Virus record (IMG/VR): IMGVR_UViG_3300035698_035303
Coordinates: 639 to 64,638 of that record
DNA length: 64,000 nucleotides
Source of the DNA: a virus
Lineage: Duplodnaviria > Caudoviricetes
Strand: one strand, 5' to 3'
Below are positions 1 through 64,000 of the stretch, one piece after another. The translations under genes and the position numbers were made by a program. The stretch's first letter is position 1; the number at the start of each line of letters is the position of its first letter. The notes below the pieces were generated by a model that saw only the letters and a list, made by a program, of their open reading frames with translations, ran no database searches and was not told the origin of the DNA.

Positions 1-19
1 ACCAGTATTTAGTACACAA

Positions 20-2755
20 ATGGGCGTCTCTGGCGTTGTTATGTGTTTTGGTTTTAATGATGTTTTTATATTTATAAGAATTGTTATATTCTTTATGCAA
101 TTAGCGTATCCACAAGGTAATTTTGGGTATAAATTTGCTAGTTGGATTAGCAGTTTGATTTACCCAGCATTAGCAGAAGCCGAGTCAACAGGGGTAGCAA
201 CGCCAGCAGCTTTAGATAGCGCAAGGCAATTCTTAGAGGACGAGGCATTAGGTACTGACGCAATAATTCACGGAATATCATTAACTAATGATATAGATGA
301 TTCAACTTATGTTGAAACAATTAATTACGAGGTATCAGAACCTGGTGGCAATACAGATATGAATCTTGCTGCTTTCTTTTGGGGTGGTATTTCAGGCTCC
401 GAAGATGAAGGAAAAATTGTTCGTGATGGTAATTTTGTAGGACAATTAGGTAATTGGAGAGCTAATTATTATGATTATAGCACTACAATTCATATGCTAA
501 ACGGTCCTGGACATCTTTATGTACAGAGACAAGTTGGGTCTGGATTTGCTTATAATAATTCTAAAAAAGACCCTGACTCTGGTATTGATCTAGGGATATT
601 TTTAGGGGAGTGCCCAGCAGATGAAGCAACTAAATTCTCTGGTATGTCCGCACCTCTCGAATTATCATCATCTGTTGACCCAACAGATTTCCCCGATACA
701 TTATCAGCAGGAAGCGTTTTAGATATTTTTGCTGCAAACGATGGGGAAACAACATCCGCAGTTGACGGAAATTGGTATATAAATACACAAACAAATACTA
801 TTCGCAAATTTAATGGGTCAAATTGGTATACTGCTGCAAACACTAATGCTTACATATATACTGTTATAGATGCAACATCCGGTGCAAAGCTCGCCCAATT
901 CACAATTTATGTTGTTAGATTTAAGTTACAGGACGAGGTAGTAACTGTTGGCGGAACAACCGCATCTTATATATATGGCGATGATTTTCAACAATCAACA
1001 AGGTGCTCAGTAGATATGACAGAAGCAACAAAATATGAATTTGCTTTTGATAATGGAATAGCACCATCGGACGTTGATAAGACTTTAAGATTACCATTTA
1101 CTTATGGTGGTGGTGGTGGAGTAATAAGTTTTCAAAATGATGGGCTTGGCTCCTTGTTTGATACCGCACAAATAGACGTTAATGTTCAAATGCCCATAGG
1201 GGCAACCGACGAGGAACCATTTAGGATATTTTATAATCATAGATTAGCAGCTGTGGGTGATGTTTCGTCTATATCCGGGGATTGGTCAGGATATTTTGAT
1301 CGTATGAGTCGTGTTGGCCCCAAGGCTACTGTTAAATTTTCATCGGTTGAATTAACTGAGGATGTTTCCGCTCTTGAAATTTGTTCTGAAGTTGATAAAA
1401 CAGTTTCGCCTATATTTGGAGGAGCGCCAGCTGGTGGTGGAACTATATCAGGATTAGCGGTTGATGTTTCTACATTTAGTAGATTAACAACTTATGTTTT
1501 AGAGAGAGACCCGCCTTTATCCCAATTAACCATTACATCCCCAACTGAGTTATCACCTACCCAAATTGATGATATGATCCTTGCTCGACTTGCAGCATTT
1601 GCAACTAATGGTCAAGGCTTTAGCGTTTGGGAGTTTATTGGGGATGGTGCTCAAGAAGAATTTAAAGGTAAGTCAACTGCTCAAAAACTTAAAGACTCTT
1701 TAAAATCTCAAAACAAAGAATTTATTGGTAGAATGTTTTGGAGAGGTTATAAACCACAAGGGTATGGAGTTATAGTTTGGAATACTAAAACTCAAAAAGC
1801 ATCAATGATTTTACCACCTGACGATAAACCTTATTTTAGAAGCTTTGAACCTCATTTCTTAAATATTGGGGAGCATGTTTTTGACATATATGGGTATTCC
1901 CCTAATGTTTATAATACTATGAATCAAAGTGTAGATAACATTTTTACTACAGTTGATGGGGCGTCCCCTGATGGTGTCTTAATAAGTGATTCAGGATACT
2001 CGGGATTAACCGAACGCCTAACCCATACCGTTTTAGTTAATGATGAAGTAGATACACGCGATATGCCTAAAGGCTTATCATGGCAAACACTAAATTTGAA
2101 AAGATGGTTTAATATTGTTGACCCATTAGACCAACTCTTCCAAGCACTTATTGATTCAATTCCAATACCACCTAGCCTTTTTCAACCATTAATTAATTGG
2201 ATTGACAGACAACAAAGACGGATTGAGTATTGGGAAGCAGTTATAAAATCAATTCAGGAATATATTGATAGTATTTTAAGATTGTTTGATATTGGTAATA
2301 CTGGGTTCTATTTTCTAGCAATTGATGAAGCTGCTGGGACTGAAGGGTTTATTAAACGTATGAATGACGTTAAAGCGCCGCCAGAATTAACAAACTTGCC
2401 TTACGTTACTGGTGCTGTTTTAGTTGCAGCTCGTAATTATGGTGGGCAACAATTACTTGATATGCTATTTGATTGGGCACCAAGAGCACCATTACCAGGA
2501 GAAGATGGTCCTGCTGACCGTCCTTCAGCTAATGAAATTGTCGATGCTTGGGGTAAGAAGTTACAGGAGGACTCACAGGAATTACTTATCGAGGCTGGTG
2601 AAGCTTATATGGTTCAACGTAATTTACAAAGTGATCTTGCAACCGACATTGATACTAGAATAAAAAATATTGGGAGTCGTCATAGTCAAGATGTTGATGG
2701 TGGCTCAAAACCTAAAAAGATTTTCCCAAGAATGTTTTATAAGGAAGATAAATAA
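20..2755 (+). CDS. Large virion/baseplate-associated protein, probably 5'-truncated by the window
   Basis: Frame is open back to base 2. Contains a tail-protein-like DGNWYINTQTNTIRKFNGSNWY motif and sits directly upstream of the gp25-like gene. Confidence 0.5.
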   Translation: MGVSGVVMCFGFNDVFIFIRIVIFFMQLAYPQGNFGYKFASWISSLIYPALAEAESTGVATPAALDSARQFLEDEALGTDAIIHGISLTNDIDDSTYVETINYEVSEPGGNTDMNLAAFFWGGISGSEDEGKIVRDGNFVGQLGNWRANYYDYSTTIHMLNGPGHLYVQRQVGSGFAYNNSKKDPDSGIDLGIFLGECPADEATKFSGMSAPLELSSSVDPTDFPDTLSAGSVLDIFAANDGETTSAVDGNWYINTQTNTIRKFNGSNWYTAANTNAYIYTVIDATSGAKLAQFTIYVVRFKLQDEVVTVGGTTASYIYGDDFQQSTRCSVDMTEATKYEFAFDNGIAPSDVDKTLRLPFTYGGGGGVISFQNDGLGSLFDTAQIDVNVQMPIGATDEEPFRIFYNHRLAAVGDVSSISGDWSGYFDRMSRVGPKATVKFSSVELTEDVSALEICSEVDKTVSPIFGGAPAGGGTISGLAVDVSTFSRLTTYVLERDPPLSQLTITSPTELSPTQIDDMILARLAAFATNGQGFSVWEFIGDGAQEEFKGKSTAQKLKDSLKSQNKEFIGRMFWRGYKPQGYGVIVWNTKTQKASMILPPDDKPYFRSFEPHFLNIGEHVFDIYGYSPNVYNTMNQSVDNIFTTVDGASPDGVLISDSGYSGLTERLTHTVLVNDEVDTRDMPKGLSWQTLNLKRWFNIVDPLDQLFQALIDSIPIPPSLFQPLINWIDRQQRRIEYWEAVIKSIQEYIDSILRLFDIGNTGFYFLAIDEAAGTEGFIKRMNDVKAPPELTNLPYVTGAVLVAARNYGGQQLLDMLFDWAPRAPLPGEDGPADRPSANEIVDAWGKKLQEDSQELLIEAGEAYMVQRNLQSDLATDIDTRIKNIGSRHSQDVDGGSKPKKIFPRMFYKEDK

Positions 2756-3151
2756 ATGAGTGGATATGGAACAACAGGAATAGCTTTTATGTTTTGGAAT
2801 CAATTTCCAGAATCAGGGACTACAGATAGCTTTGCTCAGATAAAAACTCGTTTTGATACTTATGCTGAGTCTGTTCATAGGATTTTACAAACAACACCTA
2901 TGGAACGTCCACACCAACCAGAAATTGGGTGCTTGATGCGTCGAATGATTTTCGAACCTAATGATTTCTATCTCAGAAGGACTACCGATTTTACGGTTCG
3001 GGACGCTATAAACAGACAAGAACCAAGATTAAATATATTATCTGTTAATTATGACATAAATGTTGAGGAACATAGGATAACAGTACATTTGCAATTAATT
3101 GAAACTGATACACAAACAAAATTCGTTCTCCAAGAGGAATTTCAGCTATGA
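2756..3151 (+). CDS. Baseplate wedge subunit, T4 gp25 / P2 gpW-like
   Basis: ESVHRILQTTPMERPHQPEIGCLMRRMIFEP...DAINRQEPRLNILSV matches the gp25/GpW signature; 131 aa; precedes the J-like gene. Confidence 0.9.
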   Translation: MSGYGTTGIAFMFWNQFPESGTTDSFAQIKTRFDTYAESVHRILQTTPMERPHQPEIGCLMRRMIFEPNDFYLRRTTDFTVRDAINRQEPRLNILSVNYDINVEEHRITVHLQLIETDTQTKFVLQEEFQL

Positions 3152-4761
3152 GTGACCCTAACTTAAATACAACAGTTCAGCCCCAATATAATACATTGTG
3201 GACTCCGGATTATACTGCGTTAGATTATGGACCATTACGGGATGAAATAACGGATTACGTTCGTGCCCGATATGAGGATCAAGGTATTCAAGATGATTAT
3301 CTTCAATCATCAGCAGCTTTGGTTTTTATTGACGCTATGGGTTATGCAGGTAAATTAATTGGGCAAAGAGGAGAAGACCTTGTTGGAGAAGTTTGGTTGC
3401 CATCAGTCCAGTTAAGAGAAAATTTACTTAAATTAGTTAATTTATTTGGGCAACAACCAAAATTGCCTAAATCATCTCAAGTTAGTGTTTCAGCTATTGG
3501 AAAATCTGTTCCAACATCGACTATAACATTACCCCGTCTTTTCTCAGTAGATATTCCTGGGTTAGATGGAAGATTATATAATTTTGAGTTAATGAGCGAA
3601 GAAAATGATTATTATACAAGGGTTGTTTTGCCAGCCGCAGTCAGACAAACAGATTTAATATTCTATCAAGGGACAAGTTATCAAGATGTGTTTCAATCAA
3701 CTGGTTCGACTCGCCAGACATATCGCATTTCGAGATCCCCTGTAGTTGAAGGAAGCGTATTTGTTTCAGTACATCCAAAACCCCCATCATTAATTTCTGA
3801 TGATGAAATTGTTGCCTCAAGGATTCTAGAGGTTCCTTCCCTAGTAACTCCATTAGACCAAACAGTTTATAAACGTCAAGTTCTTCAAAATAATGAGGTT
3901 TTATTACATTTTGCTATTGACCGTTTTGGACAGGTCCCAGCTCGTGGTTGGTACGTATATATTGATTATCGCAGTGGTGGTGGTAAGGAAACAAATGTTA
4001 CTGTTGGGGCTTTAAATAAAAGCTTTTTCCTTCAAGATGACACAGGCAATGAGATTGGTATAACATTTGCCAATACAAATTCACGTGGTATCGGTGGTGA
4101 TGCAGAGGAAGATCTTGAAACCGTTAAAGAAAGATTACCTGGGACAATTAGGTCAACAGACAGATTAAGCCAAACAGAAGATTATGAGGCTATCTTAAAG
4201 GAAGCATTACCTAATGAAATTGACTCAATATATGCTTTAGATTTTCAAACTGATCGTAGATTAAGTGGTGGGCTTGCACAACATGTTCCACAAAATACTG
4301 TTTATCTTTGGGCGTTACCTCAAAACGGCGAGCAATTAAGTGTTGATCAAAGTCAAATGATTGCAACAACTTTAGAGGACAAAAATCTTATCGCTATTGA
4401 GCATTATATATTTAGTGCTGATTTTAATGATTGGGATATTCGTTGCAGAGTTTATTACAGTAAAAAAACAGACCCAACAGACCTTTATGATCGGATTAAA
4501 GACCGTTTGTTAAGCGAGTATGCTGCTATTGATGGTGCAGGAAATGAAACAGGAGCTTTGAGGTTTATGCGTATTATCAGAAAATCACGTATTGAAAGAT
4601 TAATTCAAGAAGAAATAGGGTCGTATGGTTATTTAGACCTTATAACCCCAGATCAAGATATTGATCCATTTATATCAACACCACCACAATTTGGCCAAGT
4701 AGCACGACTTGACCCAGACAGAATCATGCTTGAAATGATTATGAATGAAAAGGATGAATAA
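3148..4761 (+). CDS. Baseplate wedge protein, baseplate J / T4 gp6-like
   Basis: DYTALDY..LRDEI N-terminus; FGQVP, YRSGGGKETNV, GGDAEEDLETVKERLP and R..QTEDYE motifs typical of gp6/J. Confidence 0.88.
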   Translation: MSDPNLNTTVQPQYNTLWTPDYTALDYGPLRDEITDYVRARYEDQGIQDDYLQSSAALVFIDAMGYAGKLIGQRGEDLVGEVWLPSVQLRENLLKLVNLFGQQPKLPKSSQVSVSAIGKSVPTSTITLPRLFSVDIPGLDGRLYNFELMSEENDYYTRVVLPAAVRQTDLIFYQGTSYQDVFQSTGSTRQTYRISRSPVVEGSVFVSVHPKPPSLISDDEIVASRILEVPSLVTPLDQTVYKRQVLQNNEVLLHFAIDRFGQVPARGWYVYIDYRSGGGKETNVTVGALNKSFFLQDDTGNEIGITFANTNSRGIGGDAEEDLETVKERLPGTIRSTDRLSQTEDYEAILKEALPNEIDSIYALDFQTDRRLSGGLAQHVPQNTVYLWALPQNGEQLSVDQSQMIATTLEDKNLIAIEHYIFSADFNDWDIRCRVYYSKKTDPTDLYDRIKDRLLSEYAAIDGAGNETGALRFMRIIRKSRIERLIQEEIGSYGYLDLITPDQDIDPFISTPPQFGQVARLDPDRIMLEMIMNEKDE

Positions 4762-7700
4762 TGGCTAATTTTTTTAATCCTGTTCTTTCTAATAGTAAGG
4801 CTGTAGGATTTGTCTGGAGTGATGATTATGACGCTTATATAACTGAAGCAATAAATCCAACATATTATGTGGGTCCAGTAGAAAATATTCATGAAACAGT
4901 TGTGAATGGACAAGTAACAGAAAGATTTTCTGAGGATTGTTATTGGTTAAAGCCACAACTCCTTCGTCGTGAAAAATTCAATACTGACACTAATGATACT
5001 GATTTTTTGGCTCGTCATGTTGAGATGAGATCATCTATTTATTATGGTGAATCTGACTTAGTTCCTGTATCTAATAAGAATATTGTTATTCAAGTTGATG
5101 ATCTTGACAAGGTTACAGTAATATTTGCAATTGATATGAATCTTCAACAAATTGCAGATTTGATTAATTCTAAATTGTCATTTGCCCATAATGATTATAG
5201 CTATATAGCTAGAGTTGAAGGTAATGCATTACAATCTCAATTAGTTCTTAATACTGAAACACCCGAATTCAACCCAAAAGTAGCCGCTGGTACACGTATT
5301 TATATTGACGGTGGTAATGCCGAGGATGCTTTAGGATTTGAAATAGGGCAACAAGTTGTGGGGGATATCCCTACAGAGTATGATGTCTATGAAGACTTTT
5401 ATCTTATGCGTTCAAAAACTCAAACATCAGTCAGACCATTTGAAGCATTTATACCAGTAGCAATAGGCAATAACCTTGTTGATAGGGCTATGTCAACTTT
5501 TGATGCTGATTTAATTAAGAAAAATAAACGATTAAGTTTGTTTTTTGACGGTATTGCGTGGGCTTTAGACGTTATGGAACGTGAAATGGGAAGGCTTGTT
5601 GATTCCCTAGATGTTGATAAAATTGATATTAGGTATTTACAAAATATTGCTGCTACTGTTGGTTATGATCTTGCAGAGGTCGGACCAATTGATGATGAGG
5701 CGAAGCGAGATTTAATTCGTAATATTGTAAATATTTATAGACGAAAAGGGACGCCTACGAGTTTTGATGTCATGTTTAGATTCCTTGGATTTTTATCCAC
5801 TGTATGGGAAAGAACATCCGATGAAGAATCAGGCTATCCATTAATTGTTATAATTCCTGATGCGTCTGATATTGAAGCGTATTATGAAACACATTTAGAA
5901 AAAGATACAAGAATTGACTTTTTTGACCAATTCCAATGGTTTTATGTTAATGAGGATGACTCAGATGAACGGGTTACGGATAAAGCTTGGTGGAACATTG
6001 ACCTTAAAGAGGGATTTGATTTTGAAGTAAAAGATGTTTCGGGTAATGTATTAGAACCAGCTTCGATGATTACGACATTACTTGGTCCCTGGGATATTTC
6101 CCCGGACAAAGGGGAAATGACTTTACTTAACCCTTGTGTCCCGGCCTTATCGTTGAATGAGGATGTTTATGTTAATAATATTTATGTTGGTAGAGTTATT
6201 AGAATATTAACAACAAAAAATTATGTCCTCCAATATCGTGATGGTATTTTAGATTTAGCTATTCCCGGTGGTGATGTTACTGGGTCTTTTGGGGCTGGTA
6301 GTGGAACCCCAGGAAATCTTAATATTTTTAATAATTTCAACCCAAACAATCTTCTTAAAATAGAAGTTGATGGTTGGGCTATTTGGGAAATAAACTTTTC
6401 AAGATATAATGATTTTTATTCTGATGGTCCACGTAAAGTAACAGCGCAGCAATTAGAACAAGCATTACAACTTTCCGCTGCCGAACAAGGTATCCCCGTT
6501 GATGTTAGGGTTGTCGGAGTTGCTATAGAAATATCTTCAAGAATTTATGGATCTGATAGCCGTTTAAAAATTGTTAAGACAAATTTATCTCTTGGGTGGG
6601 TCTTAAATGATGTATACCCAACTATATCATATAATAACGCTTTAAACATATTAGTAAGCAAAGGGAAGGCCAGAGTCCCTTACAATGGTTCTAAAGTTGA
6701 TGGCGAGACAAGCGTAACACAAACTTTTGGATTAACCTCAACAAGTGAAATATATTTTTTCCTTGATGACGTTACTGTTGAAACATCAGCACAATTAATT
6801 CCAAGACAAACAGTTGTTGGATCAAAACTTCAAACTGTTTCGTTAGTCTTATCTATAATACAAAAAAGCCCAGGCAATTTTATTATTATGCCGTCAAAAG
6901 TAAGAAGTAATTATAGATTTCCTTTTGTGTCCGAGGTAACTGAGCAACAATATGAACAACTAAGGGTTTTTAAAAGATATCGTAGAAACGATGTTAACTA
7001 TTGGACAGCCGCTGGGAATCCTGCAGCCGGTCAACCAACACAAGTTGGACGTGATTTACGTCTTCCTTGGTTACAAGCTGATTTAGAAACATACCCAGGG
7101 TTAGGTAATTCTATTTTTTGTAGATTAGAATTAGATGCTTTTCTAGAGGAAGCGGAAACTATAACTTCAGAGGATATTCTTCGTGTTCTATCAATGATTG
7201 AATTCCTTAGACCAATACATGTTTGTTTTGACATTATTTTAAAGGTTTTAGACACAAATGATAGGATTGTTGATTTACCTTATGATAGAGATTATTTCCT
7301 TAGCACAACTTGGCCAGAATTATACAGTGGCCAAGAGGAAGGAAATAATGTTGGTTATTATTGGGGTAACTTAAAGCCCGGAGTATCTATAGACGAGAAA
7401 TGGTGGATTCAATGGATGATGCCTCATTGGGATTGGACTGGTGTTTTCCCGCAGCCAGTTGTAGAAAATTTTAAACCAACAGAAGCAGCCGTATGGACCC
7501 CTATTGACCCAGGTGGCGTTGATGAACATTATTATGTTGATCAATATATGCAGCCTTTAAGAACAACTGCTGCAGGTGGAACATGGGATATTGCGCCAGC
7601 AGCTTTGACACCAGCGCCGCACCGTGTAGCCATGTTTACTTACGAAGGCTATTGGTATAATAGGGATGCTACTGGAGCTTGGATTGGCAATGACGTTTTA

Positions 7701-9050
7701 GATGGGACAATTCATGTTGAACAACCACCTCCCGCGTTACCAACACCAGCTTTATATGGGTATTTACCTGTTTGGGATATCGGAACAACAGGCGGATTAG
7801 ACAAAATAGGTTTTAGCAAAGAGACTTTAATTGGGTCTTTGAGTGGCGCTTATTCCGCTCCTACATTTTTTGAGTGGTCTTTATATGACTTTTCTGTTTT
7901 CAAACCAGAAACAGCAATATCCGCAGCTGCTGACCCAAAAGTCCCAGCAATTGCAATTATCGATATTGTTGATACAAATGATGATAGATTTTTTGGTCAT
8001 ATTATGTGGGATTCCATATATAGCGAGCCAAGGGACAGAGTTTATGTTTATCGTGATATTGAAGGAAATACTGCTGGTTGGTTTGACGAAGCAGGTGCGG
8101 CAGCATTTCCGTTGTCAACTATAAAATCAGTAAAAATATGGCTAGGACATTCCGTTTGGGGCGATTTTGCTGATAAATTTGAGAGAGAAGTTTCCCATGG
8201 TCTTGAAAAAGAATATTATTCATGGCCACCTATGGACTGGTTTTCAGGTAGAGCGGACGCTATAGGTTATGGACTATATCCAGAAGCTGGGACATGGAAT
8301 ACTCAATTCCCTAATCCAGCAGGAATTCCTATACCTTATGGCCCAGAAACATCCCCAAGCAATCGAACTTGGGGATGGCTTGGTAAGACGACAGTATCGA
8401 GCGGTAATGCTATGCTTGACGAAACATACTTAAATCAATATCGTGGTGTTAGGTCGTTTGCTGATGAATTTTATCCTTTAATACTTTTAAAAGTATCTGT
8501 TGACGGGGCAACTAAAGTTTATGATAATACAGCAGGATCTAACTGGACTTATACCCAAGCAACGGGTATCGTCCAGTATGCCGGAGTTGTTAATCTGTCA
8601 AACGTTAGCCCTGGCGATTTTTTTGAAACAGACTCAGTGGCTTTTCCTGCCCCTGATTGTTATTATACAATTATTGGTGTTGATGATGCAAATGATAGAA
8701 TTTACTTAATGCCAAAAAGAGATCCACTTAAAATATCTAGTGGGGTTGCATCAGCTACATGTGGTAATATTTTTGCCACTTTAAATGCTTCTGAGGCCGC
8801 AACAAATTTGCAAACATCATTTAAGTCTGATTGGAAGACTATGACATTAAATTCATTAACATCTTATGATGAATTAACCAATATAAATTTAATGGATCAT
8901 ACAGCAAAATATTATTTACAGGGTGTAATTGAAATCGGAAGTAGTTATGACCCTTTAATTATAGCTCCTCCGCACCCCGCACCGTATTTAGTCCCGGAGG
9001 CTACTATTAATCAATGGACACATGGTGTGTTTTATGTAGGTGGACCATGA
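4761..9050 (+). CDS. Baseplate wedge/tail protein with P2 gpI-like domain (T4 gp7 position) and insertions
   Basis: LDVDKIDIRYLQNIAATVGY...RDLIRNIVNIYRRKGTPTSF and IEFLRPIHV motifs; follows the J-like gene. Confidence 0.75.
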   Translation: MANFFNPVLSNSKAVGFVWSDDYDAYITEAINPTYYVGPVENIHETVVNGQVTERFSEDCYWLKPQLLRREKFNTDTNDTDFLARHVEMRSSIYYGESDLVPVSNKNIVIQVDDLDKVTVIFAIDMNLQQIADLINSKLSFAHNDYSYIARVEGNALQSQLVLNTETPEFNPKVAAGTRIYIDGGNAEDALGFEIGQQVVGDIPTEYDVYEDFYLMRSKTQTSVRPFEAFIPVAIGNNLVDRAMSTFDADLIKKNKRLSLFFDGIAWALDVMEREMGRLVDSLDVDKIDIRYLQNIAATVGYDLAEVGPIDDEAKRDLIRNIVNIYRRKGTPTSFDVMFRFLGFLSTVWERTSDEESGYPLIVIIPDASDIEAYYETHLEKDTRIDFFDQFQWFYVNEDDSDERVTDKAWWNIDLKEGFDFEVKDVSGNVLEPASMITTLLGPWDISPDKGEMTLLNPCVPALSLNEDVYVNNIYVGRVIRILTTKNYVLQYRDGILDLAIPGGDVTGSFGAGSGTPGNLNIFNNFNPNNLLKIEVDGWAIWEINFSRYNDFYSDGPRKVTAQQLEQALQLSAAEQGIPVDVRVVGVAIEISSRIYGSDSRLKIVKTNLSLGWVLNDVYPTISYNNALNILVSKGKARVPYNGSKVDGETSVTQTFGLTSTSEIYFFLDDVTVETSAQLIPRQTVVGSKLQTVSLVLSIIQKSPGNFIIMPSKVRSNYRFPFVSEVTEQQYEQLRVFKRYRRNDVNYWTAAGNPAAGQPTQVGRDLRLPWLQADLETYPGLGNSIFCRLELDAFLEEAETITSEDILRVLSMIEFLRPIHVCFDIILKVLDTNDRIVDLPYDRDYFLSTTWPELYSGQEEGNNVGYYWGNLKPGVSIDEKWWIQWMMPHWDWTGVFPQPVVENFKPTEAAVWTPIDPGGVDEHYYVDQYMQPLRTTAAGGTWDIAPAALTPAPHRVAMFTYEGYWYNRDATGAWIGNDVLDGTIHVEQPPPALPTPALYGYLPVWDIGTTGGLDKIGFSKETLIGSLSGAYSAPTFFEWSLYDFSVFKPETAISAAADPKVPAIAIIDIVDTNDDRFFGHIMWDSIYSEPRDRVYVYRDIEGNTAGWFDEAGAAAFPLSTIKSVKIWLGHSVWGDFADKFEREVSHGLEKEYYSWPPMDWFSGRADAIGYGLYPEAGTWNTQFPNPAGIPIPYGPETSPSNRTWGWLGKTTVSSGNAMLDETYLNQYRGVRSFADEFYPLILLKVSVDGATKVYDNTAGSNWTYTQATGIVQYAGVVNLSNVSPGDFFETDSVAFPAPDCYYTIIGVDDANDRIYLMPKRDPLKISSGVASATCGNIFATLNASEAATNLQTSFKSDWKTMTLNSLTSYDELTNINLMDHTAKYYLQGVIEIGSSYDPLIIAPPHPAPYLVPEATINQWTHGVFYVGGP

Positions 9051-9223
9051 CAGACTTTAAAGACAAAATTCCTCCATCCGGAGAAAATTTAAACGTTATA
9101 ACTTTGAGTAGAGAAGGTAAAGAAATCTCTACATTACACAATGTTGGAACGTTAAACGAAATACAAATCAGCAAAGACCCTATTTTTAGTCGTCCATTAG
9201 CTGAAAAATTGGAGAAAAAATGA
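9047..9223 (+). CDS. Small hypothetical protein (58 aa)
   Basis: ATGA overlaps with both neighbours (9047-9050 and 9220-9223) suggest translational coupling; start moved from 9014. Confidence 0.55.
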   Translation: MTDFKDKIPPSGENLNVITLSREGKEISTLHNVGTLNEIQISKDPIFSRPLAEKLEKK

Positions 9224-10500
9224 TTGATAAAATTGATTTTAAGTTAAAAGGGCGGTTAACAGTTAATGTCCTTTCAGATGACGGGTCAGTGATTGAGACA
9301 ATTGATTTAGGTAATAATACAATTATGCCTCGATCTCGTTTAGTCGCATCTCGTTTATTTGCCCAGAATCTCAAAGCATGGACGACTGCAGGTTTTCAAG
9401 CTGATTGGACTGCATATGCTGGTCAAGACTATTTAGGCGGTACTGATGTTGGGTCATATAATTATCCATTTTCAGAAGATGTTTATGGATTAGGAAACTC
9501 ATTAAGTAGGCTTGATGTTTTTGGTGGTGTACCCACATCAACGGATGTTTTGACAGGTGACGTTGTTGCACTTATTGATCAGAATACTAATCGTTGTTAC
9601 TGGCATGAACCAACAGGTGCAGCCGTCAACGCCGCTATTTTGATGTCATTAGGTATTACAGGTATGAGTTTTGGCAATATGGGACATTTAGTTGACCCAT
9701 CTGATGTTACCGCTAACGCTAATGATTCTAATGGATTAGTTGCGACAGATTATAACCCAGCAGCATCTCATGATATTCCAACATTACCAGCTGAACCGTA
9801 TGACGCAACAACGCCAGGTTATTCATGGCCAGGTGGTGGAACAGTCGCCAGATATCCTAACTTACATCAGCCAAATGCTTTTTCATATGAGCCTGTCCTT
9901 AATGGCGTTGTTCCTTGGGGTTATTCAGGACTAGCAACGGTTACTGATAATAGATTTACAGTGCAAGGTGGTAATCCTGCAATGTATGAAGGCAATTCTG
10001 CTTTATTTAGCGAGACAGGCAGATATCCATTAGATCGTGATGATGGAGTATCTTTCCCTGATGGCAGCTCGGTTCAGTTTAAATGCACTGTTCCAGCTGA
10101 TTCCGAGATAAACCAGGAACGAAATTATGGTTATGGACAGCGTCCTCGAAATTGGATTACTGAAGCAGGGTTGATTACAGGAGAAAACATTATTGTTCAA
10201 TCTCCTGATGATAGGGCAGGTGTAACTGTTGACCCGACATCAACAGGAGTAAGTAATATAAATGGGGCGCAATTAACATCTGCGGGGACTTTTGCTGCAG
10301 GAGCTTATAGGGCTTTACCTAAAGATTATTTCTCAAGACTAAGAGACCCCTTAAACGCAATATGGTTTTTGGATTCAGACGGGCAGTTAAATAGTTCCCA
10401 TAACAATACATGGAATTTAGTCGCACGCAAAGTTTTTGGCGTAATTACAAAGACTCAAGCTGTCGCATATTCGTTTCTTTGGACGATCTCGTTTGGTTAG
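9220..10500 (+). CDS. Baseplate/tail-fibre connector protein
   Basis: KGRLTVNV..NNTIM N-terminus, ITEAGL and VARKVFGVITKT..FLWTISF C-terminus typical of myophage fibre-attachment proteins. Confidence 0.65.
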   Translation: MIDKIDFKLKGRLTVNVLSDDGSVIETIDLGNNTIMPRSRLVASRLFAQNLKAWTTAGFQADWTAYAGQDYLGGTDVGSYNYPFSEDVYGLGNSLSRLDVFGGVPTSTDVLTGDVVALIDQNTNRCYWHEPTGAAVNAAILMSLGITGMSFGNMGHLVDPSDVTANANDSNGLVATDYNPAASHDIPTLPAEPYDATTPGYSWPGGGTVARYPNLHQPNAFSYEPVLNGVVPWGYSGLATVTDNRFTVQGGNPAMYEGNSALFSETGRYPLDRDDGVSFPDGSSVQFKCTVPADSEINQERNYGYGQRPRNWITEAGLITGENIIVQSPDDRAGVTVDPTSTGVSNINGAQLTSAGTFAAGAYRALPKDYFSRLRDPLNAIWFLDSDGQLNSSHNNTWNLVARKVFGVITKTQAVAYSFLWTISFG

Positions 10501-10573
10501 CGAAATCAAGTACTTACAGAGTTTTTTGAGAGGAGGTAACAAGTTATATTAATTGGGTCAAAGGAGTAATATT

Positions 10574-10642
10574 ATGACCGATAAGCCAGATAAATCGACA
10601 ATAAAATTTAGTAAGATAAACCTTGGAGGAGAGAATAAATGA
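10574..10642 (+). CDS. 22-aa micro-ORF MTDKPDKSTIKFSKINLGRENK
   Basis: AAGGAG at 10561; its stop overlaps the ATG of the next gene (ATGA). Too short for the ORF track. Confidence 0.4.
   Translation: MTDKPDKSTIKFSKINLGGENK
10596..10619 (+). promoter_or_regulatory. CGACAA-N11-AAGATAA motif (candidate late promoter)
   Basis: Same two boxes recur at 18141, 34042 and 48832, each upstream of a gene start. Confidence 0.35.
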
Positions 10643-11232
10643 GTATACAAACTGGAACAAAAATTGAAATAGCGGTTGGGGTTGATTATGTTATTCGTCC
10701 TGAAATAAGTCTTGCTGGCGTATCAGTTGACCCAACACCATTAATTGCAGGAGATTTTATGGTGGATTATTATCCCGCTAATGTTGTTTTAGCTAATATT
10801 GTTGGTGGTCTTCCAATGACTGCACTTGTTGTAGTGGCTGGGGTTAACATTTCAGTATTAACTCCAAGTATTTCGCCATGGTTAACACTTCCAAATGGAG
10901 TTTATATCCTTTTGGATGCGGCAACGTTTGCTGTAACAACTGCGGATCTTGGACGTAATGGTAAAATTAGAATAGGCTCCGCTTCTGGTGCTTTCGATGA
11001 TATCTGGATTGACTTTGATGTTGTTCGTTTTACAGACAGCGCATTCCAGAATTTGCAAATGGGTGAAGAACAAATTGACGCAGCTTCCAATGAACTTCGC
11101 AAATTTGGTCAGGGTGATCTTGCGGCTGGAAGTCATATTGATTTTGAATTACAAGACGCCAATGGAAATGCTACGACGATTCAACCCTCAAGAAGGGTTT
11201 ACAAAGCAAAAACAGGCGTTATCCCTGACTAA
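10639..11232 (+). CDS. Putative virion structural protein
   Basis: Beta-rich ORF in the tail module; no family recognised. Confidence 0.5.
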   Translation: MSIQTGTKIEIAVGVDYVIRPEISLAGVSVDPTPLIAGDFMVDYYPANVVLANIVGGLPMTALVVVAGVNISVLTPSISPWLTLPNGVYILLDAATFAVTTADLGRNGKIRIGSASGAFDDIWIDFDVVRFTDSAFQNLQMGEEQIDAASNELRKFGQGDLAAGSHIDFELQDANGNATTIQPSRRVYKAKTGVIPD

Positions 11233-11248
11233 AGAATAGAGGTCGCTT

Positions 11249-14200
11249 ATGCCTGGATTAGTAACATGGGGGCTTGGTTCCCCATCGTCTTATATTTTAA
11301 CTCATGGATTAGGAACATTGAGTCTATCCCCAACGGGCTGGGCTGATGATTTTATTCGTGACCCACATTTAGTTGGACAGACCGAAACAGGTACGTCTTT
11401 ACTTTTTAACCAATGGCATCCTCAAACTGGGGCTATCGTTGCTCCTTCTATTGGTGGTATCTATAATATTGGGACAAGGTTTGGTAGAGCTGGAACTAAT
11501 GTTGTAAAAACTGGTTTAGCTGACTTAGCATTCCGTAATATTGATATTACTCTTAACGAGCCAACAGGTGTTGGTGTTATTACTGGATCGTTTACATTTG
11601 ATCCAACGGTTGCCCCTTTGAACACAGCCGGTGCACCTTATGATTGGACACCAGCAATTATTACTCAGTTTCTCCAGCAAGAAACAACAGGGATTGCAGG
11701 TGCGATTGGTGGAACATATTGGTCTTTAAGCGGAACTACACTTGGAAGATTAATTTTTTCAGGTGTTGATGCTGCTTCTGGCGCTTATATCAGAGTTGAT
11801 ACAACTACAGATCAGTGGGTTGTTGACATTCTTGGATTTTATTCAGGACAGATGCAACTTGCTCAAGTCCCATACGGAATAAGATCAGATGAACCTGGAA
11901 ATTTAGAGTGGGGTCTTGAATTAAGGGCTGAAGGTGATAGTCATTATGCACCTGTTTCAAATCGTTACTTATTAAATTTCGCAGATGATATGAGAACCAT
12001 ACGTCGCGACATCCTTGAGATGAGAGACGGAATTATTTGGGGGTCAGATGACGTCGTCCAATCCGCCTTCCTTGGCGAAAAGAGATTCGATGACGCTGTT
12101 TTAATTAGTACATCTGATTTCTCTAAAGGTATAAAATTTGAGGGAGATCCTACAAATACAGCAACTTCACAAGTTGGTATTCAATGGTTTACTAAAATGC
12201 CAGAAGGATCTGTAATAGGGGACGGAGGCCCAATTAGTGGCGTTTTATATAGTGCGACTGAACCATTACGGGTTGAATATATAATGACAGCAGATAATTC
12301 AACAGGGACCCCTGATTCATGGGCGTGGACAATATTAGGAGAAAATGTTTCAATTGGTGGGGTTGAATTATTCACACATAGAGGCAATGAATTTTCCTTT
12401 AGTGGTATAATTGAAAGCTCAAGTGGCGATTATGATTATGAGCCAGCACATTTAATGCTTCATGAAGGAACAGATTTTAGCGTTATAACATTTGATAATG
12501 TTGCAGATGTTGAAGTTGAGTTAGAATATTCCGGGACAGGTGCGACTTCAAAATTTCAATATGAATTTTCTTTTCTTGCTGGTGTTAATTTAGCATACGA
12601 ACATAATGCTCTATCTCATAGTTTTTGGTTAAATACTGCTGGATTAACGAGATTTTTAGCATATTCACACACTAATCTCCAAATTGATGATAGAGTTGAA
12701 ACAAATATTGGGGCAGGAAGTGTCCCAACTCGTCAAGTTACAAACATGAACACAACTTGGTTTGCAGAATCAGACCTTGCTGCGGTTACCCAACCATTTG
12801 AATGGCAGATTGATTCAGTTGTCCGTGCTTCTTTCGAACCAGCTGGGGCAGCAGGAACACCATTTGCCTTCTTTTTGACATATGATACTGTTGGCGCAGA
12901 TCAAACTCAATTGGTTTTTGAGGCTAATGTAGCCGCACGGACTATTGTTCAATGGCAAGAAGGAACTAGCTTTGGTGTTTATTCAGACATTGATCCAGCG
13001 ACAAATGTTGGGGACATAAGACATACAATTCCTCAATTTGACGCAGTGAATGGGAATAGCTCGTTTGTTATTTATGCTGATGGGGCTAGTCCACATAGAA
13101 TTGTTACAGTCACAGAAGACGAATCCGATAATTATGTTGGCATTGCTCGAGAATTAGTTCTTGGTGATATTAGCGATAATAGCATGGTCCTTCTCTTTGG
13201 AGCAAGGACTGATTTTAGTGACTCAGCTGCTATCGCTTGGAACATACAAGAACAACGTCCACACGGATACGCAGCATCTAGTGATACAGGAGGTTTGCTT
13301 GTCAAACGTGGTGGCGATTCTAACCGTGAGCTGGTTGGTGAATTAGCAGATTATTATAGAATATTCACGCCAAATGATTATTGGTGGGATATCGCAGCCT
13401 CCTTTTGCAATACAGTTGATACAGCGGTTAGTCCAGATGGACGTTTCGGTTATGTTACCCTTGACGGTCCTTTGGCTGGCGCGGGTAGTATGGCAGCACC
13501 ACGCCAGATACTTTCAAAGAATGTGGCAGCAGCTGCAGCCTATATTGAACATAATTTTTTGATTGTTGGTGCGGCAGCAGCACCATGGCCAGCAAATACA
13601 TATAAGTATTTGATGGAAGGGTCAAGAGTTATAATAGGGGATGTTATTCAAGACACCCTTAGTACAGCAACATTTACTATTGTTGATGTTAAACAACAAC
13701 CAAAAGGGACTATTTTATTTAAGGCTGGGCAATATTTCCCACGCCATCGAATGACATTTACAGGGACTATTGGGGCACTTTTTACTGTAGGATTAAAAGT
13801 TTATACTTCTGATGGTGCTGCAGGAGACCCTGATTATAACGCACATGGTCATGTAGTGGAGCGTTTTGACAATGTTGTAGAATCATGGGTTGATGTTGTT
13901 TTATCAGTAGGTAGATTTAATACAGGCGATTATCTTACGCATGGTGGGGCACCCGCAAGTACACAAGAAATTAAAACCGTTACATACCCGTTTGACCACG
14001 AAGGAGATTTCAGCAGAGAGATGTCTGAGATTAAAATTTTAGGAGAAAACGGAGTAATTTTCAATACCCATGCTGGTTTAATTAAACTTGATGGGGCAAG
14101 TGGTGGTCTCGACATAAGTACCATCATGACAGGTACGTCTGCGAATGAAACATCAGACAAAAGAATTAAAGGGTTAGATGTTGGATTATCATTCGATAAT

Positions 14201-17200
14201 ATTACGTTTGGCGGTTGGCTTCCTTATGAAGTATTTGAAGATACTCACAATGAGCATGGTATTGTAGTTGCTGAGAAAGTTAATGGTAACCAATCATGGT
14301 TTTATGGACTAAAATTTAAAAATTGCAAGTTTAATGATCGTCTTGTTTGGTTCCACGATGAGGACATAACCACACCAAATAATGGTAGATTTAATATTGG
14401 TATTAAGGTCGAGGACTGTACTGTTGACCCAACATTCTTCCTCGGTTTAGAAGAGGAATCTGCCTATTTGGTTGATATGCCTCATGATATTCTTGATTAT
14501 GGAAGTTTTAGAAAATATGATTATGATATATCAGAATACCGTATCGGTCCTGCATTGGTAGATAGTTCCTTCAAAAACATTGAAGTATTTTCTCCCACAA
14601 TGAGATCATTTGAGCCAATAGAGGTAGTCCCATTTTGTATTACAGGAATGTTAAACACAACATTCGACAATGTTAAAGAACTTTGGCAATCATATACTGG
14701 GTCAACAGATGCAGATTTAGGATTTGCATCGGCTAAAGTCAATAATTACGCTGATGTAACTATTACAAATTGCGATTTCAGAGCAAAAAATGTCGAAATG
14801 GGCATGTTGTTCTGTGAGAAAACATATGATGCTGATGTGAGTGGTCTTGGCTTGGGTGAAAATGATTTCTTGTTCTTTGGTAATGGTCAAGCTGGACAAA
14901 TTGTTGAAATAACTGGTCCAGCAGTTAATACTGTTGCTATTATTAAATTATTCAATGATGGATGGCCAGGAAGAGGTACTTCTGTAGGTGACGACTTAAT
15001 GTATTCAGGGGAGACAGTTACTAGCGACAAATATATCGCTATAAATGCTGGATTCCAAGTTGCGTCTGAAAATGATTATTCTTATCAGCAAGGGTCATTA
15101 CGATTCTTAGACAATAAATGTTTATGCATCAGAGGGGTTAGTGGCCAATTCGCAACTACCATTGGGGACGTGGAACAATATGATTATGACAATATAGCTA
15201 TAATACTAGATAATACCTTTAGTGGTAAATACTGGATTCCGCCAGAAGCTGGAGAACGTTGGCTTAATCCCATGTGTATGCGTGGCATTTGTGCTGATTT
15301 TATTGGGCTTAATGAAGTTATTTGGCACAATAATATATGTTCTAATGTTGGTTTTGATGATTATACGGGTGATGTATGGACACGTGATGATGGATTATTC
15401 CATGCACTAGTAACATTTAAAAGCTGCTTGTCTTTCAATGCAGATAAAAATATATATAAGAAAATTGGATCCCCATATACTCATGAAGTATTTTTTGCGG
15501 CTGATGCTAAAACAGATGGTGACGAATTATGTGTATACCGTGGATTCTTTAGTGATGATGTCCGTATTGAAAATGATAATGCAAGCAATATCATAGCAGG
15601 TAATGCATCCGCCACTGATATTTATAGCCAGGGTGGAGCTGCATTACCAGTTGTCGGTGGGAATGTTGCTTTTGCAGCATTAACTGGCGTTAAAAATTAT
15701 AAAATTGATAATAATGACATAACTGGTTTTGAATCAGGCTATGGCTCAGGCGCAGAAGTTACATATTCACGAGCTGGAACTTGTTCTATTGTTGCAAATC
15801 TAAGGTACCCTGGGAATACCTGGGAGATAGGTAGTACCGCGACATCCGATGACGGCATTATCACAAGGGCAGAATACAATAGGGTAGCAAGCGTTCAAGA
15901 CAATACTATTAAAGATTGTATCGCTAAACGTGGAACAAATATTGAAGTTGCAACTGACTTTGATGCTGGCGAATATATAAGTACTAATGGAGATAATACA
16001 GGACCAGGGCAAGGTGGGTTTTTTGTCCCGTTCCTTTCTAATTCGGCACCGGAGAGTACTTATGAACATTTCGATGAATTAACCGTTGATAACAATGATT
16101 TTATAAATTGTGTATCCGGTGATTCTGGCGTTAGTACGGTTGGCAATCAAATGGCGGGTGGCCGTGGTGGCTCATGGATTGGTACTTTCCATACTCAAGG
16201 TACTTATACAGAGATGAGGAATTTTAGTTTCTCGGATAATAAATTAAGGAACTGCAAAGCTGGTAATGGAAGTGATGCGAGAATAGGTACAGGGGCTGGG
16301 GATTTAGATGGTGGGCTCGGTGGTAATATTTTATTATCATATCTTGACGGTTTCCAATCAGCTACAGGCGTTGTTACTACAGGGAAAATATCTAACTCTA
16401 AAATTAATGATAATCAATTAGAACGTTGTTTCTCAGGTGATGGGGCATTAAGTAATGTAGCAGTCGGAGATCCATCGCCTGGATACCCAGGATCTTTCAA
16501 TCTTTGTCGTTTAGAAGCTTTCAGAGGCGTTTTTAGTAGAACAGATGTTGTTGGGCTAGATATTGGGAACAATACATTAGTTGATTGTTGGATGGGCAAT
16601 AACCCAGATTATGCGTTTAGAAACATTCCTATAGTTAAATGGTATGAGTACAATGGTACAACCAAAGATGGGGTCATGAAAGATGAAATGGCTTTCGTTT
16701 ATGGTGGGTCGGTTGTTTCATGGTCATTTTTATGTATGGAAACTCCTGACTTAGTAGCGACATTATCACCTAAAATTATGGGAACAGGTATTAATGTTCA
16801 TGATAATAAAGTAATATCTTATTATACAAGCCTATCAGATTATAACCGCCCTGACGTAGTTAAAGGGATTCCTTTTGCAAGCGTTCACTGTTTTAGCGAA
16901 ATAGGTTTAACTGTTGCTAAAGATTGGGCATGGAATGATCTTAATGTTGTTGATAACGAAATTAAGATTGATTGGCCTACAGCGGGTACATATGATAATA
17001 TTCAAACTCATTTTCTTTTCACAAATAATATAGCTTCTGCTACAGATTCGGCGAACCTATCGGATTTCGATAATGTTGACGTTTTGGTACAAAGGAATTT
17101 GATGCAAGAAGCGCGTGACAATGTTATTGGATCAAATTATTCAAATCCTATCATCCCTCAATGGGTAGGTGGCTCCACATCTTTTGGGCCGGACCAATTA

Positions 17201-17824
17201 GCTCTTACTCTCAGTGGGACTGGAGCTAATGGATTAAAGTTTTTTATTAATAATATGGTACTTAATTCAGTAGGATTTAAATTTATTATGTCATTAAGTT
17301 ACTATGACAGTTACGTACAATTTACTTGTGAAAATGGTGCCCAACATATTTTTGATACTGCTACAATTAATACGGATTTGAATTTAGCGAGTAGTTTGGA
17401 TTATGATGATTCAGTAGTGAGACCATTAGAGTCGTATACCAATAATATGGCCATAATTGCTCACGTTATTGAAAATGCTTTTGTAAGAATTGGAATGAAT
17501 GTATCTGTAGGATATCATCTACATGGTACTATAGGGGACCCTTCCCCAGAAATAATAGTTAGATTAGATAAAGGGTATTGGGGAACAATATCACAAAAAG
17601 TTGCAGTTGGGGATGAAGCTACATTCCAATTGGGATTAAGAACTCTGTCCGGAGCCCCAGCCTACATTTTATTTGATATAGCTAAGTTTGGATCTAACGG
17701 AACGTTAGAACAACATCATTATACATATAGTTCCACATCGCCTCGCCCGTCTATAAGTACATGGGCAATTAAATCTATTGATGATAATGGATCTCGTGGC
17801 ATCCTTGTAAAAGATAATTATTAA
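11249..17824 (+). CDS. Giant tail fibre/tailspike with predicted right-handed beta-helix region
   Basis: 2191 aa; repeated [DN]Nx[ILF]xxC turns (DNTIKDC, NNDFINC, DNKLRNC, DNQLERC, NNTLVDC) in the C-terminal half. Confidence 0.7.
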   Translation: MPGLVTWGLGSPSSYILTHGLGTLSLSPTGWADDFIRDPHLVGQTETGTSLLFNQWHPQTGAIVAPSIGGIYNIGTRFGRAGTNVVKTGLADLAFRNIDITLNEPTGVGVITGSFTFDPTVAPLNTAGAPYDWTPAIITQFLQQETTGIAGAIGGTYWSLSGTTLGRLIFSGVDAASGAYIRVDTTTDQWVVDILGFYSGQMQLAQVPYGIRSDEPGNLEWGLELRAEGDSHYAPVSNRYLLNFADDMRTIRRDILEMRDGIIWGSDDVVQSAFLGEKRFDDAVLISTSDFSKGIKFEGDPTNTATSQVGIQWFTKMPEGSVIGDGGPISGVLYSATEPLRVEYIMTADNSTGTPDSWAWTILGENVSIGGVELFTHRGNEFSFSGIIESSSGDYDYEPAHLMLHEGTDFSVITFDNVADVEVELEYSGTGATSKFQYEFSFLAGVNLAYEHNALSHSFWLNTAGLTRFLAYSHTNLQIDDRVETNIGAGSVPTRQVTNMNTTWFAESDLAAVTQPFEWQIDSVVRASFEPAGAAGTPFAFFLTYDTVGADQTQLVFEANVAARTIVQWQEGTSFGVYSDIDPATNVGDIRHTIPQFDAVNGNSSFVIYADGASPHRIVTVTEDESDNYVGIARELVLGDISDNSMVLLFGARTDFSDSAAIAWNIQEQRPHGYAASSDTGGLLVKRGGDSNRELVGELADYYRIFTPNDYWWDIAASFCNTVDTAVSPDGRFGYVTLDGPLAGAGSMAAPRQILSKNVAAAAAYIEHNFLIVGAAAAPWPANTYKYLMEGSRVIIGDVIQDTLSTATFTIVDVKQQPKGTILFKAGQYFPRHRMTFTGTIGALFTVGLKVYTSDGAAGDPDYNAHGHVVERFDNVVESWVDVVLSVGRFNTGDYLTHGGAPASTQEIKTVTYPFDHEGDFSREMSEIKILGENGVIFNTHAGLIKLDGASGGLDISTIMTGTSANETSDKRIKGLDVGLSFDNITFGGWLPYEVFEDTHNEHGIVVAEKVNGNQSWFYGLKFKNCKFNDRLVWFHDEDITTPNNGRFNIGIKVEDCTVDPTFFLGLEEESAYLVDMPHDILDYGSFRKYDYDISEYRIGPALVDSSFKNIEVFSPTMRSFEPIEVVPFCITGMLNTTFDNVKELWQSYTGSTDADLGFASAKVNNYADVTITNCDFRAKNVEMGMLFCEKTYDADVSGLGLGENDFLFFGNGQAGQIVEITGPAVNTVAIIKLFNDGWPGRGTSVGDDLMYSGETVTSDKYIAINAGFQVASENDYSYQQGSLRFLDNKCLCIRGVSGQFATTIGDVEQYDYDNIAIILDNTFSGKYWIPPEAGERWLNPMCMRGICADFIGLNEVIWHNNICSNVGFDDYTGDVWTRDDGLFHALVTFKSCLSFNADKNIYKKIGSPYTHEVFFAADAKTDGDELCVYRGFFSDDVRIENDNASNIIAGNASATDIYSQGGAALPVVGGNVAFAALTGVKNYKIDNNDITGFESGYGSGAEVTYSRAGTCSIVANLRYPGNTWEIGSTATSDDGIITRAEYNRVASVQDNTIKDCIAKRGTNIEVATDFDAGEYISTNGDNTGPGQGGFFVPFLSNSAPESTYEHFDELTVDNNDFINCVSGDSGVSTVGNQMAGGRGGSWIGTFHTQGTYTEMRNFSFSDNKLRNCKAGNGSDARIGTGAGDLDGGLGGNILLSYLDGFQSATGVVTTGKISNSKINDNQLERCFSGDGALSNVAVGDPSPGYPGSFNLCRLEAFRGVFSRTDVVGLDIGNNTLVDCWMGNNPDYAFRNIPIVKWYEYNGTTKDGVMKDEMAFVYGGSVVSWSFLCMETPDLVATLSPKIMGTGINVHDNKVISYYTSLSDYNRPDVVKGIPFASVHCFSEIGLTVAKDWAWNDLNVVDNEIKIDWPTAGTYDNIQTHFLFTNNIASATDSANLSDFDNVDVLVQRNLMQEARDNVIGSNYSNPIIPQWVGGSTSFGPDQLALTLSGTGANGLKFFINNMVLNSVGFKFIMSLSYYDSYVQFTCENGAQHIFDTATINTDLNLASSLDYDDSVVRPLESYTNNMAIIAHVIENAFVRIGMNVSVGYHLHGTIGDPSPEIIVRLDKGYWGTISQKVAVGDEATFQLGLRTLSGAPAYILFDIAKFGSNGTLEQHHYTYSSTSPRPSISTWAIKSIDDNGSRGILVKDNY

Positions 17825-17843
17825 AAACACGTAGGAGAATAAA

Positions 17844-18080
17844 ATGACTAAAGCAAAAAAAGATAAAAAGCCTGAAGTTATTCAGCTTAATACAGCAGAG
17901 AAACATGGGATAACATCTTTATTACAGAGACGAGAAACCGCTGTTAATGAATTAAATCAAGTTACTCAACAAATTGAGGAATCCCAAAAGTCTATTATAA
18001 CAACTAGAGGCTATAAAAATATGGATAATTGGCGTTTAGATACTCAGACATGGGTTATGACAAGGAATGATGAAAAATAA
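17844..18080 (+). CDS. Small coiled-coil protein, possible fibre chaperone
   Basis: AGGAG RBS; heptad-like segment; directly follows the fibre gene. Confidence 0.5.
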   Translation: MTKAKKDKKPEVIQLNTAEKHGITSLLQRRETAVNELNQVTQQIEESQKSIITTRGYKNMDNWRLDTQTWVMTRNDEK

Positions 18081-18140
18081 AATGGTTTACTATTGCGTTA
18101 AATAGCCGTATTAAATCCGTTAATTTTTTCTAATTAAAAA

Positions 18141-18175
18141 CGACAATTTTTTTAATTGAGTTTATGACAAGATAA
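18141..18175 (+). promoter_or_regulatory. CGACAA-N22-AAGATAA motif (candidate late promoter)
   Basis: Intergenic, ~20 nt before the ATG at 18195; recurs elsewhere. Confidence 0.5.
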
Positions 18176-18194
18176 AAAGGGAGAAGGAGTTTTA

Positions 18195-19265
18195 ATGGCA
18201 ATTTACCGTTTAGATAAACATAATCTTAGAAGAATAGCACCTCTTGCATCTGAGGATTTTGGACAAGTTCATAATCCCACTTTGTCTGCAGAGGGATATT
18301 ATATAGAAGTCGATGTTCATATTCCGCTTCTCCCTCAATCCCCATTACAACCAACAACTTGTGTAAGTTATCAATTTTTAACTAACCCTGGATTTACTCC
18401 GGGGGAATATATTACAGGTGCGCCAGGATTAGGTGTTGAGGAACTTGATTTCACTGCTAATATTCCTGTTCCTGGATTTGTCCGGGGCGAGGTAATAACC
18501 GATGCAGTATTAGGAACGGCTATTGTCGCGAGAAGATACAGCAATAATAAATATTTAGTTTATAATGTTACCGCTGTTTGGGGTGGCGGTGCTGTTACTG
18601 GGGCGTTAGGTGGCGGTGGAACAACACCTGGTATTGTTGCTGGAAATGTTGCAGCATCAGCCAGATTTGCTTCCGTACACCAAAGAAATAATGAGGATAA
18701 TACAAATTTGTTTTATGAAAACAATATGTTTTTTCCTCCAGGTTGTACCTTAGCAGGCGTAACATCTGGAATTATTGCTAACCCTTTAGTTCTAATGGCA
18801 CCTCAGCTTACTGCTGAGTTAAAAGATATTAAACATCAGGTTGATACTGTTATGTCCTCCCAAGTTCAAGGAGTCATGTTTAAAGCAGTTCTTCTTTATG
18901 GTGATTTGGCGCAATTAATGAATTCATTAGCTGCTGCGGCAGACTTCGGACAACGTCGTGTTACACGTGGTGAAATGGCATGGAATGCTGATGTTTGGCA
19001 AGGCGTTACTGAAACAACTGCTACAACATCATTTGATATGCAATTAATGCGATTACCAGGTAATTATGATTCTACAGTTCCGGCTCCAACCACTGCATTC
19101 AATACAGATATACCCGCTTATAAAGATGGAGCGATTCTTCGTCTTTATGTTGGGGAGGCAAAAGCTGGCGCTGTTGCTGCATTAGTTGAGCTACTTGTTG
19201 CTAGACAAATTACTTATAATGAACTTTGGAATTTCCAAAGTGTTATTCATAGGAATGGACAATAA
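18195..19265 (+). CDS. Putative virion structural protein with F-x-x-G-E-x-I-T modules
   Basis: FTPGEYITG, FVRGEVITD and FPPGCTLAG repeats; strong RBS. Confidence 0.55.
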   Translation: MAIYRLDKHNLRRIAPLASEDFGQVHNPTLSAEGYYIEVDVHIPLLPQSPLQPTTCVSYQFLTNPGFTPGEYITGAPGLGVEELDFTANIPVPGFVRGEVITDAVLGTAIVARRYSNNKYLVYNVTAVWGGGAVTGALGGGGTTPGIVAGNVAASARFASVHQRNNEDNTNLFYENNMFFPPGCTLAGVTSGIIANPLVLMAPQLTAELKDIKHQVDTVMSSQVQGVMFKAVLLYGDLAQLMNSLAAAADFGQRRVTRGEMAWNADVWQGVTETTATTSFDMQLMRLPGNYDSTVPAPTTAFNTDIPAYKDGAILRLYVGEAKAGAVAALVELLVARQITYNELWNFQSVIHRNGQ

Positions 19266-19732
19266 TGGCGGATAGAGTATATCATAGATTAGGGCAGACA
19301 TATATGCTTCAAGTAATACCTATTGATGCATTGGGAGCCTTTTTGTCTGGTCTTCAAATTTATGCTTATGTTCAACGCAATAGTGACCAAGCAATGTTCA
19401 ATTTTGCTGTTTATAATTCGGATCCATCAGGACAAGTCTGGGTGGGTGGTCAAACAGGAAACCCTATTCCTTCTTATCCGGATCTCGCAGGGGAACTACC
19501 AGAGTTTAAATTAGATACTATATCCCTTGCTTATCAAGAATCTTGGAATTTTCCCGAAAACAAAGACACAGAGGATTCTGATCCTCAAGTTTATACAATT
19601 TGGTATTATAGTCCGGGGTCCTTAGGACTCATAGGTAGTGAACAAGTAGTGTTTATGCCCAAAGCACTATCGTTCAATGCTTATTACGCTTCACCAGTTA
19701 GCGAAGGGCAATTTACGGTTAGACAAAGTTAA
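19265..19732 (+). CDS. Putative virion structural protein
   Basis: Coupled ORF (TAATG overlap) in the tail module. Confidence 0.5.
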   Translation: MADRVYHRLGQTYMLQVIPIDALGAFLSGLQIYAYVQRNSDQAMFNFAVYNSDPSGQVWVGGQTGNPIPSYPDLAGELPEFKLDTISLAYQESWNFPENKDTEDSDPQVYTIWYYSPGSLGLIGSEQVVFMPKALSFNAYYASPVSEGQFTVRQS

Positions 19733-19744
19733 GGAGAAACTATA

Positions 19745-22700
19745 ATGGCTAATTACCCAGAATTCAACAAAGCTTCTATTTGGAATGCATTGTTTGACAG
19801 TGATCCAAGTTGGATCAAAAGACCCGCTCTAAGAGGATTATCATGGTACCGTGAGGTTCTAAGTGGGTCTCATGAAACTCAAGCGCCTTCTGACAAATTG
19901 TTGGTAGGTAACAACGATGATCAAGTTTGGCTTATTGATCCAGTGACAAATCAGACTTGGATGATGTTCAAACTTCCTGATGCTACTGGTGATATGAATA
20001 TTCTTATGGCTGCTGCTAAAACAGCCGATAATGTAATTACTGACGCCAAAATGCTAAATGCAACATTGTTTGTAACTGTTTCTGGTACAAACGGTGACGG
20101 ACTTTACGCAATTGACTTTTTGAATGACTCTGCGTTGTTCTTTGACGAAAATGGCGTATTTCAATATCGTGAACCAATATCAGGACGTGACAGTGGCTTA
20201 TGGTCACAGATTTCATCCGCCCTTACAGGTATTGAATCAGGAACACCAACAGGTATTGAGGTACAAGCGGCTAGTCCCCCTATATTGGTTTATACTCAGG
20301 AAACAAAAGAGACTTTCATCAAATGGGAAGGTATCGAAAGTGTTTGTCTTACCCTTAAAGATGCTACATTTTTGTTTAGCGATGCTCAGTGGATTCCAAA
20401 TACATTTAAACCATTAGTTTTTGGAACAATTGCAGCAACGGGCGTTACTGAAATGGGTATCGGACCAATAATAAATTCCGACTCGTTTGTTGTCAATACA
20501 TCACCAATAGACATTTCAGATTATGGTGAAATTGCCCTTTTTGGTTTTAATGGTGATTTAGTATCTGGAGTTGATAGACCGAGCCTCCACGGATATAATT
20601 TGATTGATACTATCGAATCCCATGCATCTGTTACTTATACAAGAAATGATGAGATTAGTAGTTCTGATATCTCAATTATGACATCAACTGATAGCCGTTT
20701 GACTATGACTCATATAGATAATGATAATGAACCAACTATGAGATATATTGATGCTCATTCCGTTCGCCCTCATACTTATTTCAGTATTGACGCTGATATT
20801 TTATGGGCACGTTTCGGTTATCCGTCTGCTGAATTTTCAAATGAGTGGGGTCCATTCGGATCATGGATTTGGAATGACGGTACAACCGATATTTCTACCC
20901 AAGCTAATGACATGACATATGTTGGGGCTGGAGCAGTATTCGCAAATCTTATTATGCCATTTACTGGTATTGCTGGAACTAGCGATTATGGTCATGCTGA
21001 TAGCGACATGGACTTTATATCCGCTGGCTTTACGTTGTTTGGATCAATACTCCCACAATCATTAACAGGAACACAAGCTGTTTTTTGTAAGTACGATGCT
21101 GGCGTTGCTGCAGCAGCCGATGAGAAAACATTCAGACTATATTTTGACGGAAATGATTTAATTTTTAATGTTTTTGATAATAGTGTTTGTCAAGCTGGTA
21201 CTGATACCTATCTTGGTAGAAAAGTATCTGACTTGCTTACAGCAGTTACTGGTAAAATTGGATTAGATAATTGGTTTCATTTCTTGGCTATTTATAGAGG
21301 TAACCAAGGCGATTCAGAAAGCTCATGCGAGATTTGGATTAATGGCCAGCGCATGGATGATACTGACGACGAGAACAATGTTGCCAACTTTGTAGAAGTT
21401 GAATCAACTGCAACTGATATTTCTATTGCAGCGGATTATGCAGCAGGAGCAGCAGATAATTTTGCGTATATGACTGCGTCTAAAGTAGGTATCAAATACG
21501 GCCCAATCGCAACAAACACAATTGCTCGCTTTTATGAAGCAACTGCCTTTGTTATGCCAACTGAAACTGGTCGTCATTATGACGCATATTTAATTCCTGA
21601 TACTTTTTCTGCAGGTAATTCAAGTTGGGATGAGACCGGAGCTGGCCCAGGAAATGCGTTCTTTGACTTTGACGGAATAAGTACACACCTTGTTGGTGAA
21701 GGTGCGACGGCAGCATTTAGACCAACTGACGGTTTGTACACGAGTTTTTGGTTTAAGACGGCAGACGCCGATGCATCAAACCAAACCTTGATAAGTAAAG
21801 GTATCGCACGATATGAAATCGGACTTGGTGACTTAGCTGGTGGTGCCGCAGACAACTTTGTTCATGTTCAGTTTAATACAAACGCAATTGCTGGTGAGTT
21901 AATTTCATCCTATTCCGTTCCTGATGATACATGGGTTCATGTTGCATTATATTGGTCGACTGATGAAGGTAATGTTTATTTATGGGTAAATGGGGAAGAA
22001 GATTCCACAGCCTTTGCTGGTCCTATAAATAATACAACTGCCGATGTTATTTTTGGAGCAAGAGATGATGGCGCAGCAAGTTTTGAAAATTACCTTGACG
22101 GTTCAATGGCTTGTTTCCGTACTTCAATCCATACAGAGGATGCTGAAATAGAGGTCGGTGCTATAACCGAAATGGTTCATAAAGAATACATTGACGGCGT
22201 TCGTAATATGGGTGATATTTACAGGTTGGTAGAACCCTTAAAAGTTGAATTGTTTGATAACCAACAAACAGGCGTTATTACAGGTTGTAGCACAAGAACA
22301 AAATATTTGTTTGGAGCTGACGGTCATATAATTGATGCTGATACTTTGGCTGATAATGCTGAAGATTACAGCATGGACTTGTACTTTAACGAGAATGAAG
22401 ATGTTATCATATATGATGACGGAACCCGTACAGTTAACACAGTTACTCTTGATTCAAGAGAATCAATTGCTTTATCTGAAAGATCTGTTTTAACTAGTGT
22501 TGGATTTGAAAACGCAACTACACCTCCTGTTGAAACAGCACTAAGAAGTTATCAGGTTGACCTTAGTGCGTTTAATTTAACTATTACAAATCCCCCAGGT
22601 ATGACACTTGAGGATGACTTTACAACTCTTGATTTTGATCCTACAACTGATGAACAAGTTAAGTTTGCTTTTAGAATACCAAATGATTTTACTCCAAAAC

Positions 22701-23050
22701 AAGATATGCTTATTGGTTTAGACTGGTTTGGGGACTCACCCGATGCTGGTGATACTACTGTTGGTTTTAAAATTGAATACAAAGCTGTTAATATAGCTGA
22801 TGCATTTACCTTTGGTGCTGGGACAACAACAACTGACGTTGAGGAAGAAACAGTATCATTAGCTGAATCAAATTTGACGGTTCATAATACATTAATTGAA
22901 ATTGACACCGATGATATGACATCTGACAAAATGGCTTTGATTAGGATATTCCGTGACAATACTGTAGCCGCTAATTATTCAAAAGATGTTCGTCTCTTGA
23001 AAGTGTATATTGAATACTCAAGCAATCGTCGTGGTAAATTAATATCTTAA
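19745..23050 (+). CDS. LamG/concanavalin A-like domain virion protein (two lectin-fold domains)
   Basis: FDFDGISTHL..SFWFKT..TLISKG..DDTWVHVALYW..LWVNGEE..IFGAR..LDGSM motif, plus an earlier copy (DNWFHFLAIY..IWINGQR). Confidence 0.8.
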   Translation: MANYPEFNKASIWNALFDSDPSWIKRPALRGLSWYREVLSGSHETQAPSDKLLVGNNDDQVWLIDPVTNQTWMMFKLPDATGDMNILMAAAKTADNVITDAKMLNATLFVTVSGTNGDGLYAIDFLNDSALFFDENGVFQYREPISGRDSGLWSQISSALTGIESGTPTGIEVQAASPPILVYTQETKETFIKWEGIESVCLTLKDATFLFSDAQWIPNTFKPLVFGTIAATGVTEMGIGPIINSDSFVVNTSPIDISDYGEIALFGFNGDLVSGVDRPSLHGYNLIDTIESHASVTYTRNDEISSSDISIMTSTDSRLTMTHIDNDNEPTMRYIDAHSVRPHTYFSIDADILWARFGYPSAEFSNEWGPFGSWIWNDGTTDISTQANDMTYVGAGAVFANLIMPFTGIAGTSDYGHADSDMDFISAGFTLFGSILPQSLTGTQAVFCKYDAGVAAAADEKTFRLYFDGNDLIFNVFDNSVCQAGTDTYLGRKVSDLLTAVTGKIGLDNWFHFLAIYRGNQGDSESSCEIWINGQRMDDTDDENNVANFVEVESTATDISIAADYAAGAADNFAYMTASKVGIKYGPIATNTIARFYEATAFVMPTETGRHYDAYLIPDTFSAGNSSWDETGAGPGNAFFDFDGISTHLVGEGATAAFRPTDGLYTSFWFKTADADASNQTLISKGIARYEIGLGDLAGGAADNFVHVQFNTNAIAGELISSYSVPDDTWVHVALYWSTDEGNVYLWVNGEEDSTAFAGPINNTTADVIFGARDDGAASFENYLDGSMACFRTSIHTEDAEIEVGAITEMVHKEYIDGVRNMGDIYRLVEPLKVELFDNQQTGVITGCSTRTKYLFGADGHIIDADTLADNAEDYSMDLYFNENEDVIIYDDGTRTVNTVTLDSRESIALSERSVLTSVGFENATTPPVETALRSYQVDLSAFNLTITNPPGMTLEDDFTTLDFDPTTDEQVKFAFRIPNDFTPKQDMLIGLDWFGDSPDAGDTTVGFKIEYKAVNIADAFTFGAGTTTTDVEEETVSLAESNLTVHNTLIEIDTDDMTSDKMALIRIFRDNTVAANYSKDVRLLKVYIEYSSNRRGKLIS

Positions 23051-23064
23051 ATAGGTGATTTAAC

Positions 23065-23517
23065 ATGACTGAAGAAGAAAAATTAAAAGAAGAAAATAGG
23101 GATCTAAAAGATAAATATAAGCACGCCAAGAAGATTAGAGACCTTCTTGGCGGCTATGAATCTAATCGCATTCTTAGGGCTATGCTTACGTTGTTTGACG
23201 AATTAGATGAAACTGTTATCTTTATTGGGTCAGAACTTAAAATTAAATGGTTAAATAAATATGCATACGGCATAATAAAAAAATCAGATAGCCCTTTGAA
23301 AAATAGTAAAGATATGGTAGGGATAAAATGCTGGGAATTATTAGGAAATGAAAAACCTTGTGATAATTGTATAGCACTTGAGTCCATGAAAAAAAACGAA
23401 TTGATTAAAAAAGACAATTACGTAGCCCCACTGTCAGGAGGGGAGGCAGAAATAATCGCTATTCCGGTCCCTAATGGGGAACCAGGATGTTTGATTATTT
23501 TAAAATATAAAAAATAG
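23065..23517 (+). CDS. Stand-alone PAS-domain protein with Cys cluster
   Basis: LFDELDETVIFIGSELKIKWLNKYA..MVGIKCWELLGNEKPCDNC..EIIAIPV pattern typical of PAS folds; N-terminal coiled coil; no output domain. Confidence 0.75.
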   Translation: MTEEEKLKEENRDLKDKYKHAKKIRDLLGGYESNRILRAMLTLFDELDETVIFIGSELKIKWLNKYAYGIIKKSDSPLKNSKDMVGIKCWELLGNEKPCDNCIALESMKKNELIKKDNYVAPLSGGEAEIIAIPVPNGEPGCLIILKYKK

Positions 23518-23530
23518 AAGGGGCGTTATT

Positions 23531-23950
23531 ATGTCCGAACATGACCTATTGGAAACTCAAAACTCCACGTTGAAAAATCAAATTAAGCAGCTAGAACGCG
23601 AAGCCCAAGAAGAAAAAATACGGGTTGAAGAAAAATTCAGAGACTTAGTAGAAAAAACTTTAGGCACTTTGAAGAACAAAATTAATGGGTATCCAGAAGA
23701 CAGCGTTCATAAGCTGGAACAAATTGAAAAAAAGCTTGATGAAAAGATTGACGCTTGTTTGAAAATAAAAGAAGAACAGATGCCACCATGGTTAAAGAAA
23801 ATTTTAATTATAGCTGTATCTGCAGTAGCTGTTTCTACTGGTGGACTATTTACAGCATGGCTGAAGTTTTCTGAGTTTGGGAGAATTATGTCTCTACTTT
23901 CTGAGCAGCTCCCTACACTATTTGAACTAATAGAAAAAGCCCCAAAATAA
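23531..23950 (+). CDS. Coiled-coil protein with one transmembrane helix (holin-like candidate)
   Basis: Hydrophobic ILIIAVSAVAVSTGGLFTAWL after a long coiled coil. Confidence 0.5.
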   Translation: MSEHDLLETQNSTLKNQIKQLEREAQEEKIRVEEKFRDLVEKTLGTLKNKINGYPEDSVHKLEQIEKKLDEKIDACLKIKEEQMPPWLKKILIIAVSAVAVSTGGLFTAWLKFSEFGRIMSLLSEQLPTLFELIEKAPK

Positions 23951-23959
23951 AGGTTCGTA

Positions 23960-26900
23960 ATGTCATATATCCATGACCGTTATAATGCAAGGGAGGGGAA
24001 CTTAGTTCGTTTATTTATGAGATTTTATCGTAATGGCGAATTAGTAGACCCTGATAGTTTTGGACCAATAATAATAACTCCTGAAAACAATCAGACAAGT
24101 GTCCTTGTATCATTTAGTGGTCCAATACGTTATGAGACTGGGACTTATTATGTTGAATGGAGAGTCCCATCAACAGATGAAAACAACTCGCATTATGATA
24201 TTCTTTTTGATGAAATTGTTACTAATCAAATGGAACGTAACTTTAGGGACACATGGAACAATATTTCTATTGACGGTCTTATTTTCAATCAACAAGGTAA
24301 TTTGTTTGTCAGAAGTGAAGATGCAATATCAGATTTTGACGCAAACAACCTACTATCGTTTGAGTATACTCTTAAAAGTGCTGAAATACCAAAGGGATCT
24401 CAAGATTATTTAGTATTTCAATGTGGCGAGTTAGATGGTAAGTTAGTTAATGGAGTTACTGGCTGGCCCGACGGTTCGGTATCCATTCGCAAGGATAAAA
24501 GAACTGTCCTTAATTGGACGCCAGCAAATCATTTATCTTCATCAAATCAATATGCTGTTTTCATCGATACTATTGGTATGTCAACAGGGACTTATGAAGC
24601 CCAATTAAAATTTGGTATTAATGAGGATTCGATTGACAAACAAGCAGTTATCACTGGACTAAGGTCGCTTCCTGTAGGTTATCAACCACCACCTGGAACT
24701 AACCAACATTTAGTTTTAGATGTTGACGGACAACTTACAGACATAGAATTTGATAGTAGTGCAACAAGAGGAAAAGTATCTGGTGCCGGAGTTGTTTGGG
24801 GCGTATCCGCAATAGTTGAAGGGGCTGCATTATCGGATGGTATAGTGGTTCTTGATGGTGTTAGTGCTAATATTTTAATTGATGATGTCACTATAACGGT
24901 TGTTTTTTCAGGAGCAAATTTACTTATAAGTGATGTTGTTGGACAAATAAATGCAGCAGCACTTGCTCAATTAGGGTACGCAGTAGTTGAATCGATTTTA
25001 GTATCGTCCCCACCAGCTTATCAAGCTAAAATTAAATTATTTAGTAATTCCAGATCAACTGCAACATCATTTGGGGTATCCCATGTGAGAGTTGTATCAT
25101 CATCAAACCCCGCTGCTTTATTAACAGGAACGGGATTTAATGTAGGTGATGAAGCATACGGAACAGACATAAATCATACAGTCACAACTGGTGACGTAAA
25201 TAGTCATTTGCTTATAAAGGTACAGCCTACAGGAGCAATATCAGAATATCAACATGTTGAAATACCATTTGGGTATTGGACGCCAGCAGAAATTGTTGAT
25301 TTTTTAAATGGCGATGGATCATTTTCTCAAGCGGGTGTTGTAGCGTCTCAATATGCATCAAACCCTGGTATCGATCTTTATCCCGTTGTTGGATTAAGCA
25401 TTGTAGTTGAATCAAATACAGCAACTGCCACAGCGCAGGAAACTTGTACATTTACAGAAGTTGCTTCCCCAGCCACCGGGACTTTAACCCAAACCCAAAT
25501 TATTACTCAGCTCAGATCTCAGCTTACTATTTTGGGAACTGGCTCATTAACGATGGTTGTTGATAATATAACTTTTACATTCGGAGCACCTCCTGTAGCT
25601 AATTATTTTCTTCGTTTTAGATCAAGTGTTGTGGGAGCATCATCGACTATTACTATAATAAGTGGGAATGCATTACCAACTCTCGGATTTATAGAAGGTC
25701 AGGGTTCCCAAGGTGGTGACCCTATTATTGGGGCTACAGTCTCATTATTAGGCGATGGGCGTTTGCAATTTATTGGGGATACAGCAGGGGCGTCTAGTGA
25801 ATTACAAATTGGCCCATTAAGTGATGGAAGTACAGCAAACGAATTTCTTGGATTCTCAACAGTTGGGACATCTTTAGAACCCGGGAGTGACGCAGGGTCA
25901 GCATTAATTAATGGCGAAACAGGTATCTTAGAACCATTTGCTATAGTTGCCAGTACATCAGCACAATTAACAAGCGATGTTCAACCTGCTCCTGGTTGGA
26001 ACATAGGTGGCAAAAACTTAAAGCTTAAAGTTGACAATACAACATTTACTACTAATTTTATAGAGGGGTCCACAAGCGCAACAATTATTGGCGCATTAAC
26101 CCTGCTATCGGTAAACTTTAATGAGGATCATAAATTTTATTATACTCCTTTAGCAGGAAACCCAGAAGCAGGACGTATTTACTCAAACAGAGGACGTTTT
26201 GAGATTGAGTTAAGTGGTTCCTCCGGCATATATTTTGAGCAAAGTCCAGGTATTATGGCAACTGAACCAGTTGCTGTTATGCCAACTGAAACTTATCAGT
26301 CATGTAGTTGCTATGTTGATGGGGCTACAATATCAGGTGTCTTTGGAACAACAAGTACATTAACTGGTGGAACGTCTAGTTCACAAGCTGTTTTGAAAAG
26401 AGTTTTGTTTGCTATGACCGCTGGGATGAATGATAGATTTTTGATTTCAGGTGGCGTCCCAACTACAAATGGTGGATTTACTGGTGGTGGAACCCCCGAA
26501 GCTATTTCAAGTAGCTCAGGTGGTACAGGAATAATCTCATCTGGAAATGTCCACGATGAGATGAATTGGTTTCTCGCTGCAGTAAAAGTAACTGCCCCAA
26601 TCGGAACAATAAGACCTTACATAGCTGGAACAGTTTTAGCTGGTTCTGGTAGTGCAACGGGTGTTGTACAACATGATTATTATACAGGTCCTGGCTTGTC
26701 AGAGTGGATGACATTAAAATCTTATGGAAACCCATTTGTTGTTGGTGGGACATTATGGGCTGGCGTTGATTTAGCAAGTGCAGTTGATCAATGGTTACCA
26801 AATTCAGATAGTTTTACTTTAGACTCATCTGACTTAACTGATAATAAAATGATTATTCAATTGAATAGTGGGGCTGATAGGACTGTTGATTTTGATGTAT

Positions 26901-29900
26901 CTTTGAATCCATGGCCAGTATCAAATGTCGTTAGCCGTATTAATAGCGTATTGTCATCATATGGCGATCAGGGAAGAGCTGAGTATACTGGCGGAGCAAT
27001 AAAATTAGAAAGTGACATAACTGGTCCAACATCTCAATTAGCTTTACAAAATGGTTGTAATGGGTCAGGCGCGAATATACCATTAGGACATGAGGCAGCA
27101 CCTGTACATTTTGAATTAATGTTACCCGCTGTTGACCCTGATTTACGTATAGCATCTTTTGTCCTTACAACAGGGTTAGAAGAAGTTTGGGCAGCAAGAC
27201 AAGGTATTGCTGGCCTTCCAATGCTTGGAACAGCATCAGCAGCACAAGGGGAAATACTTGATATTCATTATTTCCAAAGTGATTTAGCAACTACAGAATA
27301 TTTAATTTTATATAGATGGGATAATGCAACTGCACCAGTCATACCTGGAGAAAATTTCACTGTGGGTGGATCGTCAATCGGTAATTTAATAAATGATCTT
27401 AGCCGTGTTGACCCCGCTACTCCTTCCACTTACCCACGTGTAGGAGATAAACTAGGTGAAATACTCTGGTGGGATGTTGGTGGTGGCTTACCTTATAATA
27501 CGACTTTTGCATCGGGCTTTGTTCAATCCTTCAATATTGTATCAGGCGATTTGGACTTAGCCATTTATGCGGATGTTCCTCCGTCAGCTATAGCGGGAGG
27601 AGTTCTTATTGATTCTGCTATTGGATACTGGTATCCAATTAATGCGGTTGACTTGTACGCCATAACATCCACTGGTGCAGTTACATTACTTTCATCTATA
27701 GAAGTTGCAAATCAAATTAATAGTGAGGCGGTAGCTTCTGGCTTAAATTATAGTCCAGCAAGCGTAAGTGGAACAGACGAAGTAATTCTTACAAGTCAAA
27801 TCGCTGGCCGGTCAAGTTGCACGCTTATATGGGATAGTACAAATAACGCCCATAGCGACCTTGGATTTTATAAAGATATGCAACAATTAGCTGCATATGA
27901 AACAGATATTACGAATCTTAATAGTTGGGGAACATCTATTTTAAATTTCTTAGATGGACGTTATGTCGCGCCAAATCAAGATCGTGCTACTGTTAATAAA
28001 ATACGAAACGCTGGTGGTACGTTAGTTGCATGGGATGTGACTTTTGGTAGCTTTACAACGTTAGATCCATGGCCAATGACACTTACCCTTTGGGAAGATA
28101 CTGGAGCTGGTACTCATACAAATGGTGCAGTTGCTGGTAGTGATTGGGGCTATGGTTCTGTTGGCATTGATGGTAATGACCTTTTTGGTGTAATATTAAA
28201 CGGAAATACAAGTATCGTTCAAGTATCCCCAACTGCCACGACTTATACGGCATTAGCTTCGTCTTTAAACTCTTTAGTTGGCGGATTAGCTGCTGGTTCG
28301 ACTGGTGGATCAAATCCGGAATTAAATCTTGAGACAGTAAGCTCAGGGACATCAGCATCATTGCTTATATTAAGTGATCTGGGGACTTGCGTTGCTGAAT
28401 CATTTGGTTGGGGAAGTACAAGGCTATGGCTAAATGATGCTAGTGGTAGCGCGGTTGGTGCGGGTGACGTTTTATATGATTCATCTGATCCTAATTGGGC
28501 TGCTTATATTATGCGCGATGAAAGTGCTTTTACTCTTAACATGAGTAAACCTTATACAAATCTCCCAAGTCTTACCGTGTTAACAAGTTATTTAACAGGT
28601 AATATCGTTAATACATCAGTTATACCTATGAATCCAGTTGCTCAATGGAATTTTGCTGGAGTAAGTGGCGGATTAGCTGTAGCTGCATCAGTATTATTTA
28701 CACCAACAACCGACTCATTACAATTGTTTACAAGTAATGGCGAGGAAACAAATATTAGATTTTGTGATTGGAGTGTTACAGCTTCAACATTTATCGATAC
28801 AGTTAAAACCCCAACAGAAATAGTAACTCATTTAAACAAACCACGGGTTGGCTTGGATGCATTACCAGTTGTATGGCCAGGACTATTAGCTGAAGATTAT
28901 TTTATTATTGATTCTACAACTGGTTGTGGTGCAATAATAGAAGATTTTGAAGGTCAACATACAGTTAGGCTTAAAGGGCAGGTCATTCGTCGATTTAATA
29001 TTACGAATGGAGGTAGCCCAAACATTGGGGCATTTGTTGTTGGGGATCAAGTTACATGGACACACGCAACTGTTTTGCAATACGGTTGGGTAGTAAGTAT
29101 AACAGGAGCAGGAACACCAAACGGTGAAATGATAGTTTTATCTGACCCAAGTTCAACAACTATTTCGCCTGCAATAGGTGACGGAATTATTAATAGAGTT
29201 TTAGCCGCAGGAACTGACGCAACAATATCAACAGTTATTACTGACGCTGGAGTTCGTTTCGGATTTTCAAACCTTGTTGAAGTTTATCAAATTGACGGAA
29301 ATAGTGAATATAAAATCCCGATTTATACCGTTGCTAATAATATTAGAACAACCCACGTCCCTTATGAATATACTGCATCATTAGACGCAGGTGTTTTAGT
29401 TATAACCGATAATATGTTCGCAGGTATAGCACCTGATACACTAGCAGCAGTATACCTTGGGTCAATTAGAGTTAGCTCAACTTCCGCATCATCAGCATGG
29501 TATAATCTTGGTCTTGATGCTGGTTATGCAAATATTGGGTTATATGAAAGAATTGGTGGTGGTCATAATTATGCAGGTCCAACATTTGGTCCAATTGCTT
29601 ATGGTTTAGCATCATCTCCCCCTATACTTACAGCAACAACTCCATTAACAACCGATTGGATATTATCTGTTACAAATTCGATCTTACAATCTAGGTTGGA
29701 CGGGGATATAGGAACTTGGAAAGAGTTAGACCTCAACGGAGGAACTGACCCAGTTTATAGAACATTATGGGATATAATTGACAGAATAAATGGTATGGGT
29801 ATAATAGTTGGACATATCACATATCCCGTTGTATTTCCATTAACATACGGCGATTTGAAATTAAGAATAGACCAATCTCAGGATGTAACAGTCAACTTTG

Positions 29901-30661
29901 GGGTTACTCCACAAGAATATACTTTGGATGAAATAGTATCAACAATTAACGCTGCTTTTGAAAACCAATTGAACTTGGTGGCACCTTTCTGGCCATTAGA
30001 CGAACTGCCAGTTGCTTATAACTGGGAAGGAAATCTTCTTATTATGTCAGGACGTATTGGGATAACATACCCAAGCGAAATAAAGCTTTATAGTATGAGC
30101 GAAAGTAGCAAGGCAAACGGTTGGTTAGGCCTTCCTGTTTGTGGCGCAGTTTCAACGGCAGTTGGGGATCCAATGTTTGCATCAGCAGTTATCGGACAAG
30201 ATTTAGACGGTATAGCTTATGCGTCTGATTGGATAGCAAATAGTGCACAACTTGTTATTTCATCCGTTCGTGTTCAAACAAGTCAAAATGATAGTGCTGT
30301 TGAAATAAATTCTGTTAGTGGTGGGAGTACATCAAACTCTTTATTGGGATTTAACATAGATGGCGTTGGCCCTATTTTTGGTAATCTTGGTGACACCGTA
30401 TTTGAGATCACAGGGACAGGTGGAGTTGTCGAAAAAATAAATGCAGCTTTTGGTGGTTTAGTAGTTGCGGATGCAGCTGGTAATAATCTAAGGCTGACTA
30501 GCTTAAACTCAGGTGTTAGTGGCTATATTCAAATTATGCCTGAAACAACTTGGGATTTCCAATCTAAATTCGGTATTGGACCCCAAAAAGTATACGGAAC
30601 TTCATTGATAACGGTTTCGCAAGTTGTCGCTTCTCCATGGTTGATTTTTAAGGTATTATAA
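23960..30661 (+). CDS. Giant repeat-rich virion protein (2233 aa)
   Basis: Multiple copies of LxIxVD..F..[ED]IV..IN..LxLxSxxxGxxSxIxI..A..LGF; Ig-like N-terminus; Gly/Ser/Thr-rich. Confidence 0.7.
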   Translation: MSYIHDRYNAREGNLVRLFMRFYRNGELVDPDSFGPIIITPENNQTSVLVSFSGPIRYETGTYYVEWRVPSTDENNSHYDILFDEIVTNQMERNFRDTWNNISIDGLIFNQQGNLFVRSEDAISDFDANNLLSFEYTLKSAEIPKGSQDYLVFQCGELDGKLVNGVTGWPDGSVSIRKDKRTVLNWTPANHLSSSNQYAVFIDTIGMSTGTYEAQLKFGINEDSIDKQAVITGLRSLPVGYQPPPGTNQHLVLDVDGQLTDIEFDSSATRGKVSGAGVVWGVSAIVEGAALSDGIVVLDGVSANILIDDVTITVVFSGANLLISDVVGQINAAALAQLGYAVVESILVSSPPAYQAKIKLFSNSRSTATSFGVSHVRVVSSSNPAALLTGTGFNVGDEAYGTDINHTVTTGDVNSHLLIKVQPTGAISEYQHVEIPFGYWTPAEIVDFLNGDGSFSQAGVVASQYASNPGIDLYPVVGLSIVVESNTATATAQETCTFTEVASPATGTLTQTQIITQLRSQLTILGTGSLTMVVDNITFTFGAPPVANYFLRFRSSVVGASSTITIISGNALPTLGFIEGQGSQGGDPIIGATVSLLGDGRLQFIGDTAGASSELQIGPLSDGSTANEFLGFSTVGTSLEPGSDAGSALINGETGILEPFAIVASTSAQLTSDVQPAPGWNIGGKNLKLKVDNTTFTTNFIEGSTSATIIGALTLLSVNFNEDHKFYYTPLAGNPEAGRIYSNRGRFEIELSGSSGIYFEQSPGIMATEPVAVMPTETYQSCSCYVDGATISGVFGTTSTLTGGTSSSQAVLKRVLFAMTAGMNDRFLISGGVPTTNGGFTGGGTPEAISSSSGGTGIISSGNVHDEMNWFLAAVKVTAPIGTIRPYIAGTVLAGSGSATGVVQHDYYTGPGLSEWMTLKSYGNPFVVGGTLWAGVDLASAVDQWLPNSDSFTLDSSDLTDNKMIIQLNSGADRTVDFDVSLNPWPVSNVVSRINSVLSSYGDQGRAEYTGGAIKLESDITGPTSQLALQNGCNGSGANIPLGHEAAPVHFELMLPAVDPDLRIASFVLTTGLEEVWAARQGIAGLPMLGTASAAQGEILDIHYFQSDLATTEYLILYRWDNATAPVIPGENFTVGGSSIGNLINDLSRVDPATPSTYPRVGDKLGEILWWDVGGGLPYNTTFASGFVQSFNIVSGDLDLAIYADVPPSAIAGGVLIDSAIGYWYPINAVDLYAITSTGAVTLLSSIEVANQINSEAVASGLNYSPASVSGTDEVILTSQIAGRSSCTLIWDSTNNAHSDLGFYKDMQQLAAYETDITNLNSWGTSILNFLDGRYVAPNQDRATVNKIRNAGGTLVAWDVTFGSFTTLDPWPMTLTLWEDTGAGTHTNGAVAGSDWGYGSVGIDGNDLFGVILNGNTSIVQVSPTATTYTALASSLNSLVGGLAAGSTGGSNPELNLETVSSGTSASLLILSDLGTCVAESFGWGSTRLWLNDASGSAVGAGDVLYDSSDPNWAAYIMRDESAFTLNMSKPYTNLPSLTVLTSYLTGNIVNTSVIPMNPVAQWNFAGVSGGLAVAASVLFTPTTDSLQLFTSNGEETNIRFCDWSVTASTFIDTVKTPTEIVTHLNKPRVGLDALPVVWPGLLAEDYFIIDSTTGCGAIIEDFEGQHTVRLKGQVIRRFNITNGGSPNIGAFVVGDQVTWTHATVLQYGWVVSITGAGTPNGEMIVLSDPSSTTISPAIGDGIINRVLAAGTDATISTVITDAGVRFGFSNLVEVYQIDGNSEYKIPIYTVANNIRTTHVPYEYTASLDAGVLVITDNMFAGIAPDTLAAVYLGSIRVSSTSASSAWYNLGLDAGYANIGLYERIGGGHNYAGPTFGPIAYGLASSPPILTATTPLTTDWILSVTNSILQSRLDGDIGTWKELDLNGGTDPVYRTLWDIIDRINGMGIIVGHITYPVVFPLTYGDLKLRIDQSQDVTVNFGVTPQEYTLDEIVSTINAAFENQLNLVAPFWPLDELPVAYNWEGNLLIMSGRIGITYPSEIKLYSMSESSKANGWLGLPVCGAVSTAVGDPMFASAVIGQDLDGIAYASDWIANSAQLVISSVRVQTSQNDSAVEINSVSGGSTSNSLLGFNIDGVGPIFGNLGDTVFEITGTGGVVEKINAAFGGLVVADAAGNNLRLTSLNSGVSGYIQIMPETTWDFQSKFGIGPQKVYGTSLITVSQVVASPWLIFKVL

Positions 30662-30663
30662 TA

Positions 30664-31155
30664 ATGCAAAGGAACCAACAACATGCACAGGGTATTATCG
30701 ACAAAGCCTATGAGGACGAAACATGCCTTGCTTCGGAGCGAGAACAGCATGAAAAAAGTTTTATCGACAGCCAGCAGATTGAAGAAACGTGTCTCGAAGG
30801 AGGAGAAATGTCTTATAGACAAACACAATGGGATATCGCACGCTCAGCACAAAAGTTGTTCATAGTAAATCTTGAAAACGAAGAAGATGTTAGCGCAGCG
30901 AGAAGTATTACTATGACAGTTAAAAGTGTTGCAAGTGACCCAGATAGCCAAATAATTTATCAAAAAAGTTACGATCAAATAGAATCAGATTTAACTAAAG
31001 GTAAAATTATTTTTAAATTTGTACCAGCTGATACAAAAGATTTAGAACCAATGACGTATTGGTTTGATATATGGGTAGAGATGACTACAGACGAAAGATA
31101 CCAAATAGTAATAGGAACTATAGGAGTTCGTAAAAATGTGTGGAGGAAATTCTAA
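30664..31155 (+). CDS. BppU-like (baseplate upper protein N-domain-like) protein; alternative start 30808
   Basis: ITMTVK..KGKIIFKFVPADTKDL...YWFDIWV..GTIGV pattern; strong AAGGAGGAG before ATG 30808. Confidence 0.6.
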   Translation: MQRNQQHAQGIIDKAYEDETCLASEREQHEKSFIDSQQIEETCLEGGEMSYRQTQWDIARSAQKLFIVNLENEEDVSAARSITMTVKSVASDPDSQIIYQKSYDQIESDLTKGKIIFKFVPADTKDLEPMTYWFDIWVEMTTDERYQIVIGTIGVRKNVWRKF

Positions 31156-31156
31156 G

Positions 31157-31375
31157 ATGACAACTGTTGATGAGTCTATCAAATTGCATATGAAAGTTTT
31201 AGTAGAGGATGCATCAGATTATTTAGATCGTTTTAATTTCCCTGATAGATGGAGGGATTTATCAAAGTTATCTAACATTAAGAAAATTATTAAATATCTT
31301 GAAAAATTGTCTCCTAGTTACCCAGAAAGAAATAAAGCATTGGCAGCAGTACGCTCTATTGAGGACAGACTATAA
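31157..31375 (+). CDS. Hypothetical protein
   Basis: GGAGG before ATG 31157; coupled to the next gene. Confidence 0.55.
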   Translation: MTTVDESIKLHMKVLVEDASDYLDRFNFPDRWRDLSKLSNIKKIIKYLEKLSPSYPERNKALAAVRSIEDRL

Positions 31376-31935
31376 TGGCAAATTACTTTGATGAATTAAC
31401 TGTGTCAAGTGCTGTTAGGGAGTTTCAAGCAACACATGACTCATCTGTTATAAATCCTTATACTAAGCAATTTCAAGACCTTATTAAAGGAGTTATCAAT
31501 CGTCATCAAATTCATAGATTCTGGGACAATACTGCGGAGTTAGAACAAGAAGGTTATAGGACAGTCCTTGAATGTATTTTGCGCTTTGATGCTACAATGG
31601 GGTCAAAACTATTCAGTTATTTATCTTTAGCAGTTAAATGGAGTCTTATAAATTTTACGTCTGGCCATAATAAACGAGCATATAAAGAAACAGAAATAAA
31701 TGACGATGTATGTCAAATAGAAGATAAACCTAAGTCACCTATGTGTGGAATTAATTTAGCTTGTGGTAAATGTGACGGAGAATTTCTAATTATATGTAAA
31801 AAATTAGAAAAGTCACTATATGACGGGATAACCCATGAATCTGATTTAATATCTTCAGTCATGGATGAGTTACCCCACACAGAGGGGCGTATAAAATATA
31901 TTTTAAGTTGTATGAGGAAAAATTGTGTGCAATAA
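31375..31935 (+). CDS. Sigma-70 region-2-like factor (candidate late sigma)
   Basis: ELEQEGYRTVLECILRFDATMGSKLFSYLSLAVK resembles sigma region 2 (DLxQEG..RFD..G.KFSTYA). Confidence 0.7.
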   Translation: MANYFDELTVSSAVREFQATHDSSVINPYTKQFQDLIKGVINRHQIHRFWDNTAELEQEGYRTVLECILRFDATMGSKLFSYLSLAVKWSLINFTSGHNKRAYKETEINDDVCQIEDKPKSPMCGINLACGKCDGEFLIICKKLEKSLYDGITHESDLISSVMDELPHTEGRIKYILSCMRKNCVQ

Positions 31936-32362
31936 AGACGAAAAGCTTATTAAATTACCAAGTTTAAGTGGTAAAACTAGAGTTAAGAATAGTGAGCCTA
32001 TTTCATTAACTGGCGATCGAACTATGGACTCATTGATTGGTCAATTACTTGAGCAATTAAGTGGGGACAGGGATGAAGCAGATGATCTTTATGAACAAGT
32101 AAAAGAATTATCTGAAAACCAGCCAGATAACGCACAAATGCAGAATGCGGCTATATCCGCACTTAAATTAAAGAATACAACAACACAAGGTGCCACAAAA
32201 TTAGTTGAGATGGCAGCACGAATTAAAATGTCAAATAACCGTAGAAGTGGATTCAAAAATTCACGCAGTGTTAATGCTGGTGACAATAAAGAAGATGAAA
32301 ACATTTTAGATATTATTAATGATAGTAACGACGAAGAGGAGGATAATAATGAGACTTGCTGA
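31925..32362 (+). CDS. Helical hypothetical protein, possible terminase small subunit
   Basis: Helical core with acidic tail, near terL; assignment is positional only. Confidence 0.35.
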   Translation: MCNKDEKLIKLPSLSGKTRVKNSEPISLTGDRTMDSLIGQLLEQLSGDRDEADDLYEQVKELSENQPDNAQMQNAAISALKLKNTTTQGATKLVEMAARIKMSNNRRSGFKNSRSVNAGDNKEDENILDIINDSNDEEEDNNETC

Positions 32363-32783
32363 TGTTGTGAGTATTTCACATCCTGCTCTAAGAAATGCCT
32401 TTCCAACAATGATGGATACTATGTCTACATTATATGGTGGACAAGCCCATTTGTTCCTACAAGGAAAAGGTGCCTATCCATCTGATTTTACAATAAGTTT
32501 TGATGGACAATCAAATGATCCAAAAACAGGCGAGCCTCGCCCAGGTATTTTATATTTTTTAGAACAATTAATAAGTAAAAAACGTAATTTATCTGATATG
32601 AATAGTAGAGAAAAAGTTATTGCTGATCAACTCAGTCAAATGGGTTTAGTTGATATAAAAGATGGAAAAGTTTCTATAGCTGAAACTGGTAAAATTTACT
32701 TACATAGATTCCTTGAGCGTATGAGTGATTTGAGATCATTTAACCAACAATGGGGAACCGGCTCTGTATGGGGTGCAAAATAA
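32349..32783 (+). CDS. Hypothetical protein, possible winged-helix C-terminus
   Basis: GAGGAGG before ATG 32349; LSQMGLVDIKDGKVSIAETGK resembles a wHTH wing. Confidence 0.5.
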   Translation: MRLADVVSISHPALRNAFPTMMDTMSTLYGGQAHLFLQGKGAYPSDFTISFDGQSNDPKTGEPRPGILYFLEQLISKKRNLSDMNSREKVIADQLSQMGLVDIKDGKVSIAETGKIYLHRFLERMSDLRSFNQQWGTGSVWGAK

Positions 32784-32793
32784 GGAGAACGTT

Positions 32794-33564
32794 ATGCCAC
32801 AGAATACAAAAACAGGTAATTACTACCATATTAAAATTGCTAACTCACAAGAAGGTAATGAGTTTAGGACAATAGATATCTCTTCAGATAAAGGTATCAA
32901 GGCTACTTATGATGTAACAGGTAAAAAAATTACATCATATTTGTTTGCAAAAGATAAGTGGAGCGAAGGTGATGCTAAAGAAAAAGCAAGCAAGATGAAA
33001 ACAGAGGGTGTTGTTACTACTGAGTCTGTAATAGATTTAGCAAAACAACTGTCTGAGAACATTAAATCGGATATCGGTAAAATAATTGACGGAAGTAAAT
33101 TGTTTTCTGAGGGAACTACCCATGATTATAATAAATCCCAGCATGTCATGGGGATTAAGAAGGGTGACAACCTCATAACTAAATCTGGAAGTAAGATTTC
33201 AATTACGGATATTGAATTTAATATTTCTGGTCCCCGTGGACCTCGAACGATTGTTCATTATAAATATAAAACTGTTGATGGGAAACAAGGAAAAGAAAAA
33301 AATACTGTAGACGTAGTAGCACAAATGTTTGGGGAATCCAAAGGGATAACTGATAATGATACTATTGACGAGGGCAAATATCTTAAAAATAGATATGATA
33401 ATGTAGTTACTTTTAAAAAACAGCTTAATAAAGTACTTAAACAATTAGTAGATGACATTGACTCACCTCACGCTCATGCTTTAACAACAGGTGATGATGA
33501 GACTTCGACATTAGCTAAAAAAGCCAAAATAGCACTTGGTAAATTAGGTAAACTTACTCAGTAA
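32794..33564 (+). CDS. Modular hypothetical protein (candidate processed head protein)
   Basis: AAGGAG before ATG 32794; Lys-rich segments separated by FSE|G and IDE|G. Confidence 0.6.
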   Translation: MPQNTKTGNYYHIKIANSQEGNEFRTIDISSDKGIKATYDVTGKKITSYLFAKDKWSEGDAKEKASKMKTEGVVTTESVIDLAKQLSENIKSDIGKIIDGSKLFSEGTTHDYNKSQHVMGIKKGDNLITKSGSKISITDIEFNISGPRGPRTIVHYKYKTVDGKQGKEKNTVDVVAQMFGESKGITDNDTIDEGKYLKNRYDNVVTFKKQLNKVLKQLVDDIDSPHAHALTTGDDETSTLAKKAKIALGKLGKLTQ

Positions 33565-33572
33565 GGGATACT

Positions 33573-34037
33573 GTGAACAGAAGACAAGTAGAAGCTCAAA
33601 GTAGACGGAATGCCCGACTAATAATAAAAGGGAAAGATAACTTAAAAAGTTGGGGGAAGAGTGGTTCGATTTATTTACCTAGACTTAAAAAGTATATGAA
33701 ATATCGTAGTAATTTAGAGAGAAATACGTTTTTAGCAGTCGACAAAATTTCAGATATTGTTGATATACAGGGTGAGCCAATACGTATTGAGTATTGGTGG
33801 AAAGGTGCAACTCTTAACTATGTTCCAGATTTAATTTGTAAAATGAAAAGTGGATTAGTCTGGATTTTAGAGGTTAAACCAAAAAGTAGAGTTGATGATG
33901 TTAGAAATAAAGCCAAGTTTAGGGCAGGGGTAAAATTTTGTCGGACTAATGGTACCCATTTACAATTTGGTGTAGTAACAAACCCAAAGCTTGTTCGTGA
34001 ATTCCTTAAAACCCATGTCGGTTTTATAAATAGTTAA
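33573..34037 (+). CDS. PD-(D/E)xK nuclease, TnsA-N / T4 gp4 head-completion-like
   Basis: YRSNLE...EPIRIEY...YVPDL...LEVKP motif. Confidence 0.85.
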   Translation: MNRRQVEAQSRRNARLIIKGKDNLKSWGKSGSIYLPRLKKYMKYRSNLERNTFLAVDKISDIVDIQGEPIRIEYWWKGATLNYVPDLICKMKSGLVWILEVKPKSRVDDVRNKAKFRAGVKFCRTNGTHLQFGVVTNPKLVREFLKTHVGFINS

Positions 34038-34041
34038 AAAT

Positions 34042-34075
34042 CGACAAAATTTAAAACATTATATATACAAGATAA
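34042..34075 (+). promoter_or_regulatory. CGACAA-N21-AAGATAA motif (candidate late promoter)
   Basis: Intergenic, upstream of the gene run that includes terminase. Confidence 0.5.
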
Positions 34076-34106
34076 GACTGATAGATTTTATTAATTGGAG
34101 GCTATT

Positions 34107-34577
34107 GTGGTTACAAAAGATAACAGAGGTGTTGAACAAGTTTTAAAAGGTTTTATCGGTGAAAGCACTGATGAAAAAGAACCTAAAGATACTCCTATAC
34201 CTGGATCACAAATTAAACCAGATAAAAAATCAAAAGAAAAATACGACGATGATGATTCTAGAGAAGATGACTCTGAGGAAGATGACTCTGAGGAAGATGG
34301 AGAGGAGCCAGATGGCTCTGATGATGTTGGCAGTGATGACGACCCTGAGGAAAAAGATGAGTTTGAAAGCGATGTTGATGAATTCAGAAATGAAGATCAA
34401 TTTATTCGTTATGCTAAAGATGGTGTCGTACAATTGGAAAGATGTGCTAAGAAACTATCTGAATTGAAAAAATTATTGGAGTCAGGCGAAGCACTAAAAG
34501 CCAAGAAGCTTATGCTTAAAGTTTCCAGCCTTGCTAATATTGGGCTTTCAAAGTTCAATAAGGCACATATATCATGA
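34107..34577 (+). CDS. Acidic protein with divergent KDNR leader
   Basis: GGAGG then GTG at 34107; MVTKDNRGVEQVLKGFIGE; Asp/Glu-rich middle with an EDDSE repeat. Confidence 0.65.
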   Translation: MVTKDNRGVEQVLKGFIGESTDEKEPKDTPIPGSQIKPDKKSKEKYDDDDSREDDSEEDDSEEDGEEPDGSDDVGSDDDPEEKDEFESDVDEFRNEDQFIRYAKDGVVQLERCAKKLSELKKLLESGEALKAKKLMLKVSSLANIGLSKFNKAHIS

Positions 34578-34654
34578 AAGACAACAGACCATTAAATGAA
34601 GTAGCTGATAATATGAGTTCTGAAAAAGCACGAACTATATTTACACCCAAATAA
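34574..34654 (+). CDS. 26-aa leader-only micro-ORF MKDNRPLNEVADNMSSEKARTIFTPK
   Basis: ATGA overlap with the upstream stop; first 12 codons match the leader family at 55-63 kb. Confidence 0.55.
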   Translation: MKDNRPLNEVADNMSSEKARTIFTPK

Positions 34655-34672
34655 AGTAATTAGGAGATAATC

Positions 34673-35017
34673 ATGGCCGATAAAGATATTTATGATCTTA
34701 TGGAAAAATTTAAAAAGAATCCTGGTCCTTTGACTGATATGGATGAATCTATTCATATTCAAGGTGAAATAAATCGTTCAACTTGGGTTGGCGAAGAAGA
34801 AATTGTTGAGGTAGTTCCTGCATCACGTATTTCTGTTTTTGCTATTGATGACCGTGATCAAGGTCCATGGGTTATTATGGATTCATATACTAATGCTTTT
34901 TGGGGTGGAAAAGAGTGGGTAAAGGGGAGAAATAACGCTAAAGAGTTTAAGTCCGAAAGCGCTGCAAATCGTGCTAGTGGAGCCGCAAGAAGAAAAGAAC
35001 CGTCAATGGCAAGGTAG
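34673..35017 (+). CDS. Hypothetical protein
   Basis: AGGAG RBS; C-terminal FWGGKEWVK..AKEFKS module resembles one in 36748..40389. Confidence 0.65.
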   Translation: MADKDIYDLMEKFKKNPGPLTDMDESIHIQGEINRSTWVGEEEIVEVVPASRISVFAIDDRDQGPWVIMDSYTNAFWGGKEWVKGRNNAKEFKSESAANRASGAARRKEPSMAR

Positions 35018-35029
35018 GGTCAAACAAAC

Positions 35030-36745
35030 ATGGTTAGAACGTCGAAACAAAAAGCAGAGATAGCTAAATGTAAGAAGAATGCTTCTTACTTTATTGAGAA
35101 CTACTGCAAGATTCGGCACCCTTTGCATGGTGTTATACCATTTCATATGCATTCGTTTCAAACGAAATTAGCTGATGATTTCATGAATTATCAGAATCAT
35201 ATAATTAACAAATCAAGGCAGACGGGAATCTCGACTATAACAGCATGTTACAGCCTTTGGATGCTTCAATTTCAAATGCATAAAGAAATAACTGTTATAT
35301 CAAGAAAAGACGAAGAGGCAATGGCATTTATTGATAAAGTTAGATTAGCTTGGGAACACTTACCAGATTGGATGAGAGTACCTAAAGGCGGGTCTAACAA
35401 TATGCATAATTTTCAATTAGTTACACATAGTAAAATTAAAGCCGAAGCCAAATCAAAATCCGCAGGTCGTTCAGCATCATTAAATATGTTGATACTTGAT
35501 GAGGCTGCACATATTGACGTTATTAGAGATATTTGGAAATCAGCTATGCCAACATTAAGTCGTGGTCATGGTAAATGCATTATGATTTCGACCCCAGACG
35601 GAATGGGTAACTTGTTCCACGAGACAGTTGAGAAAGCAAAGCTAGAAGGTACGCCAGAATGGAATGAATTTAGATTCACATTTTGTCATTGGACAGACGT
35701 CCCTGAGTATGATGAGGCGTGGTATAAAAAAGAACGACCAAAATGGAATGATCGTGACTGGGCACAAGAATATGAAGGTGACTTCCTTGGTTCCGGTAAT
35801 ACAGTTATCCCAGCAGATATGTTAAAGATTTTAGAAAAGAAGCTTAAACCACCAATCGGTTATTTGAATCTTGATATGAAGCCATGTTCAAATGGTGAAG
35901 TTTGGGTTTGGTCTCTGCCAGCTCCTAAACATCAATATATTATTGGTGCTGATACTGCATCCGGTGATGGAAAAGATTTTTGCGCTGCCCTTGTAATGGA
36001 CATGAATACAGGCGAACAAGTAGCTGAATTCAAGAATAAAACAGTATCGCCAAAACGATTCGCAAAATTACTTTATGACCTTGCGAATTATTATAATGAA
36101 GCTTATGTAATCCCAGAAAACAATAATATGGGTATTCTTACATGCGAAGAGATTTATAACGTGCTTGGGTATTGGAATATATATTTAGAGCGTAATCCCC
36201 AGACCAATAAGGTCAATTATAGGAAGCCTGGGTTTAACACAACTGCAAAAACTAGGCCAATTCTTATTGAAGGACTTAAAACATTATTTGACCCTAATGG
36301 TATGTGGACTATTCGTAGTCAACGATTTTTCTTGGAAGCTACAACGTTTACATGGCGTGGTGGCAAAGCTCAAGCAGAAAACAACTATAATGATGACTTA
36401 ATGATATCTGGTGGGCTGATAGGTGGAAATATTGATTCCATTTTGTTAGATAATCCCCTTGCCGAGATAAAGCAAGAAGACGAGGGGTCAGAAACAGATA
36501 TATGGGGTAATCAAGTAGAGTTTAATATGGCTGATACAAATCCGCCAGATGCTGCTATGTTTTCAATCGGTGATGATGATAATGATTCTAATAATGAACC
36601 AAGTCCTGAACCTAATGATTTTGAAGTTGACCCGTTTAATCCTCAACATCAAAGGTTACTTGGATTTGAAAATACAAACAAAATAAAAGATCAAATGACA
36701 GAATTTAGTTGGTTATACAATCAACAAAATAATAGGGGAAATTAA
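35030..36745 (+). CDS. terL: Terminase large subunit (T4 gp17-like)
   Basis: Walker A KSRQTGIST, Walker B LILDEAAH, coupling motif ISTPDG, nuclease motifs IIGADTASG and NDDLMIS. Confidence 0.96.
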   Translation: MVRTSKQKAEIAKCKKNASYFIENYCKIRHPLHGVIPFHMHSFQTKLADDFMNYQNHIINKSRQTGISTITACYSLWMLQFQMHKEITVISRKDEEAMAFIDKVRLAWEHLPDWMRVPKGGSNNMHNFQLVTHSKIKAEAKSKSAGRSASLNMLILDEAAHIDVIRDIWKSAMPTLSRGHGKCIMISTPDGMGNLFHETVEKAKLEGTPEWNEFRFTFCHWTDVPEYDEAWYKKERPKWNDRDWAQEYEGDFLGSGNTVIPADMLKILEKKLKPPIGYLNLDMKPCSNGEVWVWSLPAPKHQYIIGADTASGDGKDFCAALVMDMNTGEQVAEFKNKTVSPKRFAKLLYDLANYYNEAYVIPENNNMGILTCEEIYNVLGYWNIYLERNPQTNKVNYRKPGFNTTAKTRPILIEGLKTLFDPNGMWTIRSQRFFLEATTFTWRGGKAQAENNYNDDLMISGGLIGGNIDSILLDNPLAEIKQEDEGSETDIWGNQVEFNMADTNPPDAAMFSIGDDDNDSNNEPSPEPNDFEVDPFNPQHQRLLGFENTNKIKDQMTEFSWLYNQQNNRGN

Positions 36746-36747
36746 AT

Positions 36748-39700
36748 ATGGATTACGGACGTAAAACAAATTTGAATGATGCTGCTATTAACAGAGGTCT
36801 ATCAGAAAAAATTGATCAAGATATTATGGACCGTAGCGCAAATATTCTTGAAACAGTTGACAGAAGTAAGCTTACTGTATCTGATATATTGGGGAGAACG
36901 AATACTGAACCCCCAGTTGACGAAGGGACGACTCTTCGTAAGATAGTTAAAGAGCTAAGAGGTAAGAAACATCGCAAATGGGTATCTAAAAACGAAATAC
37001 GCGAGTATATGCGCGAGAAAATGCCTGACGATGAGACTTTTGATGCTTTTTGGAGCAGTGCAAAACAATCGAATGCAGGACATCGTAATTATGAATTTGG
37101 GAAACGCGGAGACGATGAGATAGTAACAAACGGCAAAAAACGTTATGCCGAGTCAATAGATGACCCTAATTGTCATTTTCTACCAGATGACTTAAAATTT
37201 AGTCATGGTGACAATCAGGACCTTACTAAGCTTATGGAAGATAACCCAAATATGGGTCTAGGCTTTTTAGAGGGGTTCGGTGAAAAACCAGTCTTTGCCA
37301 AAATTGAGGAAAACAAACGTTTCTCATCCGATGCTGATGTTAACATGATTCTTGAGGGAGTTGATGAAGGTGCGTATACAAATAAGCAATGGACATTAGC
37401 TGCAAAAATGATAGCAGATGCTGCAAAAAATATTGTTAGAGCCTCTGATTGGGTTCAAGTAAAAGCAGCCGTAAATAAAATTGATGAACCAACCGGAGTT
37501 TATAGACATCCCAAACGTCCTAAAGGTTTAGCAAAAGCAATTGACGCTGTTTATAAAATGTCTAAAGATGGCAAAGATTGGCAGCAAATGAAAGCAAGCG
37601 TTATTAAATCATGGAAAGAATTAGACACTGCATATGCAAAAGCTGCTGAGAGAAGTCTTGCTTTAGAAGGTGATGCCCCTGGCGTTCCTGACGGAACTGG
37701 CCCAAGAAGCAAAAAAGGGAATTGCCCAATGAGCGAGTCTGGGCTTTCTTATGAGACATTAGCCAAAAACATTAAAAACGGTAATATAAAATCTGGAGCT
37801 ACTATATTTGCTGCGGATAAAGAGTTTAAGGTCAAATCAGCTAGTGTTCAAGGCGATACTGTTTACATTGAAACAGACACACGTGTTTTTAAAGTTAAAA
37901 ACGAAAAAGATGGTGATTCTGTTATTACAAAGTTTGATATGTCTGCTAATGAGTCTATAAATGAATCAATTTCAGTTGTTGACGAAGCTGGGCTTTCTTA
38001 TGAGACATTAGCTAAAAATATTAAAAATGATAATATAAAATCTGGAGCCACTATATTTGCTGGAGATAAAGAATTTAAAGTTAAATCTGCTAGCGTTCAA
38101 GGTGATACAGTTTATATTGAAACAGATAAACGTGTTTTTAAAATCAAAAATGAAAAGGATGGCGATTCTGTTATTACAAAGTTTGATATGGGCGTTGATG
38201 AGGCCAAATTTGAATACAATATTCCTCACTTAAATAAAGCCAAAACCCGTAAAGGGCAGATTATTCAGGTTGTAACAAAATCTCCTAAAGTCTTTCATTA
38301 TTGGACTGGTAAAGCGTGGACTAAATCTTTGGATGGAGCCAAAGAGCTTGTATCCGGGCCAGAAGCTAAAAGTGATCTTAAAAAAGCTCTCGCAAGTTGG
38401 GATGTATCAACAGTAGAGAACGTTGATGAATATATAAAGCTTGGTCCTAAAGACAAACGGGTTATTAAAGACTTCATGGCAGGCAAATCTAGTTCCAGCA
38501 AGAATTTAGATACAGACGGCAAAAAACTTGATGGTGTTTGGATGGGTGGAAATAAATTAGCAACTCGTGGTTCTGATAAGATGATTTCATTTAGCGATAC
38601 AGGCGGTAAATCGGCACAGATTATTAAGAATTTTGCAAAGAAACTCAACCCTGCCGTTATTCATGAAGATATTGATGAAGCAAATCGTGTGAACACTGAC
38701 GCATATATGCGCTCCCACGGTAAAAAACCCAAAGGTCGTGGCAGATGGTTGTTCTTCTTCGGTGAAAAAGCTCACAAAGACTGGCCAAAAAAGACTGACG
38801 GATCATTTGCTTCCTCTAACACCACCTTCGGTGATGCTGTAAAGCAAGCAAAAATCGAAGTTAAAAAACGTGGTTTAAAAGATATTGAAATTATTGTTGG
38901 TGAGTCCACAACAGAGAGCGTTGAAGACGCTATTGAATCCTTATCATTATCTTTATTTGGTGAGGATAGGAATCGCCCTTTTGACCGAATTGTGGATGAG
39001 GCCAAAGGTCTTGTTTACACAGTATCATTTGATAGTGATCGTGATTTAGAAAAATTTGAAAAGAAATATAAGAGTCCTATTGGTGGTGTAACGTGGAAGA
39101 AAATTACCACTAAGCCCAGGATTACCCAATCAATCAATGTTTTTTACAAAGGTGGACAGGCTGGGAAAGAAGAAGGAAGCAAATTCATAGGAAAGATAAA
39201 AGACGAATTCACCAGAGTTTTTGTTACTTCCAATAAACGTTCTGATGCTAAGGATGAAGCTATTGAATCTTTATCATTATCTTTGTTTGGAGAAGCTAAA
39301 TATGAGCATCCTCCATCAAATATACATAAGGAACCATTTGGTACTCAGGTTTACTTCGCGATTAAACCTCTGGAGAAAACTCTTCCTGAGAAAGATGCAT
39401 ACGCCAGTATAACTAATCAGGATCTTTCGACTAGGAACCCAGAAATTCAAATCGCCTTCTACTCTAAGAAGGGTAGGGATTTATTGGGGTGGATTACCTT
39501 CAAGGTGTCTTTCTCTGGTAAGAATGTAAAAACCAAAGTTCTTGACACACATAAGTACGGCAAGGATAACCAAAGGGCATTAACTAAAGAAGTTGAAGAC
39601 GCCTTGAAAAAAGCTAAGGTTCAACCGTTATCCGAAGACGTTGATGAAGCTGGGTTATTAAGAGCTCCCGCACATGTTAAACAAATTCTTGTACAATTAG

Positions 39701-40389
39701 CTAAAAAAATTAAAGGCGTTAAAATTACGAAATCCAGTCGTGGTAATTACATGTTTGGTGGTAATAATCTAGCTAAAGGTCCTGCTGAAAAAATTGTTAA
39801 AGCCTTGAAAGATTTAGGCAAAACAGGTAGAGTAGCAGAAATAGATGGTAAATTTTTTGCTCAAACTTCCCTTGGCGAATCTGTAGATGAAGGCAAGAAG
39901 CCTACAGGCGCAAAACTTGAAGCTGCAAAAAGATTATTAGCAAGATTCAAAAAAGAAAAAGGTGATACTGCTGAAGCATCAGCAGACTTTATTAATGCAT
40001 ATATTAAGGGCGATGAAAAGTTTATGCGTCGTATTTTATATGCCCCAGGTAACTCTCGTAGAGGTGCTTTATATGCCCAGGAACGATTAAGAATGATGAC
40101 CGAGGATATAAACGATTTACTTGAAGAATTAATGATAATGTGCGAAGATATAGATGATATTTATACTATTGAATTTCCAAAAAGTAATCAAGATTCTGAC
40201 TACTCAAAGATTATAGACTTACTTACAAAACACCCACAAGCAAAAAAGCTTGGCAAAAAAGCTTGGATCAAAGCTGGCAAGCTTCTTATTAAAGGATTTG
40301 ATGTCAAAGGATTAACTAGTCTTATTAAAAATCCAGGTATTAATTTAATGAGTAAAATAAATCAGACAAAAATAACTTTGTTAAGTTAA
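36748..40389 (+). CDS. 1213-aa modular protein, candidate protease-processed head polyprotein
   Basis: Lys-rich modules separated by recurring [VI]DE|[AGY] sites; one module duplicated. Confidence 0.7.
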   Translation: MDYGRKTNLNDAAINRGLSEKIDQDIMDRSANILETVDRSKLTVSDILGRTNTEPPVDEGTTLRKIVKELRGKKHRKWVSKNEIREYMREKMPDDETFDAFWSSAKQSNAGHRNYEFGKRGDDEIVTNGKKRYAESIDDPNCHFLPDDLKFSHGDNQDLTKLMEDNPNMGLGFLEGFGEKPVFAKIEENKRFSSDADVNMILEGVDEGAYTNKQWTLAAKMIADAAKNIVRASDWVQVKAAVNKIDEPTGVYRHPKRPKGLAKAIDAVYKMSKDGKDWQQMKASVIKSWKELDTAYAKAAERSLALEGDAPGVPDGTGPRSKKGNCPMSESGLSYETLAKNIKNGNIKSGATIFAADKEFKVKSASVQGDTVYIETDTRVFKVKNEKDGDSVITKFDMSANESINESISVVDEAGLSYETLAKNIKNDNIKSGATIFAGDKEFKVKSASVQGDTVYIETDKRVFKIKNEKDGDSVITKFDMGVDEAKFEYNIPHLNKAKTRKGQIIQVVTKSPKVFHYWTGKAWTKSLDGAKELVSGPEAKSDLKKALASWDVSTVENVDEYIKLGPKDKRVIKDFMAGKSSSSKNLDTDGKKLDGVWMGGNKLATRGSDKMISFSDTGGKSAQIIKNFAKKLNPAVIHEDIDEANRVNTDAYMRSHGKKPKGRGRWLFFFGEKAHKDWPKKTDGSFASSNTTFGDAVKQAKIEVKKRGLKDIEIIVGESTTESVEDAIESLSLSLFGEDRNRPFDRIVDEAKGLVYTVSFDSDRDLEKFEKKYKSPIGGVTWKKITTKPRITQSINVFYKGGQAGKEEGSKFIGKIKDEFTRVFVTSNKRSDAKDEAIESLSLSLFGEAKYEHPPSNIHKEPFGTQVYFAIKPLEKTLPEKDAYASITNQDLSTRNPEIQIAFYSKKGRDLLGWITFKVSFSGKNVKTKVLDTHKYGKDNQRALTKEVEDALKKAKVQPLSEDVDEAGLLRAPAHVKQILVQLAKKIKGVKITKSSRGNYMFGGNNLAKGPAEKIVKALKDLGKTGRVAEIDGKFFAQTSLGESVDEGKKPTGAKLEAAKRLLARFKKEKGDTAEASADFINAYIKGDEKFMRRILYAPGNSRRGALYAQERLRMMTEDINDLLEELMIMCEDIDDIYTIEFPKSNQDSDYSKIIDLLTKHPQAKKLGKKAWIKAGKLLIKGFDVKGLTSLIKNPGINLMSKINQTKITLLS
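37739..38190 (+). repeat. Direct duplication of ~203 bp (37739-37941 and 37988-38190), period 249 bp
   Basis: Both copies encode GLSYETLAKNIKN...SVITKFDM with mostly synonymous differences. Confidence 0.95.
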
Positions 40390-40399
40390 GTCGGAGCTT

Positions 40400-40837
40400 A
40401 TGTTGAAACACCCCGATTTAGAATTAAAACTTGCTGAAGGATCTGAACTTTTACGTAATTCTATTTTAGCCGATGGCATGACGATAAAAGAAGAACGTCA
40501 GAAGAGTGGGCGGTTGCTATTGCGCTGTTCAAAGCACAATAAGCTTTTTAATGCAAGTCTTGCTTTGGATACTTTGGGTTGGAGATTGTCCATTATAAGT
40601 AATAATGGCATCTTAGAAAATGCAACTTTCAAGGTAAATAATTGTACTACAACCGGATTAAAAAAACTTATTGAACGTGCCGGATTGAAAATAGTTTTAA
40701 TAGCCAAACCAATAATTGAAGATAAGCCTTTACCCAATGTTTTAGAATTTAAATTAAAAGAGAAAAGAGTTTCGTATGAAAGAAACTCCAAAGAAATGAC
40801 AGTCAAAGATGTTTTACAAAAGGTGAAAAATGACTGA
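40400..40837 (+). CDS. Hypothetical protein
   Basis: GGAG RBS; fills the gap between co-oriented genes. Confidence 0.6.
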   Translation: MLKHPDLELKLAEGSELLRNSILADGMTIKEERQKSGRLLLRCSKHNKLFNASLALDTLGWRLSIISNNGILENATFKVNNCTTTGLKKLIERAGLKIVLIAKPIIEDKPLPNVLEFKLKEKRVSYERNSKEMTVKDVLQKVKND

Positions 40838-42449
40838 TACCTTTACTGACAATATTACTTTAGACCCTGAATTTCTTTGGTTGCCAAAACCAACAGGGGA
40901 ACTAGGGAGCCTTGCAGGTAAAGTTGGTAATTTCATGCCTTATTGTAATATAAAATTTGCTGATCTTCCTTTGTTTCATATTCCCAATGAACATCTTATT
41001 GATATGTCATTAGGACTTGGTATAGGTAGTGGCGGTGGTGTTGGTGGAACAACAATAAATTTGACATTACTTGACCCAACGAACTTTATTCTTGAGCGTG
41101 TTATGCGTTATGCAATAATGAGAAACAACTATGGTGGTTGGGCATTCTTATTAGTTCAATTTGGGTGGACAGACGGAATAACAAATTATGGAATGCAACC
41201 TGATGAATTCCTCAAATTTTCTGTTAGCAATTGGGTCCAAACTGTTGATACAGGGGTAACAAGATATACACTTACAGGGGTGTCTCAAGGACAAATGTTG
41301 CTTCGCAATGTTAGAGTCCCTGATACTATAGCTCTGCCTTTTGTGGATTCTGTACCAGTAAGTGGAAAAGCTTATAAAACTCAAACTGGGTATGTTTTAG
41401 ATGAAATGCTAAATAGACTCATTCCCAACTTGCCTAATAAAGTAAAAGTTATTGGTAATATAAGTGATAGAGGGATAGCAGATATCGCTGGTTTTTTCAA
41501 TCAAGCTGGTAATCAACGTGGCATAACTCTGTTTAAAGAATTAGCAAATAAATACTTAACAACAACAAGCGGTGGTTATTTTCAATGGTGTTTTGTTAGC
41601 CATGTTAATGAAAAATCTGCGGTTAAAGATGCAAAGAGTAGTGACGAAGTAACTGCCCCAGTTAATAATGGTGTTTACATATTATTTTATGACCCAAGTT
41701 ATGTTGACGACTTACGAAAACAAAATGCAATTGTTCGTAACTCATCAATGCCATCTGAATATTCAATTTACAAATCTTGTGAGGCGTTAATTAGATGGCC
41801 AAATCATATGGGTTATGCTTTAGAACTACAAATTGGTGGAAATACCGATTGGCTTGGAAATGCATTTGATTTAACACGAACATCTATTACGGCTGCAGGA
41901 CAAGTAAGTCCAGGTCCCACTGTTAAAACAAAAACCCCAACAAACGAATCAGTCATTCAAGATGGCGCATTAAATACTATCGATAGAAGTCATAATGCAG
42001 ATCAGATGGGTGGCGGTGCAGGGCAAACCACAACAGGTAAAGCATCAAACATGGGTACTATCAACGCAGCAAAAGGTCAAAGGTCACAGGCTTTTGCTAA
42101 TCAAATGACCCTGACAACTAAAGGGGAACCATGGTTTGTTAATCAAGCAATGTTCGCTGGTATGCATTTTGGCGTTTTGTTTGATAATAAAACAAATTTA
42201 TCGAGGGTTATGGTCCCTTACGCAGCAAATGACCCAGACCAATTAAAAAATTCAATTCCGATGTTACGATCATTAACCCCTGAAAATTTTCAATTCTTAA
42301 TGGATGGAGGCTTTTTTGACCCTGAACAATTCCCAAGCCCCTTAACAGGAACATGGGCAATCCAAGGTGTTACTCAACGGATCTCTGGCGGTACATTTAC
42401 GACGTCATTTCAATTACTAAGGGACTTAGAACAGGAGACAAGCATATGA
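40830..42449 (+). CDS. Probable baseplate hub protein (gp27 / late control D-like)
   Basis: LVQFGW near the N-terminus; C-terminal MTLTTKGEPWF...GTWAIQGVTQRISGGTFTTSFQLLR. Confidence 0.6.
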   Translation: MTDTFTDNITLDPEFLWLPKPTGELGSLAGKVGNFMPYCNIKFADLPLFHIPNEHLIDMSLGLGIGSGGGVGGTTINLTLLDPTNFILERVMRYAIMRNNYGGWAFLLVQFGWTDGITNYGMQPDEFLKFSVSNWVQTVDTGVTRYTLTGVSQGQMLLRNVRVPDTIALPFVDSVPVSGKAYKTQTGYVLDEMLNRLIPNLPNKVKVIGNISDRGIADIAGFFNQAGNQRGITLFKELANKYLTTTSGGYFQWCFVSHVNEKSAVKDAKSSDEVTAPVNNGVYILFYDPSYVDDLRKQNAIVRNSSMPSEYSIYKSCEALIRWPNHMGYALELQIGGNTDWLGNAFDLTRTSITAAGQVSPGPTVKTKTPTNESVIQDGALNTIDRSHNADQMGGGAGQTTTGKASNMGTINAAKGQRSQAFANQMTLTTKGEPWFVNQAMFAGMHFGVLFDNKTNLSRVMVPYAANDPDQLKNSIPMLRSLTPENFQFLMDGGFFDPEQFPSPLTGTWAIQGVTQRISGGTFTTSFQLLRDLEQETSI

Positions 42450-45400
42450 GCTTGCTACCAACATTTTTTAATGATATCCAACAAAATATTGATAAGTTTG
42501 GCTATGTCGGACATGACGATATCATTTCAGCTCCTTTAACACCAAAAGACAATTATCATGCACCTATTCCAGTTCATGATGAATCAGATTGGTATCAAAA
42601 CTTTATGTTTGTTGGGGAAGATCGTCTCCAAAGATATACTGATTTTGTTGGGATGGACGCACATCCTCTTATGTCATCCGCTCTTGACATTTATGCTGAA
42701 GAGTCATCACAAAAAGACGCATGGGGAAATGTTCTTCAAATTCATACAGATGACCAAGTCATTAAAGAAGAATTAGAACATTTATTGTTTAAACGTTTAA
42801 ATATCAACCATAATCTTTTCCGTATTGTAAGAGAAACATGTAAATATGGTGATAAATATCAATACCTTGTTTTAGAGAAAAACCGAAAAGGCGTTTTATT
42901 CTTAAAAGATATGCCTGTTCAATCAGTTTGGCGTTTGGAATGGCAAGGAAAACTACTTGCATTTGTACAACAGACACCAGCAGGTATTACTCCCCCACTT
43001 GACCCATTTAGTGTCGTTCATTGGAGAATTGCTTTAAATCAAGAACGCTACAAACCTTATGGAACATCTATATTTGATCCATGTCGTCGCCATTACCGTC
43101 AATTAGTTTTGATGGAAGACGCTATGGTCGTATATCGAATTACTAGAGCTCCGGAAAGAAGAGTGTTCTTTGTTAATTGTGGACGTTTGCCAACTCCTAA
43201 AGCCGAAGAATATATGAAGAAAATTACAGGCAGATTTCGTAAACGTTCTATTGTTAACCCAGTTAATGGTGAAATTGACTGGAGATCGAATCCGCTTGCC
43301 CCTGATGAAGATTTTTACATTCCCATAAGAGATGGGAATGACGGAACAAGGATTGAACAACTTGCAGGAGCCCAAAATCTTGGTGAAGTTGACGATGTTG
43401 TTTGGTTTAAAGACCAAATTCTGGCTTACCTCAAAATCCCCCGTGTTTATTTACAAGATACAGATGGGGGTTCGTCTGAACGCAGAGAAAATCTGTGTTT
43501 AGACGGCGATACTAAAATTGCACTTTTAGATGGGACTTCGCCTACTATCAAGGAACTTTCAGAAAAAGATGAAGATTTTTGGGTATATTCCATAAATGAG
43601 CATAATAAAGTTGTTCCTGGATTGGCGTCGGGGGTTAAGTTAACAAGGTCAAATACAGAAGTTGTTGAGGTTGAACTTGATAATGGTGAAAAGGTTATAT
43701 CAACACCTGATCATCCATTTATGAAACGTGATGGAACATATTGTAAAGCTGAAGACCTCAAATCAGGTGAATCATTAATGCCTTTATATAGAAAAATATC
43801 TGGTGTTGATGACGATAGTTGTCTAAAGGGATATGAAAAGGTTTACAATCCAAAATCGGGTAAATGGCCATTTACCCATAGGATGGTTGAGGAATCATTA
43901 CATAACCAAATCCCAAAGGATTGTGTTGTTCATCATTGTAATTTCAATAAGCGTGACAATAGCCCAAATAATTTAAAAGTAATGAATACTCAAGATCATG
44001 CAAAATATCATATTGAATTAGCATCTAAAAACATAACACCTGAAGTAATAGCTAAAAGAAATAAATCAATTAAAAGATTTTATAATACAGAAGAAGGAAA
44101 ACGTAAAATTGAATTAACTCGATTGGCAGGGGTAGAGAATCAACAAAAATGGTTAAAATCTAAAAAACATAGAGATTTTAAAAGTAAATTACGTAAACAA
44201 AGATATGTTCCTGGTGATGCATTTTATGATTTTCAACATTCAGATAAGAATGTAGAGTTGGGTAGAGAACGAGGACGACTAAATGTCATCAACGGTGCTA
44301 TTTCAAAGATGATTCAGAAAGCGGCGGATGCAAACAGGCGTAATGACATAACCTTTGACAAAGTTGTTGCAGCTGCTGAAAGTGGGGGTTATAGCCGGAA
44401 TACCCTCAGAGATCATCTAGGATGTTCTATTGGTCTGATTATTGCTGCAATCAAAAGTAATGGATTGACTTATAAAGAATTCCACAGGATTTACATAGCT
44501 CTACCAAGGATGAACTATCTTATAAAAATTGCGAAGGGCTGTCACTGTCAAAATATGGTTGATCTTATAAAATGGTCGAAGTTTTCAAAACCAGAAATTA
44601 TAAGAAGTATTAATAGTTATGGAATGAAAGTTCCTGAATTTATGAAAAAGTATTGTGACTTCACTCCAATGGATATATCCGAACAATGTAAGAACCATAA
44701 AGTTGTGGCTGTACGGAAATTAGAACAAAAAAGAGATACTTACTGTATGACCGTAAAAAAGTATCATAATTTTGCCCTAAGTAGCGGAATATACGTTAGA
44801 AATTCGATGCAAGATATTCGTTTTGCGCGAACAATAGAGAGAGTTCAAACGGAGATCCTTGAGGGGATAACTAAGATTTGTATTATCCATTTAATGCTTC
44901 GTGGTTATAATAAAACTCGTGCGTTAAATTTTGCAATTCAAACAACATCACCCTCATACGCGCACGAACGTGCGGAACAAGAAGTTGAAAGCAGCAGATT
45001 AAGTCTTGCAGATTCATATTTTGAAACGGGTTTCCCTCGTGAGTATACATGGGAACGAATTCTCAAACTTACTAAAAGAGAAACACGTAAATTACAGAAA
45101 AAACGTAGACAAGAAGATTTAATTTTAGCTGAGAGAGAAGCACAAGTCGAAGCTTATAGGACAAAAGCGACTGAATTTTATGAGGAGTTGTACTCAAATA
45201 AATGGGGTCTTGTTAAAGATACTGACGGGGATGATGATCAACAAACTAAAGATACCCATAAGTCAGGGGATGTCCCAAAGACATCCCAAGAACCTTATAG
45301 CGGTCATGGCAAAGGTAAAGAAATTGAACCAGCTAGAGAACAACCAGATGTAACAGCGCCACCAAAAAGTGAAACAGCGCAAAAAGAGACTATTAACCAA

Positions 45401-45886
45401 CTTATTAAAAAAGATGGGGATGAATCCGATCAAGAACAAATAATAATTGATCAGCCAGCTAACCCTACTAGGCTAAAGCAATCTTCTACACCTGATAAAG
45501 ATAAAAAAGTAAGAACTAAGGAACAAATAGAAGAAGAATTCAAAGTTATGCGTTCAAAATTTCTTGGAGATGATGGTGAGGAATTACGCGAGGATATGTT
45601 GTTTAATGGAATCGACAATAAAACATCGACAATACATCGAAATGGCATTAATCAAAATTTAGAAGATACTGCAAGAAGGCAAAGAGGACCAAAGTCTAAT
45701 TGCCATATTGAGCTACTTGCCCACGGTGAACTAGCTCCATTGAATTTAGCAGGTGGTAAATTAGCCATTACAACTAAAGGACCGTTAATGAGATCTATTC
45801 AGGCATTTCGCCAATTACAAAATAGCCAACGAAATGAGTGGTTATTAGGGACTGGGGAAAATGATGATAAAGAGATTAAACAGTAA
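42446..45886 (+). CDS. Portal protein (T4 gp20-like) containing an intein
   Basis: LMEDAMVVYRITRAPERRVFFVNCGRLP, EDFYIP, LAGAQNLGEVDDV and DIRFARTIERVQ motifs; start 42446 has AGGAG and an ATGA overlap. Confidence 0.95.
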   Translation: MSLLPTFFNDIQQNIDKFGYVGHDDIISAPLTPKDNYHAPIPVHDESDWYQNFMFVGEDRLQRYTDFVGMDAHPLMSSALDIYAEESSQKDAWGNVLQIHTDDQVIKEELEHLLFKRLNINHNLFRIVRETCKYGDKYQYLVLEKNRKGVLFLKDMPVQSVWRLEWQGKLLAFVQQTPAGITPPLDPFSVVHWRIALNQERYKPYGTSIFDPCRRHYRQLVLMEDAMVVYRITRAPERRVFFVNCGRLPTPKAEEYMKKITGRFRKRSIVNPVNGEIDWRSNPLAPDEDFYIPIRDGNDGTRIEQLAGAQNLGEVDDVVWFKDQILAYLKIPRVYLQDTDGGSSERRENLCLDGDTKIALLDGTSPTIKELSEKDEDFWVYSINEHNKVVPGLASGVKLTRSNTEVVEVELDNGEKVISTPDHPFMKRDGTYCKAEDLKSGESLMPLYRKISGVDDDSCLKGYEKVYNPKSGKWPFTHRMVEESLHNQIPKDCVVHHCNFNKRDNSPNNLKVMNTQDHAKYHIELASKNITPEVIAKRNKSIKRFYNTEEGKRKIELTRLAGVENQQKWLKSKKHRDFKSKLRKQRYVPGDAFYDFQHSDKNVELGRERGRLNVINGAISKMIQKAADANRRNDITFDKVVAAAESGGYSRNTLRDHLGCSIGLIIAAIKSNGLTYKEFHRIYIALPRMNYLIKIAKGCHCQNMVDLIKWSKFSKPEIIRSINSYGMKVPEFMKKYCDFTPMDISEQCKNHKVVAVRKLEQKRDTYCMTVKKYHNFALSSGIYVRNSMQDIRFARTIERVQTEILEGITKICIIHLMLRGYNKTRALNFAIQTTSPSYAHERAEQEVESSRLSLADSYFETGFPREYTWERILKLTKRETRKLQKKRRQEDLILAEREAQVEAYRTKATEFYEELYSNKWGLVKDTDGDDDQQTKDTHKSGDVPKTSQEPYSGHGKGKEIEPAREQPDVTAPPKSETAQKETINQLIKKDGDESDQEQIIIDQPANPTRLKQSSTPDKDKKVRTKEQIEEEFKVMRSKFLGDDGEELREDMLFNGIDNKTSTIHRNGINQNLEDTARRQRGPKSNCHIELLAHGELAPLNLAGGKLAITTKGPLMRSIQAFRQLQNSQRNEWLLGTGENDDKEIKQ
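43496..44803 (+). mobile_element. Intein (436 aa) with HNH homing endonuclease in the portal gene
   Basis: Starts CLDGDTKIALLDG; block B STPDHPF; ends YCMTVKKYHNFALSSGIYVRN followed by Ser; internal HRMV..VVHHCNFNKRDNSPNNL..H HNH motif. Confidence 0.93.
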
Positions 45887-45909
45887 AGAAATATACCGGG
45901 AGGATAACT

Positions 45910-47805
45910 ATGTCAGATAAGTATACTACAACATCTATGAGAATTCTTCAAAAAAGAAGTATTCAAGGTAGAATATCTACACTAGAGGAAGCAGCGCGAA
46001 GAGTTGAGCAGCCTTTAGTTGTTGAAGCGACTTTTGATAATCATTGTTTTTTGCTTAATACAGATACAAACGAACGTCTCCGTGTTGAGTATGAAATATC
46101 TGAAAATGGGTTTGAAGTTACATTTTCAAATCCTCAATTCGTTAAAGTCGAATCAGAGCTTGATGAAGTACGTAATAGACGATCTGATTTTTCTACTTTG
46201 TTAGTCGACTCCATTTCTCGTGACGATGTGGCCGCAACATCATACATTACCGAAGGCATCCTTGACGGTATCAAAACAGAAATAAGAGAGTCCGAAACTC
46301 ATGGTACGCATAAGTCATTGCGGGACATTGTAGACGAAGCTTTGGCAGAAACAAGCAAAGACTTAGATAGAGTAATTGTTAAAATGTCTGCTCATCTTTG
46401 CGAAAAGAACGAAAAACAACCTGCTGGCGTTACTATAATACCCAGTATAACAATTGATCTGCGAGAAGTAAAGACAAAACGCGATCAATCTGATCTTGAT
46501 ATTATCAAACGGTATCGAATTCTCAGCGCTCGTCAACTTGGCAAAAAGCTTGACGAGAATACAAAATTTATTCCTCTTGTAAAATCATTGTTTGAGGACA
46601 TTGATGATACAGAAGGCTATAAAGAAATTTGTGAACAGTTTGGTGGGGAATTCCTTACATTAAGTGGTGATGAACAGCGAACCATTTTAGAAACAATAAT
46701 GCTTGATGATGATGAAGCTGATATTGGGGTAGTTGTAAAAAACTTTAAAAATTATTCAAAACAATTTCATAATGAAGAAATTATGGTCCTACATCGTTTA
46801 GTTGGTAATTGTGAGCATAGACCTTATAGTGAAGCAATTAAACATCTAGAGGAAACCCTTGACTTGACAACCATGGGGAATGTTGATGTAAACGAGCTCC
46901 GTGATGTTATGAAAACTGTTTTAGAAAACTCAAAAGGTGGAAGATTCATGTCTGCCCACCTTGCTTCAAAATTCCGTCAAACTATATCTGATTTATCCGA
47001 GATGCTTAAATCAGGCAATATTGATGGTGGACATGTTGCAGTTGCAGTTGGGATGCTTTCTCAGTTTGCCCCTTATACATATTACCCAGGCCAACAAATT
47101 TCTAACGCAGTATCCCCTCAACAATATGCTGCCGCAAATGAAGATAAAGATAACCCAGCCGATGATGAAGGTGAAGCCGGTGAAGAGCCTATTGGTGGTG
47201 ATGAAGCTGATGAGGGTAGTAAAGAAGATAGAACAGAAAAACAAATGAAATTAAAAGGGTATAAATACCGTATTGATTTTTCAAAAAAGTCTAATATTCA
47301 GCCTTTATATACCAAAACTATGCAAAATGCTCTTGATTTAATGCGTGCTGATTATAAAAATGAAAAAGGTTATAAGATTGTAATGCTGGATGAAGACGAT
47401 GATGACGGTGACGAAACTGATGAATCTAACGATCAAGGCAAAGCAACTGAAACACCCACTAAAGCCAATTTGCCTGACAAAAAAGATGCTGCTCCCCAAG
47501 GTCCAAAAGATAATGATAAAGCAGAATCAGGCATAAAATCTAAATCCAAAGAAGCAATAGATTTGGGGAAAACTAAATGGAAGGGTGACGGACAAGCACC
47601 TCAAACTGCTGTTGACAAATGGGGAAAAGAAGGATTAGTAAATAAAGCTACAGGCAAAAACAAAGCCCCTAAAAAAGGTGGTGAAGGTGATGCCAATATA
47701 CCTAATTACTTTGATAAAGCAGATACTACACAAGATGCTGAGGACAAACTTGGGAAAGCACCATTAGCAAGAAAAGCAACCGGTGTTAATGCCCCTAAAA
47801 AATAA
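45910..47805 (+). CDS. Putative prohead core/assembly protein
   Basis: Lies between portal and protease; helical with acidic and Lys-rich C-terminal tracts. Confidence 0.5.
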   Translation: MSDKYTTTSMRILQKRSIQGRISTLEEAARRVEQPLVVEATFDNHCFLLNTDTNERLRVEYEISENGFEVTFSNPQFVKVESELDEVRNRRSDFSTLLVDSISRDDVAATSYITEGILDGIKTEIRESETHGTHKSLRDIVDEALAETSKDLDRVIVKMSAHLCEKNEKQPAGVTIIPSITIDLREVKTKRDQSDLDIIKRYRILSARQLGKKLDENTKFIPLVKSLFEDIDDTEGYKEICEQFGGEFLTLSGDEQRTILETIMLDDDEADIGVVVKNFKNYSKQFHNEEIMVLHRLVGNCEHRPYSEAIKHLEETLDLTTMGNVDVNELRDVMKTVLENSKGGRFMSAHLASKFRQTISDLSEMLKSGNIDGGHVAVAVGMLSQFAPYTYYPGQQISNAVSPQQYAAANEDKDNPADDEGEAGEEPIGGDEADEGSKEDRTEKQMKLKGYKYRIDFSKKSNIQPLYTKTMQNALDLMRADYKNEKGYKIVMLDEDDDDGDETDESNDQGKATETPTKANLPDKKDAAPQGPKDNDKAESGIKSKSKEAIDLGKTKWKGDGQAPQTAVDKWGKEGLVNKATGKNKAPKKGGEGDANIPNYFDKADTTQDAEDKLGKAPLARKATGVNAPKK

Positions 47806-47823
47806 CTTAATCTTGAGGTAAAA

Positions 47824-48105
47824 ATGTCAAAAGTTGATAAAAAATTAGATAAAGAAGTTGATAATGAGGCAACGGGAGACGTTGATCAACTGCGGTCTCA
47901 TATGGATGCATTAAATACAAAGTTTAAAGACGTTTTACCTCAAGGGCATAAAAATAATAGAGATGAGACTATTAAAGATTTTAAAAAAACCTTAAAAGAA
48001 GCCAAAAAATTAATATTAGCAGGTGGCCAAAGTATTAAATTCATTCAAGAAGTATTCGACTTTGAGGACAATTTAATAATGTTTTGTTTAAACCTGAACA
48101 AATAA
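47824..48105 (+). CDS. Hypothetical protein
   Basis: GAGG RBS; in the head gene cluster. Confidence 0.6.
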   Translation: MSKVDKKLDKEVDNEATGDVDQLRSHMDALNTKFKDVLPQGHKNNRDETIKDFKKTLKEAKKLILAGGQSIKFIQEVFDFEDNLIMFCLNLNK

Positions 48106-48115
48106 TGGAGCAAAA

Positions 48116-48961
48116 ATGACAGAACAGCAAAGCATTATTGATTTATTAACGGAAACTCGTGGGGTTCTATCAGAACTTCACAGGTTAGGTCTCCCAGGGC
48201 TTGACCCAAGATTACCACCTGAAATATTGGAACATAATCTTTATACAGACCCAAAAGATCATATTCTCTTATTAGAAGAAACTATGGTCCTTGCTCCGTA
48301 TTTTGATGTTGAAGTCAATGAGTCAATTGACCCTTATGAACAGGCTATGATATTGATGGAGGCTAACGGGGATGGACGGCTTCTTATGCGTGGGGTTTTC
48401 CAACGCGCTGGGAAGAAAAATCAAAATGGTAGAATATATTCCAACGAACTTTTGCAAAGAGAAGTTAAAAGGTTGCAAGATTCTATCGATGATAACAGAC
48501 TTGGTGGTGAATTAGACCATCCACAAAGTGCTAAAATTCGCGTCCCTGTCACAAGTCATTTAATAACTAAACTATGGATACCTAACAATTCAGATGAGGT
48601 TTATGGGGAGTTAACTCCTACTCACAATTCATCTGGTAGGGATTTGTTTAATTTAATAACTAAAGACAAAATGAGATTAGGCGTTTCAAGTCGTGGTACT
48701 GGAACTCTCAAAGAGACAGACAACGGGCTTCTTGTACAGCCTAATTATAATATGATTACTTTTGATATTGTTGCGGACCCATCAACTCACGGAGCTTTTC
48801 CAACTGAAGTTAACAACAGTAACAAAAAAATCGACAAAAAATCAACAACTGAAGAAAAACAAGATAATAATGATTCCAGTGTAGAATTACTGGAAATAAC
48901 AACAGAATTAATTACCCGGATGAAAAACGTATTCGGTCAAAGGCCAGGAGATAAAAAATGA
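48116..48961 (+). CDS. Prohead maturation protease (T4 gp21-like)
   Basis: GVFQRAGKKNQNGRIY, GELDHP, GVSSRGTG and FDIVADPSTHGAF motifs. Confidence 0.95.
   Translation: MTEQQSIIDLLTETRGVLSELHRLGLPGLDPRLPPEILEHNLYTDPKDHILLLEETMVLAPYFDVEVNESIDPYEQAMILMEANGDGRLLMRGVFQRAGKKNQNGRIYSNELLQREVKRLQDSIDDNRLGGELDHPQSAKIRVPVTSHLITKLWIPNNSDEVYGELTPTHNSSGRDLFNLITKDKMRLGVSSRGTGTLKETDNGLLVQPNYNMITFDIVADPSTHGAFPTEVNNSNKKIDKKSTTEEKQDNNDSSVELLEITTELITRMKNVFGQRPGDKK
48832..48867 (+). promoter_or_regulatory. CGACAA-N23-AAGATAA motif inside the 3' end of the protease gene
   Basis: Same boxes as the intergenic copies; ~90 nt upstream of the scaffold start. Confidence 0.4.
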
Positions 48962-50217
48962 AAAAAGTCTTAGAGAATGCACTTGGAGACGTTATAAACG
49001 TTCTTGGAGAAGAAAAAGCTTCACTAGTCGCCTTTGTTAGTGAAAAGGTCAAAGAAGCTGAAGAAAAAGTCGAAAAGATGAAAGGTGACTATGACGATAA
49101 AGTTGCTGAATTAAAAAGTGATAAAGAAAAGGCAGTCAAAGAGGCTGAAGATGAAGATGATGACGATAAAGTCAAAGAGGCTGAAGAAGAATTTGAAAAG
49201 AAAATTGAAAAAGTTAAAGAGTCTTTTGATGCAAAAATTGCTGAAATGAAAGACGACTTTGAAAATAAAATTAAAGATGAAGCTGACGATGATGACGATG
49301 ATGACGATGATGACGATGATGACGATGAAGAAACTGACGAAGGTGAACTACCTCCGGCTTTGAAAAAAGCAATAGAGTTAAAGAAAGCCATCACAAAAAG
49401 TAAAAATGAAGCTGACGATGATGACGATGAAGAAACTGATGAAGGTGAATTGCCACCAGCTTTGAAAAAAGCAATAGCGAAAAAGAAAGCCGAATCAGGA
49501 GACGATGAATGTAAAGAATGTGATGACAAAGAAGAAAAAATTGAAAAGCTTGAAAAAGAGGCTGTAGAAAAAGAAGACGAAATTGAAAAGATTAAAGAGG
49601 GATTAGCAGAAAAGGTTAATTCATTTTTAACAAACATCCTCCCTCGTCTACACAACATTGTTAAAGAAGAAAAAACATTATCTCCAGACAATATGAATGC
49701 TGAGAATATTCTCGAAAGCATTAAAACATTGGTTGGAGAAGGTAATTTACCATCCTCGAGCCTTTCTGAGGAAGTTAATAAAGATGAGTTCAGTGAAAAA
49801 ATTGCTGAATTTGAAACTAAGTTCGAAGAACTCACAGAAACACAAGAAGATCTCAAGGGGAGATTAAGGCGTAAATCTAACAAGCTTAATGAGGGCTTGA
49901 CTGATAACGCACAACTCAATGCGCAGTTGAAAGTGTGGGAGCTTTGTGCAGATGATCCGGATCGTGATTTCATTATGACACGACTTGCCGAATGCGCAAC
50001 CGTTGATGATGTGGAAGAACAGTTCCCGATTCTCAAGGAAAAAATTAGACGTGATGCTGAAGAGGATCTTATTGAAGAATTTGGGGACCCCAATTTTGAG
50101 GGACCTGGTTCTAACATCAATGAGGAAGTTCCAACAAAGCCAAGTGATTTATCACCTTTGAATGAAAGTGACAAAAATAGATTGGCTGAACTTGCTGGGA
50201 TTATGCCTATTAAGTAA
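48958..50217 (+). CDS. Prohead scaffold/core protein (T4 gp22 position)
   Basis: Acidic coiled coil between protease and MCP; duplicated EADDDD..EETDEGELPPALKKAI; C-terminal RLAELAGI. Confidence 0.8.
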   Translation: MKKVLENALGDVINVLGEEKASLVAFVSEKVKEAEEKVEKMKGDYDDKVAELKSDKEKAVKEAEDEDDDDKVKEAEEEFEKKIEKVKESFDAKIAEMKDDFENKIKDEADDDDDDDDDDDDDDEETDEGELPPALKKAIELKKAITKSKNEADDDDDEETDEGELPPALKKAIAKKKAESGDDECKECDDKEEKIEKLEKEAVEKEDEIEKIKEGLAEKVNSFLTNILPRLHNIVKEEKTLSPDNMNAENILESIKTLVGEGNLPSSSLSEEVNKDEFSEKIAEFETKFEELTETQEDLKGRLRRKSNKLNEGLTDNAQLNAQLKVWELCADDPDRDFIMTRLAECATVDDVEEQFPILKEKIRRDAEEDLIEEFGDPNFEGPGSNINEEVPTKPSDLSPLNESDKNRLAELAGIMPIK

Positions 50218-50259
50218 CACAAGGCACAGACACAAACACTAACGCTTTTAGGAGCAAAC

Positions 50260-52101
50260 ATGAGTAACACAAACGCATATCGCCAGGTTGGTCGTAGACT
50301 AATCGAAAGATGGTATCCTCTATTAGAGGGTCTCAGGGGCGAAGAAAACATCATTAACATGGCAATACTCTTGGAAAATGAGTGGCGTGAGGGTGGAAAC
50401 CTTCTCCCAGAATCTGACCAAATTATTGCTGAGTTCACCGCTTCAACTTTGGCTGGTCCTTCTGGACAGACCCCACAGGTCGCAACATTCAGACATTACC
50501 TAATGCCTTTGATTCGAAGAGTATATCCTAACCTATTTACTAACCAACTTGTTGGCGTTCAGCCAATGACTGGTCCATCAGCTCAGATTTTCTATTTGAA
50601 ATACTTTTATTCTGGTATCTCAAACATGCAAGACCCTTGGGGAACAACTCCAACAAGTAAGGGTGGAACTGCTCCTGGTACTGAGTATGGTAACTTTAGT
50701 GGAGATTCATGGTTCGTCGATCCATATTACTCCATGCAAACAGTTCGTCGTGAACCTATAGCTGCATTTGCAGGATCAGATTTTTCTGGTGCGCCAGCCA
50801 CAGTAACTCATGATATGGTTGCTGCTAACGGTCAGCCTCCTGTTTTTGATAATACTTCAAAATGGTATTTCCTTGCAGCAGATGCTAATACATACGCAGT
50901 TGCTACAACTGTAACACTTATTGAGTTAACTGGCTTTGTAAATGGTGTAACCCCAGGTTCCGCTATTACAGCTACATCAATTGCTACTATCAAAGGTACA
51001 ACCGCATTTACTAATACAGTAACAGGTTGGATTGATAGAACAGGTGCTTCTAGCGCAAATCAGTGGAACATTGTTACAAGTAATGTTGGTTCCCATGATT
51101 TCTTCTTATCCGCCACAGAATCTGCTGCAGCTGTAACTGCTGGATCTGATTACTTGGGTGTTAATACTGTTACTTATGACTTCAATATGGAAAACAGACC
51201 AGAAATGCCTGAACTTTCCTTAGAAATCGCAAGCGATACAGTAGGCGTTCAGACTCGTAAATTGCGCACCGTATGGTCCGTTGAGTCTAGCCAAGATATG
51301 AAAGCTATGCATCAAATTGATGCTGAAAAAGAGCTTATTAGTCTTCTAGCTGCTGAACTAGCTGCTGAGATTGATCGTGAAACTTTGAATAACCTTATCA
51401 TGAATGCTGGACAAAGACGCGATTACAACTATTCCCATCCTGGAATCGTTGGTGGTTTTGCTCAAGCAAATGGTGCTGGTTACTTGAACTGGGATCAGCA
51501 AGCAAGTATTCCTGCTGCCGGTGCTGGAGCATGGTTCCCCGTACCAGGATCTGGTAATTACGATGATCGTAACAAATCATTGATGTATCAAACAATTGAA
51601 ATGGCTAATGACATTTATCGCCAATCGCTTCGTGGTTCTGCTAACTGGATTGTTACTTCCCCAAGTATCGCCAGCAAGTTTGAAGCAATGAGTGAATTCG
51701 AATCCACTGCAACTTCTGAGACTCTATACAATATTGGTATTCAGGAAAGTGGCATCTTGGCAAGTAAGTTTAAGTTGATTAAAGACCCTCTATTCCCTGA
51801 AGATTTAATTCTCATGGGTTATAAAGGCCCTTCATTTATGGACAGTGGTTACTTCTATTGCCCATACGTACCAATTCAGCTTACTCCAACAGTTGTTGAC
51901 CCACGTACCTTCAATCCTGTAAAAGGTGTAATGACTCGTTACGGCAAATTGATGGTTGAAAATGGGGAGAGAATGTACGGACTTATTAAGGTTGACAATC
52001 TTAATTCAGTTGGTAGTTCAACTCCTGCAGGGTTCCCAATCCAGACCAGCTCGACTGTAAGTGGCAGCGATATGATCAGTGGCGATACGAACCTAGTATA
52101 A
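50260..52101 (+). CDS. Major capsid protein (T4 gp23-like)
   Basis: PLIRRVYPNL, VGVQPMTGP, TRKLRTVWSVE, AEIDRE, YCPYVP and PVKGVMTRYG motifs. Confidence 0.97.
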   Translation: MSNTNAYRQVGRRLIERWYPLLEGLRGEENIINMAILLENEWREGGNLLPESDQIIAEFTASTLAGPSGQTPQVATFRHYLMPLIRRVYPNLFTNQLVGVQPMTGPSAQIFYLKYFYSGISNMQDPWGTTPTSKGGTAPGTEYGNFSGDSWFVDPYYSMQTVRREPIAAFAGSDFSGAPATVTHDMVAANGQPPVFDNTSKWYFLAADANTYAVATTVTLIELTGFVNGVTPGSAITATSIATIKGTTAFTNTVTGWIDRTGASSANQWNIVTSNVGSHDFFLSATESAAAVTAGSDYLGVNTVTYDFNMENRPEMPELSLEIASDTVGVQTRKLRTVWSVESSQDMKAMHQIDAEKELISLLAAELAAEIDRETLNNLIMNAGQRRDYNYSHPGIVGGFAQANGAGYLNWDQQASIPAAGAGAWFPVPGSGNYDDRNKSLMYQTIEMANDIYRQSLRGSANWIVTSPSIASKFEAMSEFESTATSETLYNIGIQESGILASKFKLIKDPLFPEDLILMGYKGPSFMDSGYFYCPYVPIQLTPTVVDPRTFNPVKGVMTRYGKLMVENGERMYGLIKVDNLNSVGSSTPAGFPIQTSSTVSGSDMISGDTNLV

Positions 52102-52133
52102 GAGAAGCAGCTAACGCTGCCTAATTGAAACCT

Positions 52134-52174
52134 AAAAGGGTGGGGCGGACTTCAAAACCCGCTTCACCCTTTTT
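52134..52174 (+). terminator. Rho-independent terminator after MCP
   Basis: AAAAGGGTGGGGCGG...CCGCTTCACCCTTTTT hairpin with U-tract. Confidence 0.85.
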
Positions 52175-52191
52175 AATTTGAGGAGTTAAAA

Positions 52192-52794
52192 ATGCCTAGA
52201 TACATTAATCATCATGCAGGAACATGTATAGTTAGAACAGCTATAAATACTACTGTTAAAGTTCACCCACATATGATCGTTGATTGTAGTGCAGGTGAAG
52301 CAGCCAGATTTGGCTTTAAATTATTTGAGGAAGATGAAAACGGTAAAGTTAAAAACATCATGCCTCCGATAAAACCAGCTGTTCGTGATGCTGAATTGAA
52401 TAATTCTAAATCATATCATCATGGTGCTAAAATTGATGAAGCAAAAGCTTCCGCAACCATAGCAGCAGAAGCTGCAGTTAAATCCGCACCATCTGAAACT
52501 AAGTCAGCAGTTATTCCAGCCCCAGTTGAATCTCCAGAAGTTGCAGCAGTTGTGGCTGACGAAAAAGTTGAACTAGAAGTTCCTGAAACAGCTACAGTAG
52601 CCGAGCCTGATGCACAGCCTATAGAAGCCCCTATTGATGAAGAAAAAGCTGATGATATTGCTATAGCCCTTGATTTAGATACCCTGTCTAAATCAGCGCT
52701 CAAGGCTAAAGCTAAAGAATTAGGGCTAAGTGACAAGGGAAGCAAAGACGATCTTCTTTCTCTTATTACTGGTACTTTAAAATCTGAGGAGTAA
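52192..52794 (+). CDS. Protein with C-terminal Rho-N/SAP-like helix-extension-helix
   Basis: LDTLSKSALKAKAKELGLSDKGSKDDLLSLI after an Ala/Glu/Pro linker. Confidence 0.7.
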   Translation: MPRYINHHAGTCIVRTAINTTVKVHPHMIVDCSAGEAARFGFKLFEEDENGKVKNIMPPIKPAVRDAELNNSKSYHHGAKIDEAKASATIAAEAAVKSAPSETKSAVIPAPVESPEVAAVVADEKVELEVPETATVAEPDAQPIEAPIDEEKADDIAIALDLDTLSKSALKAKAKELGLSDKGSKDDLLSLITGTLKSEE

Positions 52795-52797
52795 ACA

Positions 52798-52959
52798 ATG
52801 AGTGACGAAAAACAATTATTAATTGACAGTGTAGGTTCACCCCTAAACCCAGTTATTAATGAAGAAATTTTGCTTAAAGCAAAGAATCTTTTGAAACCAA
52901 AATTAAGAGTAGTAGCTGAGCCAATTAAAGAACAGAAAAAGAAAGCTAAAAAGAAATAA
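52798..52959 (+). CDS. 53-aa basic-tailed hypothetical protein (not in ORF track)
   Basis: GAGGAG RBS; MSDEKQLLIDSVGSPLNPVINEEILL...KKKAKKK fills the gap. Confidence 0.65.
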   Translation: MSDEKQLLIDSVGSPLNPVINEEILLKAKNLLKPKLRVVAEPIKEQKKKAKKK

Positions 52960-52971
52960 TTGAGGTAATTA

Positions 52972-53685
52972 ATGTCAAATCTCACACCAGGGCGAGGCGT
53001 TAGAGGTCGTATTAAACAAGAGATAATGTATGATCTTGGCTATCCTGTTGTTCGTGTTGAGGTTATAGAACCATGGGTTGACTCGGCTATTGATAGAGCT
53101 TTAAGAGAATTCTCAAGGATAACCCCACAAGCTGAGGTGTGGGAATCATTCCCCACACAAGCCGGTGTTCATAGGTATTTGGTACCTGATGATTATGTAG
53201 CCATCCGTGAATGTGTTTATACGCCAAGTAATTGGGGTTTGTTTTATTATGATATGTTCCCTGGATGGGGAGCATGGTATGATTGGCTGAGAAGCTATTC
53301 AAGTATGACTGATTATACAATATCAGATATGTATATTAATATGTCTGAACGTGTTTTTGGGAAACAAGCCACGTGGGAATTTCATCACCCTTATATATAC
53401 CTTTATCCAATGCCACGACAATCAGGTCCCGTTTGGATAAAAGTTCAAAAAGTAATTACAGAGGACGCAATCCGAGAAGAGGATTGGGTCAGAGAATATG
53501 CTTTAGCCGTTGTTAAACAGCGATTAGGGCGTGTTCGTGGTAAATATCAAAGCTTACCTGGTCCACGAGGAGATATAAGTCTTGACGGAGCGGATTTAAT
53601 AAGCGACAGTAAAGAAACAATATTGCGTCTTGTTGACGATTTAAGAGCAGAATATCAAGAACCATTGGGATTCTACACAGGTTAA
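52972..53685 (+). CDS. Neck / head-tail adaptor protein (T4 gp13-like)
   Basis: LGYPVVRVEV and WVREYALAVVKQRLGRVRGKY..LPGPRGDISLDG motifs. Confidence 0.88.
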   Translation: MSNLTPGRGVRGRIKQEIMYDLGYPVVRVEVIEPWVDSAIDRALREFSRITPQAEVWESFPTQAGVHRYLVPDDYVAIRECVYTPSNWGLFYYDMFPGWGAWYDWLRSYSSMTDYTISDMYINMSERVFGKQATWEFHHPYIYLYPMPRQSGPVWIKVQKVITEDAIREEDWVREYALAVVKQRLGRVRGKYQSLPGPRGDISLDGADLISDSKETILRLVDDLRAEYQEPLGFYTG

Positions 53686-53701
53686 AACTAAAGGAGTTAA
53701 A

Positions 53702-54121
53702 GTGAATTTAAGTAACATGAATGATACAGGAAAAAACAAAACTGTAGCAGACATTTTAAATGAGTTGCGAGAAAAAGACAAAGCATTTGAACAAACGCCT
53801 CAAATAGCTGACGAAGTTGACTCTAAAGACGTAAAAGGGTCTCGTCGTATCAAAGAGGATTTGGATCCATTGCCACATGAAAATCAACTAACTGACGAAC
53901 ATATAGACCTTATGAAACGATTGGGTTGTTCAGGGAGTGATAATAGTGGTGTTAAGCAACAGCCAATGGATGAAAGCAAATCATTAGCAAACTTACTAAA
54001 TTCACAAAAACCAAAATTCACTGTAGAAAGTGTAGCAGCAAGTATTAAAAAAGCTATTCCCCAAATTGAGGATGGTCCAGCTAATAAACTTGCAGCTGTA
54101 ATTGTCACAGATCATTCGTGA
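53702..54121 (+). CDS. Hypothetical protein
   Basis: AAGGAG RBS before GTG. Confidence 0.6.
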   Translation: MNLSNMNDTGKNKTVADILNELREKDKAFEQTPQIADEVDSKDVKGSRRIKEDLDPLPHENQLTDEHIDLMKRLGCSGSDNSGVKQQPMDESKSLANLLNSQKPKFTVESVAASIKKAIPQIEDGPANKLAAVIVTDHS

Positions 54122-54129
54122 GGTAAATT

Positions 54130-54540
54130 ATGGCCCAGACATTATTAAATATTAAAAAAGATGGTCAAGGTTCATCGTATTCAGCCACAATAAGCCTTCG
54201 TTGTACCGATATGGGACATCAAATTCTATTAGAACAACATGGTCCAGTCGAGGTTGAATGTGGTGGTTCTTTTACGGAGACAATTGCTGGCCCAACTGTT
54301 GTTAATGTAGTTTTGTCTTCTACCCTTAGAGATTTCCCTGATCAATTCGCTTATACACAAACTTTTACCGCCGATCAATTTGCTGGTGATCACCAAATCG
54401 CTATGAATCAGCTAGATGCTTGGGTACAACATATGACAAAATCAGATGGTATTATACAAACGGCATTAGACGTATTATGGACATCAGTTGGTGGTGTTGA
54501 TTACGATGATGATGATACAGTGGTATTAACCACACCATAA
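54130..54540 (+). CDS. Hypothetical, possibly structural protein
   Basis: GAGG RBS; no family recognised. Confidence 0.6.
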   Translation: MAQTLLNIKKDGQGSSYSATISLRCTDMGHQILLEQHGPVEVECGGSFTETIAGPTVVNVVLSSTLRDFPDQFAYTQTFTADQFAGDHQIAMNQLDAWVQHMTKSDGIIQTALDVLWTSVGGVDYDDDDTVVLTTP

Positions 54541-54560
54541 TAAAGTGGTATTAACCACAC
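54519..54560. repeat. Two direct copies of AGTGGTATTAACCACAC (17 bp), each containing GTGGT-N4-ACCAC
   Basis: Copies at 54519-54535 and 54544-54560. Confidence 0.9.
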
Positions 54561-54581
54561 AATAACAAAGGATAATAAGTT

Positions 54582-55073
54582 ATGAAAACTAGTAAAAAAT
54601 TGAATGAAATTATTGACAGATTTGAGAAAGAACTTGATGAGTTTATTGGAATTAACGAGGCGCAGGAGTTAACTCCTACTATAATGAAAAAAATAGCCAC
54701 AAATCTTAGCAAAGTAATAAAAGATCAGAATCCCTGGCGTATTGCAAAATTTAAGGTTACTAAGGATGGGGATACTTTTAAGGCTGTATCTGACGATTAT
54801 GCAGATAAATACAATAAAATGTTTGTGGACAAAGAAATAGCTAAATACCCATCAAATGCCGAATATTTAATGCGACAAAAAAAGTATTATCATGAAACCA
54901 AAAAAGTCATTCGCAAAGGTGATGAACGTAATTATTCTTATGTAGTTGACTTAGTACAAGTAATTGTAAATAAAAACGGGACCCATCGGGATAAATCAGC
55001 ATTTATTGTATTTGATTCAAAAGGAAACATGAAATCTGTTAAGCAATATAGCCCTGAGCCTTTTGGGGTTTAA
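54582..55073 (+). CDS. Hypothetical protein with divergent leader (MKTSKKLNEIIDRF...INE|A)
   Basis: Leader similarity to downstream genes. Confidence 0.7.
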   Translation: MKTSKKLNEIIDRFEKELDEFIGINEAQELTPTIMKKIATNLSKVIKDQNPWRIAKFKVTKDGDTFKAVSDDYADKYNKMFVDKEIAKYPSNAEYLMRQKKYYHETKKVIRKGDERNYSYVVDLVQVIVNKNGTHRDKSAFIVFDSKGNMKSVKQYSPEPFGV

Positions 55074-55103
55074 TATCAATTAAATTTATTTAAAGGATAA
55101 ATT

Positions 55104-55565
55104 ATGAAAAACAACATAACATTAGATGAAATTATTGATAGGTTTGGGGCTGATGTTGGCGATAACTTTAAAGTTAATGAAGCGAACGAGCCATATAATA
55201 CCACCGACCCAAAAGCAGTAGTAACAAATATGCCCCTTAGTGAAATGGCTAAAAATCTTTCAAAGACAGTCTCAAAAATGATTGGTATGCCTGTGACGTT
55301 CAAATTAACTGTTAAGAATAATATTATTAACATAGAGTCAAACGACTTGGCACCAAAAGTTAAACCCAAATTATTTAAACGGTTAATAATTAAGAGTGAC
55401 GGTGGTAGTGTTAGGCCTCACGAACAAGACAAAGTATTATGCTATCTTGCCCAGTTGTATTATCGGTGGGATCAATACGGTGGCGGTTCTAATGGGTTAA
55501 ACATTGGTCTTTTTCAGATTAATCAAGAGGGATTCATTATTGGTTATAGAGAAGATTTAAAGTAA
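55104..55565 (+). CDS. Hypothetical protein with divergent leader (MKNNITLDEIIDRFG...VNE|A)
   Basis: Leader similarity to downstream genes. Confidence 0.7.
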   Translation: MKNNITLDEIIDRFGADVGDNFKVNEANEPYNTTDPKAVVTNMPLSEMAKNLSKTVSKMIGMPVTFKLTVKNNIINIESNDLAPKVKPKLFKRLIIKSDGGSVRPHEQDKVLCYLAQLYYRWDQYGGGSNGLNIGLFQINQEGFIIGYREDLK

Positions 55566-55577
55566 AAGGACATTAAA

Positions 55578-55853
55578 ATGAAAGACAATAGAACATTAAA
55601 CGAAGTGACTGAAAATTTTGGGATGAGTGAAGGCGTGGACAAGATTTCTATACCTGGTACGGATTTTGTTTTTACTATTCCTCTGTTTTATAAGGATAAA
55701 CCAGCTAAAAAGAAATCTGGGCATGTCCAACATAAATCGGGTCATCCACGCGGCGAATGGTTTGTTAACAAAAAAGGTAAAGTGACTTTCTTAGATGATT
55801 GGGATAAAGAGAAGAAAATGGCTGCATTCATAACGAAGGAAATAGGGCTATGA
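55578..55853 (+). CDS. Leader-family hypothetical protein
   Basis: MKDNRTLNEVTENFGMSE|G. Confidence 0.75.
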   Translation: MKDNRTLNEVTENFGMSEGVDKISIPGTDFVFTIPLFYKDKPAKKKSGHVQHKSGHPRGEWFVNKKGKVTFLDDWDKEKKMAAFITKEIGL

Positions 55854-56470
55854 AAGACAATAGAGACCTAAACGAAATTGCTGGTAATTTTGGAATCAAT
55901 GAATCTGAATCTGAAATTGATACCGATGAATGCGAAATTGATACCGATGATTTGTCTGAATCAATTATAGAGGAAGCTTCAACAACTCCAATGCCTGATG
56001 ACGTATTTAAAGCTTTAAATGAACAGGTTAAGAATGAGTTTGAAGCGTTTTATGCATATTACGGTATGGCTAATTCTATGGACTCTATTGGATTTAAGGG
56101 TATGGCTTGTTGGCTTCGTAAGTCAGCAAAAGAGGAATTAAACCATGCATATAAAGTTAATGATTATATCCTTGAGCGTGGCAAAGATGTGAAGCTAATT
56201 CCTATTCAACCGTCAAAAGAAAAATGGAATACCCCAAAAGCAGCTTTTGAGTCAGCAAACAAGCATGAAATTAGTGTTACTGCTAATTACAATAACTTGA
56301 AAAAATTAGCTGAAAGTGGCGGCGATCATCAAACTTGTGAATTCATTAACTTCTTCCTTCGTGAGCAAACAGAGGAAGAAGACAAAACTTTTGAAATTTG
56401 CCAAAAGCTTGATAAAGCTGGCAATGATCCAGCAGCTCTTTTGCAAATTGATAATCATCTTGGTTGTTAA
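55850..56470 (+). CDS. ftnA: Non-haem ferritin fused to the conserved leader
   Basis: LNEQVKNEFEAFYAY, EELNHAYKV.DYILERG, HEISVT and FLREQTEEE carry the ferroxidase-type residues; leader MKDNRDLNEIAGNFGINE. Confidence 0.9.
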   Translation: MKDNRDLNEIAGNFGINESESEIDTDECEIDTDDLSESIIEEASTTPMPDDVFKALNEQVKNEFEAFYAYYGMANSMDSIGFKGMACWLRKSAKEELNHAYKVNDYILERGKDVKLIPIQPSKEKWNTPKAAFESANKHEISVTANYNNLKKLAESGGDHQTCEFINFFLREQTEEEDKTFEICQKLDKAGNDPAALLQIDNHLGC

Positions 56471-56802
56471 TGAAATTAACAAACATCATATTATACGAAG
56501 AGCCAGATGTTTGTATGCCCATGATGGAGTTTGTAGAAGTTTGGGTTGATGAAAATGGTGATGAAATCAATGAAATATCACCTATAAGAAAACGTGTAAG
56601 AAAAAAACGTAAATGGAAAATAAGGTATTTTTGCCCTAAAGGGTATAGACATAAATCCCCACCAGGCAAGCCCAGACAGAAGGGGAAATGCGTTAAAATA
56701 CCTCCTGCGGTACTTGCTAAGATGAAAAGAAACGCACGCCGTGGGGCTAAAATACGAGGCAAAAAAGCAGCCAGAACAAGAAAAAGACTTTATGGTAAAT
56801 GA
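56470..56802 (+). CDS. Acidic-then-very-basic protein, prohead core gp68-like candidate
   Basis: ATG at 56470 overlaps the ferritin stop; RKRVRKKRK..CPKGYR..KCVKI..KKAARTRKR. Confidence 0.6.
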   Translation: MKLTNIILYEEPDVCMPMMEFVEVWVDENGDEINEISPIRKRVRKKRKWKIRYFCPKGYRHKSPPGKPRQKGKCVKIPPAVLAKMKRNARRGAKIRGKKAARTRKRLYGK

Positions 56803-56814
56803 TAAGGATTAATT

Positions 56815-57504
56815 ATGATTAAATTAAGACCAGCGCCTCTCCCAACAATAACTGTAAAAGATGTTTTGAAAGATTTTTCGGATATAGGACCACAAACCAA
56901 AGATTTTGATTTTGGTAATCCACTTGGGTATCTTAGGGAAGATGACGACGATGACGAAGAAGAAACCACGGTTGGAGACGCTGACCCTGAGGACTTTCCG
57001 GATGATACAGTTGTCCCAAAACACTTATCTATTGAGGGAGCAAGTAGAATAATGAAGCTTATTCGTGCTCACCAAAAAGAAATGCATTCCCCATCCGAAG
57101 TAGGAGAGTTTAAGTATGAATTACGCGGCAAAGATGTAACTTTTCGCGTAAAAGATTTTATGGAGGGTGTCATTGTTACAATAAATGACCCCGATGTATC
57201 CACCGCTAAAACGTTTAAGTTTCCTTTGGATTGGCAAGGTGGTAAGGTTATGGACTCAATTAATACAGCTATAGCGGAATTAGAACTGGGGGAAGCAACC
57301 AATAAATTTACTACTGATGATGTTGGTTTCGATATTCGTGATATGGCGACTGATTTAATTTGGCTTGGGAAGAAAGGCAGTGAAATTGCCCGATTCCTTG
57401 ATGGGGATAAAAATTTTCCCCAGATGAAAATTCTTCTGAAACAAGCGAATGATCAAGCTAACAGAATGATGAAGCAAATACCAAAGATTTTAAAAAGGAT
57501 GTGA
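56815..57504 (+). CDS. Modular hypothetical protein
   Basis: C-terminal module after LGE|A is paralogous to the next ORF. Confidence 0.7.
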   Translation: MIKLRPAPLPTITVKDVLKDFSDIGPQTKDFDFGNPLGYLREDDDDDEEETTVGDADPEDFPDDTVVPKHLSIEGASRIMKLIRAHQKEMHSPSEVGEFKYELRGKDVTFRVKDFMEGVIVTINDPDVSTAKTFKFPLDWQGGKVMDSINTAIAELELGEATNKFTTDDVGFDIRDMATDLIWLGKKGSEIARFLDGDKNFPQMKILLKQANDQANRMMKQIPKILKRM

Positions 57505-57508
57505 TATA

Positions 57509-57763
57509 ATGGATAAAAAAACAATTGAAGCATTTAAGGTTTTTATGATTGGCGAAGCTAATATTGAAAATACTGATGATTTCATAGACCGTGCTATGGA
57601 TGTATTCCAAGCTAACATTAAGTTGGGCAAGGAAGGGTCGAAGGCTCTCCGATTAGTTGATTATGATAAGAATATCGATAAAATGGCTTATTCCCTGAAA
57701 CAAGCTAAAAAAGAAATGTTGAGCACTATTGCAATAATCGATAAAGCATTAAAGATTAAGTAA
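57509..57763 (+). CDS. Hypothetical protein, paralogue of the upstream C-terminal module
   Basis: Shared GEA..TDD..LGK.GS...R..D.DKN...M...LKQA. Confidence 0.7.
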   Translation: MDKKTIEAFKVFMIGEANIENTDDFIDRAMDVFQANIKLGKEGSKALRLVDYDKNIDKMAYSLKQAKKEMLSTIAIIDKALKIK

Positions 57764-57798
57764 CCGGAAATACAATAATATTCCTGTGGATAAAGAAC

Positions 57799-58113
57799 AT
57801 GAAAGATAACCGATTATTAAATGAAATTGCTGAGGCTTTCGGTCTTGACCCAAAAGACGAAAAGATTAAAACAGTAAAAGATCATATAAAACCTCTTTTA
57901 GAAGTTTTAGAAAAAAGGTTTAAATTAAAAGTAAAATATATTGACGTTCATAATGCAGCTATAAGTATTTTTGAAGGAAGAAAAAAAGTTGGTGGTTTTC
58001 AATTAGGCATCATGAATAGAACGCCTATTCACAATTATTCAGGTATAGCAGGAGAATATTCTACTAGTTTAGAATATGCTTATAGAATATACAAAAAGAA
58101 AAATAAATTATAA
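57799..58113 (+). CDS. Leader-family hypothetical protein
   Basis: MKDNRLLNEIAEAFG. Confidence 0.75.
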   Translation: MKDNRLLNEIAEAFGLDPKDEKIKTVKDHIKPLLEVLEKRFKLKVKYIDVHNAAISIFEGRKKVGGFQLGIMNRTPIHNYSGIAGEYSTSLEYAYRIYKKKNKL

Positions 58114-58826
58114 TGGGTAAAGGCATTTACAAAGAAATAACAGATGATGACAAGAAGCTTGATAAGCAAAAGCCTTCTATATCAAACTTCGGTGGTCAGC
58201 ATTTCCCTGATAAGGTAAATTACTATCGCCCTGCATTTGAGGGATCAGGTATTGCAGATGGGACATTTCGTTTATTTGATATGGCTAATCCTGATGATGC
58301 TTTGTTTGATGCAGTAGAGCAAGAGCAAATTGCTATTACATCGCCGCCAATTCTTTTATATAGATTAAATACCGATCGTACTGAAGTTGATGAAGTAACT
58401 GGTGAATCGCAAATACGTTTTTATAACAAATTTGATAGGATTGTTGGTAATTATGAGGCACCGGATGTCGAACAACAATTATCTCGTTTCGGTATTGCGG
58501 AACAAGAAGAAATTGAAATTATTTTTAATCTTAATTATTTGTTTGTAGAAGTTGGTGGACAAATAGATGAAGGCGATTTAATCAGAACTGTTGACGGCAA
58601 GATGTGGGAAGTAATCGATAGTGTTGTTGGGGATGAAGCTCTTTGGACTAAGGGACATAACAAGTGCGTTCTTAAACGTGTTCAGGGAGAGGGTTATTTA
58701 ATCCCTGATGATAAAAACCCTGGAAAATACATTGATATAAGTGATAGCCCTAATACCGGAAGTCGAACAGGTCGTGATAAAAAAGGCGAAGATAGCGATT
58801 TAGGCAGTGGTCATGAACCACTTTAA
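58113..58826 (+). CDS. Neck / head-closure protein (T4 gp14-like)
   Basis: TEVDEVTGES, LSRFGIAEQEEIEIIF and DEGDLI..GKMWEV motifs. Confidence 0.75.
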   Translation: MGKGIYKEITDDDKKLDKQKPSISNFGGQHFPDKVNYYRPAFEGSGIADGTFRLFDMANPDDALFDAVEQEQIAITSPPILLYRLNTDRTEVDEVTGESQIRFYNKFDRIVGNYEAPDVEQQLSRFGIAEQEEIEIIFNLNYLFVEVGGQIDEGDLIRTVDGKMWEVIDSVVGDEALWTKGHNKCVLKRVQGEGYLIPDDKNPGKYIDISDSPNTGSRTGRDKKGEDSDLGSGHEPL

Positions 58827-58835
58827 GGAGATAAT

Positions 58836-59309
58836 ATGAAAGACATTAGAACATTAAACGAAGTTGCTGAACAATTTGGTATCAATGAAGCTGATGATAT
58901 TAAGGAAATGGGAGCTAAAGAATTTATGACAAGTATTCGCGATGCTTTGGCAAAAGGAAATATGCCTAGAATTGCTAATACTTCTGGAGCAGCCATTCGT
59001 GGTTGGACAAATTCAATAGGCTCTACTGGTTTTAGCGTTAAGGATAAGGGTAAAGATATTGATATTCATATTGTAATAAGTGGGAAAAAAGCTGGGATTA
59101 AATATAAAAGAATTTATGACAGGGATGGAAGTGAGTACGATGAACCCGCAAATCAGGATAGTCTCCATCCAAAGATTAAACAAATTATAAATAAACTTGG
59201 AATTCAAGTTAAGAATATTAGGTCAAGTGGCCATTCAGGGTCTTTTGATGATGATGTGACATATAATATTATTGCCAAACGACCTAAATGGCTTATTTCA
59301 AAAAATTAA
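58836..59309 (+). CDS. Leader-family hypothetical protein
   Basis: MKDIRTLNEVAEQFGINE|A. Confidence 0.8.
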   Translation: MKDIRTLNEVAEQFGINEADDIKEMGAKEFMTSIRDALAKGNMPRIANTSGAAIRGWTNSIGSTGFSVKDKGKDIDIHIVISGKKAGIKYKRIYDRDGSEYDEPANQDSLHPKIKQIINKLGIQVKNIRSSGHSGSFDDDVTYNIIAKRPKWLISKN

Positions 59310-59318
59310 GGGCACAGA

Positions 59319-59705
59319 ATGAAAGACATCAGAACATTAAACGAAGTTGCTGAACAATTTGGTGCTGTTAATGAGGATTCTCTTTTTGATGCTGAATCAG
59401 CTGATGAATGGGAAAATAAAATAGAAAAAGGTATAAAAGTCCCTTTTATTAACGTTGGCAAGTCTACTCTGGGTGGCCCTAAAAATATTGCTCTAATGAT
59501 AAGGCTATCACTTGATCCACAAAAAGACTGGAGTAATAATATATTTCATAATTCAAGATATGCTCAATTGAGTTTATCTAATGATGGCAAACTTGAAATG
59601 TTTTCTAGCTCATATAATATAAAGAATATGAGGAAAACAAAGGTAAAGACAGCAGATGACGCAATAAAGAAAATAAATGTTTGGGCTAAAAAGGAGAATT
59701 CATGA
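59319..59705 (+). CDS. Leader-family hypothetical protein
   Basis: MKDIRTLNEVAEQFGAVNE|D. Confidence 0.8.
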   Translation: MKDIRTLNEVAEQFGAVNEDSLFDAESADEWENKIEKGIKVPFINVGKSTLGGPKNIALMIRLSLDPQKDWSNNIFHNSRYAQLSLSNDGKLEMFSSSYNIKNMRKTKVKTADDAIKKINVWAKKENS

Positions 59706-60364
59706 AAGATATTAGAACATTAAATGAAATAGCTGAACGATTTAATATTAACGAAGGTAAATTTGATAAATTTCGTCGTAGTAATTCAATTCCTACTAAT
59801 GCGGGAGATTGGACTAAATTAGCTAAACAACTTGACGCTGGCATTAATGAATTGGATGATATTGCAATTAGTTTTGGTAGTTTTAAAGATTTCGAAGCTT
59901 TATATGCAGCTTATAAAAGCCCGTTTGATATATATAATGAGTCTTTAGCTATAACTAATAAACTTATTAAAATAATAAAACAAGTTGTCAGTAGTGCAAG
60001 TAATATGAGTAAAGGCCAATTTTACTCATTAATTAAAAAATTGGAAGAAGATACTGAGGATACTAATGTTGACGAAGGTATGTACCAAAGATTTCGTCGT
60101 GGTAATTCAATTCCTACCAATGCTGGTTACGGATGGGGAGCCCTCTGTAAGAAATTAGATGCTGGAATTCTTGAGCTTGATGCTATCGCTGATGATCTTG
60201 GTTATGAAGACTTTGAAGATCTAGATGCAAGCTATAGTAATCCTGCTTATATTCTGAGTTCGTCTTTGAAAAGTAGATTTATTAAATCTATTAAAAAAGT
60301 TGTTAATAAAGGGAATAACATGAGCCCTTCTAAACTTGAGAAAATGATTATAGACTTAAAATAG
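59702..60364 (+). CDS. Leader-family protein with two tandem homologous modules
   Basis: MKDIRTLNEIAERFNINE|G; FRRxNSIPTNAG occurs twice. Confidence 0.8.
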   Translation: MKDIRTLNEIAERFNINEGKFDKFRRSNSIPTNAGDWTKLAKQLDAGINELDDIAISFGSFKDFEALYAAYKSPFDIYNESLAITNKLIKIIKQVVSSASNMSKGQFYSLIKKLEEDTEDTNVDEGMYQRFRRGNSIPTNAGYGWGALCKKLDAGILELDAIADDLGYEDFEDLDASYSNPAYILSSSLKSRFIKSIKKVVNKGNNMSPSKLEKMIIDLK

Positions 60365-60375
60365 GAATATTATTA

Positions 60376-61722
60376 ATGAATTTAAAACAAATATTGGTAG
60401 AAGGTCCAACAGGCGTCCCATATACTGAGAAAACATTTAAACAAACTATGAATAGTGTTTTGACTAAAGAAGGTCTTGGTAGTGAACGTGGAGCATTGCT
60501 TACTACTAAAAATGGTATATTTGTGGAAGTTAGACCTTGTTATGAAGATGGTAAGGCTAATGTTAAAGTATGGGCTTTTAACCCTGATAAACCTAATTCA
60601 GATTATCTTGGACGTTGGAAACATCAAAAGTCATTTAATAATATTAAAGAGGCTTACGCATTTGCCCAATTACATGTTGAACAAAACATATTAGAAGCAA
60701 AAGAAGAAGCTGGTAAATTGGCCCCTAAAGCCAAAAAAGCCTTAGCACTTTGGAAAAAAGAGTACAAAGAGGCTGAGACCCCTATCAAGAAAAAAGGTGG
60801 TAAAACATCATGGGGTCGATCTTATTTCTATAAGACATCAATACAAAAACAAATTTCTGATGGGTTCAAACAAGAGTTTGATGATATAAATAAATATTAT
60901 TTCAAAGGCTCTGGCTTTAAAGTAGTTCCTGATGGGTCTCCTTGGGATGATTTTAAATCATGGCCAAAAACAAGCTATTATTGGGTACCGTTTAAAATTG
61001 TATCAGAGAATGGAATATCTGAGGTAAAAAAAAATCCATCCAAGGGAACTTGGAATATGAAAGGTAATGGGTATTCCGTTGTAGCTTATGTAAGTCAGAA
61101 TAACGATGGTGAAATGAAATCTTCTTCTATGATGCTTACTCCGGGTGAAGGAGCAACGGAGTTTAATATTTGGAACGATGAGAAATCGTCTCAAAAAGGA
61201 GAGTTCTGGTGGGATAAGAATGATATTCAACGAGGTATCAGAAATCTTAATGCTAAGAAACCAAATTTTGTAGAGACTAAAGCTATGACATCTGATATGA
61301 ATAAGTTAGTCAAAATTATTGGTTCTGCTTTTAATGCCTATAAAGTTGATGCTGTGAAAAAATCCAAGGTTTCTGAGGGTACTGCTAGAAAAGAAATGGA
61401 CCCAATTAATAAACAGCCTTTGAAGAATATGATTTATAAAAAGATAACCAAAATTACCAAAGGCATTTACAAAGATCAATATTGGAATGGTGTTAATAAG
61501 ATTTGGGATGTATTTAATGATTTGGGATTGGACTGGAATATCCAGAAGGCAGAATACGATCACAAGAATTCGCCACCAACTTATAAGATTTGGTACATAG
61601 AAATTAACTTTACTAACAAGGCTGGGAAACCCCAGAAGATTTTTGGGAATGTCACGGCGGCAGGAGCTGGGACAGTCAAGGACCCGCTTGATGCTTATGA
61701 TGTAAACCTAGTAATGGGATAA
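60376..61722 (+). CDS. Multi-module hypothetical protein with short leader
   Basis: MNLKQILVE|G; internal ILE|A, ISE|V and VSE|G junctions at ~110-aa spacing. Confidence 0.75.
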   Translation: MNLKQILVEGPTGVPYTEKTFKQTMNSVLTKEGLGSERGALLTTKNGIFVEVRPCYEDGKANVKVWAFNPDKPNSDYLGRWKHQKSFNNIKEAYAFAQLHVEQNILEAKEEAGKLAPKAKKALALWKKEYKEAETPIKKKGGKTSWGRSYFYKTSIQKQISDGFKQEFDDINKYYFKGSGFKVVPDGSPWDDFKSWPKTSYYWVPFKIVSENGISEVKKNPSKGTWNMKGNGYSVVAYVSQNNDGEMKSSSMMLTPGEGATEFNIWNDEKSSQKGEFWWDKNDIQRGIRNLNAKKPNFVETKAMTSDMNKLVKIIGSAFNAYKVDAVKKSKVSEGTARKEMDPINKQPLKNMIYKKITKITKGIYKDQYWNGVNKIWDVFNDLGLDWNIQKAEYDHKNSPPTYKIWYIEINFTNKAGKPQKIFGNVTAAGAGTVKDPLDAYDVNLVMG

Positions 61723-61759
61723 TTTAAAGTTACCCGCAATATTTAAAGAGGATAATATT

Positions 61760-61966
61760 ATGGATTTAGCAAATTTGGTGAATGAATGCGAAGTTGATGA
61801 AGCAACTGATTATGAACCTATTGATACGCTTCTTGATGTTATTGTAGCCACATTGAAGAAAAATAAATTTAGTGTATGGCCAGATAAAACAAAAGGGAAA
61901 TCTTTATTAATTCCCATTAAAGATAAAGAAGGTAACTCTTTTACCGTTAAGATTGTAAAAAGCTAA
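61760..61966 (+). CDS. Small hypothetical protein with short leader
   Basis: MDLANLVNECEVDE|A. Confidence 0.7.
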   Translation: MDLANLVNECEVDEATDYEPIDTLLDVIVATLKKNKFSVWPDKTKGKSLLIPIKDKEGNSFTVKIVKS

Positions 61967-61992
61967 TTTAATCTCCATTTTAAGGGGAGTTA

Positions 61993-62511
61993 ATGAAAGA
62001 CAATAGATGTTTAAATGAAGTCGCTGAGTTATTTGGGGTCAATGAGGCTTTGAAGACACCAGCGATGATGAAAATTGAATTTGATATTTTTGTTAGCTCT
62101 GACCAAATGGGTTATTACAGGAATCAAGCCGCAGATGACATAGCTGGCTCAGGCGGTTACAGCATAAGATCAACCAAGGACCGTAAATATACCGTTGAAT
62201 TCTTGACAAAAGACGAAAATAAATTTTTACAAGCCTTCAAGAAAACTAAATCTAATGACAAGGTTATCAAGATTCATAAGTCAAAACCAAGCCCATTAAA
62301 AAGAGAAAGTCTCAATTTCAATTATATAAAAGACGAAAAACAATTAAAAGCAATTGAATCTGACTTGAAAAAGTCAGGTGCCGTAAAAATTAAAAGGACT
62401 GTTAATTGGGACAAAGGTGAGGCATATTTTTATTTTGATTGCGTGGGATTACCTGATGTTTGGAGAGCTATGCTTAAAACTAAATCAGGTAGGTATATAG
62501 ACGAGGAATAG
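61993..62511 (+). CDS. Leader-family hypothetical protein
   Basis: MKDNRCLNEVAELFGVNE|A. Confidence 0.8.
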   Translation: MKDNRCLNEVAELFGVNEALKTPAMMKIEFDIFVSSDQMGYYRNQAADDIAGSGGYSIRSTKDRKYTVEFLTKDENKFLQAFKKTKSNDKVIKIHKSKPSPLKRESLNFNYIKDEKQLKAIESDLKKSGAVKIKRTVNWDKGEAYFYFDCVGLPDVWRAMLKTKSGRYIDEE

Positions 62512-62521
62512 GACTTGATAA

Positions 62522-62929
62522 ATGAATTTAACACAACTTCTTCTTGAATCCCCTATGACGGTCTATCAACTTCGTAAAAATAGCAAATCCATGCTTAAAG
62601 ATACTACTCTGGAGTATGTTAAGGAAAGACGTGGCAAAGATAAGGTACAAGGTCCTTTTAGAGAGTTCTCTTTTAAAGCTGGCAAAAAAGATTATAAAAC
62701 ACGTGTTAGGGTATTTGGAGAACAATCATCAAGAAGTCCGGTATGGGTCCATTGTACATGCCCTAACTTTAGATATCAATGGGATTGGGTTTTAACTCAA
62801 AAAGAAAGTAGTACTCTTTTTAAAACTAAGGACAAACAGCCAAATGTTCGCAACCCTAAGAAGAATAAAAGTGTATGCAAGCATGTTGCCAGCGCCCTTG
62901 ATTGGTTGAAAAAGGATAGAGGAATATGA
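62522..62929 (+). CDS. SWIM zinc-finger protein with short leader
   Basis: HCTCPNF...VCKHV (CxC..CxH); MNLTQLLLE|S. Confidence 0.8.
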   Translation: MNLTQLLLESPMTVYQLRKNSKSMLKDTTLEYVKERRGKDKVQGPFREFSFKAGKKDYKTRVRVFGEQSSRSPVWVHCTCPNFRYQWDWVLTQKESSTLFKTKDKQPNVRNPKKNKSVCKHVASALDWLKKDRGI

Positions 62930-63282
62930 AAGATAACAGAACATTGAACGAAGTGGCTGAACGATTTGGTATCAATGAGGCTAAAGAAGAAAGAGAAATT
63001 AGTCCAGAAGCCGAAAAGGTTTATAAGGTACTGATTAATAATGCTAAAGAGGGTTACAGGATTATCCATAAGGGTAAAACAATTTGGGGTGGTTTGGGCA
63101 ATCGGGCTGGTCTACACAGCTATGCAGATACCATTATCGGTGATAAATGGAGGAAGTCTGGCCCTCGTTTTGAAAAGAAACTAAGGAAACTTACTGGCGA
63201 TTTTGAATTACATGATTATCGATCTATCAGTAGAGATAAGGGTCGCTGGGTTAAGATTAAAACTTTTAAAGTAACTGCATGA
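62926..63282 (+). CDS. Leader-family hypothetical protein
   Basis: MKDNRTLNEVAERFGINE|A. Confidence 0.8.
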   Translation: MKDNRTLNEVAERFGINEAKEEREISPEAEKVYKVLINNAKEGYRIIHKGKTIWGGLGNRAGLHSYADTIIGDKWRKSGPRFEKKLRKLTGDFELHDYRSISRDKGRWVKIKTFKVTA

Positions 63283-63326
63283 TAATTTACCTTTAACCGA
63301 CTGAATAAGGACAAAAGAATATAAAA

Positions 63327-63359
63327 GTGAAAGATGACAGAGTATTAAAGGAATGTTGA
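63327..63359 (+). pseudogene. Possible decayed leader remnant (GTG-KDDRVLKEC-stop)
   Basis: gtgaaagatgacagagtattaaaggaa resembles atgaaagataacagaacattgaacgaa, but stops after 10 codons. Confidence 0.35.
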
Positions 63360-63412
63360 ATATTGGAAACACCGAGTTTACACTAATCGTCAATACAAAT
63401 GGTGAAATATAG

Positions 63413-64000
63413 ATGAAATTAAAAACTGTTATTAAAGTTGAAGCATCATATCCTGGTAATTTGGGTGCAGTAGAGATGATGAAATTTGGTCAGATTGCCA
63501 GTCAAACTGATAAAGTTTTAATGAATAAATTAATTTATAAAAAACAATGGAATAAGGTTTGGACGCTTCTTAAAAAGGTTACTGGTGTTAAATTAAAGCC
63601 TCTTTATGAGGGTAAAACCGTTGACGATACTGTCAAATATATTCAAAGATTCACTGCGTCTGGGTCTGGACGTGGAGCTACCAAAAAGCCACCTAAAGAT
63701 ATTTTAGATTGGTTAAAAAAGAATACTATTTCAAAACCTCTTAAACTTTATAGAGGTATGAGTTTGATAAGAAAAAGATTTGACAATAAAGCAATAAGCA
63801 TAATAAACGCATTAAATATAGGTGATATTGTTCCTGATATGTTAAATGAGCCTGGTCCTAGACCATGGACCAAAAAGAAAAGTGTTGCTAAAAGCTATGC
63901 GACTGATGGTAATTTAGCTATTATGATTATGGCGATTGTCCAACCTAAAGATTTAATCGCTGATTTATCACAATTACCTCTTGATATTGCAGCTTTTGAT
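63413..64000 (+). CDS. 3'-truncated ORF (196+ aa) with ADP-ribosyltransferase-like second module
   Basis: Hand translation is open to the window end: MKLKTVIKVE|ASYPGNLGAVEMMKF...LYE|G...LKLYRGMS...PWTKKKSVAKSYA. Not in the ORF track. Confidence 0.6.
   Translation, partial: MKLKTVIKVEASYPGNLGAVEMMKFGQIASQTDKVLMNKLIYKKQWNKVWTLLKKVTGVKLKPLYEGKTVDDTVKYIQRFTASGSGRGATKKPPKDILDWLKKNTISKPLKLYRGMSLIRKRFDNKAISIINALNIGDIVPDMLNEPGPRPWTKKKSVAKSYATDGNLAIMIMAIVQPKDLIADLSQLPLDIAAFD

What the first reader, a model, noticed from the sequence alone, without database searches (positions are those of the whole stretch)
36748..40389. 1213-aa 'beads on a string' polyprotein punctuated by [VI]DE|[AG] sites
Seen: VDE|G (E59, E207, E1048), VDE|A (E413, E485, E751, E967), VDE|Y (E561), IDE|A (E644), plus ALE|G (E307) and FGE|A (E849). 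These split most of the protein into Lys-rich units of about 70-120 aa joined by short acidic linkers. One unit is duplicated starting right at such a site, and the linker AIESLSLSLFGE occurs twice (38929, 39259). Established: T4 gp21 and phiKZ gp175 prohead proteases cut after Glu in short motifs. Inference: one gene packages about ten small independent proteins, which are released inside the maturing head. This would be a polyprotein strategy in a tailed phage, growing by module accretion.
Basis: partly seen in the sequence, partly recalled or inferred. Interest (0 to 1): 0.88.

Follow-up and report, generated by a model that had tools for sequence, protein, structure and literature searches.

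The report
Phage head-cargo polyprotein, cut-site linkers
One gene of an uncultured giant T4-like phage strings about eleven small, mostly unrelated protein modules together with short acidic linkers that fit the cutting rule of the phage's own head-maturation protease, so it probably loads a kit of small proteins into the capsid, although no cutting or packaging has been measured.

Summary
ORF 36748-40389 (+) encodes 1213 aa with 10 [VI]DE sites against 0.81 expected; 0 of 20000 shuffles reach 10. Eight sites are followed by Ala or Gly. The gene lies between a T4-type large terminase and portal, 8 kb upstream of an S77 (gp21-like) prohead protease.

Support for the polyprotein reading is comparative and structural, not direct:
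- Relatives of 579-1880 aa share only the N-terminal domain and carry the same double-Glu linker grammar with other modules in other orders.
- Two modules have stand-alone homologues whose ends match the sites.
- AlphaFold2 places E59 and E561 in low-confidence segments just before compact domains.

Against: the protein lacks the window's 18-aa cargo leader. Five of eleven modules have no accepted homologue. Cleavage, packaging and injection are untested.

Verdict: probably a head-cargo polyprotein cut by the prohead protease (about 0.6). It is a new variant of known kinds, T4 internal proteins and 'polyvalent proteins'. I found no printed description. This scan's own unchecked notes report similar polyproteins on other genomes.

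The parts
36748..40389 (+). Whole ORF, 1213 aa plus stop: candidate head-cargo polyprotein
   Evidence: no Pfam or PHROG family at E<=0.01
36748..36924 (+). Residues 1-59: acidic N-terminal segment ending VDE59|G, putative propeptide
   Evidence: Net charge -4. A [VIL]xE site at or next to this column in 7 of 9 N-domain homologues. pLDDT <50 at residues 49-60.
36925..37368 (+). Residues 60-207: conserved N-domain unit. The core 60-130 is a predicted winged-helix fold; the unit ends ILE-G-VDE207|G.
   Evidence: phmmer hits to the N-termini of 9 proteins of 267-1880 aa. AF2 pLDDT 75-88 for residues 61-130. Nearly all of the 50 listed VIA matches are winged-helix domains, Z 5.9-7.7, and many alignments start at residue 60.
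37369..37668 (+). Residues 208-307: basic unit (net +8) that holds IDE247|P and ends ALE307|G
   Evidence: low-confidence model; marginal similarity (E 0.009) to the conserved C-terminal domain of P0064
37669..37737 (+). Residues 308-330: Gly/Pro-rich spacer ending MSE330|S
37738..37986 (+). Residues 331-413: duplicated module, copy 1, with tail ANE|SINE|SISVVDE413|A
   Evidence: homologous module in P0002 in another context, E 2e-13
37987..38202 (+). Residues 414-485: duplicated module, copy 2, ending GVDE485|A
38203..38430 (+). Residues 486-561: unit ending ENVDE561|Y
   Evidence: one weak relative, inside the 2593-aa P0117, where it is flanked by SLDE|A and SIDE|A
38431..38679 (+). Residues 562-644: widespread small alpha/beta module, ending IHE-D-IDE644|A
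   Evidence: 129 of the 150 listed phmmer hits, many of them stand-alone proteins of 76-103 aa. AF2 with 62 sequences: residues 565-634 at pLDDT 83-96, and the only stretch <50 is 556-561. No PDB fold match.
38680..39000 (+). Residues 645-751: 'SHGKKPKG' module plus a long acidic linker (first copy of the repeated 12-aa piece at nt 38929), ending IVDE751|A
   Evidence: 13 proteins and 14 occurrences; 13 of 14 start directly after xxE|A; both ends align with leader and linker sites of homologues
39001..39294 (+). Residues 752-849: unit ending with the second copy of the 12-aa piece (nt 39259) and FGE849|A
39295..39648 (+). Residues 850-967: unit ending LSE-D-VDE967|A
39649..39891 (+). Residues 968-1048: basic unit (net +8) ending LGE-S-VDE1048|G
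39892..40386 (+). Residues 1049-1213: C-terminal unit (net +9). Residues 1123-1209 resemble the C-terminal part of the stand-alone 157-aa P0016.
48116..48961 (+). S77 (T4 gp21-like) prohead protease, the presumed processing enzyme
   Evidence: PF03420 E 6.7e-14; phrog_207 E 2.3e-41; aligns to T4 gp21 structure 5JBL, E 1.5e-7, with the ELDHP and SSRG motifs
35030..36745 (+). T4-type large terminase directly upstream; this synteny is conserved in relatives
42353..45886 (+). T4-type portal (interrupted by an intein with HNH), downstream context

Best explanation
The gene encodes a precursor that is built into the prohead core of an uncultured giant T4-like phage. There the phage's S77 (gp21-type) prohead protease cuts it after Glu in [VI]-D-E|[A/G] sites, and probably also in the companion [L/I/F]-x-E sites that sit 4-12 residues upstream in many linkers.

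The expected products are:
- an acidic 59-aa N-terminal propeptide;
- a conserved winged-helix unit (residues 60-207);
- about ten further small units of 72-165 aa, nearly all basic, plus short acidic linker peptides.

By analogy with T4 internal proteins, the basic units would stay with the packaged DNA and enter the host with it. The gene belongs to a family that always sits directly after the large terminase gene. Members share the N-terminal domain and the linker grammar but exchange the modules freely.

Shown: the motif, its enrichment, the modular homology, the linker grammar in relatives, the synteny, the protease gene, and the predicted domain boundaries at three sites. Inferred: cutting, incorporation into the head, retention and injection, and any function of the modules.
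For: 1. Motif: 10 [VI]DE against 0.81 expected, 0 of 20000 shuffles reach it; 8 of 10 are followed by A or G.

2. Enzyme and context: the order is large terminase, this gene, two unknown genes, T4-type portal, two unknown genes, S77 protease, acidic scaffold, gp23-like capsid protein. T4-family proteases cut after Glu (PMC5694885, passages).

3. The window's own cargo-type leaders end [IV]NE|[A/G/S], that is the same P3, P1 and P1' as the internal sites.

4. Family: nine proteins share the N-domain. The six with several modules (P0005, P0008, P0012, P0024, P0064, P0087) carry double-Glu linkers of the form L-x-E, 1-2 residues, [LIV]-x-E, then A/G/E/S, the same grammar as P0001 at E207, E644, E967 and E1048. 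LRE is enriched 7-9 observed against 0.6-0.8 expected in three of them.

5. Homology blocks start at linkers: 25 of 76 distinct HSP starts lie within 3 residues of a site, against a mean of 5.2 and a maximum of 16 in 1000 random placements.

6. Stand-alone homologues. The module at 645-751 follows xxE|A directly in 13 of 14 occurrences, either behind a T4-like short leader or behind a linker, and its C-terminal VGE-S motif aligns too. The module at 562-644 occurs as whole proteins of 76-103 aa.

7. Structure. Residues 556-561 are the only stretch with pLDDT <50 in the 545-660 model, and a compact domain follows at 565-634. Residues 49-60 are <50, followed by a winged-helix domain at 60-130.

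8. Fast turnover. The relative G001 has 65% identical capsid protein, 62% portal and 56-59% protease. Its polyprotein shares only the N-domain, at 30% over 176 aa.

9. Other phage contigs hold the same design with other linker 'dialects'. One 1163-aa ORF has 7 exact ESVVTE, and 12 sites in the looser form against a maximum of 1 in 5000 shuffles. Of the 5 records searched, the leader- or linker-bearing forms lie in records with PF03420 in 2 of 3 (the third is 34% complete). The two leaderless stand-alone forms lie in records without it, one of them 100% complete.
Against: - There is no direct evidence of cleavage, packaging or injection. The phage is uncultured and no proteome is at hand.
- A profile of the window's eight 18-aa cargo leaders does not match this protein even at E<=100, so the route into the prohead is unexplained.
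- The likely capsid-protein site is IAE58|F, not [VI]DE. The protease's exact preference in this phage is therefore not pinned down.
- 35 [LIVMF]xE triplets exist in the protein. Which ones are used cannot be told from sequence.
- Three modules (208-307, 752-849, 850-967) gave no match among the 150 listed hits, and two more (486-561, 968-1048) gave only one weak or marginal match each. Only 150 of the 290 hits were listed.
- The 1-330 model is confident only for residues 61-130, so E207, E247 and E307 are untested.
- HSP starts are not independent, and some alignments include the linker itself.
- The PF03420 association rests on 5 records, 4 of them incomplete.
- The module at 645-751 also exists without any leader in 4 of 8 IMG/VR loci, so the module does not depend on the protease system.
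Confidence: 0.6

Rival explanations
1. The protein is an intact multidomain 'polyvalent' virion or ejection protein. It is packaged and delivered whole, or loses only the N-terminal 59 residues. The acidic xDE stretches are flexible inter-domain linkers whose likeness to protease sites is not used.
For: Some polyvalent proteins are delivered unprocessed: the N4 virion RNA polymerase, ArdC and TraC1 (PMC5512222, passages). In SPN3US about 80% of head proteins are not cut, and 13 of 14 mapped cuts remove N-terminal propeptides (PMC10052503, passages). No cleavage data exist here.
Against: Plain flexible linkers need no fixed P3-P1-P1' pattern, yet 8 of 10 sites read [VI]DE[AG]. The same grammar ends the cleavable-type leaders of this window and of stand-alone homologues. 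Relatives keep the grammar while changing every module. A gp21-type protease is active inside the same prohead in T4 (PMC9958956, passages).
Confidence: 0.2
2. The protein is a prohead core or scaffold-like assembly factor, of the T4 gp22/gp67/gp68 type. The many sites serve to chop it into pieces that leave the head. The pieces would be waste, not cargo.
For: Multiple cuts that clear core proteins and long propeptides are the known use of multi-site processing (PMC5694885 and PMC10052503, passages). The gene lies in the head-gene block.
Against: A separate, strongly acidic scaffold gene lies next to the protease. Nearly all units here are basic, net +2 to +9. At least two are folded domains with stand-alone homologues in other phages, including records without an S77 protease. 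Module content turns over far faster than the structural genes, which suits cargo better than an assembly factor.
Confidence: 0.1
3. The protein is neither a head protein nor a protease substrate. It could be, for example, a cytoplasmic multidomain protein or a tail-associated protein. On this reading the motif reflects shared ancestry of linkers copied with modules.
For: There is no family match for the whole protein and no leader match. One module and one linker piece are indeed duplicated.
Against: Only 1 of 66 module pairs is strongly similar (z 44.7; the next are 6.3 and 5.9), so duplication cannot explain 9-10 sites. The position directly after the terminase gene holds in 3 further independent contigs. 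Leader-bearing stand-alone homologues point to head targeting of at least one module.
Confidence: 0.07

Closest known systems
Phage T4 internal proteins IPI, IPII, IPIII and Alt (capsid-targeting sequence plus gp21 processing)
   Same: Small, Lys-rich proteins would be built into the prohead core, cut after Glu by a gp21-family protease, kept with the DNA and injected. A gp21 homologue is present here (PMC9958956, PMC3012670 and PMC5694885, passages).
   Different: In T4 each cargo is its own gene, with one N-terminal ~10-aa tag and one cut. Here about eleven units share one reading frame and are separated by internal sites, and the protein has no detectable copy of the window's leader.
Polyvalent proteins of phages and conjugative elements (Iyer, Burroughs, Anand, de Souza, Aravind 2017, PMC5512222)
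   Same: One polypeptide carries many unrelated domains (2 to 15), is encoded among late or structural phage genes, and is proposed to be packaged and injected with the DNA. The domains are shuffled between relatives, and the authors draw an explicit analogy to viral polyproteins (passages).
   Different: Release there is ascribed to embedded peptidase domains (MPTase). Here no peptidase and no other Pfam domain is found in the protein at E<=0.01. The units are separated by a regular site grammar that fits a protease encoded elsewhere, the prohead protease.
Processed head, ejection and inner-body proteins of giant phages phiKZ, 201phi2-1 and SPN3US (S80 proteases)
   Same: Prohead proteases related to gp21 cut after Glu in a three-residue motif, sometimes at several sites in one protein (PMC10052503 and PMC5694885, passages).
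   Different: The mapped multiple cuts lie in N-terminal propeptides, and one mature C-terminal product remains: 13 of 14 SPN3US sites are of this type. Here the sites are spread over the whole length between domain-sized units. The phiKZ paper itself (PMC3323674) is not held, so its details are recalled only.
T4 core proteins gp22, gp67 and gp68
   Same: They are cut many times by the prohead protease inside the prohead (PMC9958956, passages).
   Different: Those are assembly factors degraded to small peptides that leave the head. Here the units are domain-sized, basic, and have stand-alone homologues.

Membership tests
T4-type capsid-targeted internal proteins (CTS cargo) | The genome encodes a gp21-family (S77) prohead protease | tested here: met
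   PF03420 E 6.7e-14, phrog_207 E 2.3e-41, and alignment to 5JBL with the His and Ser motifs
T4-type capsid-targeted internal proteins (CTS cargo) | A short N-terminal capsid-targeting leader ending in Glu | tested here: not met
   An HMM of the window's eight 18-aa leaders gives no hit on this protein at E<=100. The N-terminal 59 aa do end in VDE|G, but they are not a recognisable CTS.
T4-type capsid-targeted internal proteins (CTS cargo) | Cleavage after Glu by the prohead protease; presence in virions; injection | not testable with these tools
   Uncultured phage; no proteome
Polyvalent proteins (Iyer et al. 2017) | Several unrelated domains in one polypeptide, shuffled between relatives | tested here: met
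   The N-domain and the modules at 331-413, 562-644, 645-751 and 1123-1209 each have separate homologues in other architectures. Relatives carry other modules.
Polyvalent proteins (Iyer et al. 2017) | Encoded among phage late or structural genes with a portal-terminase system | tested here: met
Polyvalent proteins (Iyer et al. 2017) | Carries the domains catalogued for the class (MPTase or other embedded peptidase, ArdC-N, LPD and enzymatic effector domains) | tested here: not met
   No Pfam-A family at E<=0.01 on the whole protein, and none at E<=1 on ten homologues apart from two chance-level rows. I could not open the paper's own domain lists, which are external files, so distant members may be missed.
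Prohead scaffold or core proteins (T4 gp22/gp67/gp68 type) | Acidic, largely helical assembly protein encoded next to the protease | tested here: not met
   Such a gene exists separately at 48958-50217. Nearly all units of this protein are basic, and one is a compact alpha/beta domain.
Winged-helix domains (N-domain core, residues 60-130) | Three helices followed by a beta-hairpin wing; structural match to solved winged-helix domains | tested here: met
   AF2 elements H63-74, H81-87, H95-108, E115-120, E123-128 at pLDDT 75-88. Nearly all of the 50 listed VIA matches are winged-helix domains, Z 5.9-7.7. These Z values are middling, so the fold class is likely; DNA binding is not shown.

The most novel reading that the evidence does not exclude
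S77-protease phages run a general 'cassette' system. One terminase-adjacent gene carries a conserved winged-helix head unit followed by a freely shuffled string of small effector modules. The prohead protease acts as a trans-acting polyprotein protease that releases them inside the capsid for co-injection. Each phage lineage uses its own linker dialect: xVDE|A here; LRE-D-x-LDE|A in the G001 group; ESVVTE|A, ESLDE|A and ESVNE|A in others. Modules move between three states: leader-tagged single genes, polyprotein beads, and untagged genes of phages without this protease.
Probability: 0.45. Interest if true: 0.8.

Novelty: new variant of a known kind. Interest (0 to 1): 0.7.

Why it matters
If the cuts are real, tailed phages use a polyprotein strategy for virion cargo. 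One targeting event and one promoter would load a whole, quickly exchangeable set of small proteins into the capsid, with the head-maturation protease serving as the releasing enzyme.

- It would extend the T4 internal-protein paradigm (one tag, one cargo).
- It would give 'polyvalent proteins' a concrete, testable release mechanism that needs no embedded peptidase.
- It would provide a sequence rule, linker grammar plus an S77 protease, for finding injected phage proteins in metagenomes. Many of these are likely anti-defence factors of unknown fold; the module at 562-644 has over a hundred relatives and no solved look-alike.
- The linkers are also natural, portable cut sites for loading foreign proteins into T4-like capsids.

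Tried and rejected
- Whole-protein family searches gave nothing: PHROGs and Pfam, tblastn against 50,697 phage records, and IMG/VR with the single protein.
- All three word-index homologue searches gave nothing: whole length, N-terminal 210 aa, and residues 752-1213 against shorter proteins. That index needs exact 5-residue words and missed even P0016, so these blanks weigh little.
- My impression that residues 7-20 resemble the window's cargo leader was tested with a leader HMM and rejected.
- ESM Atlas on residues 60-207: one hit at 0.80, below the level that means anything.
- Foldseek against the PDB for the 562-644 module: no match at E<=0.001. VIA-align wide: best Z 4.1. No fold assignment was made.
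- Two MAFFT alignments meant to give one multi-module alignment (A4, checked; A5) put the 645-751 and N-domain homologues onto the 562-644 block. I did not use them for folding. No model covers modules 331-561 or anything beyond residue 660, so most sites lack a structural test.
- The 1-330 model is uninformative outside residues 61-130.
- Scans with the N-domain alignment A2 found nothing in metagenome contigs or in genome contigs. No host or prophage relative was identified.
- The metagenome scan with A3 mainly recovered a module ('GIWDGDWD') that P0001 lacks. I used it only for synteny and as a side note.
- Pfam and PHROGs on ten homologues gave nothing usable.
- I did not use complex prediction, because an enzyme-substrate pair is outside its stated use. 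I did not use read laying or the look-up of sequencing runs.
- Supplements of the papers were not opened. The cleavage tables and domain lists of PMC10052503 and PMC5512222 may hold cases closer to this one than the passages I read.
- Literature searches for a printed description of prohead-protease-released phage polyproteins found none. The library lacks most subscription journals.

Full report
**What is there.** The window is an IMG/VR virus record of 64.6 kb, estimated 29% complete and labelled provirus. It has 37% G+C. ORF 36748-40389 (+) is open for 1213 codons.

Around it lie:
- a T4-type large terminase (35030-36745);
- two ORFs without family matches (145 and 539 aa);
- a T4-type portal interrupted by an intein with an HNH nuclease (42353-45886);
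- two more unknown ORFs (631 and 93 aa);
- an S77 prohead protease (48116-48961);
- a strongly acidic scaffold-like ORF and a gp23-like major capsid protein.

The protease aligns to the solved T4 gp21 (5JBL, E 1.5e-7) with its His- and Ser-bearing motifs. The capsid protein's nearest database relative is an uncultured huge phage at 31% identity, so this is a distant T4-like lineage. T4 itself has sheath and tube genes between terminase and portal.

**The observation.**
- [VI]DE occurs 10 times against 0.81 expected. None of 20000 shuffles reaches 10 (maximum 7).
- [VI]DE[AG] occurs 8 times against 0.12 expected.
- The other 54 ORFs of my rough gene call hold 15 [VI]DE in total.
- Duplication does not explain the enrichment. 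Only 1 of 66 unit pairs is strongly alike (331-402 against 414-485, 64/72 identical), and nine sites remain without the second copy.
- The codons at the sites differ synonymously. The two module copies differ by 16 synonymous and 8 non-synonymous codons.
- Residues upstream of the sites are acidic and those downstream are basic. Eight of twelve units carry net positive charge.

**Relatives.** Word-index and BLAST-type searches with the whole protein found nothing. A full HMMER pass over 1.84 billion representatives found 290 proteins at E<=0.001, of which 150 were listed. Re-scanning those 150 with each unit shows that the protein is a mosaic:
- Nine proteins of 267-1880 aa match only the N-terminal domain, always at their own N-terminus.
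- 129 proteins match only residues 562-644.
- 13 match only 645-751.
- One each matches 331-413, 486-561 and 1123-1209.
- One marginal row (E 1e-3) falls on 968-1048.
- Three units have no match (208-307, 752-849, 850-967).

**The family uses the same punctuation.**
- The long N-domain relatives are cut up by double-Glu linkers: L-[R/S/H/G]-E, one or two residues, then [L/I/V]-[D/N/S/T]-E followed by A/G/E/S. P0001 has this grammar at E207, E644, E967 and E1048. LRE alone is 7-9 observed against 0.6-0.8 expected in three of them.
- Recognisable modules begin right after the Glu and stand in different orders in different members.
- Of 76 distinct BLAST block starts among eight members, 25 lie within 3 residues of a linker, against 5.2 on average and at most 16 in 1000 random placements. 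These starts are not independent.
- The first site is itself conserved. A [V/I/L]-x-E lies at or next to the E59 column, 4-5 residues before the first helix of the conserved domain, in 7 of 9 homologues.

**Synteny and turnover.** In every locus with upstream sequence the large terminase gene ends just before the polyprotein gene: L002/L006 (one phage), L007 and L008. The relative G001 continues with a ~166-aa ORF, a 520-aa ORF (27% identical to the window's 539-aa ORF), the portal and a homologue of the 631-aa ORF. Its protease is 56-59% identical, its capsid protein 65%, its portal 62% and its terminase 47%. The two polyproteins share only the N-domain, at 30% over 176 aa, plus one marginal block (E 0.009). 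The cargo part therefore changes far faster than the head genes.

**Modules as independent units.**
- The 645-751 module ('SHGKKPKG') starts directly after xxE|A in 13 of 14 occurrences. It stands either behind a short T4-like N-terminal leader in proteins of 90-93 aa, or behind ES[L/V][D/N]E|A linkers in multi-module proteins. The 14th occurrence has LEE a few residues further upstream. Its C-terminal V-G-E-S motif aligns as well.
- In IMG/VR, 8 loci hold this module. Four are leader or linker forms. One is a 1163-aa ORF with 7 exact ESVVTE, and 12 in the looser form against at most 1 in 5000 shuffles. Another is a 560-aa ORF with five ES[V/A]xxE sites. The other four are bare 69-77-aa proteins.
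- PF03420 was found in 2 of 5 of these records, both with leader or linker forms. The third such record is 34% complete. PF03420 was absent from both records with bare forms, one of them 100% complete. This is a small sample, but it is what the protease hypothesis predicts.
- The 562-644 module occurs as whole proteins of 76-103 aa starting at Met1, behind leaders, or after xxE| in long proteins.

**Structure.**
- With a 62-sequence alignment, residues 545-660 fold (mean pLDDT 78) into a compact alpha/beta domain at 565-634 (pLDDT 83-96). The only stretch below 50 is 556-561, the linker that ends at E561. The region around E644 scores 65-70. No solved fold matches: Foldseek gives nothing at E<=0.001 and VIA gives a best Z of 4.1.
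- With 10 sequences, residues 1-330 are confident only at 61-130 (pLDDT 75-88), with three helices and a beta hairpin. Residues 49-60 score below 50. Nearly all of the 50 listed VIA matches are winged-helix domains (Z 5.9-7.7), and many alignments begin at residue 60.
- So E59, E561 and E644 lie outside compact domains. The other sites are untested.

**How it most likely works.** T4-family prohead proteases cut after Glu in three-residue motifs. T4 builds Lys-rich internal proteins into the core by a short leader, cuts the leader off, keeps the proteins with the DNA and injects them (PMC9958956, PMC3012670 and PMC5694885, passages only). The window's own array of small ORFs with one 18-aa leader ending [IV]NE|[A/G/S] shows the same P3, P1 and P1' as the internal [VI]DE|[A/G] sites. 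I therefore read the gene as a head-cargo precursor cut by the 48116 protease into an acidic propeptide, a winged-helix unit, about ten further small and mostly basic units, and short acidic peptides from the double sites. Confidence is about 0.6.

**What speaks against it.**
- Nothing about cutting or packaging is measured.
- The leader profile does not match this protein at all, so incorporation would have to go through the 59-aa N-terminus, the conserved winged-helix unit, or another route.
- The T4 gp23 site (LTE65|A; the residue number is recalled, the letters are) aligns near IAE58|F of the window's capsid protein. The enzyme therefore accepts more than [VI]DE, and 35 [LIVMF]xE triplets exist.
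- IDE|P at E247 is probably not a boundary.

**Comparison with what is known.** The closest concepts are T4 internal proteins and the 'polyvalent proteins' of Iyer et al. 2017. The latter are multi-domain, shuffled, capsid-packaged proteins for which release by embedded peptidases was proposed and likened to RNA-virus polyproteins (PMC5512222, passages). Here no embedded peptidase or catalogued domain is detectable, and a regular site grammar points to the prohead protease acting in trans. In SPN3US, multiple cuts lie in N-terminal propeptides: 13 of the 14 mapped sites remove N-terminal propeptides, across 9 proteins (PMC10052503, passages). Six library searches found no description of prohead-protease-punctuated cargo polyproteins. 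The library is incomplete and supplements were closed.

**Earlier notes of this scan.** Unchecked AI notes describe similar polyproteins with other linkers on other genomes. None resembles this protein by sequence. They agree with my reading but are not independent evidence. What is particular here:
- the missing leader;
- the conserved winged-helix first unit;
- the fixed position after the terminase gene;
- the double-Glu linker;
- the contrast between conserved head genes and an almost wholly exchanged module set in the relative G001.

**Verdict.** The modular, punctuated architecture and its evolution by module exchange are well supported. Processing by the prohead protease is the best explanation but remains inferred. 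This is a new variant of a known kind, with interest 0.7.

Noticed in passing
window 42353-45886: The T4-type portal gene is interrupted by an intein with an HNH nuclease (PF14890 E 9.8e-20 over residues 390-817; HNH_3 at 508-550). The portal of the relative G001 matches residues 32-382 and 818-941 contiguously, so it lacks the insert.
   Followed up: partly
window 55578-63282: Eight small ORFs share one 18-19-aa N-terminal leader ending [IV]NE|[A/G/S] (HMM E 1e-14 to 1e-16 each) and diverge afterwards. Two further ORFs (54582, 55104) match only weakly (E 0.1-0.2). This looks like a T4-style capsid-targeting array.
   Followed up: partly
L031:8567-12058 (IMG/VR contig, 94 kb, 33% G+C): A 1163-aa ORF is punctuated by 7 exact ESVVTE and 12 ES[VA][VI][TNI]E sites, against at most 1 in 5000 shuffles. 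One of its beads is the 'SHGKKPKG' module. It is a second, cleaner example of the same design, in a record where no S77 protease was found in the 34% that is held.
   Followed up: partly
proteins P0027, P0056, P0046, P0048, P0074, P0020, P0026 and others (homologues of residues 562-644): Many stand-alone homologues of this module carry a ~20-aa N-terminal helix ending ...[V/I/L]-[A/S]|[D/N] just before the domain, instead of a Glu-ending leader. This could be a targeting or cleavage signal for a different kind of head protease.
   Followed up: no
window 37390-37653 (residues 215-302) against P0064 residues 1423-1510: The unit at 208-307 shows marginal similarity (E 0.009, 27% over 89 aa) to the conserved C-terminal domain of the G001-group polyproteins. 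If real, the family's two conserved ends are adjacent here and the variable modules are appended after them rather than inserted between them.
   Followed up: no
window 40400-42449: ORFs of 145 and 539 aa sit where T4 has its sheath and tube genes. They have no Pfam or PHROG match. The 539-aa ORF is 27% identical to a 520-aa ORF at the same place in G001.
   Followed up: no
L009-L028 (metagenome contigs): The 'GIWDGDWD' module of the G001-group polyproteins, which is absent from P0001, also occurs as stand-alone ORFs of 166-427 aa on large phage-like contigs of up to 552 kb. It is another module found both free and as a bead.
   Followed up: no
window 50260-52101: The major capsid protein has a likely maturation site, IAE58|F, close to where T4 gp23 LTE|A aligns. 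This would make its propeptide about 58 aa.
   Followed up: no
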